A stretch of 64,000 nt of DNA from Lytechinus pictus (lineage: Eukaryota). Under the pieces are notes generated by a model. The model saw only the letters and a list, made by a program, of their open reading frames with translations. It searched no databases and had not been told where the DNA came from. The stretch lies in assembly GCF_037042905.1 (NCBI RefSeq), contig NC_087245.1, forward strand, positions 6,822,001-6,886,000, written 5' to 3'. A program made the position numbers and the translations under genes. Position 1 is the stretch's first letter; each line of letters starts with the position of its first letter. Positions 1-64,000 of this stretch are shown here, one piece after another.

Positions 1-1899
1 CTACTCTCATTTGTGAATATCCTTTTGTAATGGTGGTGGCAGACTAGTGGTAGAAACAACGTCATACAGACAAAGACTACAATCAATATTCTCGAAATAA
101 CAAGAATAAAGAAAACATTGAAGATTATTATCCATGGTGATGGGATCCATGGCTTCATAAATTTGTTTTTTTTTCACACAGACATGATGGAGGGAGGAAG
201 CCCTAATGAGAGAGAAAAAACCCCACTCTTTCCACATATACTGTACATGTAGCTAGGTGTTGACTCAGTACTGAATTATTACTAGCTGTATATACCAATA
301 CGCTCAAGAACACATTGCTATGAATATTTTATTTTTCACAAAATTATTTGATTTTTGAGATTTTATGATTCCTGTGGTGCATGAATGGGCATATGAACCA
401 TCAACACCCTAACAAAGAGGTCACACAAATACAAACTGAACAAAGGAATTTTTTTAGCATTGCAAGAACTGAACAACAAAAAAAATTGAAGAGGCTTTCA
501 AGGTTTGGATAATTGCCCAGAAATACATTATCCTGTGCAAATAATTTGACAATGCTGATTGCTAGAAGAGACCAAGGCTATAACAGAAAATATTTGTGAC
601 TGTTCTAAGCCGGGTATTATGTTTGGTTCATTAGTGTTCTAGGTTAATTTTATGTCATAAAAATCATACAGGGTCATTTTGGCGATAGTGCAAAGCAGAC
701 ACATAAACAATTCCAAAAGCCAAGAGTATTATTCCAAAATGTTAATGATTATATACCAATTTTTTTTTTTCAAAATCATTGATATATTTTTTCATTAGTT
801 TTATGCTGTCTCAGAGATAAACCATCAAATTTAGCTGGAGGACATGTAAAATAATATTTCCTCAGGACACTGGTTAATTTTTTTTCTAACTCACAGTCCA
901 TTAAGTATTTTCTGTAGATTTAAGAATTTGTTGCTTTTTGTTCTTTGTTTTTATTTAATAAATGGCAATTCTCAAATAAAGCTCTTACTTCTCTCAAGAT
1001 CTAGCTCCCTTCGGGAGAAATAACACCAATCAGTTATTGGAAACAACTACCAATATATTTCGATCAATCATGAACACGGTGCCTTTAATTTGTACTTTAG
1101 TAAACACATAGTTTTGTCAGTAGCAATTGTCACTTTTGTTATGGTATGTTCGTATGACCATAGACCTATTTATGCAACAGAAGGAAATACCACTAACTTA
1201 TTTCCTTGTTTGGTACCAGATGGGAAACTGGTGACAGAATCAGGATATATCAGATAGAGTCAAGGTCGGGAATTAACCTTATCTACCGTTCATACACAAA
1301 ATCATTAAGAACTATCAATCTTCTTTTCTATTTTTTTTCCATAGCTATTGTTTAATCAAATGAATAATAAATTGCATTCTCCTTCATGATAATTGACAGA
1401 TAAACTTTATAATAGGTATTTTTTTTTAATTGAAGCATATTCAACTGACATGCATGTACGAACAATACTTTTTTTATAAGAGTTTTTGCAACTAAACTCT
1501 TCATTTCTATCTTCTTTTTTTTAAACTATACATTCAAATGGATTCATGCTCAAATTTCTACCATGTTGTATTTGTGTTTTGTTTACATTGTTCATACGAA
1601 TATGTAATAGGAGGCTGCATTCTACAAGCTTCGCTTTTTAGCAGCTTCCTCCGTTTCCGACCAGATACATGGTTATCTTGATTATTATATATAAAGTTTC
1701 CTTGTTTTATTGATTATAATCATATCAAGATGTATGAACCAAAACTTATTGTAAATGATTGTTGGAAATGGAAAATAAATGAAATGAAATTAAATTAAAA
1801 TGATATTAATTACTTGAGCCAATCATTATACAGATTGCAAGTTCTAGAGGGTTTTGTGCAAAAAAAAATGCTATTAGGGATATGACATTAATTACTTAC

Positions 1900-1999
1900 T
1901 CATCCTTGCTGATAAGTGGGTCTATATACATCCCAAGAAACACACCTCCTAATAGATAACCCAAGGCTGGTCCTAATATGGCAAACGCTTTAAACACAC
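1900..1999 (-). CDS. Gene A exon, TM5 (100 nt)
   Basis: VFKAFAILGPALGYLLGGVFLGMYIDP; same 100-nt length as the matching exons of B and C; ga|gtaagt donor. Confidence 0.93.
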
Positions 2000-4900
2000 C
2001 TGGAGAAAAAAAAGATAAATGACAGCTATGTAATGAATTTAATCGGGAAAGCTCACATAACAATGACAACTAGCATCCTTTTTTGTGTCCATAACAAATA
2101 TTATTTTATTTTATTATTATTTTATTTCACCTTCTCTTCTTCCACATTAAGAACACTCATTCATAACAAATTCCATGACATTCTTGTTGCATACATTAAA
2201 GAGAGTTGTGTTTAAACTATATCTTAAAGAAACCCAATTTGATTTTCAACCAGAGTCACACATCTTTGACTTTGTTTAGTTTTCTTTTCTAATGTTTTTT
2301 AAATTCAATCTTAACTCATTGCACCGATCCTCATCACATTTATCCTCATTTGGCATTTATATGGGTTTTACACTCCCCTCTACTCCTTCATTCCTCAAAT
2401 AAATTCCTCACCTAAATAAATGCCTGCTGAAGCAGGAACTACATTTTCATCAATGTATGTTATTCCTAGAGTATAGATAGGTGATGCACCTAGACCATGT
2501 AAGACTTGAGCACCAATAAAGACCCAGTAATAGTTGCTCAATCCCCTGGTATCCGTAGAATCGGGACTGTCTTTAGTTTGATTGAAAGCGTTGCATTCAC
2601 CCGTGTGAATTTCCTGTGGCATAAATAGAGCACAGTTAAGAAATGTAACCACACATATCATAATTATAATGATGCATCTGCTTGTATAGTTTCTTAGCAA
2701 TCACTCAAGAAATATGGGGTACATCCATAACAATTTATCTTGGTAAAAATAAATGATTCTTTTTTTATTGTAAAAGTTAATGAGAAGTTTTACATATCTG
2801 TCAAAAAATAAGGTCAGATATTCCTATTGCTAAAAGGCATGTTATTTTCACAAAGAGACAAAAGCCAAATAATAATTGTAAAAATAAAAGATAATTAGAA
2901 TTCATTAATATTTCTTTAGCCTTAAACCAGCAAGGTGGGGGCAAATTTTAACACATTCAACTGTAAAAACAAAGAAACGAACAATTGATGTATCACAATT
3001 ATTTTTTATAGTCTGTGAAATGCTTAAATGGGTCAGCAAAAGGAACAGATACAATAAGGTTAAACAAGTTATCTATTCTAATTATAAAGTGCAAATGGAT
3101 ATCTTTAAAACTCCAACCGCCACAAATTGGATATGTACACATACTCATATTTCTTTGAGACAAAGGCAATCTCTTACCCCATCATTCACCCTATATGGTC
3201 CAGTGGTAAACTGTGGGACAGCAAACATGAAAGATCCACATGAGAAGAGTAAAGCTCCGATACCTAACCACATCGGCTTATGACCTCTCTCTCCAACATA
3301 CGTCACAAAAATAATGATGATCATCACTGTGAAGTCAAAACTGCTGGAGATAAAGCCGCTACGGATGCTTGGGAAGTTGTAGCGACGTTCAAGTGACGTA
3401 ACAACGACATAGACGAGACCGTTGACGGTCATACCTTGCGCAACCACGAAGATGGACAGGAACACGAGGTAGCCGATCGGGTTATTACATATCTGTATGA
3501 AAAATCAATAGATGACATTTAATACATATACATTCTAAAATGGATGTTATGATAATTGATACCATCATAAAATCTTTGGGGTTTTTTTTAATTTGTATTT
3601 ACATCATTACTGTGCATCGAAGGAAAAGGAAAAACATAAAATACAATAAAAAAAAAATAGATTAAAAGATTGACAATGTATATAGGATAAACATAGAAGA
3701 ATAAGAAATACATATATCATAAAGACTGACAATTAAAGACAAGGATGGCACACACAGGGCCCTGGGAACGATTTTTTTTCCCTTTTTACTGGTGGTGCTG
3801 ATGTAAATTTGAAGAAAAAAAAAGTTTCACTACAAAATGAAGGTCATTTTGGTTACACTTTTTCCATTTTTACACATCTTCCCAAATACCTTCCCAGGGC
3901 CATGGGCACACAAAATAATCGAAAATAACTAAGATTAATAATTATTTCCCCCAAAACTATGATAATAAAATACTAGGTTCATTGACATTAATTGACCTTT
4001 GATCATGTGACCTAAGACTCGTGCAAGACGATCAATGATACTTGATTGATTACACTTGTGTCAACGTTTTATGAACTGGATCGATAAAATTTAAGTTATA
4101 ATAGCATTTAAACAAATATCCCCGTCATGGTCAAAGTGCATTGACCCTAATGACCTTAATCGTGTGACCTGGCACTCATGAAAAACGATCAGTGATACTT
4201 GATTATTCTTATGTCTAAGTTTCATGAACTAGATACATATACTTCCGAAATTATTAAGACATTTCAAAAAAGGTCAAGTCTACTACCCAAGAAAAATGTT
4301 GATTTGAATCAATAAAGAAAAATCAAAGAAGCATAACGCTGGAAATTTCATCAAATTCGGATGTAAAATAAGAAACTTATGACATTTTAAAGTTTCGTTT
4401 ATTTTTTACAAAAAAAATTATATGATTAACTCAGTGATATGCAAATTAGTAATCCGATGATGTATCTAACTCACTATTTCTTTTATTTTATATTGTTTGA
4501 ATTATAAAATATTTTTTTTACAGATTTGGCAAAAATTACCGACTTGATTGAAGCACAAAGTGTTAAAACACTGGTAATTCAACATGTTCAGGGAGGAATA
4601 AAACTTTGTTTCACATCATGAGGAGAAAATTTAAATAATGTATTTCATATAATGAAGTACACAAGAAATAGTGAGTGGGTGATGTCATCGGTCCCCTCAT
4701 TTGCATATCGACCAGGATGTGCATATAACAGTTTCGTGAAATTAAGCGAAACTTTAAAATGGCAAAAAGAAGCTGCTGAAAACTGCTTATCTAATAAAAG
4801 AGAGCCAATGGAGTAAATTAGAAAGTCAAAAGGGGCCTAAGCTTTCGATCCAAGCAAAATCTTCGTCGGAGGAAAAATACAAATTTTGCCTCCGACGAAG

Positions 4901-7900
4901 ATTCTGTTAGGATCGAAAGCTTAGGCCCCTTTTGAAACTTTAAAATGTTATAACTTTATTTCACATCCGATTTTGATGAAATTTGTTATGCTTGTTTGAT
5001 TTTTCTCTTTTTATTCAAATCAGCTCTTTGTTGAGGTGGACTTGTCCTTTAGCATTTTAAGATTTCGATGTTGATTCCCCTAACATGGTTAATTGACCCT
5101 AAATGAACTTTGACGCTGTCATGTTACCTGAATCTTAGATGTTTAGTGATGTTACGTTATACCGAGGTTTTTTACCTGACTGCTAAGAAAGCACGAATGC
5201 CTGTGAGCGAGCAACCAGGGGACCAACGGCTTAAGGTCCTCTCCGAGGGACCTGGTAATGAGGATAAATGCCTTACCAAAGGGCACTAGCGCACCACTTT
5301 GGGAATCGAACCCGGGTCACCGCAATCCGAAACCCCGCTCTACCGACTGAGCTATCTACTTGTATACTCCTATGTCCAAGTTTCATGAAATATGTCCATA
5401 TACTTAATGTTATGATGACATTTCAAAAACAAAAAACATAACCTTGGTTAAGATTTCAATGTTAGAAATAATCTATTAACGTTACGCGGCATGGTGTGTC
5501 AAGACAGATACATTAAATCATGATATTTTGCTTCTTTCTATACTTTTCGACACTCAAAATAGATGCTCATCCAATCTGATCTATTTGCCACCCAATTTGC
5601 CCCCTCACCTTTTAGAGTAAAATATGATAGGTAAAAATAAATATATATGTACCAAGCCATGACCAATCACAGTTTCCATCGTCAATAAACAACCAGCAAC
5701 CAGGAAATTACTACAGGAATCTCAATTAAAGTATCTTGTTCGCACACTGTAAGCAGGGAAATCCTATTATTCAGCATACCCAATATCAGTCCATTGGCTG
5801 AGTTTTACAAAACTAGCGATTACGTAACTAGTCAATTGGTAATTACAAATTCAGAGTGGAAAAGTACGAGCAAATGGAACATAACATAACTTTTCCTTCT
5901 TTGCGAATGCCCCAAAATTAAGGAAGTAAATCTAAGGAATGGACCAATCATTAAAAGCAGGTGTGTTAAAGGGGAATCCAACACATGTATAATATCAGAG
6001 TTCATTTAAACTTATAGCGGAAGACATAAAATACTTGTATTAATAATGGCGGAAGCAGGATCCTATATAACTCTCAATTTGTGTAGGAAATAATAACAAG
6101 GGAAAACACAAGTTTGCCTCCACCAGAATAAATATCCCTCATAGTATCCATCTATCTCTTTGTAATAAAGTAAAAATTGGAAGACACACACAAATCAATA
6201 TAAACAAAACAAATCACAAACAATAAAAAAACAAAACATGAACGATTGATATACAATCGTGCAAACCATTATTACATACATGTAGTGACTGATCTTTTTG
6301 TTCATTCAATCTCCCTTTTTCCCCTTTCCATTATGAAAAAGTACAATGAGTTGTAATATTCATCGTTCTGACACGTTGCTACGGTAACCAGAGCCTCGCT
6401 CCTTCTTGGCTTAACGCCAATATAATAGTGAGGATGCATGAATGAATAATTATTTCTAAGTAGTTTTGTATAAATTTGCAACCATTACTCACACTGATGA
6501 CTCCGTATACATGTACATGTTCGTGTACCGGTGCAAATATCCCTCTGTAGTCTGTACAACAATCGATCATGCATTGCGATTGTGTATTTTTGTGTGCATG
6601 GACATTTATTCTACCATTTGTACTTTTTTTAATTAACAAGACAGCTTGGGAAACGTTACAACCCGAATACTTGCTCCGAGTATATACGCTATAGATGGGA
6701 GGGCTGGAAGAAGGATTGCATGCATACATTGCATTACGTTGACTTTTAGAAAAGGCCTGAATTCGTTTTAGGCATTCTTGTTAGGATAATTAAACATAAA
6801 AGTATAATTGGAAGTCAACCGATTAATATAATATTTATCTGCACTTTGATCGGACTATAAACCATGCGTAAGACTACTATGTACATTGTCATGACATACA
6901 GAAACGAATAAATAAATAAATAAATAAATAATGGACTAGACTGAATAAATAACAAAGTTACCTACCCAATACATATTACATGTACTAGATGTAGGTATGC
7001 GTAACCATACAGCTCAAGTCTACCATGTACTTGGGGGGAATTGGAATTATCGCCAGCATAGCGTGACTCTACTCGAGTAATTAAGGGTTATACTAGCGTC
7101 CTTTGAGAGACACCAGCCTTTTTAGTGACCGCGTGTTAATCAGGGAATTAAAGGGGTACTCCGGGCTGAAAATAATTTCATAAACTTAAATAGAGTAAAA
7201 TCCAATGAGCAAGATGCTGAAAATCTCATCAAATTCTGATAACAAATAATGAATTTATCGAATGTTAAAGTTTAGCAATATATTGTTAAAACAGTTATAT
7301 GCACGTCGTCATGAATAGTCATTAGGTGGGCAGATGATGTCACATCCCCACTTTCATATTTGTATATAAAATCATAATTATTTCATATTTTCATACATGT
7401 GTGTACGAAATGTCTCCCTTATAGTAAAGTTACAGGCTGCAGCAATGAATAATCAGTTGTCAATCCATTCTTATGACAAACTTTGAATTAGCATAACTTT
7501 ATATAATAAAATACAAAAGAACAAGTGATGATATAAAAAATCATCAGTTTGGTCGTTTTGAATATTAATAATCGAGAATGCATAGAACTGTTTATCTGAA
7601 AGAACTGTTCTTCGAAAGTTTTTGAAATAATGTAAAAATGCCATAACTTTGATGTTCGATTTTGTCAAGTTTTTATTGTTTTGTTTGTCTGATTTTTATT
7701 TATCTATTAAAATCATATTATTTTCAGCCTATTATGGAGTAGCCCTTAAACGCTCAAATGTTATTATGGGAGGACAATACGGGTAAGATATTCGGATCCC
7801 TTTCCGAGGAAAAAAAAAAGGTCAAGAATATATTTATATAAGGCTTTCCATCGAATACATTTCAATGCATCCCATGCAACTTTCTTGGAACATTACTTAT

Positions 7901-8541
7901 ATTATTGCACCCTTTTAGGACCAGTTACTGTCCAAAATCATTAGGTAAACTGTGAAGTTTTCATTGCAATAGGGCGCCTTGTTTGGAAAGAATGTGGCGT
8001 TTCAGATGTGCGTGTATCAGTGTACTAAACGAAGGTTTCTGTTTCTTGATTTCTTGATTATGGTCAAGGGATTTCAGGCTTGCAGTGGGTTGGTAAAACT
8101 ATTTTTTTTCAACAGGACTATGGTTCTGGCAGACAAATGGATTCAATGTTTTTAATACCTGAATACATTTTGGTCTCCATTTGTGCCAGCCACACTGAGG
8201 ATTGTCATCATCATCATCTGCCTCTGTTATCGTTTCGCCGAGAGATTGGACACCGCTGTTCTTGTTTGGCTCATTATAGACACCATTCTTCTGCAAGGCG
8301 ATATCATTGCCGTTCTCTTCGATGCTTACCGCGGTTACTTTGCTGGTGGGCGGTCTCTCATTCAGTTCGACAGCGGTGACATTCGATAATCCGATATCGA
8401 TACCGCTATTGGTTTGAACGTCTGCTGATATATCTTGCTCGTTAGTCGTGAGCGAGTCACGTGATCCACTCTGTTCTGATTGGACCATTTTGTTTGTATC
8501 TATGTTACCTGGATCTTTTGTCTTCTCTATTGAAGAAAGAC
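1900..8541 (-). CDS. SLCO4A1: SLCO/OATP gene A, SLCO4A1-like, 5' part only (continues beyond left edge). Exons 8159-8541, 3178-3492, 2412-2613, 1900-1999
   Basis: Spliced translation gives OATP motifs [44 protein letters not shown] and LGPALGYLLGG. GT-AG boundaries and phases (0,0,1,2) match genes B and C. The symbol means 'like'; orthology was not tested. Confidence 0.93.
2412..2613 (-). CDS. Gene A exon, ECL2-TM4 (202 nt)
   Basis: EIHTGECN...[31 protein letters not shown]; cag|gaa acceptor, g|gtgagg donor. Confidence 0.95.
3178..3492 (-). CDS. Gene A exon, TM1-TM3 (315 nt)
   Basis: ICNNPIGYLVFL...FAVPQFTTGPYRVNDG; cag|ata acceptor, ggg|gtaaga donor. Confidence 0.95.
3755..3904. mobile_element. 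hAT-like MITE with 8-bp TSD
   Basis: TSD GGCACACA (3747-3754, 3905-3912); TIR CAGGGCCCTGGGAA / TTCCCAGGGCCATG. Confidence 0.75.
4271..5048. mobile_element. TTAA-type (Kolobok-like) MITE family 1, copy 1
   Basis: Termini AGGTCAAGTC...GGTGGACTTGTCCT; long internal inverted repeats; homologous to 21884-22419 and 28423-29034. Confidence 0.75.
4762..4933. mobile_element. Penelope-like element terminal fragment with inverted hammerhead-like motifs, nested in a TTAA MITE
   Basis: Flanked by direct repeat GAAACTTTAAAATG (4748-4761, 4934-4947); inverted arms about 4826-4876 and 4884-4935. Confidence 0.6.
5151..5356 (-). mobile_element. tRNA-derived SINE
   Basis: Minus strand GATAGCTCAGTCGGTAGAGCG (A box)...GGTTCGATTCC (B box), then core CCCTTTGGTAAGGCATTTAT; interrupts a host repeat. 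Confidence 0.8.
7152..7746. mobile_element. TTAA-type MITE family 2
   Basis: TTAA|AGGGGTACTCCGGGCTGAAAA...TTTTCAGCC..GGAGTAGCCCT; internal sequence homologous to 14208-14786. Confidence 0.75.
8159..8541 (-). CDS. Gene A N-terminal exon (internal ATG at 8488; frame open back to the acceptor at 8541)
   Basis: tacag|gtctttc acceptor; ends [20 protein letters not shown]|gtatta, homologous to the gene C exon end [20 protein letters not shown]. Confidence 0.88.
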
Positions 8542-9109
8542 CTGTATGTAAAAGAAGGGTAAATAAAACACAAGATTATGGTGAGGGGGAAAAAGAACAC
8601 AAATATGAATTTCATTCATGATATTCCTTAAACAGACAGCTAGTATGTTTGAGCATAGAAGAGGGACTACTCCACCGATTGAAGATGCATTGCAAATGTA
8701 TTGTCTATAGTCTGTAGCAAGAGATTAACAGATCACATTTCCAAAGATATAGTGCTAAAATCGTATGAATATCCCTACAGGATAAATGGTCACTTAAATG
8801 AAAATATTTTATTCATTTGAGCTGGTTGACAGTGTTCACACAGTGATGACGTACTGTATCCTAAACCCATTAGGGATTTTTCGGGCTGATTATACAGTAT
8901 AATGATCTGGGAGGATGTCACCATCTTTCTTTGTTCGAAAACAAAATGAAAATTTGAACTTTGTTATAATTACCCTACATAACTCATGTCCGAATTCAAC
9001 ATTTATTTTTCAGTATTTTACTGAATGCTTGCGATATCATCCCCCCCCCCCCATAAATAATGATAATAATTTGATGGCTATACGATGATTATTACCAAAT
9101 AATTTCACT

Positions 9110-9677
9110 CGGGGAAAGTCTAGCAAACTTGCAGAGTCCTGATTCCAATATCTTGTATGTTCGTAGGGGCCTTTGTATCTTTACAGTAGCCAGTTTACCG
9201 AGTTCCGTTTTATAACTCGTCTTTCGTACGATTTGGATAATCATCATTTTATATAGCCAATTGCCCAGCTTCAAGTTCCAATAACTAACTCGTCAACCAA
9301 AACAACAAATCAGTTCCCCTAATCCAATAACTCTTCATCTCATGCGATTCGTATCTTTATACAAAATCCAACTTGCCTAGCTCGGAGTTTCAATAACTCG
9401 TCAAACGCGTCATGTCAAACGTTTCATATCTTTAAACACATGAAACAGCCAACCTGCCGAGCTTCAAGTTCCTAAAAGTCGTAACCCGTTTTAATAAATA
9501 AGTCTGCCCCCCCCCCTCTTCCAACAACTCGTCATAATTTTTCTTATCTTTATAAGAATACAATATAACTTGCCGAGTTCTGAGTTCCAATATTAACCAA
9601 CTTGCCAAGTACCAACTAACAACTCAATTAAAATATGTCAGTATATCAGCCAAGTTCCAATAAAATTTCGTATCTTT
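9110..9677. repeat. Degenerate tandem array (CCAACTTGCCGAG...CCAATAACTCGTC...CGTATCTTTA units) abutting the LINE tail
   Basis: Motifs recur every 60-80 bp. Confidence 0.5.
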
Positions 9678-11226
9678 TTATTTATTTATTTATTTTTATT
9701 TATTTCTGATATTTTGACAGGGTAGCCCATTCACCAATAAGTAGTGGTCTTCCATGGGGCCCTGAATAACAATAAACATATTTACAAAATGCATAACGTA
9801 TGTACAGAATGTTACAGCATTAAGATTCACATTAGGATTTGAATGTAAAACGAATCATTAACAAACTTAGCAGCAAACAAAACGCAGACGGGCACTCGTT
9901 TGACGTATAATACAATATCAATAAATCAAATTAATTAAGAAGGACATTTTGAAAATACTGATAATATACACCAAATCATCAAGGTCATGCTAACATAAAA
10001 TAAGCACAACAGTGGATGTTCCGCAAGTTATTTATAAATTACAAGTTCTTTTAAACATTCTCTTAAATGAAATGACAGAAGGAGCTGTTCTAATTGAATT
10101 ATCAAGCTTATTCCATTCAAATATTGAAGATACGATTGGACTACACTTATAACAATCAGTGCGAAACTTGGGCACGCGTAAATATCCACTGTCTCTCTGT
10201 CTGGTATGATGTTCATGTACATCATTTGGATTGGTTAAGTTTACCTGAAGGTAAGAAGGTGCTAAATTATGTACACATTTAAATATCATCAAAACGCGAC
10301 TGAGCTCAAATTGTTTGTCTAGTGTCATCCATTTAAGACTTGTGAACAAATCAGCCGACGATGTGTCGTATGTCTTGTTCAATATAATTCTTGCAGCCCT
10401 CTTCTGAATTTTTTGCAGCTTAATTGTATGGGATTGAAATCTATTCGACCATACAGCAGAACAGTAATCAAATCTTGGCAACACTAAACTGTTATAAAGC
10501 AACTTTAAGGACTGCACAGGCAAAGAACTTTTCGCTCTCTTTATTATGCCAATGCTTTTCTGAGTAAGTTTACATACATTTTCAATTTGTTTTGACCATT
10601 TCAGTTCTTCATCTATCAAAACTCCTAAGCATTTGGTGAATTGAACTCTATTTATCAAATCACCGTTTAACGAAATCGTGAAAGAATATATTTTCCTGAG
10701 ATTAGCACGAGAACCTATTATCATGACACAAGTTTTTTCAGTGTTGAGGACGAGCTGATTATCTTTAATCCATGCCATGACCTTGTTTAATGCAACAGTT
10801 AATTTTTCTTCCAAAACTGTCGCATCATTCGCACTGACGGTAAGTGTCGTGTCGTCAGCGTACATATATATAATACCTTCATGAATACATTCAGGTAAAC
10901 TATTAACATATATTGAAAATAAAAGGGGACCTAGAATTGACCCTTGCGGCACGCCTAATTTGACGATTGAAGGGTGCTATTTGGCTCCTTTGAATTGTGT
11001 CACTTGTTGTCGATCAAATAAATATGATTTGAACCAAGTGATAGTCCTCTTACTACAACCATGGACCTACTCCATGCTACAACCAATGCAAGTTAATTTC
11101 TTTAAAAGCAGCTCATGGTCCACGGTATCAAAGGCCTTCATAAGATCTATGAACGCAACTCCAGAAATTAAATTGTTATCAATGTTTAACGACCACTGAT
11201 TTACAAGTTTTGCAAGGGCAGTAGTT
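9678..11226 (-). mobile_element. 5'-truncated CR1/L2-group non-LTR retrotransposon (reverse-transcriptase ORF2 remnant)
   Basis: RT motifs FIDLMKAFDTVDH, PQGSILGPLLF and YADD; C-terminal ORF 10032-10952; two in-frame stops upstream; (TAAA)n 3' tail at about 9678-9706. Confidence 0.92.
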
Positions 11227-11621
11227 CTTTGGTAGAACTTTCAAGATTGAAAGTTTTAACTTGGCTTGGTAGAATCATGGAGGTAAAAATATTCGACCGT
11301 GGTGACCGACTGCTCATAAATCAAATTTCCGTTTTCATGTGGCGAAAATGACCAACTGAACACAAAAACATAAAACCATCCCTCACCTTACTCTCATTCT
11401 GGTGAAGGGAAAAAACTATCGCTTTCCCTTTGACAAGGGTATACCCCCCCCCCCCCGAAACGCAATCCGGTTTTCAAATGTTTTACAGAATGTAAAAAAT
11501 TGTAAACAGTGAATGAGAAGGGGAAGGGCGGGGGCTATTAGTTTATACATTACACAATCAAAGTGGAAAAGGGACAGGATATATGAGTTATGAACCTCTC
11601 AAACCTGAAGAGCCAGCAATA

Positions 11622-13028
11622 GAGGGGCGTCGCTAGGCCTTTTCCAGAGGGGGGGGGGGGGTGGAGGCCCGGATTACCGACGTCCGGCGACCATGAATCT
11701 TCGAGGTGTCCTTAGTCAAATTTTCTTTTGTCATAGATCCAGCTTTCATAAATGGGGGGGGGGGGGGTATTTTCATTCACATTTTCCCGTCGCGGTTGCC
11801 AAAATCTGATTTTCTTTTTTTTTTAGTTTTTTTTTTGAAGCAACATAAGGTTATTCATGTGACCTGAATATAAATTACCATGCGAGCGCGAGCTCAAATT
11901 TTGGGATATTTATATATTTAGCCCTGAAAATTGAACATTGTGAGCAGCTTTTGTAATAGTCATGGGGATATTTAACTAAACTTTCCATGCGAGCGCAAAG
12001 CGAGAGCTGACATTTTTAATATGCTGGCCAGCAAAAAGTCTAGCTGTTTATAAAGACTGTTCGCAGTGATCCTAGAAAGAATATTTTTCTCTCCAATCCA
12101 AAAATACGAGCGCGAAGCCCTATAGCTCAATCATTTTATATTTCGATCTGAAAACTCGATTGTAACCATTAAGAGAACAGAGATATCAACCGAACAATAA
12201 TTGATGCGAGCGCGAAGCGCGAGCTGACAATTTTTGTTTCCGACATTTTTAGTAAGCACTTTTTGAGGAACAATATTTATGTATAATTAAGTAATCATGC
12301 TAGCGCGAGCTGTAACTTTGAATTAACTGTTCTGAAAAGGGACATGTCTGTTTGCATCAATCATTAATAGAATACGTTTCTCACTATTCAAGTAGAAAAA
12401 ATATATATATATTCCGAAGAATTGTTGCAAGCGCGAAGCGCGAGTTGAAATTGTTTAGAATTCAAACCGGTAAATTCTTATCACTTTCGGTATACAAGCG
12501 CGCGAGCTAACAACTTTTGATGTTTTGACTTGAAAACTCAACATTTTCACACGTTTTTTTTATATACATAACAAACTCAGATTTGTGTATGAGTGTATCT
12601 TAATCCGAGCGCGAAGCGCGAGCGGAAATTTGTAATATTTTGAGATATATTTAATCAACATTTTTAGCAAATTTTCACTAGATATATGATGTGAGCGCGA
12701 AGCGCGAGCTGATCGCGTTGCGAAAAAATCGATGAGACATTATTTTACCGACAAAGATAATGGAACTCAAAGCCCGAGCAAGAGCAAGGTAGATGGAACA
12801 GTTGGAACAACCCTGCGTGACCCGACAGTTTGTCATTTTCCCGACAAGCGTCAGTCCAACAGCCTTGCGCTTGCGTAACAGGCAATTTATAATTTATCCA
12901 ACATCTCAGACTCCACATCTTTAATTACACCGACACACAGGTTTACCTAATCAAAACGCTGTCTACCCCATTCTCCTCCCTCTCTGATTTTTCTCTTTCA
13001 TTTTGTTTTCCTCTTCCTCTTTGTCCCT

Positions 13029-13114
<86 letters not shown>

Positions 13115-13149
13115 TTCCTTCCTTCCTTCCTTCCTTCCTTCCTTCCTTC

Positions 13150-13230
<81 letters not shown>

Positions 13231-13460
13231 TTCCTTTCTTTCTTTCTTTTCTCCTTTCTTTCTTTTCTCTTTCTTTCACTACTTTCTCTTTCTTTTTTTT
13301 CTTTCTCTTTCTCTTTCTCTTTAACTTCTTTCTTTCCCCTTTCTTCTTTCTTTTTTCCCCTATTCGCCCTCTTTTCATTTTCCTGACGGCAGCAGTGATT
13401 TACCGATATCCAAATTATTTCGGGGTGTCGCACCCCCCCCCCCCTTTAACAACGGTCCTG
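11622..13460. mobile_element. Composite repeat with a GCGAGCGCGAAGCGCGAGCT tandem array and (TTTC)n
   Basis: About 10 degenerate units in 11880-12720; same architecture as 46714-48184; no clear TSD. Confidence 0.55.
13027..13340. repeat. (TTTC)n/(TTCC)n microsatellite
   Basis: Direct reading. Confidence 0.97.
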
Positions 13461-13960
13461 CTAAGAGACTGCAAGAAATGAAGGAAATGGGTGAAAATAC
13501 GTGTAGCAACATCTTCTTGGAAGATTGCCACAAAAATGAAAGTTTACGGATATTGTGCAGCCACTCTTTTCCAGTCAAAAAAGGAAAAGGACAGGGATTT
13601 AGCTATTACATGTATTAATGGCCGACAGAAAGGAGTGACTTGCTTTGATTATAGTCCAGACTTAAAATAATTGAGGCACCGAATCAGAAAAGTCGCGCAA
13701 AAAAGCTTCTCACAACATATTAGTACGAATAATATCTAACAGGCCTAATGTACACACATGCACAAAAATCCACATGAATAATCAATCACAACGTCTGTCC
13801 TCTGTGAATCATGTGAGTTCGATACAATTCTGTTTTCTTTTCTTTTTTCTTTTTTTAGAAATGAAATGTTGTAATTTAAGTGACATTATATTAACTACGC
13901 CGTAATAAAGGTTTGTAATTCCGCGGTTTGGAGAGATTCGCTGATGAGATATATTCTTAC

Positions 13961-14024
13961 GGAAATCCAACCTCGTTCTCACTGTCGTGAAAATGAAAAA
14001 CTGTCGCGAAAATTTGAGAACCAT
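13961..14024 (-). CDS. Second candidate alternative first exon of gene A (MVLKFSRQFFIFTTVRTRLDF + 1 nt)
   Basis: ATG at 14024 and tcc|gtaaga donor at 13960; also 64 nt and phase 1; CpG-enriched, apparently non-repetitive context. Confidence 0.3.
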
Positions 14025-14207
14025 TCAAACATTTTCTATAATCAATACAATTGCCACGGCTGATCTGATAAGGTCACTGCGATTACTCCACGATTAAGTA
14101 CGCCGTTTGAATCGTGACTTGACGAACAAACTGATTTTCGGTTATACAATGGCCCGATAGAATTCGTGAGTGTACGTTTTCGTATTTCTTGAGTTATTCT
14201 TTCTTAA

Positions 14208-14786
14208 AGGGATGGTCCAGGCTGAAGATATTTATATCTGAATAGAATATTCACAGAGCAAAATGTTGAAAATTTCATCAAAATCGGATAATAAATACGA
14301 AGTTATTGAATGTTAAAATTTAGCAATATTTTGTGAAACAGTTATATGCACGTCGTCATGAATATTTATTAGGAGGCCTGATGATGTCACATCCCAACAT
14401 TCCCTTTTCTTATGTTATTACATGAAATAACAATTGTTTCATATTTTCATACATAACTTGTGTAAATGATGTGTCTCCATTATGATGAAATAAGTTGCAG
14501 CAATAAAGAAAATGTACTTAATCAGTTTTCAATCCAATTGTTTTAGTTCTTGGTAGAATTTTTTTTGAATAAACCCAATTTCATAATACAAGTGGTGATA
14601 TCATCAGCCCACCTAACGAATATTCATGAAGACGTGCCTAGAACTGTTTCACCGGAATAATTCAAATCTTTAAAATGTAATAACTTCGTTATTTGTTATC
14701 CGATTTCAATCAAATTTTCTGAATTTTGCTCTGTGAATTTCACTCTAATTATTATGATATAAATATCTTCAGCCTGGACTATCCCT
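14208..14786. mobile_element. TTAA-type MITE family 2
   Basis: AGGGATGGTCCAGGCTGAAGATATTTATATC...GATATAAATATCTTCAGCCTGGACTATCCCT long TIRs. Confidence 0.8.
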
Positions 14787-16521
14787 ACTACAGATAGACT
14801 GGGCACGAACAAATCACGACCGCCGACATTCTGTTTTTCTTTCATCTTCTTGAATAAAGGTTGTCAATGACAGCCTTAAGGTTTGTCCGATAGGATAGCA
14901 ACGACTAATGTTGATGTGTAGATTCAATCCGTAACATCCCACAGAGGGGAGACCTTTGAAGGATCTCTGAAAGACCGAAAATTGGCAAGGTCTCACGGCA
15001 GTCTCCAAGATCACTGAAATTGGTCATCTCTGTGGAATGGCTCAGAAAGACCCCTCAAAGAACTCTGAAAGACTAATCGATATCCATAAAACAGATTTAA
15101 CCCTAATAGCGCCGGGTTATTTGGACCCATTTCACAGCCGCCTTCTCATATAGATTTCGACCACCAATCGCCGCGAAAATTTGCAGAGGTAATGCGCGAT
15201 GAAATATACAAGGCTGTATGGTTATTTTCCCCCAATTAAAAGGATTTTTTATATGAGTTAATTATGCAAATTTATGCATACAATAAAGATTTTGCTTTAA
15301 TGAACCTAATACATCCCCCTAACAGCTTATTTTCTATTCACAGACTCTATGTACGATTCTGATCAAATTTACATGACAAAATCGGTATTGCAAATTTTCT
15401 TATGTATTTTATTGGTTTTTATGCATTTTATTTTTTTCGACCTTTTGTTTTTAATGTTTTTTTTATTAAGTGAAAATCTTTGCCGACTTAATTCTGATCA
15501 AGGCAAAATTAATTGATTTTAATCAGTAAAAGTAGGAATAATAAAATATTTACGAATATTTGGCTAAAAACAGCATTGGATTTGTATGAATTCAGGTTTT
15601 ATGAGCAATTTGGCGTCCGACATGTACTTAGGCCTACGTAATTGTAGCGTAATTTCGTAACCGCATACCCGAGCGTCGCCAATTATTGGTCTCAGGAATT
15701 GCGCGAGACTAAAAGAGTCGGCGAGCGGCGCGGTTGAATTAAATATTTCGCGCGGCGGATCGGATTTATCGCGAAAAATGTGAAGGGGCGGATCCCCCCT
15801 CCCAGGGCCTATAATTATAGTCAAGGTTGACAAGGCTCCACCAGTACTCATCACAGATGCGAAAAAGTACAGCAGAATTACGATGCCTTGAAAAACATCG
15901 AAATCATACCTATCTAAATCCATATATTTTCACCTATAATTTTCTTTAAACATAAAGCAGTATGTGGTGAATATTGGAATCCTTGAATGCACAGATTTGG
16001 GAATCTATAAATTAAACATGAACATGACGTACAAGTGCATGAGTTTTGCTTGCATGCGACGCCACTATTAGAATTTAAAACCATTTTATTTTATCATGTT
16101 AATATGCACCTCAGTTTCTCATCTCACTTTCGGGGTGATGTTGACCTTTAACATAATTTTGTATAAAGCCGACACGTAGGCCTAGATCTACATGTAGAAA
16201 TTTAATTGATAATATAAACTCTAAACGGCACACACTATCAATTTATAAATCAATGTCCCCCTTATAATTTACATGTCACTGCTCCTTTCAGTTGTGGTAG
16301 TGTTGAATATCAGTTACAGCCGACATCCGCATGATAACTTTGAAAGTAGACTGTTCTAAACTCTTAGAACATGGGATTTACTGGTGTATTGGCAATGAAA
16401 GACGAACTTACAATTACATGATCATATCATAAAAGTGTATTTGGAGGAAATCCACCGGAAATCTATGGCGTGCACGCTTGTATTGTTGCAATTACATGTA
16501 ACTTTCAGTTGCCCCGCCTCG

Positions 16522-16780
16522 CATTAGCGTACCTACGGGGGGCAGACTGCCCCCCCCCCCTGACGAGTCACAACCAATGCAAGGGACGTATCCCTGCCCC
16601 CTGACGAGTCACAACTGATCCCTGACGAGCCACAAGTGGTCCGCTCCTTTGAACTTGAAGACATTTTTTCTGGTACGAAATCCTTTATTTGTGGTTGAAG
16701 ACCTTTTTTTTTTGCTTGTCAAATTTTTTGGCGGACGAATTTGCCCCCCCCCCCTTTGGAAAATCCTAGGTACGCCATTG
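16522..16780. mobile_element. hAT-like MITE with 8-bp TSD
   Basis: TSD CCGCCTCG (16514-16521, 16781-16788); termini CATTAGCGTACCTA / TAGGTACGCCATTG. Confidence 0.8.
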
Positions 16781-17389
16781 CCGCCTCGTTTATATATTTT
16801 TTCTCTCTCCAATAAAGAAACTGTAAACAATAACTACAAACTGCATGTATGCATGTGAATCGGTCCAATTACTTGTTGCTTGACTAGCCATGTTCGATTT
16901 TTTTTTTGGTAGTTTTTTATTCTTGTTTCCAACAACGAAATGGGCCGATTCACATGCATGCATATCGCATGCAACAGATTATTGTTTCAGTTAATTTTAC
17001 TTCTAAGAGGTAAAGTAGACTGGTATACGTGTAGGTCTACATGTACTTGGAGACTTCTAGTTGTATCGATATAAAATCAATGACCAAAAAACAAAAAAGA
17101 CCATGACATGAGATGATCATAAAATTAATTCACTGCAGCGTACGTACGTCCAACAGGACAGGCCTGATTCCATATGTAATCCCGTATACCAGCAAACATA
17201 AGTTTCAAGTACCTGACGATTGGTTTGATTTCACATTTTAAGAGTCCAGTTTTCAGCTTTAAAAAAATGGTTACAATAAAAAGGAGGGAGCACCTCCGAT
17301 AGTTTCGCATTCAAAGATAGCAGTGCTGACTTGGAAAACAACGTAGAAGTTTATTTATTCACATAAAATATCACTTGATGATAAAACAC

Positions 17390-17923
17390 TAACAAGGCAA
17401 AAGCGATTTTGTGTCTCGTCCACTTATGAAAATAACCAGAAATTTTGTGATTTGTGAGGGCACGCAACAGAATTGTATCGAAACTTCATTGTGAAATGAC
17501 TGGGATGGAATAACACTTGTCATATTAAAGAGCCTTGCACGTAAACTTTAACGTTGACCTGAAAATGACCTTTGACCTTACCATGTGACTTCCGATTGCA
17601 GCCTATATAACATGCAGGTCCCCCAAGTCCATCCACCATAAAGTTTGGTTGAAAAGTGACTTACGGTTGCGGAGTTAGGTGTCATAAGAGAGTCTTGCAT
17701 GTAAACTTTAACGTTGACCTGCATGTAAACATTAACGTTGACCTGAAAATGACCTTTGACCTTACCATGTGACCTCCGACTGCAGCATATCATGCAGGTC
17801 CCCCAAGTCCATTTACCATCCAAGTTTGGTTGAAAAGCGACTTACGGTTGTGGAGTTATGTGTCATTAGGTTTATGACGGACGGACGACGGACGGACATT
17901 ACCTCTGGTGGGCGAAACAAAAA
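17390..17923. mobile_element. Helentron-associated (HINE-like) element with internal tandem repeats
   Basis: Short inverted repeats TTTGTGTCTCGTCCAC / GTGGGCGAAACAAA, two roughly 180-bp TGACCTTTGACC units, (GACG)n near 17876-17897. Confidence 0.55.
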
Positions 17924-18419
17924 CGAACCTTGACTTGATCGTGCGACCTGAAACTCAAGCAAAATGATTAGTGATGCTTGGATGTATTTATCAGTCTAAT
18001 GTACAAGTTTCATGAAACATGACATTTCAAAACTTAACCTTGTTTAAGATGTCAATCTTGACGACGCCGTCGCCGCAGCCACCGTCGGAAAAGCGGCGCC
18101 TACAGTCTAGTCTGCTGTACAAACCCTTCACTCGAGTTAAGGGTCTGAATGTGCAGCCTATTATGCATTGTGTACTGAAGGACCTCTCGTTCAAAGTTTA
18201 TAAGTGCTAGTATTTGCGTGGAGACCCACTTGTTAATCAAAGTTTCAATCAGGATCTGAGCCTGCAGACTAAAAATGGCGAGAGAAAAAAAAATCAAATT
18301 TAAAAGAAAATAGCGTATATCAGCGCAGTGACAGAATGAGGGGTATCCATCGCACGCGTATAAAATGAACCAAAAGAACCACAAAATTTCCGGTCATATC
18401 ATGGTATGAACAGGCTTAA

Positions 18420-19885
18420 TGGTGTAATGAGGCGACGATTTTGAGAGGACCAGACATTGCGTATCAGGCATAATTCATCTTTAAACAAAAAATTGCGAGT
18501 GAGCGAAGCGACCGAGCAAAAATTTTGACATTTTTAATACAAAAATCCAATTTTGTGATAGATTTTGACATGATATCCAGAGAATAATACATTACACTCT
18601 TCTCTCTTTCCATTCCTTTTTTTAAAGTCTGTATGCCACTGTGAACATGATTCTTTGCGGCAGTAGCGTGAAGAGTAAAAACACGAGCGAGCGAAGCGAG
18701 CCAGAATAAAAATCACATTTTCATGAGAATTTAACTTTGAGATATTTTTTGACCTTTTTTTCAGTAAATAAAATCATATCCTACACTTTTCATTTGCTTT
18801 TCTTTCCTCCTTTTTTTCTTGGTTGTAGAACTTTTGGGGACCATGGCCCAACCCTTCCATACTCATATACGACAGTGCTATGCAGTTGGGGTCCGTCCGG
18901 AGCCCCCGGAACTTCTTGATATCAAAGCCATTTAAACCTCGCAGATTGCCGCTATTTTTAATCAAATCGCAGGTATATACAGAATATAGCTTTTACACAA
19001 CACATTTATTCAACCCAGTTGAACCAAATATTTTGAGGGGGCAAAACATAGCAATGTGGGAAATTTGTAAAAAGTCGCCAGCGAGCCGGAAAAAAATGCC
19101 TGTTGAAATTAAATTTTAATTATGTGATCCATTATAATTATTCAGCAAATAACATATTTCATTGTTTCCATTCATTTCATTATGCGTTGTCTCCTATAAT
19201 TTCTTTTATTTCCTCTTGGGTGTGGAACCAAGACCCCCCTGCGCCTGTACGCCAGTGATTGAACGTAAAGCTTAATGTAGGAAGGGTCCCTGCAGTGGCG
19301 TTATAGAGCCAGTTAAAGGTTATAGATGAAGAGCCCCTACTGCATGGGGTCTGGGGCAAAGCCTCGGTAGCTTATTTGTATAAAATTTAGCAAGTTTATA
19401 GCGCAATGTTGCATGCAGTCCATCTTTCTTCCCGCTCTTTATTTTCTATCCTCGGCAGCCCGGTCATGTTATTAAGTTTTTTTTCTTGTCCCTTTTCTTT
19501 GTGTTCCTATTTAGCTTTTGACTAGTTCCATTCTACCTTCATGACCTTCATTTCCCGTTATTGTTTGCCATTTTGTCATCTTTATTTCCCATCATGCTAT
19601 TGCATAGGCCTATTTCGGAATGATTTGTTCTTTCTAAAATGTTCTTTCGTTCCTTTTCCCGCTTTCCTTCCTTTTCCATTAAAATATGTTTTTCTTCTTC
19701 GTTTTCTTTTCAATTTTCCCTTTCCTTTTCCCTTTCCCTTTCCTTTTCCTCCTTTCCTTTCCCCTTTCCTTCCCCTTTCCCTTTTTTCTTTCTCCCTCCC
19801 TTTTCTGTTTTTCCCGTTTTTATTTTTTATTTTCCCGGTGAGATCCGCCAGGGGGGCAGCTTGCCCCCCTGCCCCTCCGCCTGTT
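18420..19885 (+). repeat. About 1.4-kb composite dispersed repeat, copy 1
   Basis: Collinear shared blocks with 29812-31320, e.g. GCCGCTATTTTTAATCAAAT and GAAGAGCCCCTACTGCATGGGGTCTGGG. Confidence 0.7.
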
Positions 19886-20229
19886 TAACAGGAGCCACGC
19901 GAGCCATCAATCATCCATGCATTATGAACTTGTCACCACTGAATACCGAGCTATACAGTCATCGGAGCCATTAAAAACGCCAGTTACTATTTGCATATAA
20001 ATCAATTTGACAATGAATTTGAATGTGTGGAGGAATTTAATTGGCATCTGCAGATCGGTACATCGCCCATTGTTCGTTCGTTTGTCACTACCATCGACGT
20101 TTACAAAGTCGTTTACATGCAGCTCTATCATGGAACACAGATCACCTCCATCATGTCCATCATCAGCAATTCATAAAAGACATCACCATCACTCATGCAA
20201 ATGTAATCATACAATCATTTTTTTTCAAT

Positions 20230-20370
20230 GAACATCATCGTCATTATCATAATCGTCATCATCATCATCATGCATCATCACCTTCACCACCATCATCACC
20301 ATATTCGCTGCCATCGTCATTATCATCATCTACGTCATCATCGTCATCATTATCACCACGCTTCATCACA
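20230..20370. repeat. Degenerate (CAT)n trinucleotide repeat
   Basis: Direct reading. Confidence 0.9.
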
Positions 20371-21883
20371 ACTTGACAGCCATGCTACAATTCAACTGCA
20401 GGCCTTGTGTTCATCGATGGCTATATTATTGCAAAAATAAGTATTAAAGATACTATTGCTGGTTTATCAAGTTATGAGAGAAGTACGTGTATATAGGTAT
20501 GGGTGAAGTTTGAAGAAAAAACAATAGGAAATTTGTGATTTAAAAAGTTGTAAAAATCTGTATCTCTGCCGGAATTTCAAACTGGCTGCATGCGAATGAA
20601 AAAAATAATCGAGTCTCGAGATGTCATTTTACTAAAGAAATACTCAGAATAACATTTTTTAGGAGGTACGGATGTTGATATTTATAGAGAGCAAATAAGC
20701 ACAGTATAAACCACAAGTTCCTGATACTAGTAATCAAGTACACAAGGGGGGGGGGGGTTGTTCCTCCTAATTGTTACAATTCACTCATCAAATTGCCAAT
20801 TCGAGAAACATCCTGATGTAGAAATTTTTTTTCATACTTCCACCATTCTGTCATCCTTTTACACTGACTATTGCATCACCACGCTATAGTATTAACCCTC
20901 TAAAGTCTAAAACATGATATGTGGTGGTGAGAATACGCCTATACCTAAACCCTTTTTCATGTATACGTCTGTCTGTTTATTTGTAAATATTGAAACAAAT
21001 TACTCATGTAACGCATAAGCATGATAAGGCAAAAGAAACTTAAAGCGGGACAGAAGTACGAGGCATATTTTCTAAAAGTCTGCGAGCGAAGAAAGCAAGC
21101 AAAATTTTGACCGTTTTAATAGAAAAAAATAATTTTGAGTTAGATTTTAATATAATTTTTAGAACATAATAATATATTTCACAAATTTTCCCTTCCCTTT
21201 CTCCCCTTTTCTTGGTCGTGAAAATTCTGTGGTCCATTGCCCTCAACCCCCATCTGTACGCCAATGAATGTTTCAATTTTGGGCATTTCTGTGAATGTAT
21301 CAACTTCAGGTTAAAATTTCGAAATTCATGAGCTAAACAAAAACTGCATATCATTTGAAAGTTGAGACATCAAATTGTCCAGATTTGTGACTTTCAAATA
21401 GGGTTAACCAAGGTGAAGGTCAACACACCCTATAGTTTATTGGGACATTTAAGATACTTTGTTTTACTTTATACATGTATGTACATGTATCTAACATTTT
21501 ATTCTCAGAATCGAGTTCATTGATTTTCTTTTCTTTATGGTAAAAGTAAGTTATTTCCATTTCCAGCTCCAATAAATACCGATATATTTTTCTTCAATTT
21601 GAGTTTTCTAATAATACTTAATTGACATTTTATTGCATAGCATGTAAGGTTGTATACGTCCATCACAAAAATACACTTTTTAGGATTTACGGGAAACAAA
21701 GTATTCAGCAAATGTCAATGCAAAATTAACTTGAGGGTCTCTACTCTCTAGCCACTTGACCCAAAAGTTAATTTTTATTCTTGCTAATTACGAGCGGTAG
21801 GACGTACCCTTTTTTGTGTATTCATGTCAAACCATCACAGTGCTAGTTACTGTAAAAGATCTGTTATTTTCGTGTGTTGTTAA

Positions 21884-22419
21884 AGGACAAGTCCACCCCA
21901 ACAAAAAAAAATCGCATGTAAAATAAGAAAGTTATGACATCTTAAATTTTCGCTTAATATCATAAAATAGATACAGTGCACATCCTGATCGGTATGCAAA
22001 TGAGAAGACTGATGACGTCATCCCCCACTATACATGCTACATGACGTTTGTATTTTATTATGAAATGTCTAATTTTCTCATTGTCAAGTGAAACAACGAT
22101 TAATTTCTCCCTGAACATGTGGAATTAGCATTCTGTTATATACAGTACTATGGTTCAAGTTGTCAAATCTGTAAAATAATGAAATAATGTATACTTAAAA
22201 CAATAAAAAACAAAAGAAATCGTGAGTGAGGGACAATAATTTGCCTTTTCACTGAATTGTGCATAAAAATTATCAACGTTTTGTGAAAAATAGTGAAACT
22301 TTAAAACGTCGTAACTTTCTTATTTTACATCCAATTTCGATGAAATTTTCAGCGTTATGCTGGTTTGATTTTTCTCTATTTATTCAAATCAACATTTTTT
22401 TCTGGGGTGGACTTGACCT
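21884..22419. mobile_element. TTAA-type (Kolobok-like) MITE family 1, copy 2
   Basis: TTAA|AGGACAAGTCCACCCCA...TGGGGTGGACTTGACCT|TTAA. Confidence 0.85.
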
Positions 22420-23717
22420 TTAACTATAATTTGACATCTCCTCCTTACACTCATACCTGAATTTGAAGAAAATACCTGAATAATTCACAGGAATTTTTAA
22501 CTGATACACGGGGGCGGCGGGCGAATTCGCCCCGAAAATGCCTAAAGTCGCCCTCGAAATCACCCAAAATCATGCTTTCGGGGGGGGGGGGCAAATTATT
22601 GCCGAGCGATAACAACTCAGCGGCCCACGAGGGCGCCATATGCTCGAGCTCCGCTTACCATTTAAAAATCATCAAAATCGTACTTTATTGTGCATGTACA
22701 TGTGTACAATGATGGGCCTAAAATAAAAAATGATTGGCATAATATTAATGAGACGGAGTTGTGCACACACCCGAATCAAGTACGTAATTACAGGCTGCAG
22801 TAACTAACTCATAATATTGTCACTTACAATTGGCCAGCCGATGAGGCCAGCAACAATCATGCCACGACAATCACTCGACCTTCATCGTAAATACACTACA
22901 TAAATACAGCAAAAGCCTACCACGACTACGTGTATCGATTAATATACAGATGATTCAGCATGTTCAGAGTGATTTTCTACAATTTCTAATCCAAATGATT
23001 TATTTTCATAATACATTCCATGTACTTTCGCATTGTGTCTGGACTCTGGAGTAGTATGACTAGGCAAAAATGATAGTAATTTCCAAAACTTACAGTTTTT
23101 ATTTTATTATTTTTTTTACTGGAAATTCTGGAAAACGGACATTCTTTTTGTAATAATGAACACGATAGGTATCTAACCAAACAATTTATGGCAGCACCGC
23201 AGCACAAGTGGGAGCCGAAATTTTTTAGATTCTTACTTGAAAATTGTATTTGAATAAAAAAAATAGATTTCTAAGACTAAAAAACAGGACAACCGAAGCG
23301 ATGTTATCTTGAACAGGATGAGTATATTAATAAACAATTGATGCGAGCGCGAAGCGCGAGCTGATATTTTATAAATTCTGACCTGGCAACTGAACATTCT
23401 GTTGTTGTTGTTGTGTTTTTTTAAAGATCTTTGAAAACGGGACATTCTTTGCATTATTTGTATGTTCTGAGTTGATCAAAACTGGACAAAATACGTTTTT
23501 AAATAAAGAACCAAATACCAATAAAGCTGAATTTTTGATGTACTGAAGGGAACCTTTTAAGCACTTTCCAAAATGCGCGAGCTAAATTTTTTGTTGATTT
23601 AGACCGTCAACCGGGACATTCTGATCACTATTCACTGTCAGTACGAAAAGAAGATTTTTGCGTAGACAAAATACTAGTAGTCGAGGCTTAATTATGGTTA
23701 GTAATAGAAACACCATA

Positions 23718-24535
23718 CACTGTAAAAAAAAAATTATCTAAATTAGTAGTTTTAAGTAGAACTTATTATTTGTAATTAATTCTTTTTCGGTAGATTTAAC
23801 TTGTCTTTTAATTTACGTGATTTACTTAATTTATTTGGGTTCAGTATACATTTACGAATATTCACGTATTGCTAGCTTGCTTCGATGAAGTAAATCAAAC
23901 TCAAATTGAATTAGGCAAAGATAATTATTACTTATAAAATCATGATGAATGTACTTATTTTTTCAATTAACACCTTATTTAAATAATACAGGAATATTCA
24001 TTAAGGGCAAGTAAATGTTAAAAATTTCAAATAACTGTCATATCCATTTGTGTTTGATTTTTTTTGGATTAGGATGTGCAAAATATCTTATTCTTTTGTT
24101 GAATCAAAGAAAGAGCAACATTAAATAATCACTCATCAGAAAATATCAGATTTCTTTTTTTTCTTCGGAAAATATTAATATTATTCTCACTGTTTTATAT
24201 GTTAGATTGAACCGGTCACGTATGTCAGTACCGGTACCTAAATACCTATCATGTACTTGTAGGTAAGTGACAATGCATAAAGTCTAATATTTGGATAAAA
24301 GATGTCTAAGATGAAAATGATGCCACTGAAAGTGGGACGATGGTGGAGCGGACTTTCGAATCACGAAAGTCCACTCCATTTGTTTTTTGTTTTTTCAGTG
24401 ATTATTTTGCTTAATTGTAACTTAATTTACTTGAATAAAATGGATGCAAAGAAAATAATTACATTTTATTTAAAACTGCCAAACTTATAAATACTTGAAA
24501 AAATTGAAGCAATTTCAAACATTTTTTTTACAGTG
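23718..24535. mobile_element. CACT-terminus (EnSpm-like) MITE with TA flanks
   Basis: TA|CACTGTAAAAAAA...TTTTTTTACAGTG|TA. Confidence 0.65.
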
Positions 24536-25336
24536 TAGTTGTAAGGTCTAGATATCTAGGCCATATAAATGTAGCTCTCCTTAGCCTACGACTCTATCTA
24601 ATTTCACATGTAGAATAATGTCAGTTTTATACATTCACAGGAAGTTAGGAGGTAGAGCCCTAGTATTCCCTGTTCAAATATCTACTGGGCGAGCTGGAAA
24701 CCCGGGGTTGGAAATTAGGGGTAGCAAGCATTTGGAAAGAAGGCCTGAAAGGCTGAAGGGGCCTTCCAGATAATGAGCGAGAGGGAAAAGAGAAAAGAGA
24801 AAAGAGAAAGAAAGAAGGCATCGGAGGGGGAAGAAAGAGTCAATGCGAACATAGGATTTAAAACTATTTAGTCCGAGTTTAATTTTGTTAAACGTCAGTT
24901 GTGACAGTAGATCTAGATCTACCTGTAACACGTTAGGCCTACTTAATAACTTGAGCCTGAGGCTGTGGCTAGATATTACGAGGAGGCTTGCCTTGCCCTT
25001 GACTGTTCTGTGTTGACCTGATGTCAGACATAAGAAATCATAAATTGGCACGGTGATAAGATTTGATGTAGACAATCGTTGGATTGTTTTTCAACCCTTA
25101 TCAAGCCCTAAATCGCTTTCACTGCAGAAATCTACACTCATCCCCACTCATCTCACTCGTCTTTAATAGTCTCTTTCAATACCATATCTAACAGTAACAG
25201 GATGCATCCACGAACTGGAAACGATGTACATGTGAAAGTGAAACACAGCATATCAGCAGGTCCATCACACAGTTCATGCACACTCGGCGCAAAGGAGTGA
25301 TAAAAAATTCAGAGAAAAAATGTAAAAAGAACTTAC

Positions 25337-25400
25337 GGGAATACCGGCATTTCGACACACATTTATCTCCTTCCTCGTGTTGAATAGCAGTCCTAGCCAT
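25337..25400 (-). CDS. Candidate first coding exon of gene A (MARTAIQHEEGDKCVSKCRYS + 1 nt)
   Basis: ATG at 25400, donor ccc|gtaagt at 25336. 64 nt = phase 1, in frame with the open phase-1 acceptor at 8541. CpG-rich upstream region with a GC box. Confidence 0.55.
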
Positions 25401-25630
25401 GAAATTAATCTCTAATATTTTCCACTGGATCCCGATATTGTCATCTAAAATAATGTCAATCGATGTTTACTCAGCGTACACAGAAGTAGAAGCGACATGT
25501 AACATGGGAGGACCGGTGCCGTACTACTATACCGTACCGCGGTATACGGTACGCATCGTACGATCTTCACGTTCGATTTCAGTGTGAGCGATTGTGTGTA
25601 CGAATGTGTGTGTGTAAAACGCCGGGTGAT

Positions 25631-25642
25631 GGACACGCCCCC
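25631..25642 (-). promoter_or_regulatory. GC box (Sp/KLF-like GGGGGCGTGTCC) upstream of the candidate gene A first exon
   Basis: ggacacgccccc on the + strand, in a local CpG-rich patch (about 25480-25640) within AT-rich DNA. Confidence 0.35.
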
Positions 25643-28422
25643 ACATTACAGTGGGCTGATGCACAAAGGTTTGGTTTTACGAGGGGAGTTGCAAATTATA
25701 TACATATATATTTTTTTGTATAAAGAAACTCCCCTTTAATACATAGTTTATAGCTTTAAGATTCGTGTTCAGATATACATGTACATCTTCATGAGGTGTA
25801 GTCTTTGACAGAATAAACCCCATTATGACAGAGGGCAGAAAACTAGGAAATAAAATGATCCCCCGGCCCTCAAAAATTTAATTGCGAGCAGCATTAGAAA
25901 AGAGTCAAAATTATTGAACACGAAATTCTCTTTTGCTATTTTTGTGATAAAGATCGAGTTCAATCACAATTAGTCACATCCCTCCCAAATAAAAAAAGCA
26001 GAGATGAATACGTTTTGTTCATTAACATACTAGCTAGTTATTTGTCTATTAGGTGTACAGTATCATACAGCTGGTAGTGATATTAATTCGTTCGAATTCC
26101 ATCAATCAGCACTGTAGTATATGATTGTGCAATGACTTCCGTTCATATTCCATTTACTATACTATAAAATAAAATGTGTGATTTTTCAATATCAAAACTT
26201 GACATTCTAAAGCACTTTTTGCAATAAAATAAACAGGATGGGTATCTAATCAAACATTAAATGCAAGCGCAATTTTTGTATATTTTGATACTGCTTCTGG
26301 AAAACGGACATTCTTTTTGTAATAAAGAACAGGATAGGTATCTAACCAAACAATTTATGGCAGCACCGCGGCACAAGTCCAGCCTCTCAGCTGGCCATAA
26401 TGGACTACAATGAACAAAAAAAAAATTTGTGTCGGAGCAAAGGACAAAGAAAGGAGGGAAACAATAAAGGAGTAAGAATCCATACAGCACTCAAGAGATG
26501 AATTATTGATCGTGCGCGGTTATCAACACAAAGAAACTAAAACGGCTTTAAAACACCAAAACAAAGAAAACTGATGGCCGGAAATGCATGTAAAATCGGA
26601 ACATACAGCCCTTCCGTCCCTCTATACTTCCCATTTCTGGGCCCATTTCCCAAACTGATTCACTGTGGGATCGTAAAGCCCAGTAGCTCCATGATTTAAT
26701 TTTGGTGGGGAGGGTATATATAGGCCTACTGAAGAGAGAGAATTCATTATTTGTTTGACAAAATAAGGAGGAAAAGCTATACCCTTCTTCCCTCCTCCTT
26801 TTAACGATTTTTTGGCGGCGACCGACTGACCCCTCCCCCCGTCTAGCCGCCTGTTAGACTCAGTTGTTTCACATCCACTGCGGGCCAAATTATCGGTGAA
26901 CGATTAATCCCTGGTTCCATAGGTCAAGACTACCAACAAAAATGGTTCAATTTAATGAAAATAGAAAATTATCAAACAAGAAGTGATTACCAGTAAAAGT
27001 TTAATAAAAAATCGGATGTAAAGTATTCAAGTTACAGAGGTTTTCAATTTATTTTCACAAATCAGTGATATTTCAAGTTTACTATATCGTCTAATTAACA
27101 CGAATAATGTAAAATGATTATGGAACATGCAAGATATTTTTCACAGGACCAAAACTCTGGAATTCTCTGGACAGAGTAACAAAAGAGGCAGCTAATCTGA
27201 ACCGATTTAAATTGCTCATTAAAAAAATTCTTCTGAATTCTTATCGATTCAATGAAATATTTAGTGATCTTCATACTTATCCACGGTAGTTGATTATTTT
27301 AAAGTCAATATTTAATTTTGTATATAGAGTGTTTATATCTATGTAAATTTATAGAATTTTGCTGATTATTTTTACTCTACTTTTATCATATTACCCTTGT
27401 TTAACATTTTGATAGGGGGTCTACATTGTACAAGCTTTGCTTTTTTAGTAGGCCCTCCACTTTTGTTCATTTAATTGGTACGATTCAATCCTGCATGTGT
27501 TATGCATTTTTTCATTGTAAAAATGATTTATTACGAAATGTACTTTGATGATTTGTGGAATATGAATAAATAAATATAAATAAAGATGTTCATAGTGTGA
27601 TTTTGTTATAAGAGCTTGTGTATATAGGGCTTGAGCCAAAGCTAATTGAAATCCATATATTTTGTTTATCAAACTGCATAAAAATTAAATTCAAAAGGAG
27701 CAGTGTGACGTTATAGGGCTATTTACAAATTGCGCTTAGGATAGGATGCCGCATATCACTTTTTTGTTTTAATTATCGAAATTTAAAAGTGCCGTAGCAA
27801 TTATTACATTCTCTAAGATTTTGATGAAAATAATTTGTTACATGATTGTATGTATATTCTGGAACAAAAACAATTATTGAGATTTTCAATAATTGTTTTT
27901 GTTCCAGAATAACGAATGTGAAATGTGTCCCTGGTATAAGGAGATGATTCTGAAAGTGTGTGTAAGGGGGGGGGGGGGGCTAACCATGCAGAAGAAAAAT
28001 CGTGTTTGTTCTGTCGTATACGTTTATTGAAAAAAAAAATGAGGGCTGAACTTTGGTGCTTGACAAATCATTGCTGTATAAGTCCAACCATTCAGGAGGA
28101 ACTTAAAAATTATAACATTTCTTAGTTCTTTTGTCATTTTCATGTTCACCACTTTACAAAGAAAGACCCCCACCGGAAAATAGGGTCCCTGTAAACTACA
28201 AAAAAGCCTTGGTTGTATACTGCCCCTATGTACATGCCTTACTATAAAGTGGATAATTACAAAATTGGGGGGGGGGGTCTTATCTAGTATGCTGTCATAT
28301 ACCCCGATTGAAACTTAAAGAAATGCATGAGTGTCGAGACAATGGCATTCGACCGAGCCTTTGATTCATAAAGATCTTCGTACAAAGCGGCGACTTTACG
28401 CACGACACATGACTGCTGTTAA

Positions 28423-29034
28423 AGGACAAGTCCACCCCAACAAAAAGTTGATTTGAAAAAAAAAAAATCCAACAGGCATAACATTGAAAATTTTAATCAA
28501 AATCGGATGTAAAATAAGAAAGTTATGACATTTTAAAGTTTCGCTTAATTTCACAAAACAGTTACTAGTATGCACATCCTGGCTGGTATGCAAATGAGGA
28601 GACTATGACGTCATCCACTCACTATTTCTTTTGTATTTTATTATATGAAATATTCTAATTTTCTCCTCATTGTCAAGTGATACAACGATTAATCCCTCCC
28701 TGAACATGTGGAATTAGCATCGTTTAATACTATATGGTTCAGTCAAGTTGGTCCTTATTGTCAAATCTATAAAAAATGAAATATATTATCATTCAAGCAA
28801 TAAAAAAGCAAAAGAAATAGTGAGTGATGGACATCATCGACTGACCATAGAGCTATTACAGATGGACTGACTCACCTAGTTGTGAATATCACTGTTTTGT
28901 GAAAAATAAGCGAAACTTTAAAATGTCATAACTTTCTTATTTTACATCTGATTTTGATGAAATTTTCAGCACTATGGTAGTTTGATTTTTCTTTATTTAT
29001 TCAAGTCAGCATTTTCCTGGGGTGGACTTGACCT
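28423..29034. mobile_element. TTAA-type (Kolobok-like) MITE family 1, copy 3
   Basis: TTAA|AGGACAAGTCCACCCCA...TGGGGTGGACTTGACCT|TTAA with long subterminal inverted repeats. Confidence 0.88.
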
Positions 29035-29811
29035 TTAATAAGGAACAGATAGCACCAAGAAGGTATCACCAATCGCATGTAAAGTCGTTCGTAAAATAAT
29101 TTGTTACCTGATATGAACAGCTTTATGAAACATCCCACTTGTCCTTCGAAGCGTCATGAGCGATATTGAGCCACAAATCTCATGTAGGTATATTTTTAAT
29201 GAGATTAAAATATTGATCCCCATGACATGCAATATTAATGAGTTAGGACACACATTTCCCTACGTTGGAAACGAAGAACAGATGGAAACTTTTGTGAACC
29301 CCACCTTCTCTTTTCCTTTCTCACACCCCTCACACTCATCACCTCTCGCCCCCCCCCCCCCTCTCTCTACCTCACTCGGCGCTTCGATTCTTACTCCATT
29401 TTTTTCTGTTCTTCTTCCTTTCCGTTACAATGGTTGCCCCCCCCCCCCCCCCCTGTCTATCATACACACCTCATATCTCCCTCTCTTCTAACTATCCACA
29501 TGTTTTACTTATCTATTTATACCCTTGTTTTCATTCCTATACCTTTTTTTTACAATATCAAAATAGTCTGAAACTAAAACCATTCACTCGTTCATTCATT
29601 CATATTGAGAGGGCGCTCTTTAGCATTATCTAAACAAGAGAAGAGAGTACTCGTACCTTGTTCATTCTCGAAGAAGTATACATTCTTTTAGACTCTTTTA
29701 CTTGGCCCAGTACCTATACGAGAAACGGTCTATGTTCAAGATGTATAATTATTGTAGGGTCAGTTAATTAAAGGTGTCGGTTGCCAGGGGGGCAAGAACA
29801 ATAATGGACAG

Positions 29812-31320
29812 GCAGTGGTGTAATAAGGTAAAAATTGTGAGGGGGCCATATATTGTGTATTATATAGGCAGTATATATACAGCAAAAAAAAGCGAGCGAG
29901 CAAAAATTTCGACATTTTTATTACAAGAATTCAATTTTGTGATAGATTTTTACATAATATTCAGGAGATAATGTCATAGTTCACCCTTTTCCCTTTCCCT
30001 TTTTTTCTTGGTCTGTACGCCACTGTGAACAGGATTTTTTTTTATATTGTTGGCGAGCATACGGGCGAAGCTCTTTGCGGCAGTATAGCGTAAGTGAGAG
30101 AGAAAAAAAAGAGGGGCACAGTATGGCGCGTTTGGCAAAATTTTACTTAATATAGGTCCCGAGCGAACGAAGCGAGCGAGAAAAAAAATCACTTTTTCAT
30201 GAAAATCTAATTTTGAGACATACTTTGACATGATATTCAGAAAAAAAAAACATATCTTACACAACGTCCTTCGTCCTTTGCTTTTCTTCCATCCTTTTCG
30301 TTTTTGTTCTTGGATGTAGAACTTCTGGGGCCCATGGTCCAAACCTTTCCACCTCTATTCGAGTGGGGTCCGGGGCGGAACCTTATAGATGGCCGCTATT
30401 TTTAATCAAATTGCGCATATATACAGTATGTATGGTTTTTACACAACACATTAATTCAACGCTGTTGCGTAATAAACCAAATATTTTGAGAGTGCACAAC
30501 ATAACAAATGTGTAAAAATTTGTAAAAAGTCGCCAGCGAGCAAAGCAACTAGAAAAAAAAGGTCTTTTGAAATGAAATTCTACAGCAAATGACATATTTA
30601 ATTATTTTCTATTCATGTTATTCCGTTGCCTCCTTTATGTTCTTTTATTTCCTCTTGGTTGTAGAACCATGCATGTCAGATAGCGCCCCTCCCCCGTAGG
30701 CCTATACGCCTATACGCCAGTGCTTAACGTAAAGCTTTATTTGCAGGAAGGGTCCATACAGGGGCCGTTATAGAGCTCTGTGAAGGTTACATATGAAGAG
30801 CCCCTACTGCATGGGGTCTGGGAAAGCTACCATAGGGGCATCGTATAAAGGGGGGATATGCCACTTTGTGCCACTTTGTCTCTTGGCTACTTTTTTGCAC
30901 TAATTGTGACCGTTATTGTATAAATTTAGCAAGCTTATTATATACTTTATACACAATGTTATATGCCATCCATCATTCCTCCCGTTCTTTTTTTTTAATC
31001 CTCGGCAGCCCGGCCGTGTTTTAAGTTCTTCTCTTTTTTTTTTTGGGGGGGGTCCCTTTTTTTCATTTTCCAATTGAGCTTTTGGCTCTTTCAATTCTGC
31101 CTTCATTTCTCGCTTTTGTTTGCTATCTTGTCATCTTTTATTCTATTTTCCCTTTCTTTCATGTTCTTTCTTACATGTTCTTCTTTTCTTTCTTTTCCAG
31201 CTTCCCTTCCGTTTTCCCTTTATATATTTCTCTTAGTTTTGTTCACTCTTTTCCCTTCCCCTTCCCCCTTTTCCTTTCCGCCCTTTATTCCCTTTTCTTT
31301 CTTTCTCCCTTCCCTGAGCA
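29812..31320 (+). repeat. About 1.5-kb composite dispersed repeat, copy 2
   Basis: Collinear with 18420-19885. Confidence 0.7.
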
Positions 31321-32029
31321 TTATTTAAATTGTAAGCTCCCATGCACTGAGCTCCTAAAACTGACATTTGTTATAGACGCAAATTATAATAATGATAAAT
31401 TCAATATTCATCATTAGCGATCAGTAACAAACCTCGTATAAGGGTTATACCGGGGTATATATACCAGAGGAGGTGGCAAGACGATCGGATCCAAAAGTGG
31501 CGTTGTTTTCCAAATAACGATATTATAGAAATATGACCCAAAACTATCCTTGACATTTTCTTCTGTATATTACTTTTTTCCCGCTTTCCCTTTTTTCTAT
31601 TTTAAATCAAGAGATAGACACCTCAAATATTGCTTCGTGCGCATCATACAGAACCGACCGATGGTATACTCATAATGTATAATTATAAAAAGTACAAGAA
31701 TATTCCTCATTTCATGGATGTGCAATATGATTATTATCTTTTTTAAATCTAAATTTCTAATTATTATCTAAATTTGTAATCGATTTCGATTTTGATATCT
31801 ATTTCTTGATTATATAAAACAAATTTTGTTTCCTTTTATCTCTTTCTAATCATTATTCTTTTCTTCATCTTCTCACTTCAGATTTTTATTCATGCACTTT
31901 ATTTGTTTCTCTTCTCTTTCACTCTTTTTTGCCAATATCGTTTTTTCTTTATGTTCGGTAAACTCCTTATGTACTACCAGTTTATACGCACCTGTACAAA
32001 TTAATAAAATCAATTATTGTAATTAAATC

Positions 32030-32190
32030 AATACCACCATCACCATTATCATCATCACCATCGTCATCATTAGTATTAGTAGGAGTAGTAGTAAGCAGTA
32101 GTAGTATATTATTAGTAGCAGCAGCAGCAGTAGTAGCAGTTGTTGTTGTTGTAGTTGTTGTTGTAGAAGAATCACCATCATTATCATTGT
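32030..32190. repeat. Compound trinucleotide repeat (CAT/TAG/CAG/TTG)
   Basis: Direct reading. Confidence 0.9.
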
Positions 32191-32275
32191 ATGCATGCAT
32201 GGTATGGGTATCTAATGGCTTATAACAATGATAAAAATGGAAAATATGCATTTAACAAAAAAATTGTTTACTTAC

Positions 32276-32469
32276 CTGTGCGAGTTAGGTATTGCTGCAC
32301 TTCTTCTAATAGAAGTATTCCAACAGAACTGAACACATATGAAAGAAAGTATAAATTTATATAATGCTCTAGTGTTTTTCAAATATTCTGAGAACGCAAA
32401 TAGATGGCCCTTTCAAGACGTCACGCCTGTCACCCACGTACAGGCTGTTTGTTTGAGTAGCTATTTATA
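32276..32469 (-). promoter_or_regulatory. TATA box plus candidate non-coding first exon (distal promoter, possibly of gene A)
   Basis: TATAAATA at 32469-32462 (minus), TGACGTC near 32420, consensus donor CAG|GTAAGT at 32275. Confidence 0.4.
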
Positions 32470-32645
32470 CAGAGAAGCAAACTGCATTATTCGCTCCAAG
32501 GATTTCCTTTTTCAGTTCTTTAAGAGAGCATGCTGGTAATGTGTCTCAATAACCTCGTTCAGACGTAGGCATTTTTGGTCGAAGTTAGGTCAGAAGGGTC
32601 GGAGGAAGCCTAGTGAGTCGGGGTATGGTCGGAGGAAAGGTCAGA

Positions 32646-33618
32646 GTAGTGCCCGTTTGGACAGAGGCCGTGGTAAATCACTCCGACCTTCCTCCGACCA
32701 ACTCGTTCCAATCGTAGTAAAATTTTATAACGCATGGATTAAACATATGATCTTATCAAGACCCGGTGTCCACACGACCAGTCACGAAAGAAACTCCGAC
32801 TACACAGGGACCTATCTACGGAGGATTAGTCTATTGTTACTGGGGGCCATTGTCACAGCACCCCCAGTAACAAGAGATAATCCTCCGTGGCCAGGTCCAT
32901 CGACTACATGAAGTCCAACGAAGGGGCCCTCGCTGGGGGGGGGGGGGGGGGTCAGAGTAACTTCCGGAAGTGATTCAGGCTCTCGCCATGGCTATCCTTG
33001 GTCTCCTATTTTCCTCGATTCAGCCCGCGTTCCTTTCCGTCTCTAAATTTCTTCTCTATTATCTTAATTATATCAGTATTATACACGTACAACCGAGCTT
33101 TCTACTTCGAACCGCACTGCGCATGTACTACTCAAAATGTAAACATGGCCGACAGAAGTTTTACGCGAGGTCGAGAGCCTAGATCGGGGTGATAGATATT
33201 CCAAGTGCAGCTACTAGATATATTCCCAGGGCAGTCTGAATACCAGCTAGTCGTGATAGCGAGATAATCCAGACCAAAAAAAAAGGAGTTTCTTGGTCAG
33301 ACTCCTCATGGTCCACGATGCGATTTTGGAACTAGCATTTTGAAACTCCGACTACATGAAGTTTACCACGACCTTCGCAGGGGGCATCGCGGGAGGTCAG
33401 AGTAACTTCTGGAAATGGATTCAGGCTCTCGCAAAATGGCTATTAAAGCCTGCCTTTGGTCTCCTTTTCTTCCGATTCACCCACGTTTCTTTCCGTCACC
33501 AAATTTCTTCTCCATAATAAGGATGATAACTGTCTTAATGTCTTATAACTGTCTTCTAAAACCGGGCCGCAGACCAATCGTAAGTTGTGAGGTGGCTCTT
33601 TCCAGACGGGCACCGTAA
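32646..33618. mobile_element. Probable non-autonomous DNA element with internal duplication
   Basis: Imperfect IR GTGCCCGTTTGGACAGAG / CTCTTTCCAGACGGGCAC; duplicated block about 32900-33060 vs 33350-33530. Confidence 0.45.
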
Positions 33619-33926
33619 GCAGGTAAGGAGATCTAACAAATATCATACCTTGACCCTAAGCTGCATTGTAATTTGCCCATTTTATTGTAATATAACCGTT
33701 TATTGTACGACGTCCATGCGCTAATCATACCCCCAATACTGATTACACGATGCCGCTACGATGCGATAGTGATGCGACTTTACGTTTGTTAAAGAAATAT
33801 AGTTCACATATTCACTAAAAAAAGGTGGATATTACGGTGACCGTTAATACGTACGAACGAAGTCATAAGCACGATACGGCTATATACACTTAGCAGATCG
33901 TACATGATCATCGTACGATGATATAC

Positions 33927-34192
33927 AAGCGTTTTGGCTCAGTGGATAAGTCTCTGGACTTTGAACCACGAGGTCCGGGGTTCAAGTCCCACCACAGCAT
34001 TGGGGTCCTTTGGCAAGGCGTTTATCTATATTTGCCACTCTTCACCCAGGTGTAGTAAATGGGTACCCGGTAGGAAGGAATTCATTGAATGCTCGTGCGC
34101 CCGATCAGGGTAGCCGAGCTAAAGCCGGGGCAATAGTATGCAGCGCTTAGAAAATTTGTACTAAGCGCTATGCGAATGTTGCATAATATTAT
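33927..34192 (+). mobile_element. tRNA-derived SINE with L2-like 3' tail
   Basis: TGGCTCAGTGG A box, GGTTCAAGTCC B box, CCTTTGGCAAGGC...CACCCAGGTGTAGTAAATGGGTACC core, 3' GCGCTTAG...AAGCGCTAT tail. Confidence 0.85.
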
Positions 34193-35214
34193 GATCGCAT
34201 ACCGAATCGGGAAGTAGAAAAAAATGTTTACATGAATTCTACATATACACTCTGCTCTCCCCCCCCCCCCTCCCTCTCTCTCTCTCACTCACATACACAC
34301 ACACTCATTCACCACTCCACCCTTAATTTAATTACCGAGGCAACTTCACACACATCCCCACACGGATCGCCAGTAGTAGACTGTACTGTAAGCTCATCAG
34401 TATTTTGCACGATATTTCAGTATCTTTTCAGTATGTGATTATGGAAATGTAAATTAAATGTTTAAGTTGCGCTTTATCGCATAAAAATGACAAACAGCAA
34501 TAACAACTTATTGCTTTTTGATTTATAAAAAAAAAATTATTGCATTTTCATTGAAAAAATCCAGATGAGTACTCCAAGGTATTGTATGTTTAAAAGTTCA
34601 GGACAAGGTAAAACAGAATGAAGTGTTGCAGCATACATTAATCGATTGCAGTTTATACATTGCGATTCATTATTTACAAACAATAATTTATAAGATAGTA
34701 GTGTATACATGAACACTCATATTGATTATCATAGCGTATCGTTGTTATACCGCACACTTATATTTTGAAAGTTACGATGCGGAACTGTTAACCTGTATTA
34801 TCCAGACTCGCATTAAAGAGTCGGGGGAGTTTCATGAAAGTACAAACACTGACTAAATCGTCACCTCTATTGTTGTGAAATCCTTTATTTGGTTTTGATT
34901 GGCTGGGAAGCACGCGGGGGAAGCATTGGTCTCTGAATGTTGTATGGTAATTGACACTGGTCAGAGCTGAAAAAGCCTCATGAAATGGTATCATGGTGTT
35001 AACCGACTGACGATCAGTCAGTCGGTAAGATAGGAAGAGTCTATTTTAAATTGCTGAGCATAACGAACATAATTATACATGCAAGCCGACTTAAAGTTGA
35101 AAAAAAATATAGTAACTTAATGGAGAGTATTCCTTTTTTATTTCAGTTTGTGAGAGGATTCACTAACGCAGCACTATTTCAAAGAGTCCGTTAATGATGC
35201 AAATGACGCAGTCA

Positions 35215-35534
35215 TCACGGCGTGGGTGTCTTTGAATATGAAGTGGTTTGGCTTGTAAGAAATGCTTGTGAATTCTCCTCGATCCCTTCTTCATGTTCTT
35301 CTATTCCTTCTTCCTCTTCTTGAATCTCATTCCCTTGTGGTACATAAGTCATTAGTGAGAGAATCATGAAGATGAGAGATAAACATCGGCATATGACTGT
35401 CACGATGAAGAATATTTTGCTGAATTCTTGGTTGTCGTAGAGCCAACAGCTTCGAGATCCGTCGCAGTTGCTTTCCCATACTAAACAGACTCTGTCGATG
35501 AGGGCGCCTAGTATAATTGGTCCTGGGACGGTGC
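35215..35534 (-). CDS. Gene B last coding exon
   Basis: TVPGPIILGALIDRVCLVWESNCDGSRSCWLYDN..., acidic tail, stop. Confidence 0.95.
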
Positions 35535-38500
35535 CTATTTCATGTAAAAGAAAATAAAATGCATATTCATAAAATGCATATCAGGTGTCATTATGTTATT
35601 GATGAATAAGGAGTAAAGTCTGCTAATTAAAGTCACATATAATAATAATGCGATTTAGTCTTTGAGAGTCATAACAACGCGAATATTACGCCTAGTTTAA
35701 CCGTGAACATGATGAAACATATTCAATAAGAAGCGTCTCAAGTAGACGATGACGGGAAGACAGAATAAAAAAGGGTCCCAATTTTTGGAGGTGGGAATTA
35801 TCAATTTAATTAAAATTTGAATAAAATCATCCTCCACATTTTTCAAGGTTTCGTTTATACTCATTAAAAGGGGGAGAACGACCTCTAATTTTGGTACAAA
35901 TCTGCCTTAGTAACGCACGAAGATTTTCTTTTTCTTCTTTAGTCACCACCAATCTGCTCCAGCCTTTTACTGGCACTAAATTTACACTATTTCTTTTAAA
36001 AAGAAACATATAGACGAAACCTTTAAGCCTCTTTGTGGAAATATAAAACGTATTAATTATTTCTTTCACTGATAATCCCCACTTCAAAAATCATTTTTTT
36101 AGACCTTTCCTTCGGTCAAGTCTGGTCATATTTTGTTCTCAGGAGTAAACAAGTGTCTAGCCTTCCCTTTCAAAATGTTCGACAACGCTATGGCTATGAA
36201 TTGAATATAACAATACACCGATTGACTCGTATTTTGTGCAGGAGTTGACAAAGGATGTTGACCAGGAAAGGGAAGGGTCAGAAATAAGGGGGAGGGGAGA
36301 GGAACAAATATTGACCCCACCGACGATCAATATAAGTTGTGAAATCTTTCGAATTTGCCTAAAATGGTACCTGAAACTCTTATTTTTTCTGGTTCTTCCT
36401 CATTGTGCTACAGGCTAACCATATACTATACAAAGTCAAAATAAATGGCGTAGCATATTTTGATAAAATATCAAATCTTCCTTATTGGGAGTTGTAAGGG
36501 AATCTCACTCCATCTTAACTGCAATTACCAATTACATTTATGTTCAAATGCATTTTAACAAATCTAGAAAAAAAAAAATCTTGTTCTGTCGCTATGCTAT
36601 TTCACATAAATAATTTCTATCCAGGATTGACGTCACTGAAAATAGATGGCCACACCCCTGGTCATTATTATGCTTTAAACATTCTTACCTAGTAGTCGAT
36701 AAATGAATGATTGTATTCCTAGACCATAAGCTCGTTGAGAATGAGAAACAGATCTGTCAACAAATAAATAGCAATGTTCACAATTATAACACTCGAACGA
36801 ACAATGATTTTCATTTATTTAAAGTTTCTTCAACCTTCACAAAAAATAATTCCGCTTTAGTTTTCCCACCGTTTGGAATTCCATACCTCGTAACACAGGG
36901 GCCGCGGAACCGTGTACAAAAACGTAAAAATGACCATATGATTGTGATTTTTAGCATGGTCAGCCCCCCCACTTTGAAAACCGTTCCGCGGCCCCTGTAA
37001 CATACGATCATACACAAATTTAAATTTATTTAAAAGATGTCTTAAAAATTCCCTCGTGTCCAAGTACTAATTATTTTGCTCCCCCTATTTTACATGCTTT
37101 TGATGTCATCCTACGTTATTATAATGATATAGATATGCCTGTGTAATATAGATTATAATTTCTTTTGAGAACTTCTTCTCACAAGGCCTCTGTGCTTTTC
37201 TTCTCAAGTTCTCTTTCTTTTAATTATGATATTTAATCAAGGCAATGTTTTTTTTATCTATGAAATGATTTACTCTGTATCATTGTATGCATTTCTAATT
37301 TTTTGCATTTTACATGATTTTTAACCTTTTTGAATTTGAATGAATAAAGAATTGATTGATTGAACAAATGATAGAATTATCGAACACAAATTAAGGAATG
37401 AAAAACGCGTAACGAAAATTACTCTTTTAAAGAGGTATTATCAAAGCTGAATCACAATTCTTATTCAACATGCTCAAATTGTATCGGAGCAGAGTTGTGC
37501 ACCAATTGATGACATTGCAATTTCTACTCCATGGGCCCTTCTATCCAGTATCTATGTCTTTTCCTTTCAGACAATGCTTATAAAATTTTGTTAGGAATCA
37601 AATTCTCACTATGAGATGTAATTACACTTAAAATTCCGACTTCTTTACGAAAGATGGAAATATGGAGCATCTATCCTGTCAAGTTCATCCAGTAGGAGCG
37701 AAGAAATTTATTGATGGCCATAGCGTGGAAAAAATTAGAAGTCTCGAGCGAGCGAAGCGAGCGACTAAATTTTGTATCCTTTTTAATGAAATTCTAATTT
37801 TGTGATTCAATGTTCAGAAAATTAGGTCTACACATCTCGCCTTCTTCAATTCCTTGTATTTTTATTTTACCGTTCTCCTTTTTTCTTTGCTTTCCTTTTC
37901 CCCGCTCTCTTTTCTTTTTTCCTTGGTCGTGGGCCCATGCACAAGCCCGCAATCCGTACGTCAATGACTCCACCCTTTGCCCTCCCTATACTCACCTCAT
38001 TGTGGCGAGAATAGACGGTACGAGAGCCAGAAATGTGAAGCCCAATGCAAAGAAAAGTCCAGCCATAAACAAAGGTTTCTTGTCACAAAACTCGTCTTCA
38101 CATAAACCTAAGACTGCTGAACCAGAATACTCTGTGTGGTTGATACTATCTTGGATGCATTTACAATCTTGATATACCTGTTAGAGAGAGGATGGGGCTG
38201 GATGAACATTGTCTTTGACATGTTAGGGGCATGGTGATGAGGTATATAGAGGAATACATCCCGAATTCATTCATTAGATAATTGAAAATGTATAATACAA
38301 ACACCGGCATTCTTAGATATGAAAAGCTACTGATAGATCATTTGATCAGGAACTATTAATATAGCTTAAATTGACCTCTAAAACCTATACTCCATGAATA
38401 TTAACAGATGGATTAACCACAACAACTATACCAACGCAAGAAAGCTCTAAAGTGCTTAGATGTCGAGATGTTTCGTCTAAGTCACGTGATAATCACTTGT

Positions 38501-41500
38501 CGACTTATTCACGTTGGAAGTCGACACAATATGACTTTGTCTTGTCAAGTCAGCTTTTAAATGTTTTAAGAAAGTTACGTTCTTCAGTGGCGCCTTGGAA
38601 ATAGATCATATTTTTATGTCGTCTTACAAGTTGATAAGTCGATATATTAACGGCTATATCTGCAAATCGACTTTATAGGCCTATCACATAAAGTGCCAAT
38701 AGTTTACTTTTCAAATCGGCATGACGACTTCAAATGTCAAAATTGAAATTGTCAAAAATAAGTAAGGGCGCAGTCTCATGTCGACTGTTTTCGACTCGCC
38801 GTACGGTGGCGGTAGGGGAAATGTGACTGCAGCATTAGTCGACACAATTTTATTATGAAGTATAACAACATTTCTGAGCTTCCGTAAACCCCAAACAATG
38901 GAAAAAAAGCAGCTATACGTACTCTGTCACTTTCCACATCATCGGGATATTCATCTTTCGTACAACCAGCAAAGCAGGCTGAGAAGTAGACGACACCATT
39001 GCTACCACATACGGGGTTGTAGGTTGCAGCACAGTGACAGTTGCTATTACATTCAGCAGTGAAATTAGTACTGTTCTCTTCATTTAGAGGAATGGACCTA
39101 GGAGCAACAGAAAGATGTCATGATCAGATGAAAGCGCAGTTTTAGGTCCCCAAATATATACCCCTATTGGTATTTTATTGATTGTAATCTAGGGAACTTC
39201 AATTTTAACAAGCGTTTATAGGGCGGACTTGAAGATTTATGCTTGTTGGGAGAAGCAATACTAATAATCGTGCAAAAAAAAATGTTCATATATTCTCTCA
39301 TATTGGTCAAAATCCTACCTAAAGTCTACATTACAAAGCATCTGGATACATCTGGATTTTTGGATGAAAATATGGTAGAATGTTATACAATATTTGGAAT
39401 TCATATCCTTCCCTAATTGCTGTATGAAGAGTAAAGGAAATCAGAGCGTTTTCTTTCTATGTTCTACTACTTACGTGTTATAGTACTGTACTGTAGCTCC
39501 CGCCATAGGAGGGTCGGGACAATAGGTTAAAAACAAAGACATGCACGCAAGAGAAAACATCAAAGAACCGATGCAAAACTTGACCATTCCCGAGAAAGAA
39601 AGTTTGAAATGTTTGACGAGGAAGGCTCCAATCAGACAACCAACACAACTCGACGGAATAACGATCAGACCTAGGATGGGAAAGATAATGAAAGATTAAA
39701 AATAAGAAAAAAAGTTTTAATTCACCATTGATTAAAGCAAAGAGATTTAGGTATCAAAGTGAGTTTAAAAGGTAGGAGAAAGAGAGAGAGAGAGAGAAAG
39801 GGGGGGGGGGGCAAAGAAAGAAAAGACGACAAATAAAATTGGGTAACACTTGAACAACGTATAACCAATCAAAGACAACAAGCTATGCCCTCAAATTTAC
39901 TTTATTATATATTTTTTTATAGAGTTGGTAATGATCGGAACAAACGTACCTGTCTGAAAGGCAGCATCACTTGAAGACAGTGAGAACTGTGATTCAAAAA
40001 ACTTGGGTCCAAATGCTGCAAGACACGAGATAATAAACCATTCGGTCGCTGCCGAACAATTTAACAACATGAATGGTTTATTGGTAACAAGATTGAGGGT
40101 GGCACGAGGAATATCACGTACAGAGTTGGCCAATCCGGTCTGAGTGATGAATTCTGACCCCTTCTGAGTTTGATGATGGTCGAGCTTACCATCGATATTT
40201 TTGGCGTCTGTTGGATAAACAATTAAGAATATAGATATTTAGTTTCACATAGATAGAAGTGGATTCAGTCAGTATTATCGAGGGATTGTGATTTGCAGGG
40301 ATACATCGGAGCCCCCCCCCCCCCACCCTTCCCCACCAACACCCCGGCCAACAAAAAATGTAGTATTAATACAGTAGATCAAGGAAGCGAATAACAACTT
40401 ACAGAAAATAAATTCACCGTTCATCTACACAATATAATTTCGGCAAAGCGTGGGAAATATGAGAAGTATTCAATAGGTTTACAATATTTGTTTGTTTTGA
40501 AATTGAGATTACAGTAACGAAAATGAAAGAAACAAATCGTTTCATTCAAAATACTTCATCTTTTTAGACAGTGTTAGGCAATGTAGCATATCGAAGACGT
40601 ATTATTAAGCAAGAGGCTCAGTTAGAGCAAGCAACTAACAAAATAACAAAATTATATGAAAATAATGAACCCTCTTAGTAAAGTTTATACAAAAATTTAT
40701 ATATATATTTCCTGAAGTTCCTACAAATTTGTTGTTTCAATGACACTTTTATACACTGAGACCGTCGACATCAAGTAACAGGTAACTCATATTAACGACG
40801 ATCTCCTACGTTAAAAAATACCTTACTTTAAAAAGAGAAAGCTGATTTCCCATATCTCTCTTTTGAAAAAAAGGAAAAGTGTATGTGTAAAAATGTGTTA
40901 CTGCATTTTGGCTGTAATATTATTAAACAAAATATAAGCTCAATAAAACGAAATAGCATTATCCCCTGAATAAAACTTATTACATTCCTCTTATCAGATA
41001 TATCTTTCATGACGTAGAGAAGGGATGCTTATCCCTAAAAGAATAAGTGTATGACGCTGCTAAATCGAAAAATGACATTAAAACGGACATTCTGAAGCTT
41101 TTCGAACATGCACTTATCAGAATGAATTTAGATTCAAGATTCAGTTTCCATTATTGTTACGTTCTTACATTTTGTTCTTTAGTCCGATTTTACTCTGGTA
41201 AATGCATGAATGCATGTCAAAAGATTAATTATGTCTGTTTTTAATCTTATTTCCCGATTATCCCTACTGAAAATGTAAGATTTTCTGGATTTTCTCCTTT
41301 TCATTCTCTCTCTTGTGTTCCTGCCCAGATTGTTTTATTTCCAGCCTTCACAGATGATGCCTAACGGAGCCACATTTTTGCAAGAAGATGAAAAATTAGG
41401 CTTGCGTAAGTGACAACAAGCAAAAATCACAATATAAAACAGGGTTGCATTTTAGGAATAATTTGTGATAGGTTTAAGGAATGATTTTTACCGACCTGGT

Positions 41501-42951
41501 AGATATTTTGGGAATCCAAGTAGTGGTAGAGTGACAATGAGAGCCATACATCCACTTGTGATAAAACCAATCCACCATGCTCCTACCCATAGAACACTGT
41601 CTGGTGTTAAACCCAAACTTTCAATAAAAAAAGGAAAGAAATATGAAATTCTAGTGCTAACATGAATTAATATTTTTGTTTAAAATGAACACAGCCGAAT
41701 GAATAGTCGTGCAAACTAATTTATCATGCTAACACTTCAGAGTTTACTCATAATTAGGCCCAATTAACACGAAAATTTCATATCAAATGTTATCAAAATT
41801 TTAAGATAATTCCTTCTCAGAAGTTTGAGTTCATTATCAGGCATTCAAAAAACATTTCATCGAACAAATGTTGCATAACAGAAGTCATCTACAATTTATT
41901 TTCAGGGGTGATATTTACAATTAAAAAAAAATGTATTTATTTTTCTCTCTGCATAAAATGAAATTATGATAAAATACATGAGGAATGATAAATACATAAC
42001 ATCAAAGACATATACATTACACGAAAAAATCATTGAGAGGGAAGCAGCCAAGAAGGAGAAAATGTCCTTAAAAAGGCCGACCCAATGAAAATTTCATCAT
42101 TGACAAAAATGTTACTCCCTTTCTCATCTTTGGTATTTTAACACTTTTTAGGTTTGGACCCGGGTGAAAATTTTGATATGAATGCTGAAGACTATAAATA
42201 AACCTACTTGGCTCACGTTTTGAGTCTTTTATTATGAAATGCAATGCGTTGTCGTTAAAGGGGCACTCGATTTGACAAACTTTCACTAAGGCTCAATCAA
42301 AAATGATATAAAATGATAACGATTTCTTGTATGATTAGAATGTTAGATAATTACGATTCACATTATTGAATCTGAATCAAAGCTCTAGATTACTATAAAG
42401 ACAGAGGGTAAATGAATGGAATTATTTAAAGGATAAAATACTAATATCAGATCCATGTACATGACGTATCAGTTCAACTGTGGACATGATGGTGACCATG
42501 GTGACGGTGTTCTAAGATGAATCCATCGCAGTCGTGGCCTCGGCCACTGTGATATCGTTCTCATTACAATCCTATTGTGTAGGGGAGGGAAATGGTTGAA
42601 AAGAGCGAAAGACATACCTCTCTGGATCTTCACCCGGGTCGACATAGATACTAAGAAAGTATCCACCAAGGAGATAGCCAAGAGCTGGACCTAGGATTGA
42701 GGTTGCTTGGATTATCCCTTCAGAAGACAATTATATAGAGACGAGAAAGAAAGAGAAGAGGATGTTGATTTAAAAAAACACCACGTAGGCCTATATTGCA
42801 AGTCTACCACTTAACTTGTTTGGTAAATAACTACAAAAACTACAAGAGGCAGCCTACAATCCACCATATTCCATACAAATCCATTTGTTAATTCATTTAC
42901 AGTGTTATTCAATGTATATACATGTATATTTACATATATATATATATGCTC

Positions 42952-42990
<39 letters not shown>

Positions 42991-45416
42991 GAAAGAAATG
43001 GATGAAGAGAACAATGGTAGGCGCGGTTTGTCATTGCTCAAAACCCACCTACACCCGACAAAGGAAATTATAATTGGTATAGTGTCGAAAATCTGTCTAT
43101 CTGACGGTCAATCGGATCGGGGTCGCCCTAGCCACTAACCCGTCTCTCCGTGGTCTAGTGGTTAAGGCACCGGCGTTCAAAGCTGGGGGCTCGGGTTCGA
43201 TTCCCGGCAGAGACATTTTTTCGGCATTGCCAATTTTTCCAAAGGGCAGATAGCTCTGGGGAACCTTGATTTAAGCTACGCCTACCATTGTTCTCTTCAT
43301 CCATTTCTTTTACAAAATATTTAAATAAAAGAGTTGCCAAAGCTGACAAGACATGTACTGTTAGGAAAACTTCTGTAGGCTTACCAAGATAAATGGATGC
43401 CATATGGGGCGACACGCTTTCGTCTATATAAGTAACTCCAAGTGTGTAGATGGGGGCGGCCCCCAGTCCATGAAGACATTGTGCTGCTATAAACACCCAG
43501 TAATAAGAGCTTAGTGTCGTGTTATCATTGTCATCAACATCACAAGGGTTTGTTACGTTTGATGTAGGATCACAAGTATCTGAATATAAAGTCTGGAAAT
43601 AAATTAATGCACTTGATTATTTTAAACATTCATTAATAAAAGACAACATATAGGAATATATTTGATGGAATTTAAGACATTTAACTTCAAATTGTTAATT
43701 ACTACGTCATTAGTAAATAAATAATTGAAAACAAAAGTGTAAAAACCATACTAATTTGGGCCATAATGTTTAGCGGTAACGCAGTTTTATATGCAATCCA
43801 AAATATTGCGAATATTCGTTCAATTGGTAGATAATTGGTAGGATGTAAAGCAATTATTTGTTCAAAAGCCTCCAATGGGTTATTTTTTTGTAGATATAAT
43901 GTATTAATTGCATGTGGAATCTTTTTAATTTTCTCTCTATATTCACAATTGTAAATATTCTATGTGACATTATATTAATCAGTATATCATTTACCGATGG
44001 CTCGTAGAGACCTGTAGTAAACTGTGGAAGGGCGAAGAGAAAAGAACCAGCAGCAAATATAAGGGCGCCGTTGCCGAGCCATAGGGGCTTATTGCCATTC
44101 TCTCCAAAATATGTTACCCCTAAAACAACGACAAGGAGAGCAAGATCGTAACAGGAGGCCAGGAAGCCGCTTTGCACACTGGGAAGACTAAATCGCTGCT
44201 CCAATGTGGTGGTAACAGTATAGACAATACCACTAGTCACGTAACTTTGGGTGAAAGCGAAACCACAGAGCCATACTAGAAATCCTTTGGGATTGTTGCA
44301 ACACTGCAAAGAGAACAAATTTGGGCGCAATATGGGAAGACGAGAGAGCGAGAGAAGAGAGTAAGATAATTAATACAGTGGAAATAGAGAACTTAAAATC
44401 ATGATCATCAGAAATCCTCTCCAGATTGAGAGCTAGAGTTATATCATCAAGATCACCCCCAAATATTTATATATTGAAAAATTCAAATTTTGTTCTCGAC
44501 ACACTGGAAATTATATGGCTCGAACATAAAGTTTATTGACATGGTCTACCAATACAGGTGAACTTACTTTCATAAAATTATATGTATGTTATGAAATGTC
44601 TGAAAAAGATTCAGTAGTAAAATACCCAACAATGTTTAGGCCTATCTTTATACAATGACAAAGTGATTCGAGTTAAATGGCATGGGATGGGGTTATGTGT
44701 ACACCCCAGCAATGTACAAGATACTGTTTGTGGGACATAGAAAGCATCGACTTTTCAACTAAAAAAAAGGTTAGGTTACCAGTTAAAGCTCCCACTTTCC
44801 TGGTTAAAATATGGACCTACTATAGGTCCATGCTTATTAAAGTGACTTTTTGACATCATCTGTATGGTCTATTATGGAGGCATGTAGGGCTGGTAAAGTA
44901 TGGACAGGTTAAAACACAAAGGTGCATTTTTTGGCTTGTTCTTGGGGGTGATCTTTGTTATGTAGTAAATAAGGCACTATCGTGCTGCAGTCACAACGAC
45001 TAAGCCGGAACTGAATCCAAACTGACTGATGATATTCCATTCCAAATAGCTTTGATCGGTCTGGATGGAGTCAGTTTCGCGGTGTGACTAGATCTTTACT
45101 ATTCTGCAGTGTTATTCAGTTTAGCGGTTCACCGTTATTTGCACTATTGGTGTACTAAGATTGTGCAATTAACAACATATATTCATCAACTATGTACCTG
45201 TAACCATGACGGCCGTAAAGAAAAACAACCAAACCGTTGTCGTCCTTCGCTTCGAACAACGTCGTGTATACTCTTCTCTCTCGACGAGCACGTTATCGAC
45301 AATGATTGTGACGATGACGTACGGAGCGCCACAGATTCATCGCTGATCGAATTGTATTCGTTATGTTGGTCAGAGGACAAAAGAGGGGATGAGTCTGTTG
45401 TCATTGCAGTCGACAT
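35215..45416 (-). CDS. SLCO4A1: SLCO/OATP gene B, SLCO4A1-like, complete, about 717 aa. join(45198-45416, 43995-44303, 43385-43592, 42618-42717, 41496-41617, 39950-40207, 39475-39670, 38923-39097, 37996-38177, 36689-36753, 35215-35534)
   Basis: 11 GT-AG exons sum to 2154 nt with an open frame. OATP signature DSVLWVGAWWIGF, Kazal-like CNSNCHC..YNPVCGSNG...ACFAGC, YRLLGTVPGPII, TGA at 35217-35215. An in-frame TGA lies just upstream of the ATG in the same exon. Confidence 0.95.
36689..36753 (-). CDS. Gene B coding exon 10 (65 nt)
   Basis: SVSHSQRAYGLGIQSFIYRLL; same length as the matching gene C exon. Confidence 0.93.
36765..37362 (+). mobile_element. Degraded 3' end of a CR1-group LINE
   Basis: NVHNYNTR...FHL ORF2 C-terminal-like motif, followed by AATAAA and an (ATTG)n tail. 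Confidence 0.5.
36896..36997. mobile_element. 102-bp mini-MITE inserted into a LINE 3' remnant
   Basis: Perfect 15-bp TIR CAGGGGCCGCGGAAC; TAACA on both sides. Confidence 0.7.
37996..38177 (-). CDS. Gene B coding exon 9
   Basis: VYQDCKCI...GLCEDEFCDKKPLFMAG...VPSILATM; ag|gtgagt donor. Confidence 0.93.
38923..39097 (-). CDS. Gene B coding exon 8 (Kazal-like ECL5)
   Basis: NFTAECNSNCHCAATYNPVCGSNGVVYFSACFAGC. Confidence 0.95.
39475..39670 (-). CDS. Gene B coding exon 7 (196 nt)
   Basis: LIVIPSSCVGCLIGAFLVKHFKL...CPDPPMAGATVQY. Confidence 0.93.
39950..40207 (-). CDS. Gene B coding exon 6
   Basis: ...RDIPRATLNLVTNKPFM...FGPKFFESQFSLSSSDAA. Confidence 0.93.
41496..41617 (-). CDS. Gene B coding exon 5 (122 nt, OATP signature)
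   Basis: LGLTPDSVLWVGAWWIGFITSG...LGFPKYLP. Confidence 0.95.
42618..42717 (-). CDS. Gene B coding exon 4 (100 nt)
   Basis: IIQATSILGPALGYLLGGYFLSIYVDP. Confidence 0.93.
42933..42986. repeat. (TA)n microsatellite
   Basis: Direct reading. Confidence 0.95.
42987..43315 (+). mobile_element. Non-autonomous TIR element (37-bp TIRs) carrying a tRNA-like unit, beside (TA)n, in an intron of gene B
   Basis: TIRs 42987-43023 and 43279-43315 match at 36/37 positions. Confidence 0.8.
43142..43215 (+). tRNA. tRNA-like cloverleaf, anticodon TCA, imperfect acceptor stem (probably a repeat-borne pseudo-tRNA)
   Basis: D stem GTCT/AGGC, anticodon stem CCGGC/GCTGG with loop GTTCAAA, T stem TCGGG/CCCGG with loop TTCGATT, T6 run at 43216-43221. 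Confidence 0.55.
43385..43592 (-). CDS. Gene B coding exon 3
   Basis: TLYSDTCDP...AQCLHGLGAAPIYTLGVTYIDESV; g|gtaagc donor. Confidence 0.93.
43995..44303 (-). CDS. Gene B coding exon 2
   Basis: CCNNPKGFLVWL...LPQFTTGLYEPS|gtaaat. Confidence 0.95.
45198..45416 (-). CDS. Gene B coding exon 1 (acceptor at 45451)
   Basis: MSTAMTTDSSPLL...FGCFSLRPSWLQ|gtacat. Confidence 0.88.
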
Positions 45417-46713
45417 TGTTGAAGAGTTCGACAATGGACGATCTAGTCAACCTAAATAATTTCAACGAAATTGCGTGAACTGGTTAATAATTATTGATAA
45501 TCAATAACAATGTGTTAAAATGAGCAAGACAACATGCAAACAAGTAGATTAGACAATACATGAACTTCAAAATCAACCAAATCATTGGTTAAAACCTACC
45601 AAATTGTGCTGCACTCAACCCAGGTAAAGGCACCAGGTAAGAAGAAACTCCTTGTATGGGCAGCGCAGCTAAAGCTGTGATAATAGCAGTGCTTTTTATT
45701 CTCAGGCAAAAAGCGTTGTATAAATCCAGCTACTGTTATTTTCCATTATTATTATTATGCCAAATTTATGCTGTAAAATGAATCACATTTTGTATGTTGT
45801 ATCATGTTAATTATTTGATAATCAGACTCAATTGTCCAAACGGCGTATGGAAAAAGACAAGATGACTTTATATTTCCGCATAATTACCAGCTTATAGACA
45901 AACTGTAAACAGACTTTCATTCTACATGCATTGTCTAGCATATATATAAACCTACCGTATTCAGTTAGCGCCGTAAAGTGCGAGGCATGTGTGATGAAAT
46001 AGGTTTTTCGAAATTTCGGACTTTGGATTATCATATCAATATTGCTACAATTCGATGTCCAAAAATAGCTTAATATATTTAAAGCATGTGAATGTAAACT
46101 TATAAAACTGAGCTTAAGATAGCTAACACATGCCCAGTACTGCACATGCCTATATACTGTATTTACTATTCAACTTTGGGGTTAGCATTACTCTATCCTT
46201 CAACCTATATGTGATTGAATTAGTAAACGAAAACAATTGAAGTCAAACATGAAGCTTTTCAGCTCAATGCTTCTCAAGTTTACTTCATGATTTACCCGTT
46301 ACTCTGATATTCGAATAAATAGATCTTTCTTTGAAAACATCCAGTAATTATAATTGACTGACAATGACCACTAAAGTAACTGACCGTTATCACGATGATT
46401 TTACTCACCCCTTGACCCTCGTGTAGTTTTGTGTGTGTGTCACAATCTTATCTTTTTTCACGTAATAACAGTACTTTAACAACGTACCTGGAATCAAACC
46501 AGATGTGTAAAATCTACATAATTCCTTGTGATAAATGAATAAATGAAATAAAATATAAAAATATCCATTAACGTATATGAACAATTCAAGAAACAAAACT
46601 TTTGTTGTGATTGGCATAGGGACATCTACATAATGAATGGCCTCGTGATCATGGAGTCCGTAGTAGCTGACGGTGATAAAGATTGGAGTGGTACTCGGGT
46701 TGTAACTCGTGAC

Positions 46714-48184
46714 CAGTGGCGTACCTGGCATATTTCGTCAGGGGGGGCAAGCGACAAGGATGAGCAAGGTGGGGGGGGGGGGTTGTAGGCATGGACGTAT
46801 ATAGGCACAATTTTTTCAGGGGGGCTGATAATCAATATTATTGAATATCAACTTCACAGTTTTTAATTTTCGAGCGAGCGAAGCGAACGAACATTTTTTT
46901 TCAATTATTATTTAGCCTTTTTACATGATGTGAAACGTGCAGAAATTATACATTTGGTCATAAAATTACCAATACACGAGGATATTTGGGCACCTCGCAG
47001 TCCTCGTTGCCCTGTATTTTGCAGCCAACCCCCCTACACGTTTGGATGTGTAGGTCTGGAAGTGGCACTGAAGATGGGAAAGGTTACCCAGGGAGTGCCC
47101 AATAAAACAGTTGGGATCTTGCTACTACTGATATTTGCTATTGGGCGATTGCACTTTATTGTCGAACTTAATTATTTTTTTTAAATATCATTCCAGAAAT
47201 GAAATGTATTGGATCGTGATCGATATATTTCTAATCAAGTGGTAATTGCAATGTTTATATTAAAATACTTCTTTTATAACCATGAACAAATTGGTTTCTA
47301 ACTGAATAATTAATTGATGCGAACGCAAAGAGCGAGCGGAAGCAAAAAAAATTGCATGAAGAGAGAAGAAAGTCTCGTTTAGGTTGTTATTCTTTTGACC
47401 ATAAACGAAGGAAAAAACAACAAAATTTATACCTTTCTTCCCCTTTCTCCTTTCGCCTTTTCTTTTTCTCCTTTCCCCTTCTTTTTTTTTCTTTTTAGGA
47501 GCGTTTTTTTTTCTGGCTACGCGCCTGCTAGACAGTATATGTAAGCAAGAAGCGCGAGCTGAAATTTTTGATATTCCGGCCTAAGAACTGGATATTATAA
47601 GCACTTTTTGTAACCGTGAACAAATTGGTTTCTAACTAATCAATTGACGCGAGCGCGAAGTGCGAGCTGAAAATTTTTGATATTTCAACCTGAAAACTAG
47701 ACATTTATCCAACTAAAATTTGTCCAACTAAAAAATTGATGCGACCGCTATGCGCGAAATTTTTATTGTTATAATTATATTACCTAAAGGTTGTTCTCTA
47801 ACTTTTTGCTGTCCCTGGTCAGCCCAGTCCGTCCTCACTATCGGTACAGAGAGCTCTAAAAGTCACATTGCGTAAAAATAACAATTTACCGATAAAAGTG
47901 TATAGTTTAATTGACATTTACCGACTAAGATGGTGGAACTAAAAAACCGAATCAGTTGGAACAGCCCCGTGTGCCTGACAGTTTATAATTTTTTCCGACA
48001 GTCTGCGGTCCAGTTTTTTTGTTTTCCCCTTTCTCATAAACTCTTTCTTCTTTTTCCCCTTCTCCCTTTTTTTTCTCTCTTTCCTCTTTTCTTTTTTCTT
48101 TCCCTTTTTTCGCTTCCTTTTTTTTGCTTGTGACTCGTCAGGGGGGTGGACAGTCTGCCCCCTGTCCCCTTAGGTACGCTAGTG
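46714..48184. mobile_element. Composite hAT-like non-autonomous element with 8-bp TSD
   Basis: TSD CTCGTGAC (46706-46713, 48185-48192); termini CAGTGGCGTACCT / AGGTACGCTAGTG; internal GCGAGCGCGAAGCGCGAG units and pyrimidine tracts. Confidence 0.8.
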
Positions 48185-48573
48185 CTCGTGACTGTTCTAT
48201 ACTCCTACCCATATAGCAGACCCAGTTGAATTTCTACTATACCTTGTTTTTGCCGTTCAAAGCAAATATTGATAATCTAGAGAAAGGCAGAATAGCAATG
48301 GAATAGAAAGAAACACATACACAAAAAAAGAAAACAATAGCTTAACACTAAGTGTTCGAGCGAGCGGTAGGCCTAAAGAGGTTTTTAGGCATGTAATGAA
48401 TGTACAACTCACATTATAAATTTACATATAATTATGTGAACATATATCTACGTCTTTATTTTTTCTGGTAATATCATAAACACAATGTTAAAAAAACTTC
48501 TAGCAACACCATAAAAGGTTTAGGATATCAAATGCTGTTTTGACAAAGTGAATTAAATAAATTATTAACTTAC

Positions 48574-48721
48574 CGGGTGCATTACAACGTCCTACTCGGC
48601 CTTCCGTGTATTTCCGATCTGTTTGATAACCTTGAGAAAGGCTACAGAACTTTCATTATATTTCCATCATGATGTACTACAGCTGTGTAATGGATGGATG
48701 TTTAGTCTAATCAAATTTATA
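48574..48721 (-). promoter_or_regulatory. Candidate TATA box and 5'-UTR first exon of gene B
   Basis: TATAAAT at 48721-48715 (minus) and donor CCG|GTAAGT at 48573. The exon acceptor at 45451 implies an upstream exon. Confidence 0.4.
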
Positions 48722-50380
48722 TCTACGTACCAGCATTTTAATCAATAGTTCGAACACTCAATTCTGAAAGTGGCTTTACTTGGTGTACTGATACCTTCCA
48801 GGTCATAATAGTTTGATGCGTAGTGTTTTGTTCGCCAGACCGGCAGATCATACAACCAGTCCCGTACACTCCGTACACCTATAAAGACAAAGTTTACTGG
48901 TATGGTAAAATAAGACGGGGTGTTTTTGAAATTTATATTGTGTGATGAATAATTAATAAAGCTACATTTTATAATTCGGCATGATTTATTCCTTTTCTCA
49001 GCATAAAAGTCATTATGATTAGGCCTACAAACATCTATAGAAAAAAAATGGAAAGATAAGAAATAAAAAGTATAGTGATAGACTGGTGCGAAGTAGCTTC
49101 CGGTTAAGGTCTGATATATTGAGAAGCCCATACATGAAATAAGATCAAAACAATCGTTAATTTTGTCTAGCTTTTCGTCAAGTCTGCGAATTGTCATACC
49201 CCCCTCTTGAAGGAATCTTAAAACACATCCAACGTGTGTAAAAAAAACATTGTTTACAACATGATAAAGTTAGGTGGTATTGGACTTTGATCATCATACG
49301 CCCATCTTACTTCAGGATCCATATTATTTTAAATCCATCGTACGATGTTGATAAAGCCAGATAACGACGATTTGTAAGTAGGCCTATACTATACTTTATA
49401 ATGTATACATATTCACTCCGGATAAAGTTCTTAAGGTGGTAACTGTTACGCGATCCCCCCCCCCCCCCTCCTAAAAAAAGGGGAACCTTCCATCGGGTAA
49501 TAGATGATTGTATGTTTACCAAAATTCAAGTCACAATTATGATATAAAGGCTTTCTTCTGTAATACATAGTTCCTTATTATCAGGAAATATAAGCAGTGT
49601 TAGAAATTGTCAGTTAATCTGATGTTACTACCAACTTCCTTTATCCAAATGCTTATGATGGATCAAGTGTATAGTGTTGTTTTATACATAAAAACAAACA
49701 AGCAATATTTACAGTTATGTATCATGGAACATGTACACTGTATAATACAAATCATTGATTATGTGAATTATGTGATAGTTATCAAGATGACACTGACACC
49801 AGAACACCGCTACTAATAAGAAGTTTATACAGAATTCATTTTCTAAAACGTTAAGAGCCCTTGACTAATACGGTAATCCGCCCATAGTAATTGTTAGCTA
49901 ATATTATTTATGTTCAATATAAATTTAATCAAAGTCAAGTTTTATCAATTTGCATGATGATAAGATGGGAGTTAGCTTCTGAGTTAACCTTTGGCCTCGA
50001 GCTGTGACTTAAGAAGATGAACAAATAATCGTTTGATTACAAAAATCAATTAGTGCAACAAGCGAATTTATATTGCTCTACGATAGAAAATCCTTCTCAG
50101 TCTGTGTTCTATTTCAGCTTCACCAATTCAAAAGATTGGAGTATTTCCTTTCCTTATTTACAACGCAGTTCTTTTGTGAATTTTAACATCTCTATCATCT
50201 TCACAATTTTGTTGAGGATCAACCAGAAATTTTGCCTTCTCTTTGTGATCAACTATTCGGACTGAAAAAAAATGGAGACATAAACTGTATAGACTGTTCG
50301 CTTCTCCCATTTCACTTCTGATTCACAAATCCGTTTTATTTTAGATATCGCTCACATAACCAATTAATGTCGTCTTTTAA

Positions 50381-50453
50381 TGATAAATAATAGCAATAGA
50401 AGAGGAAACTGCGTCTTCAAGCTATTCATCAGGATCGAACGTAACTACGTAAG
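50381..50453 (+). promoter_or_regulatory. Candidate 5'-UTR first exon of gene C
   Basis: Consensus donor AAG|GTGAGT at 50454; the acceptor at 52898 implies an upstream exon; start of exon uncertain. Confidence 0.35.
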
Positions 50454-52030
50454 GTGAGTCTATAGGAGACGGATTCAACTCACGAAACTGTTTCTAAAGG
50501 CACACATAACAACTGGTCCATGGTCCGATTTGGGGACAAACTTGGATTTTGCTCATTTTCTGAAAATATGAATGAAAAGTATATTTTTTATTTAAGGTTC
50601 AAATTAACTGAAAGAATACTAATATAACAAGTTTGGATAATTGCATGCCTTTATTTGGAGTAAAGGTCAAATTAGTCTTATTCGCAGCCAATCGTAGGCC
50701 TACGATTGTCAGGACTTCATTACGACTAGATATTAAATTCGCTTTTATTCTAATAAGGATGATAGCATAATCACATATTTGAACACAGGTATTCGTACGA
50801 TGATTTAGAACATTACACCGTAAGGTGCTCCATGTCTCAATGTTAACATCAAATTTAACTACGTTTTATTCCAAAATCAGGTCGCAGTCCAATCGTAAGG
50901 TGTGCGGTGGCCTTATGCTAAACATACATTGAAAAGATCGTAAGATATTTTTTTTCTGTTTGGATGTGGTTTCCCCGTGTGATAATAACATAAATTTTCT
51001 ATATTTCAACACTGACTAGACCTGCATTTTCCACTCTTTTTCAATTGTCGAATTCAATTTTATTTTAATCTTGTAATAGCTGATGTAACATTGTATGTCT
51101 GTTTTATGTTGGGGAGGTTGTAATTGGAAGGACACATTTAAATTAATATATTCATATATAAAAACAAAACTCGGTAGAATGATAATCAATTATCAATTTT
51201 CATCGATAGGTCCTATGTCTATAGGTATAGATATACAAAATGGTTAATATTTCTCAGCAACATCTGAAATTGATAAATCAGTGAATTGTTTACTAGTGAA
51301 ATAAACAAATACACAACATAATTCATCAAAGCAGAAACAGTATATAGTGAGAGAAATCAAAACAGGAATAGTATATTCAAGTTAACTCAACTGAAAATTA
51401 TTCGAACTATAGAATTATTTTTAGTTTGCTATGTTGGCTTATAATATCAACATCAACCTGATGAATTCAAGATTGCTTTATCTTACTCACCTCATGCGGT
51501 ACATATAGTGATTCCGTTAATCAAACAGACAGGTTACTAATTGAAGCAAATGAGCGTTATCATTAAACCAGTTTAATCTATGAGCGAGATGTGGGGGCGG
51601 GGTGAAGGTTCGAATGGATAGTTTGATGAACTTGACACTTCTTAGCATGAATGTGTTATAACTGTATACGTAGGTGGGTTTGGTTTGCTTTTGGTTTCTT
51701 CTTCTCCTTCCTCTTCTTCTTCTTCTTCTTCTTTTTTCTTCTTCTTCTTGTTCTTTTCCTTCTTTTTATCTCATTTTTTATTTCTGCATGCGCTATCATC
51801 AGTGGTTATTTCAAACATCACAATGGTTTCGGTATTAAGAAATATAATTTTATACCAAGGGCCTCAGAGATCAATCCGCCTTCAAGAATAGAAGAGATTT
51901 CCTTGAAAAGAAACATTGATTTCCACACATATTCTCGTTTGGGTATGTGATGACCGTTGAGTATCAGCGTTGTATGACACACAGAGCGTTTTCCTTGAAA
52001 AAATAGGTAACATGTTCTAAAAGATGTTAG

Positions 52031-52115
52031 GCTAAAGCCGGGGTAATATTATGCAGCGCTTAGAAATATTTGTATTAAGCGCTATATAAATGTTGCATAT
52101 TATTATTATTATTAT
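52031..52115 (+). mobile_element. 3' fragment of the same SINE family as 33927-34192
   Basis: GCTAAAGCCGGGGTAATATTATGCAGCGCTTAG...AAGCGCTATATAAAT followed by (TAT)n. Confidence 0.75.
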
Positions 52116-52940
52116 GCGAGGGAGCGAAGCGACCGAGCGATTCATTGGCATGATTGATTCTATATTAATGTACACAATTTTATGTATTATATTATTTATG
52201 TTCATATTCTATGTCTGACAATTGTAAGCGCTGTTATGCTTTTGTGTAGAGTGCATATATAAATAACCATTAATATTATTATGATTGGATTCCGTGAAAT
52301 TAAATTTACAGATCTGCTGCATGGGGTAGATTTTGTCAAAATCTGAAATAAAAATATTGAGGTATTAAGAAACTGCACCCTGTCCCTCTTTTTCTCAGAT
52401 GGTTTAATTACAATTCCCGACGAGGGACCATGATTTCAAAGACTTGGCAATACTACATTTTAACAAGTAAAACAACATTTGATCCATCATGAGACAACCA
52501 ATTACTACAATCTTCTACTCAATGAAATAACATTAGTTTAGATTGTGAGAGAAAAGAGGGATGACTGAAATCGAGATCTGATAAACTGTGAGCCTTCAGT
52601 TCGCAGAGAAGGTAAAAACTCAATAAATTCCAGTTTCAACTCGTAGCCGATCGCATTATTTTATATGACGTATGGCCTGCAGTCGACTTCGCAGGTGTTC
52701 GAGAGGATCATTTTCTATGTCTGGACTTTTCTAAAATATATGTCATTTGAAAGACAGTTAATCGCGGATATAAGCTGTTAACCTTGAAAAATGGTGACGA
52801 GCTTTATCTTATCTCCTTATCTTGAAACTTGCCTTCATAAATCAAACTTTATAAAGAGGGATTTTAAAATGTGATTTTACTACTATCCCTTATTTCAGTT
52901 GACATCTATCGGTATCCCTATCTTGAAATCTGTTGACAAC

Positions 52941-53270
52941 ATGGAACACAAGGATACAAAACCCCTGCACGTCAACGACCACGGGAATGAAAACTCACAC
53001 AACAACGATGAAACTGACAATGAAAATGTGTGTATGAACACGATCCATAAGGACGTCGACAAAGACAAGAATTCACCTAACGAGGAAAGTTGTTACGTCA
53101 ACACATCCTTTAAGGACGTTGAACTTGAAAATGATAAGGGTGACGTGGTCGAAGATCATGTGAAAACAAACGGTAAACATCCCGAAATGATAGACGATGT
53201 CGAAGGTGATGATGATGATGATGATAATCCTCAGTGTGGATGGTTTGGCATAAGACCAAGGATCATTCAG
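52941..53270 (+). CDS. Gene C coding exon 1 (acceptor at 52898)
   Basis: MEHKDTKP...[18 protein letters not shown]|gtaatt. Confidence 0.9.
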
Positions 53271-56200
53271 GTAATTGGATATTTCATTGGGTCTCTCTAC
53301 TAATCACATACATTTGCTTAATTTGAAATAATTGTAATAAACTGTCCTGTCAAACTGTTACATCGGTTCAATATTATTAAGTTTTTCATGTAAACTTGTG
53401 ATGATGACAGGCAGATGAAATTAATATGCAATGGCTTTGTTTCTATAGCTAACTTTTAATGAAAATCTTTGATATTGTAAAAATACCAGGTAAAATTACA
53501 AAGGCAGAGTAAATCATCTACTGAACAAACTTGAAATAAAATCGTCGTCATTATTATTTTTTCAGTTAGACCATCATATAATAATAAGCATGACCATCGA
53601 GACGCTTTCAAACCCTAATCTTGCTTCTTTTTTTTTCAAGTGCTGCAACAATTCAAAGGGCTACCTCTTCTTCCTCTGTCTCTACGTCATCGCACAAAGC
53701 ATGACCGTCAACGGGATCGTCTACGTCATCACCACGACACTCGAGCGTCGATTCAGCTTGACCAGTGCACGTAGTGGTTTCATCTCAAGCTGTTATGATT
53801 TCTCTGTTATGATCGTTATTGTATTCGTTACCTATCTTGGTGAGAAAAGTCACAAACCAAGATGGCTTGGGTCAGGAGCGTTCGTCTTTGCCATGGGGTC
53901 ATTGCTCTTTACCTTACCACACTTTGCTACAGACTACTATGAACCTAGAGATGTAAGTTACCGATAGGCTCATGATTTAGTTATGGGGTTAATCCGAGTA
54001 ACTTCGGGAATTCGTTGATTTGTCATTGAATAAAATGGGTATCACTTAATGGATTATATTTTTGGGCGACATATTGACTGGAACCGAAGACCCATCCACC
54101 CCTTCTTTCATCAAATCGTTTCTACCTTTTAATTCAGAATCCACTTGCCAAATCTCTAATTCCGCAATACCAATGTTCTTCTGCGATTCGATTGGTTGGT
54201 TTTATCCCCTGTTTATTTACATGAACTAAAATGTAAACTGCAAATGAAAATGAGTAAACATAATATCAATATTGATAGATACAGAGGGAAATTATTTTCA
54301 GTGTCAATAATAATGAAGATATTTTATTTCCTCATGTGATGAAGAAATATATATATACTTCTTCATCTAGATGCTCGATATTTTATCCTCCTTATCCTCA
54401 GTTTGTTCAAATCTGATCTGATCTCATCTCATTCTCCATCCGTCTATCACTCCCTTCGATTCTTTATTCCTTATTCCTATCTGATTGACAGGCTTCTGAA
54501 ATATCAACATGTGACATCAACGGTACCGATAGTGGAGATTGTGCACCAGGTGAGACTGGTCTGAGCAGCTACTATTGGGTTTTTATAGCAGCCCAAGTAC
54601 TCCATGGACTCGGTGCCTCACCTATCTATACTCTGGGTCTTACCTATATAGATGACAACGTTAAACCTACATTAGTAGCTGTTTATATAGGTAAATATAT
54701 CTGCAAGAAAACAAAATTAGTAAGCAAGGGTGATCACTACCTTTCAGACAATAATAACATTATCTTTTCATTTATCTCTCCGATATATTAGATATTTAGT
54801 GTCGTTCTCACATCGTAACGCCAATACTAAAATAGACAGACAAATGAATACATAGATACATAAATAAATAAATATAAAACTCCTCAAAATAGTTTGGAAA
54901 TCTGACATTGATCGAAAATCCCTCCTCGATTTTAGTAAATGTCAGAGTGCAATTGATATCAATGAATAGAGCATTCAATTTTCTTTAAAAATGATACCCT
55001 ACATGATATGATTATGGTTCACATGGATGTGCAGTGCCTTGAAATGTGGGGCGAGGTCAAAATTCAAAAGTTGCAAAATGACACAATATTGAAAGTCACT
55101 GTTCTTATTTCCGTGGCGATGAGTGAGTTTCTCAGCGGTTTCTTTTTTTTTGATCGATAATTTCACATCGGTTTTAGTAAATGTCAATATTTAATTAATA
55201 TCAATGAACAGATCATTTAATTTTCTTTAAAATGATACCCTACATGATGTGATTATGGTTCACATGGAGGTGCAGTGCCTTGAAATGTGGGGCAAGGTCA
55301 ACATTCAAAAGTTGCAAAAATTACACAATATTGAATGTCACTGTTCTTTTTTCAGTGGTGATCAGTGAGTTTCTCAGCGGTTTCTTTTAATTATTCTCAT
55401 GCACCTTAACATCAACATTAACATGAAATCAAACACACCTCTGCACAAGCAAACACATAACAAACAAACACACATGCATGGGTATTTCAAACCACGACTC
55501 AAACCATGTTATCTCACAGAACCATCACCACAGAAGCAGGGGCTTGATTTGAATGGATTTTCATCTGTATTGACACAGACAAAAGAATCATGTTCTGTAT
55601 TGACCCTTCATGACTATTTCTGCTCGTTTTGCCGCTTTTCAGTTCAGACCTCATCCCACACTTTTGAATCCTGCTCTTTTTTTGATGGCATGATCATAAC
55701 AAGCATGGTATCATTTTAAAGGAAACTAAATGATCTTTTGAATGATATCAAATATGCATTGTGTAAATTTGGGAGTTGGGAGAAATTAATGGCCAAAATC
55801 AGATTTCCAAACTTTTTTTGCTCGTTTTGCAGCTTTTCAATTCAGACCTCATCCAACACATTTGAATCCTACTCTTTTTGTGATGGCATGATTATAACAA
55901 GCATGGTATCATTTTAAAGAAAATTAAATGATATTTTGAATGTTGTCAAATATGCATTGTGTAAAATTGGGAGTTGGGAGAGATTAATGGCCAAACTCAG
56001 ATTTCCAAATTTTTTTTGAGGGGTTAGATGAATAATTAGATTAATGTAATATAAATGGATAATTAAAATGAATGAGTCAATGAATGAATGAATCAATAAA
56101 TCAATCAACCAATCAGTCAATATATCAATCAAATCAATCAATCAATCAATGAAATTAGAAGGCATTTCACTTTTCCTTTTTTTAGATATTGCAATTGAAA

Positions 56201-57203
56201 CTGGAGCGTTTTTCAAACTTAGCATCACTGTATAATTCCAACTATCTTTCAATTATTGGCAGGTATATTCCAGGCTATGTCGACCTTGGGTCCTGCTATT
56301 GGATACATACTCGGTGGACTCTTTCTTACCTTTTATACAGACGTCAATGTAGATCCAGAGGAGTAAGTTTAATATATATATATATATATATATGGTAGAT
56401 CTATCTTGATAACTCAATATACACAAACATAATGATCAAGAAACACGTTGTTCTAGTCTACATTCTCCTTACAGATCCATGTAAGATTTAGCGTCGTTTA
56501 ATCCCAAAGCCAGATCTCGGACCCTCCACTGGATAGGATCTGTGCAGTAACCTGAGAAGAAGAAGAATATATTTATTGACAAGCGAAGGGCGAAGCGACC
56601 TAGTTAATTGCGATATCATATAGGATATTTTGAAATCAGCATAATGGTGCATACCTTTTAGTAATAACTGTGGAAATTTGCCAAGAAAGGTTTTTATTTT
56701 TTATTTTTTAAGGAGCCACCCCTCCCTCTGTGAACGTGTGTGACAGTTGATCTTAAAAAGATGTTGTCTGTTTTGTTTTGATTGTATCACCAATTTTGAT
56801 TTTCAAATGGCGTATCTTTCTTGTGTAACTTAAAGATTTATTACTAATACTGTCTGTACCGATAAGATTACGTTTATATATTCCATTTATAGCTTAGGAT
56901 TAACTCCTGAGAGTCCGTTATGGATTGGTGGTTGGTGGATGGGGTTCTTTGTGGATGCATCTATTGCCCTCCTTGTCATCATACCTCTATTAGGATTCCC
57001 AAAAGCTTTACCAGGTAAATATTTAAGTTTTTATCATCTAACCCCTTGTAACTATATATCAATATTTTTAAAACGTCACTCAGTTACTCAGATTCGAATG
57101 CAAAATTGATATACATGTAGTAGAATGAGTATGCGACTTGAGCGTTTTAATCAGGTATAATTATGGTGTCACACAAAAACTAATGCATGGATTCATAATC
57201 ATA

Positions 57204-57241
<38 letters not shown>

Positions 57242-60200
57242 TATAATATTTTATTACGCATTAATTTTTGTACGGTTAAACATTACTTCCACTTTGCCAA
57301 TATCAATGATGCCATTATCTACTTGGTCATGTTGGTATGTCTCGTTGTGTAAATTGTGGGATATCCTTCCATTTTTGTTTGTATAACGTCCACTGCATGT
57401 TTCATTTTTTATATGCATCGCTTTACCAGGATTTTCTTTGGTCCTGGATGCGCTGTAGACCTTTTTATTTCATCATATCTTCATTAAACTTAGATAAGAC
57501 GATTGTCATAATGATCATGATGTTTGCAAATATTGTGGACCAACAAAAATTTCAATGTAAAAATGTACGAATGATTGTCTAACGAAACTCCTTTAAAAAT
57601 TGAAAAAAAGTTGTTGAATCATTGTCATCACTTAGTTTAATTCCTAAAATAATCGAAGACATTAATGAGATTCATATTATTATCACGGATGATAAGCTAC
57701 CAAGAGGGTGACGATAAGTACTGTATTGGACAATACTCCGTAAGAGCGTCTGTTTCGAATAACGCCATGACGTGCGTGGGTTAGAGTCCCAAGCATACCG
57801 TAAGACGTCCTATTAAAATCATTTTGTTTCAACGCTCGTCGCTGTCATGGTTGATTTAAGTGTCGTTGTAATTGCAGTTTGAAATCATTCCGTCCACAGG
57901 AGAGACACAATCTATGTTAGCGAATCTTACAGCCATTCACAAAAGAGAAGGGCGTAATCTTGGTTTAACGAAATATCCCCTCTGCATGCTTGCTAGCCTC
58001 TTGTCGAGGCCCTGTCGGCTGCTTTCCGAGCGAACATGGCTAAGCAAGGGATATAGCGAAGCAGAGCGCCGCCCAGGCCTAATTCGCTTCGCGAATTTAT
58101 CCCTCGCTTTGCTCGGGAAGCAGCCACCAGGGCCTCGAAAAGAGGCTACATGCTTGCTGGTTTACAACGCATATAATTTCTTTCAACGAAATCCATCATA
58201 TGAAAATTGCATAGAGTCATTGATCAAGAATATTTAAACATTAAAATAATAATTGCCATTAAATTTGTGATATGATTTTTTTTCGGCTTCATTTAATTTT
58301 ATTTATATCTAAACGTGCAGGTTCAATCGCATTAAATGCAGCCCGCAAAGAGGAGGCTCAGAAAGGTTCTACATTCACTGCCAGAGCAGGTTTTGGTAAC
58401 AAGATCAAAGACTTCCCTAAGGCTGCCTGTAATCTTCTAAAGAACATCCCATTCATGTGTCTAAACGGTGCTTCTATCACTGAATGGTTTATCCTGGCTA
58501 GTATTGCCGTCTTTGGACCAAAGTATCTCGAGTCTCAGTTTAACTTTACCTCGGGTACGGCTGCTCTAGTAGCAGGTAAATATGCATTTTTTTCACGACG
58601 AAATCCATTATGGCATGGTTGCCGTACATGTATATCGATTGAAATAAAAATGAATTCTTGAATTGAATATTAGCTATGTAAACATTTAGTGATGAATGTC
58701 CCATGATATCTCCAGACTTCTCTTGCTCATGAACCCTATTTTATTTTGATAGGATCAGCTAAAAAAAGCAAATCAGTTGCCTACGAGACTGTTCAGTTTC
58801 TTTTGATAATCCGGAAGAAAATTGTGTTTCCCAATATATGTATACATTCATAAGCATTGCTTTATTTCGTGTTTATAAAGGGTGGCTTTAAAAAATTCTA
58901 AATAGAAATTGATTGAAATAGCTTCCACTTAAGACATCCATTGATAACCCGGGAAAGACTTACAATCCCCAACTATGTCAATCTATCTGTATCCAGGTAT
59001 CCAGGTCATTCCATCCAGTCTAATTGGCTGTATCGTAGGTGGATTAATCGTGAGATATTTCAAGCTCGAATTCAAAGGAATGATCAAATTCTGTATCGGT
59101 GTACTCATCATCTCGCTTGTTTCCCTCTTCGTCTTCGTCGTTGCGTGCGACAACGTTGACTTCGCTGGGGTGACTGTCCAATATGATAACAAGTATGAAT
59201 TCACTTGTTTTAACTTTCTCTATTTTAGACATAAATAAGCTATATTTTGTTATTCGCACGAGCTATTTCAATTCAGTTTTATTTATTTGATATCATAAGA
59301 TATAAAGATTCACAAATCAAGTACTAACTAACAGAAATTATAACATGTAGAATAAGTACAGAAATTAAGTGTTATGATAGGGATGCAATCCTTAATGTAA
59401 CATAACAGGGTCATACTCATGTAGGAAAGACAAAAAAAATCTCGCTAAATAGTGATCATCCACATGAGCAAGTGTAATTCCATTTATGTTAACTCTGCTA
59501 TTCTATCATGTAACTACAATGATAAAATGGCTCAGCAGTCCGTCAAATCGACGTTGATTATAGTTGTTATAATTTTATGTCACTATGTATAAAGGTATTT
59601 ATGTAATAGACCGCTAGTGACTGGTAATAAAACTTATTCTGTTAACATGATAATGGTGATTGTTGATGACTCTCAGATCGATGGCTTTCATTGGAGACGA
59701 GGGAAACTTGACTGCGGCCTGTAACGCGGACTGTCACTGCTCCAATAATTACGATCCGGTGTGCGGTAGCGACGATGTCCTCTATTATTCACCTTGTCAT
59801 GCAGGCTGTCTTAACATGATCGAAGTCGATGATGTCAAGGTATGAAATTCCTTGGAGTAATTGGCGATGATAGCTGTGGTGATGTTTTTGGTGGTAGTGC
59901 ACGGTTGTGGTGGTGACGAAGACAATGATAACGACGATGAAGATGATAGCAATGGCGGTACGGATTAAAGTGGTGGTCAGTCGTTATGACCTTTGGTAGT
60001 GATGATGACGATGATGATGGTGGTGATGGCGATGATGGTGATGATGTCAATGATGGGAGTGGTGGTAGTCTTGAGGTGATGACGGCTATGGTGGTATTGT
60101 TGTGGTGAACATTATGAAAATAATGAACGCTTTTTTACGACGCCGATAACGACGATGGTAATAGTGGTGGTGTGGTGATGGTGGTTGTGGTGGTTATGGT

Positions 60201-62054
60201 TATGGTGCTGACGGTGATGATAGCAAAGAAAGAATACATATTCGTGGTAGTCAAGCTTGCCGCAATTGTATTAAATAATATTCAGACCGTTATTCTTTTT
60301 ATTTATTTTTGTTAGGAATACTCTGACTGTAGTTGTATAGATGCGGCTGAGGATGGTATTACTTCTGCAGTTGTAGGGAAGTGTGATTATGTATGCCCAC
60401 AACAAACCGTCTTCCTTGCCCTGCTATTCATCATGCTAACAAGTACTTTCTTTGCCGTCGTTCCGTCAATCACAGCTTTGCTCAGGTAAGGACGATCTCG
60501 ACAATGATCACTTGCTGACGTCCATCGTAACTTCCAAAATATTTGCTCTATTTCCAGAATATTCATGGGAGGGATGCAAATTGTCCCCATATTTTTTGCA
60601 TATAGGAGGAAAAGTTAAAACTGTTAAGATATGTTTATGATAAACATCTGAATATTTTGAAGTAGAGTTGAATATAATTTAAAAGATCTTCAGTTGAATA
60701 AACCACCTCCTACTTGTTCTTGAAACGCGTGATAGTGGCAAAGATAATTATTTTTCTCATCTTTCAGAAATAACTGACGTCATGCTGATTCAATGGGGTA
60801 ATACATGTGACAAAATGTTCAATGATTCAAGTCTTAATGTAATGCATTTATTATCATATTAATATTTTTGTTCTCTCGTTATCTTCAGATGTGTTCCCAA
60901 CTCACAGAAAGCATTTGCTTTAGGAATCAATTCACTACTTTATCGAGCATTAGGTAGGATATGAACTGTGTTTTTCAACTTTCATTTGTTCTCCGTATAA
61001 ATCATCATACTTAAAGATGTGAAGATTAAAAAAACTCACACATTTCAACAACGGACAGACAGGCTTACACAGGATTGTAGCATAATGACTCGTTAAGTAC
61101 AACTTCTTGCTTATCATGACCACGTAGGCGTCTGCATGTGTTAAGCCTTCGGGGATATTCACCCAAAGATGTTTTTTAAAGCTTTTTATCATTATCGTCG
61201 TGGACTTATTTTTAGAACATATAAGGTGAATTCTATTTCGGAATGTCAAATTGTCCTTCCTAATTAACTTGATATAGAAAGAGCGTCTTTGCCTTGCATA
61301 ATTACCAGTTTCCCTGTAATATCATGAAAATAGATCCATGTTTCTTCGTCATGCTATGCTATATAGTTACACGATTTTGATTTAAAAAAAATACCAACAT
61401 CATGAGGCGAGTAATTACACTTAAAAAAAGGTTTACCCAATATAGGTAAAATGGGAACATGCATGCTAGTTGGATAAAAAGATATCGAATATTTTGTAAA
61501 TTCTACGCAATGTTGCGTTGAAATTTACCCTTAAAACATGCATTTAGCCCAATATGGGGTTAAAAAAAATAACCAGCAAACATGCATGTTCCCTTTTTAC
61601 CCAATATTGGGTAAAATTTTACTCATTGTTTTTAGAGTGTAGATGGAATCTAGTCTGAGTTGGTGGTGTGATAGTGGAAGTTCATCTCAATCATTATTTT
61701 TATTAAAACACTGACATTTTAACCCCTTTTCTTGATGCCACAGGTACGGTTCCTGGCCCGGTTATTTTCGGTCTTCTCATCGATAATGCATGCAGTATAT
61801 GGGAAGAGGACTGCGATGGAGCCAGGACTTGCTGGATGTATGATAACTCCACGTTAGCCAAGAATGCACTCATACTCACTGTATGTTTGAAAACTGTGTC
61901 TATTATCTTCTTCATTGGTGCTCTTGTATTTTACAAGCCTGTCTATGAAGATGAAGAGAAAAATACTTTATCAAATGGTGTCGAGGTTATTGAAAAGGAT
62001 GGGTTCAAGGGCGATGCAGCAGGCACTAATGAACCAGTCACGTCGAAATTCTAA
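52941..62054 (+). CDS. SLCO4A1: SLCO/OATP gene C, SLCO4A1-like, complete, about 740 aa. join(52941-53270, 53641-53952, 54492-54690, 56263-56362, 56893-57014, 58321-58575, 58997-59192, 59677-59839, 60316-60485, 60889-60953, 61744-62054)
   Basis: 11 GT-AG exons sum to 2223 nt with an open frame. Motifs [35 protein letters not shown] (SPLW type as in SLCO4A1), PKYLESQF, Kazal-like domain, [17 protein letters not shown] at 62052-62054. Confidence 0.96.
53641..53952 (+). CDS. Gene C coding exon 2
   Basis: [12 protein letters not shown]...[13 protein letters not shown]|gtaagt. Confidence 0.95.
54492..54690 (+). CDS. Gene C coding exon 3
   Basis: ASEISTCD...[24 protein letters not shown]. Confidence 0.95.
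54929..55390. repeat. Two-unit tandem repeat (about 240 bp)
   Basis: TTTTAGTAAATGTCA...ATGATACCCTACATGAT...GTGAGTTTCTCAGCGGTTTC occurs twice. Confidence 0.85.
55621..56017. repeat. Two-unit tandem repeat (about 198 bp)
   Basis: TGCTCGTTTTGC...CAGATTTCCAAA occurs twice. Confidence 0.85.
56263..56362 (+). CDS. Gene C coding exon 4 (100 nt)
   Basis: [26 protein letters not shown]. Confidence 0.93.
56893..57014 (+). CDS. Gene C coding exon 5 (122 nt)
   Basis: [19 protein letters not shown]...LGFPKALP. Confidence 0.95.
57994..58148. mobile_element. MITE with TAG...CTA termini and 9-bp TSD (AcademH-like)
   Basis: TSD CATGCTTGC (57985-57993, 58149-58157); about 40-bp imperfect TIR TAGCCTCTTGTCGAGGCCCTG... 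Confidence 0.75.
58321..58575 (+). CDS. Gene C coding exon 6
   Basis: ...[17 protein letters not shown]...[21 protein letters not shown]. Confidence 0.95.
58997..59192 (+). CDS. Gene C coding exon 7 (196 nt)
   Basis: [23 protein letters not shown]...[13 protein letters not shown]. Confidence 0.93.
59677..59839 (+). CDS. Gene C coding exon 8 (Kazal-like ECL5)
   Basis: [35 protein letters not shown]. Confidence 0.95.
59860..60222. repeat. Degenerate (GAT/GGT)n intronic repeat
   Basis: Direct reading. Confidence 0.85.
60316..60485 (+). CDS. Gene C coding exon 9
   Basis: EYSDCSCI...[14 protein letters not shown]...VPSITALL. Confidence 0.93.
60889..60953 (+). CDS. Gene C coding exon 10 (65 nt)
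   Basis: [21 protein letters not shown]. Confidence 0.93.
61418..61639. mobile_element. CACT-terminus palindromic MITE in the last intron of gene C
   Basis: TA|CACTTAAAAA...TTTTTAGAGTG|TA; internal IR GGGAACATGCATG / CATGCATGTTCCC. Confidence 0.65.
61744..62054 (+). CDS. Gene C last coding exon
   Basis: [34 protein letters not shown]...TSKF*. Confidence 0.95.
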
Positions 62055-64000
62055 TTTTTCAAATCTTAAGACCCATTAGGGCGATTCCATGCTAGAAAAT
62101 CAGCCATTTTCACACAAAAAATCAACCTGCTGTCCAATCAAACGATGATCTTCAATTTGGTTTGTGGTAATAATAAAGTACTACTGGGTGTAAAAACATG
62201 TCGTCCATGGGTGAATTAGAGGTGAAAATGTTGCGTGTCGTACGGGACATTTCTGAGTCCCGTACGACACATTTTCACCTTTAATTCACCCATAACTAAA
62301 GATTTTTTGATTGGTTATCAGTTTTTCAAATGACTGCCCATTATAACTTTACCATTGACAAAAAAGAGAACATTTTATTGCTCAAGCTTACAGCTAAGAG
62401 GCTATACATGTTTTATATGAGCTCACAGAGCTGGGATGGGGTAGTACAATTAAGCTACCCCTCCATAAATAATGACGACATCAAAACAAAAATAGGAATA
62501 ATTGATAACATAAATTAGACTTATATCAATAAATTATGCAGAAATTTTTTTTTTCTTTATTTAACAGAAATTAACTTCAGGTATGCAAAAATGGTTATTG
62601 TCATAGATGATGTCTAGACGAATAAACAAAAAGTTACTGAAACGATTTTACATAAATAATAAAAGATAACATTCATTTTCTCAAATGAGGAAAGAAGAGC
62701 CAAATATTCTTCGTCTGAGGCATGCATTATGACGGAGCCAAAATAATATAAAAGTATAGGACATGCGTGCTACCTCGTGTGACCCGCCATGCCCGTATAT
62801 ATAGTGTATAATAAATAGCGAACGGCGAATATCGTATACTTCGATATGAACTCAGCCTTGATGAACGAATGACCGACTTGACATTAAAGTGATTTTCTTG
62901 GATGTGTGTGTATAAACTATAACCAAAAATTTGATGAGCAAACAAGCAATGTCATGTACAGATAATGCTTCGATTTGTTTGTATCGCGTATTTTTTTTTA
63001 GATCAAAGTCACATATCAATTAATATTAATTCAAAACACACACGAACAATTATGCGTCATTTTACGATGTAAGATAATGCTGCATTATAAAAAAGTAATC
63101 AATCATAATGTCATAATCTGTTTACTTGTTTATAGACATGATATATATATATATATATATATGATGAATATTCAACAACAATTATAAACGACAACAAGTT
63201 TTAAGTCAGATATGTTTTAAACATCCTCACTATCTTTCTTGCACAAGTTTTGTACATGTCAATGTTTTTATTTTGTATATTCTGTACATAAGAAGAATTT
63301 TATATTACCAGCTTACAGAGGATATTTTTTTTCTTCTACTGTCGATATCATTTATGGATAAGAGTCTCCCGTTATTACTACAAATATGGACAATGTGTTT
63401 CGTATCGACTTGATTAAATGAATTACTATACACTATATGAAGGTTTCTCCATAAAAAATGAAAAATTCCCGCAGCATAGTCTCTATAGCCATTGTAATCT
63501 TACAAGGGCGTAGGCTGGGGGTGCACTAGGGCAGAGGATTTCTGACATTGGCAAGCAAAATGAAATTTATACCCTTTCTTCTGCTTTCAACATTGATTTT
63601 CCGAACTTAAGTTCCACCTCCCATGATGTACATTTCCCCATGCTTAAACAAGCACTGTCTTACTGCACGGTGTAATCTTACAAGCATTGTGTAAAATTAT
63701 AGAAAATTGGTTGATGTATGAAACATTTCATGTTATTTTTTTCCTTTTTTGAAACAGACAATATTATGATAAATTGAAGAAAATTTCTTGTTATAACAAT
63801 CTACAGATTGAATCTTTTTCTGTAACATTTTTGTAAAAATAATTTGAGTGTAAAATCTTCTGTTTTTTTTAATGTGTACTCCCTCATGCCATTGTAAAAG
63901 TACAATAAAAATTAATAATGTGAGAAACTGGAGTTCGTTAGTCTGTTCTAAGTTGTCATGCTGTTTATAGTAATAAGGTATACTTTACACAAGGAGACTG

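Follow-up and report, generated by a model that had tools for sequence, protein, structure and literature searches.

A tRNA-bearing noncoding repeat in Lytechinus pictus with insertion marks resembling those of Penelope-like elements

An intron of an OATP/SLCO gene in Lytechinus pictus holds a tRNA-like gene with the anticodon TCA, set between short inverted repeats. This raises the question of what kind of element carries the gene and whether the gene could serve in reading UGA. The initial annotation of the window (the whole 64,000-nucleotide stretch analyzed here) proposed a DNA transposon with terminal inverted repeats (TIRs) that disperses a self-contained Pol III cassette. The analysis below points instead, with a probability that we put at roughly 0.7, to an abundant noncoding repeat of ∼406 bases that is copied into (TA)n by the reverse transcriptase (RT) and endonuclease of a Penelope-like (Naiad-type) element. 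The repeat is most likely of a known kind, a nonautonomous Penelope-type element, and its novelty would be the tRNA cargo.

The locus and its tRNA-like module

The features of the locus are collected in Table 1. The inverted repeats described in the initial annotation are identical at 36 of 37 positions, as it had stated, and at 38 of 40 when widened to 42984 and 43318 (self-BLAST E value of about 1e−12). A self-BLAST of the 64-kb window found no second copy of the element. The host intron is supported by an X2 contig spliced from 43384 to 42718 and by the loose end of that contig. The element lies within this intron of a minus-strand gene, so the tRNA-like gene is antisense to its host; this orientation and the neighboring (TA)n tract had both been described correctly. 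The tract is likely to have been the integration target of the element.

Table 1. Features of the element and its surroundings (positions in the window)
Feature	Position	Strand	Basis or remark
Host intron, OATP/SLCO gene B	42718..43384	-	667 bp, GT-AG; Pfam PF03137
(TA)n microsatellite	42915..42987	.	TRF; perfect run 42957-42986
Left arm ("TIR")	42987..43023	-	Read as a 5'-truncated inverted copy of 43279-43315(-43318), head-to-head with main piece
Main piece	43023..43345	+	323 of about 406 unit bases; same sense as abundant RNA
Decayed antisense copy of tRNA module and trailer	43063..43141	-	Fixed in unit
tRNA-like cloverleaf	43142..43215	+	ARAGORN, Rfam, sequence
A box	43151-43161	+	Sequence
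Anticodon TCA	43177-43179	+	Loop 43175-43181
B box	43194-43204	+	Sequence
T6 run	43216..43221	+	Pol III terminator-like signal, crossed by abundant long RNA
Right arm ("TIR")	43279..43315	+	3' end region of repeat unit, not terminus
One-sided extension	43316..43345	+	30 bp, part of family sequence (Penelope-type "tail")

The tRNA-like gene is the sole ARAGORN call in the 64 kb, labeled SeC from its anticodon, and the sole gathering-level Rfam match, for which generic tRNA is the best model (RF00005, 45.2 bits). The cloverleaf, its boxes, its anticodon and the T6 run are all present as first described, with stems paired at 4/4 (D, two G-U), 5/5 (anticodon) and 5/5 (T) positions, and so are the G at position 32 and the short variable region of 4 nucleotides. 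tRNA-Sec has a long variable arm, 9/4 stems, and a 6-bp D stem; the module shares its UCA anticodon but has 7/5 stems, a 4-bp D stem, A73, and internal A and B boxes. The acceptor mismatches noted earlier belong to the window copy, which carries a 2-nucleotide insertion at 43148-43149 and a T at 43191, and not to the family: the insertion is missing from 23,907 of 27,126 RNA reads, so that the acceptor stem of the majority form pairs at 7/7 Watson-Crick positions. The T stem of the majority form is likewise Watson-Crick at 5/5. When the window-copy tRNA was folded alone, it was no more stable than its shuffles (z of −1.45, 16 of 200), partly due to the insertion.

The initial annotation had proposed to check whether the anticodon is kept across copies, and in most of them it is. 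Base 43179 is changed in only 20 of 36,401 RNA reads (library X23) and in 1,450 of 739,821 of the summed contig depth in DNA run X10, and most copies of the repeat combine a perfect acceptor stem with TCA. One contig set, X2, has TCT at 198.7 of a depth of 401.7, which indicates that TCA is not invariant. The module travels with its T6 run and TCA, which rules out the chance insertion of a SINE head into a miniature element (MITE) that the initial annotation had named as a challenge to its reading. The TCA anticodon was probably inherited by descent from a captured tRNA or SINE head. The module itself has probably been kept as a promoter or enhancer rather than as a decoding tRNA, and decoding is unlikely.

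Extent of the repeat family and its RNA

The extent, neighbors, and joints of the family were determined from the reads and contigs of four out of 24 listed sequencing runs, aligned on the window (among them X10 and X13, DNA contigs; X23, RNA); the DNA runs are from organism B, which bears a species label other than that of the window and is 97% identical to it at the flank. Depth forms a plateau over 43023-43345 in three runs. X10 repeat depth falls from 93,520 in the bin 43326-43350 to 50.2 in the next, and past 43350 depth is at the single-copy level of 50. RNA depth is 15 + 6 over the left arm and about 23,000 from 43023 onward. One common other sequence lies 5' of 43023 (20,623 RNA reads, 22 X10 contigs, and 20 X13 contigs), and beyond 43345 a total of 11,888 RNA reads and 51 + 35 contigs run into one common other sequence. 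The inverted arms are therefore not the termini of the element, as had been proposed, since the repeat reaches 43345 and a different sequence is usual on its 5' side. The edge bins indicate a roughly 1,400- to 1,900-fold excess, which is a rough figure for copy number; contig depths added together, which reach 1.1 million versus 50, were not used for this purpose because overlapping contigs inflate the sum.

A joint from 43345 to 43023, end to start, is present in 472 RNA reads (21 starts, side 32) and implies a spacer of about 85 to 87 bases and a unit of about 406. It is listed in RNA only and is absent from the X10 and X13 contig listings; tandem DNA and circular RNA both fit it. By our own estimate, some 3,000 such reads would be expected were all units joined, more than the 472 observed. 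One 454-nucleotide X13 contig has 192 upstream letters outside the alignment, which indicates that some copies are not tandem. Two spacer motifs had no match in the 64-kb window at ≤3 mismatches.

Other contigs show how copies end. AT-rich, (TA)n-like loose ends follow 43310 in 28 X10 and 18 X13 contigs (agreement of 0.55). Among the 15 joints listed, out of 90, five connect the left arm to differing right-hand positions and four are opposite-strand joints, with sides of 39 to 112 letters and one contig per run each. One single-copy X10 contig aligns solely outward from 43345 and resembles an empty site. Left ends at 42980-42989 were compared with right ends at 43313-43321 and 43343-43359 for target duplications. 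None of ≥4 bases was found at 43343-43359, and the sole 4- to 5-mers are AT-rich and lie at 43316-43317, within family sequence.

The repeat is abundantly transcribed. In X23, the one library (stranded) on which the RNA evidence is based, 83,729 of 8,710,588 RNA records (0.96%) fall on this stretch, and those in the tRNA sense outnumber those of the opposite strand by about 1,100:1. The abundant RNA begins upstream of the tRNA: the module is preceded by no fewer than 119 + 60 bases that belong to the family and are present in RNA. Its depth climbs from about 25,000 to 44,000 over 43145-43225 and is about 43,000 on either side of the T6 run, with no piled ends. The sense RNA crosses T6 and so probably does not arise from the tRNA promoter alone. 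The dispersed Pol III cassette of the initial annotation is thus retained in part: the vehicle is mobile and T6 travels along, but the abundant RNA is not tRNA sized and reads through the terminator-like signal. Among the 40 variant rows listed, of 71, there is none at the T-loop A (43200). Together with the lack of piled ends, this gives no sign of mature modified tRNA in the abundant RNA, although a 151-nucleotide RNA-seq library does not sample 72-nucleotide RNAs and a small mature pool would escape it.

The computed fold of the unit RNA (z of −4.84) was matched by none of 100 shuffles, with 62.8 expected pairs between the antisense copy and the tRNA. The antisense copy, which the initial annotation had not described, matches the 3' half of the tRNA and its trailer in inverted orientation (43063-43132 versus 43182-43240) with a score of 42, which was reached in 1 of 5,000 shuffles. 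The long RNA is accordingly predicted to be a rod in which the decayed antisense copy masks the cloverleaf.

A probable Penelope-type insertion weighed against other vehicles

The left arm, 37 to 40 bp long, has the form of a Penelope-type inverted, 5'-truncated head whose 3' end joins (TA)n; inversion joints elsewhere in the family fall at other positions. The tail at 43316-43345 is on the right side only and measures 27 bp if the arm runs to 43318. Naiad insertions are described as having an inverted 5'-truncated 5' copy, a 30- to 40-bp tail at one end, (TA)n targets, and no clear target site duplication (TSD) (Craig et al. 2021, PMC8557442), and Penelope elements as having head-to-head inverted pLTRs, a 31-bp tail, and mobilization in trans (PMC3846280). 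The inverted head, the one-sided 30-bp tail, the (TA)n target, and the lack of a target duplication at this locus together resemble the published Naiad insertions. We propose that a few tandem or partial-tandem loci would make multimeric or circular sense RNA, which would fold to the rod with its anticodon hairpin predicted to stay out. A Penelope-like enzyme would nick (TA)n and prime cDNA at the AT-rich 3' end of the unit. At the opposite end of the target, synthesis of a second, longer cDNA would begin from a site 30 bases beyond the first, and head-to-head joining of these truncated cDNAs would follow. The product would carry a short inverted copy that looks like a left TIR and a 30-bp tail on one side only, and it would show no evident target duplication. 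As for an autonomous partner, the only RT among the scanned ORFs of the window is a fragment at 10035-10976.

A MITE, Ginger-like, or foldback DNA transposon with TIRs of 36 to 37 bp and a captured tRNA gene, close to the vehicle first proposed, is suggested by the near-perfect inverted repeat with TGT...ACA at the arm ends (42988/43314) and by the several contigs that link the left arm to right-hand parts, joints that also fit internal deletions of a TIR element. We consider it very unlikely, since the family extends 30 bp beyond the right arm and has another usual 5' neighbor, the inversion points vary, end-to-start joints occur, and no target duplication was found. The family runs past the TGT...ACA ends, which also removes a Ginger or LTR interpretation of them. 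Another rival is a tRNA-derived SINE, or a SINE-derived tandem repeat, mobilized by a LINE and inverted at its 5' end by twin priming. Against it, the same 37 bases stand on both arms here, an outcome that L1-type twin priming of a single monomer does not produce. The intact A and B boxes, a putative LINE-type RT fragment within the window, the climb in depth over 43145-43225, which could reflect an additional RNA with its start close to the tRNA, and the existence of SINE-like Pol III tandem repeats in Schistosoma (PMC6765202) would all suit such an origin. It is nevertheless unlikely, because the tRNA lies midunit with T6 directly after it, rather than at the 5' end of element or transcript as in a tRNA-derived SINE, and the main RNA begins upstream of it with no piled 5' ends.

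Helenus-like TRIMs offer a further comparison, as these tRNA-bearing LTRs with a short internal part have a tRNA-like piece and a T-rich stretch, form tandem arrays with internal parts down to 85 bp (the spacer here is ∼85 to 87), and produce false suppressor calls. A solo LTR or tandem array of this type is highly improbable at this locus: no TGG-type primer binding site (PBS) follows 43314, the sole CA end, in the window or in the loose ends; copies end at about 43320 into (TA)n or at 43345, off any TG/CA borders; no 4-bp duplication is seen; and LTR elements do not have inverted truncated heads. With any of these vehicles, Pol III might transcribe the module into a processed and charged tRNA that reads UGA as a weak opal suppressor, as its perfect majority cloverleaf, intact boxes, T6 terminator, and near-constant TCA in X23 reads would allow. 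Against this stand G32, the variable arm that is not long, the damaged window copy, the abundant RNA without signs of mature tRNA, the predicted masking of the cloverleaf in the long RNA, and TCT in about half of the X2 depth, and we regard such a suppressor as extremely unlikely.

Relation to known elements

As a probable Penelope-type insertion, the repeat is closest to Naiad and other endonuclease-positive Penelope-like elements and to nonautonomous Chlamys families such as MRC1, with which it shares the inverted head, 30-bp tail, (TA)n target, lack of a visible TSD, and, over the window bases at 42987-43360, lack of a canonical hammerhead (PMC8557442). The nonautonomous Chlamys families form head-to-tail copies, an arrangement that the repeat may share. 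It differs in having no ORF and in its cargo, a full tRNA cloverleaf with Pol III boxes that is accompanied by a decayed antisense version of itself. No tRNA-bearing family is named in the available text of PMC8557442 and PMC3846280, and our literature search found neither a tRNA-bearing Penelope-type noncoding element nor a paper on this repeat family in Lytechinus.

Animal non-LTR retrozymes (Cervera and de la Pena 2020, PMC7229834; 10.64898/2026.07.22.740005) resemble the repeat in their units of the 170- to 400-nucleotide class, very abundant and highly self-paired RNA, and proposed dependence on Penelope-like elements (PMC7229834), and perhaps also in their tandem arrangement. The repeat differs in its tRNA module, and a search of both strands over the 374 bases at 42987-43360 gave no type I hammerhead core, with about 25 spacer bases unseen. 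A 6/7 near-core was noted by eye in the spacer letters, lacking a closing helix, and the 26 Rfam matches include no ribozyme. Tentatively, the repeat might be a ribozyme-free retrozyme, a parasite of a Naiad-type Penelope element with a circular or multimeric rod RNA of ∼406 nucleotides that makes up ∼1% of nonribosomal RNA. Where retrozymes use a hammerhead, such an element would use the captured tRNA gene, both for its promoter and as a docking point for the enzymes with which the host processes and ligates tRNAs; the hairpin of the UCA anticodon would stay exposed on the rod. Naiad ORFs with UGA codons are known from clams and spiders (PMC8557442), and the boldest and least probable extension is that certain loci produce, in addition, a charged tRNA with the UCA anticodon, which would aid the reading of UGA, as in such ORFs.

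Two other systems share part of this architecture. Schistosoma Sm-alpha and Sj-alpha are SINE-like tandem noncoding retroelements with an internal Pol III-type promoter; they have an active hammerhead and Pol III reads into the next unit (PMC6765202), whereas in the present repeat the tRNA is directly followed by T6 and the searches for a ribozyme were negative. Helenus and TRIMp3 are, likewise, short nonautonomous retroelements with an internal tRNA-like piece, which inflates tRNA and suppressor-tRNA predictions (Kojima 2024, PMC10886601). The repeat lacks their PBS/PPT, fixed TG...CA ends, and 4-bp TSD, the available text describes no echinoderm family, and no term in the accessible part of its supplement matched the element.

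Three scans of viral contigs gave no match to the element. Of two metagenome scans, one gave none and the other a single match (L003), which agrees with the element only at 26 of 27 bases across the B box and T run and in which ARAGORN found no tRNA. Two matches in prokaryote genomes, of a 20-mer only, were taken as chance. A tRNA-bearing noncoding parasite with Penelope-type insertion marks would extend the SINE idea to Penelope-like elements. It would also provide a small, abundant natural template for the unsolved origin of Penelope inverted heads and tails, and its RNA is plentiful enough to purify. For annotation the repeat is a warning, as such copies may be mistaken both for MITEs and for selenocysteine or suppressor tRNA genes.

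Features of the locus

The initial annotation had reported inverted repeats, a cloverleaf with paired D, anticodon, and T stems, a TCA anticodon, G at position 32, an adjoining T run (T6, 43216-43221), and a site beside (TA)n in a minus-strand intron. All were confirmed, and the intron belongs to an OATP/SLCO gene; its splice is present in one X2 contig (organism A). The tRNA-like gene is the sole ARAGORN call and the sole Rfam gathering match in the whole window. Its D, anticodon, and T stems are fully paired, its variable region has 4 bases, and T6 comes directly after the gene. Compared with the known features of tRNA-Sec the gene is built differently, and that identity was rejected. The decayed inverted copy within the element has a local score of 42, equalled by 1 of 5,000 shuffles. 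No second copy of the element was found within the window.

Features of the element and the surrounding window
Feature	Position	Strand	Remarks
Inverted repeats (left/right arm)	42987-43023 / 43279-43315	opposite	identity 36/37
tRNA-like gene	43142-43215	+	ARAGORN, Rfam gathering match
Anticodon loop	43175-43181	+	TCA at 43177-43179, G at position 32
(TA)n tract	42915-42987		adjoins left arm
Host intron, 667 bp, GT-AG	43384-42718	-	OATP/SLCO gene; encloses entire element
Decayed inverted copy of tRNA 3' half and trailer	43063-43132	-	overlooked in initial annotation
OATP/SLCO exons	near 2395-8575 and 35215-45446	-	two genes
OATP/SLCO exons	52875-62054	+	one gene
Reverse transcriptase fragment, 314 aa, PF00078	10035-10976	-	LINE-like by appearance
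Second tRNA-headed SINE-like piece	~5130-5365	-	A-box and B-box motifs
~500-bp repeat with inverted ends, MITE-like	4269-4767, 21908-22423, 28499-29038		3 copies, 73-78% alike
Adjacent two-copy tandem repeats, 242- and 198-bp units	54908-55388, 55613-56018		match each other in reverse orientation

The OATP/SLCO cluster at 2395-62054 comprises at least three genes, and 6 of 7 pieces scanned match PF03137. The exon beside the element (43414-43505) has paralogous exons in the other two SLCO genes, at 2410-2540 and 54562-54692. The SINE-like piece at ~5130-5365 has 14 B-box bases in common with the element, is otherwise unrelated, and gave no ARAGORN call.

The family and its RNA

Four of 24 listed sequencing runs were aligned to 42976-43700 at 80% likeness: X23, raw stranded rRNA-depleted RNA from organism A (~6% of the run sampled); X2, contigs from organism A, one matching exon 43384-43593 with 0 differences; and X10 and X13, DNA contigs from organism B, with 8 differences over 259 letters of a flank contig. 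The species label of the DNA runs differs from that of the RNA runs. Alignments were obtained for 6,792 of 31,725,824 X10 and 4,259 of 7,337,854 X13 contigs, and summed X10 depth ranged from 70,000 to 1.1 million across the element versus 50.2 on the flank. Family reads are mostly 90-99% alike.

The stem flaws noted in the initial annotation are real in the window copy but are not family traits. Two bases at 43148 are absent from 23,907 of 27,126 RNA reads, which places G43150 opposite C43208 and gives a majority acceptor stem of 7/7, and C at 43191 (37,876 of 38,520 reads) makes a full Watson-Crick T stem. No variants at 43175, 43177, 43178, or 43200 were among the best 40 of 71 variant rows, the weakest of which reaches ~19% in its best run. 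TCA is kept almost throughout in X23 and X10 (third base altered in 20 of 36,401 reads and 1,450 of 739,821 depth), but not in X2 (altered in 198.7 of 401.7 depth). TCA and G32 are thus traits of the family, and common descent within a young family accounts for them.

In the single X23 library, 83,729 of 8,710,588 records (0.96%) align to 42976-43700. Over 43026-43325, summed bin depths of first mates are 377,134 minus versus 330 plus (~1,100:1), which in most stranded libraries denotes plus-strand, tRNA-sense RNA. On the minus-strand exon, 9-12 reads of an SLCO paralogue have the opposite orientation, in agreement with this sense, and 2 exact reads disagree; X23 reads on the exon beside the element derive mostly from a paralogue. 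RNA cover is unbroken over 43023-43345, beginning upstream of the tRNA and reading through T6, and no piled read ends were listed along the family RNA in X23. Intermediate alleles at 43040 (51%), 43081 (29%), and 43093 (24%) suggest that several units serve as sources, and the window's own copy contributes at most 46 of 22,671 reads, judged at 43037. Depth climbs from ~25,000 to 44,000 across 43145-43225, which may reflect library bias or another RNA whose start lies close to the tRNA; the library cannot sample 72-nt RNAs.

For the window copy without the spacer, the part of the repeat unit outside 43023-43345, the predicted fold is -107.5 kcal/mol (z -4.84, 0 of 100 shuffles). In this fold the decayed antisense copy is predicted to pair with the tRNA (62.8 expected pairs), leaving the acceptor, D, and T helices at probability 0.0 and the anticodon hairpin at 1.0.

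The 43040 A-to-G variant is found in 51% of X23 RNA reads versus 3-6% of organism B DNA depth, a contrast that could lie between the species or come from selection among the units that are transcribed. The spacer holds a near-hammerhead core, and the G makes a GAAA downstream of it; by eye, the helix stays unclosed.

Ends, joints, and mode of insertion

The arms, which had been taken as terminal inverted repeats of a DNA transposon, are not the ends of the family. X10 depth is still 93,520 in bin 43326-43350 and 50.2 beyond, so family sequence extends 30 bp beyond the right arm, to 43345. One common sequence follows 43345 (11,888 RNA reads, agreement 0.95; 51 + 35 contigs in X10 + X13), and another, which is not the left arm, precedes 43023 (20,623 RNA reads, 0.96; 22 + 20 contigs). 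RNA depth over 42976-43000 is 15 + 6. The two ends are joined, 43345 to 43023, in 472 RNA reads with 21 starts and a shorter side of 32 letters, and arithmetic from 151-nt reads gives a spacer of ~85-87 and a unit of ~406 bases after majority indels. Two points speak against general tandem joining: this joint is rarer than the ~3,000 reads we estimate under full joining, and among the best 15 of 90 joints it is given for RNA and not for DNA contigs.

Other exits vary. Behind 43310, 28 + 18 contigs pass into AT-rich, (TA)n-like sequence. Among the best 15 of 90 joints, at least five link the left arm (43013-43023) to differing right-hand sites (43234-43299) and at least four join opposite strands (sides of 39-112 letters, one contig per run each). 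One 454-nt X13 contig carries 192 unaligned upstream letters, which speaks against all copies being tandem. In a single-copy X10 contig the first 33 letters are unaligned and alignment runs solely outward from 43345, as it would at an empty site or a different one. A target duplication was sought at the element's ends and not found. Given the extension past the right arm, the different 5' neighbor, the joints, and the lack of target duplication, the preferred reading of the left arm is a short reversed second copy, its 3' end in (TA)n, lying head-to-head with the longer copy.

In the description of Craig et al. (PMC8557442), Naiads insert as partial tandems that are 5'-truncated; a further truncated copy often lies inverted at the 5' end, producing inverted repeats around the unit. 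They have a 30-40-bp tail at one end and (TA)n targets, with no discernible TSD or canonical hammerhead, and non-autonomous Chlamys families are reported. Head-to-head junctions, a 31-bp tail, and mobilization in trans are described in PMC3846280. The locus at 42987-43345 shows the inverted truncated copy, the head-to-head junction, the one-sided tail, and the (TA)n target, with no TSD found, and may share the tandem arrangement. We therefore favor, with a probability of roughly 0.7, non-autonomous Penelope-like (Naiad-type) copying of the ~406-base repeat into (TA)n by a putative partner enzyme. In this model (TA)n would prime synthesis on the AT-rich end of the unit, the other end of the target would prime it again 30 bases further along, and the two truncated cDNAs, copied from a template that would be multimeric or circular, would be joined head-to-head.

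The family is a real feature with a vehicle other than a DNA transposon, most likely a variant of Penelope-type non-autonomous elements. Animal non-LTR retrozymes resemble it in abundant self-paired RNA (170-400 nt in retrozymes) and in the tandem units and Penelope dependence proposed here. Unlike in retrozymes, the defining hammerhead was not found in the family sequence searched, which covers all but ~25 spacer bases; a ribozyme in those bases is possible. No tRNA-bearing Penelope-dependent element was found in print, in a search that lay outside most subscription papers, Repbase, and Dfam.

The family shares a tRNA-type promoter with Schistosoma Pol III tandem SINEs and with Helenus, but differs from them in its ends and in the position of that promoter. 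A tRNA SINE mobilized by a LINE is unlikely, and a Helenus-like TRIM is very improbable. A TIR transposon is scarcely more probable than that; the left-to-right joints would also fit internal deletions of such an element, and the end map speaks against it. That the gene yields a working suppressor tRNA, with its TCA anticodon and a cloverleaf lost from the predicted fold, is the faintest of prospects. Immediately beyond the junction, at 43345-43357, the host flank has a 7-base motif in common with the family continuation, offset by one base, which could represent priming microhomology.
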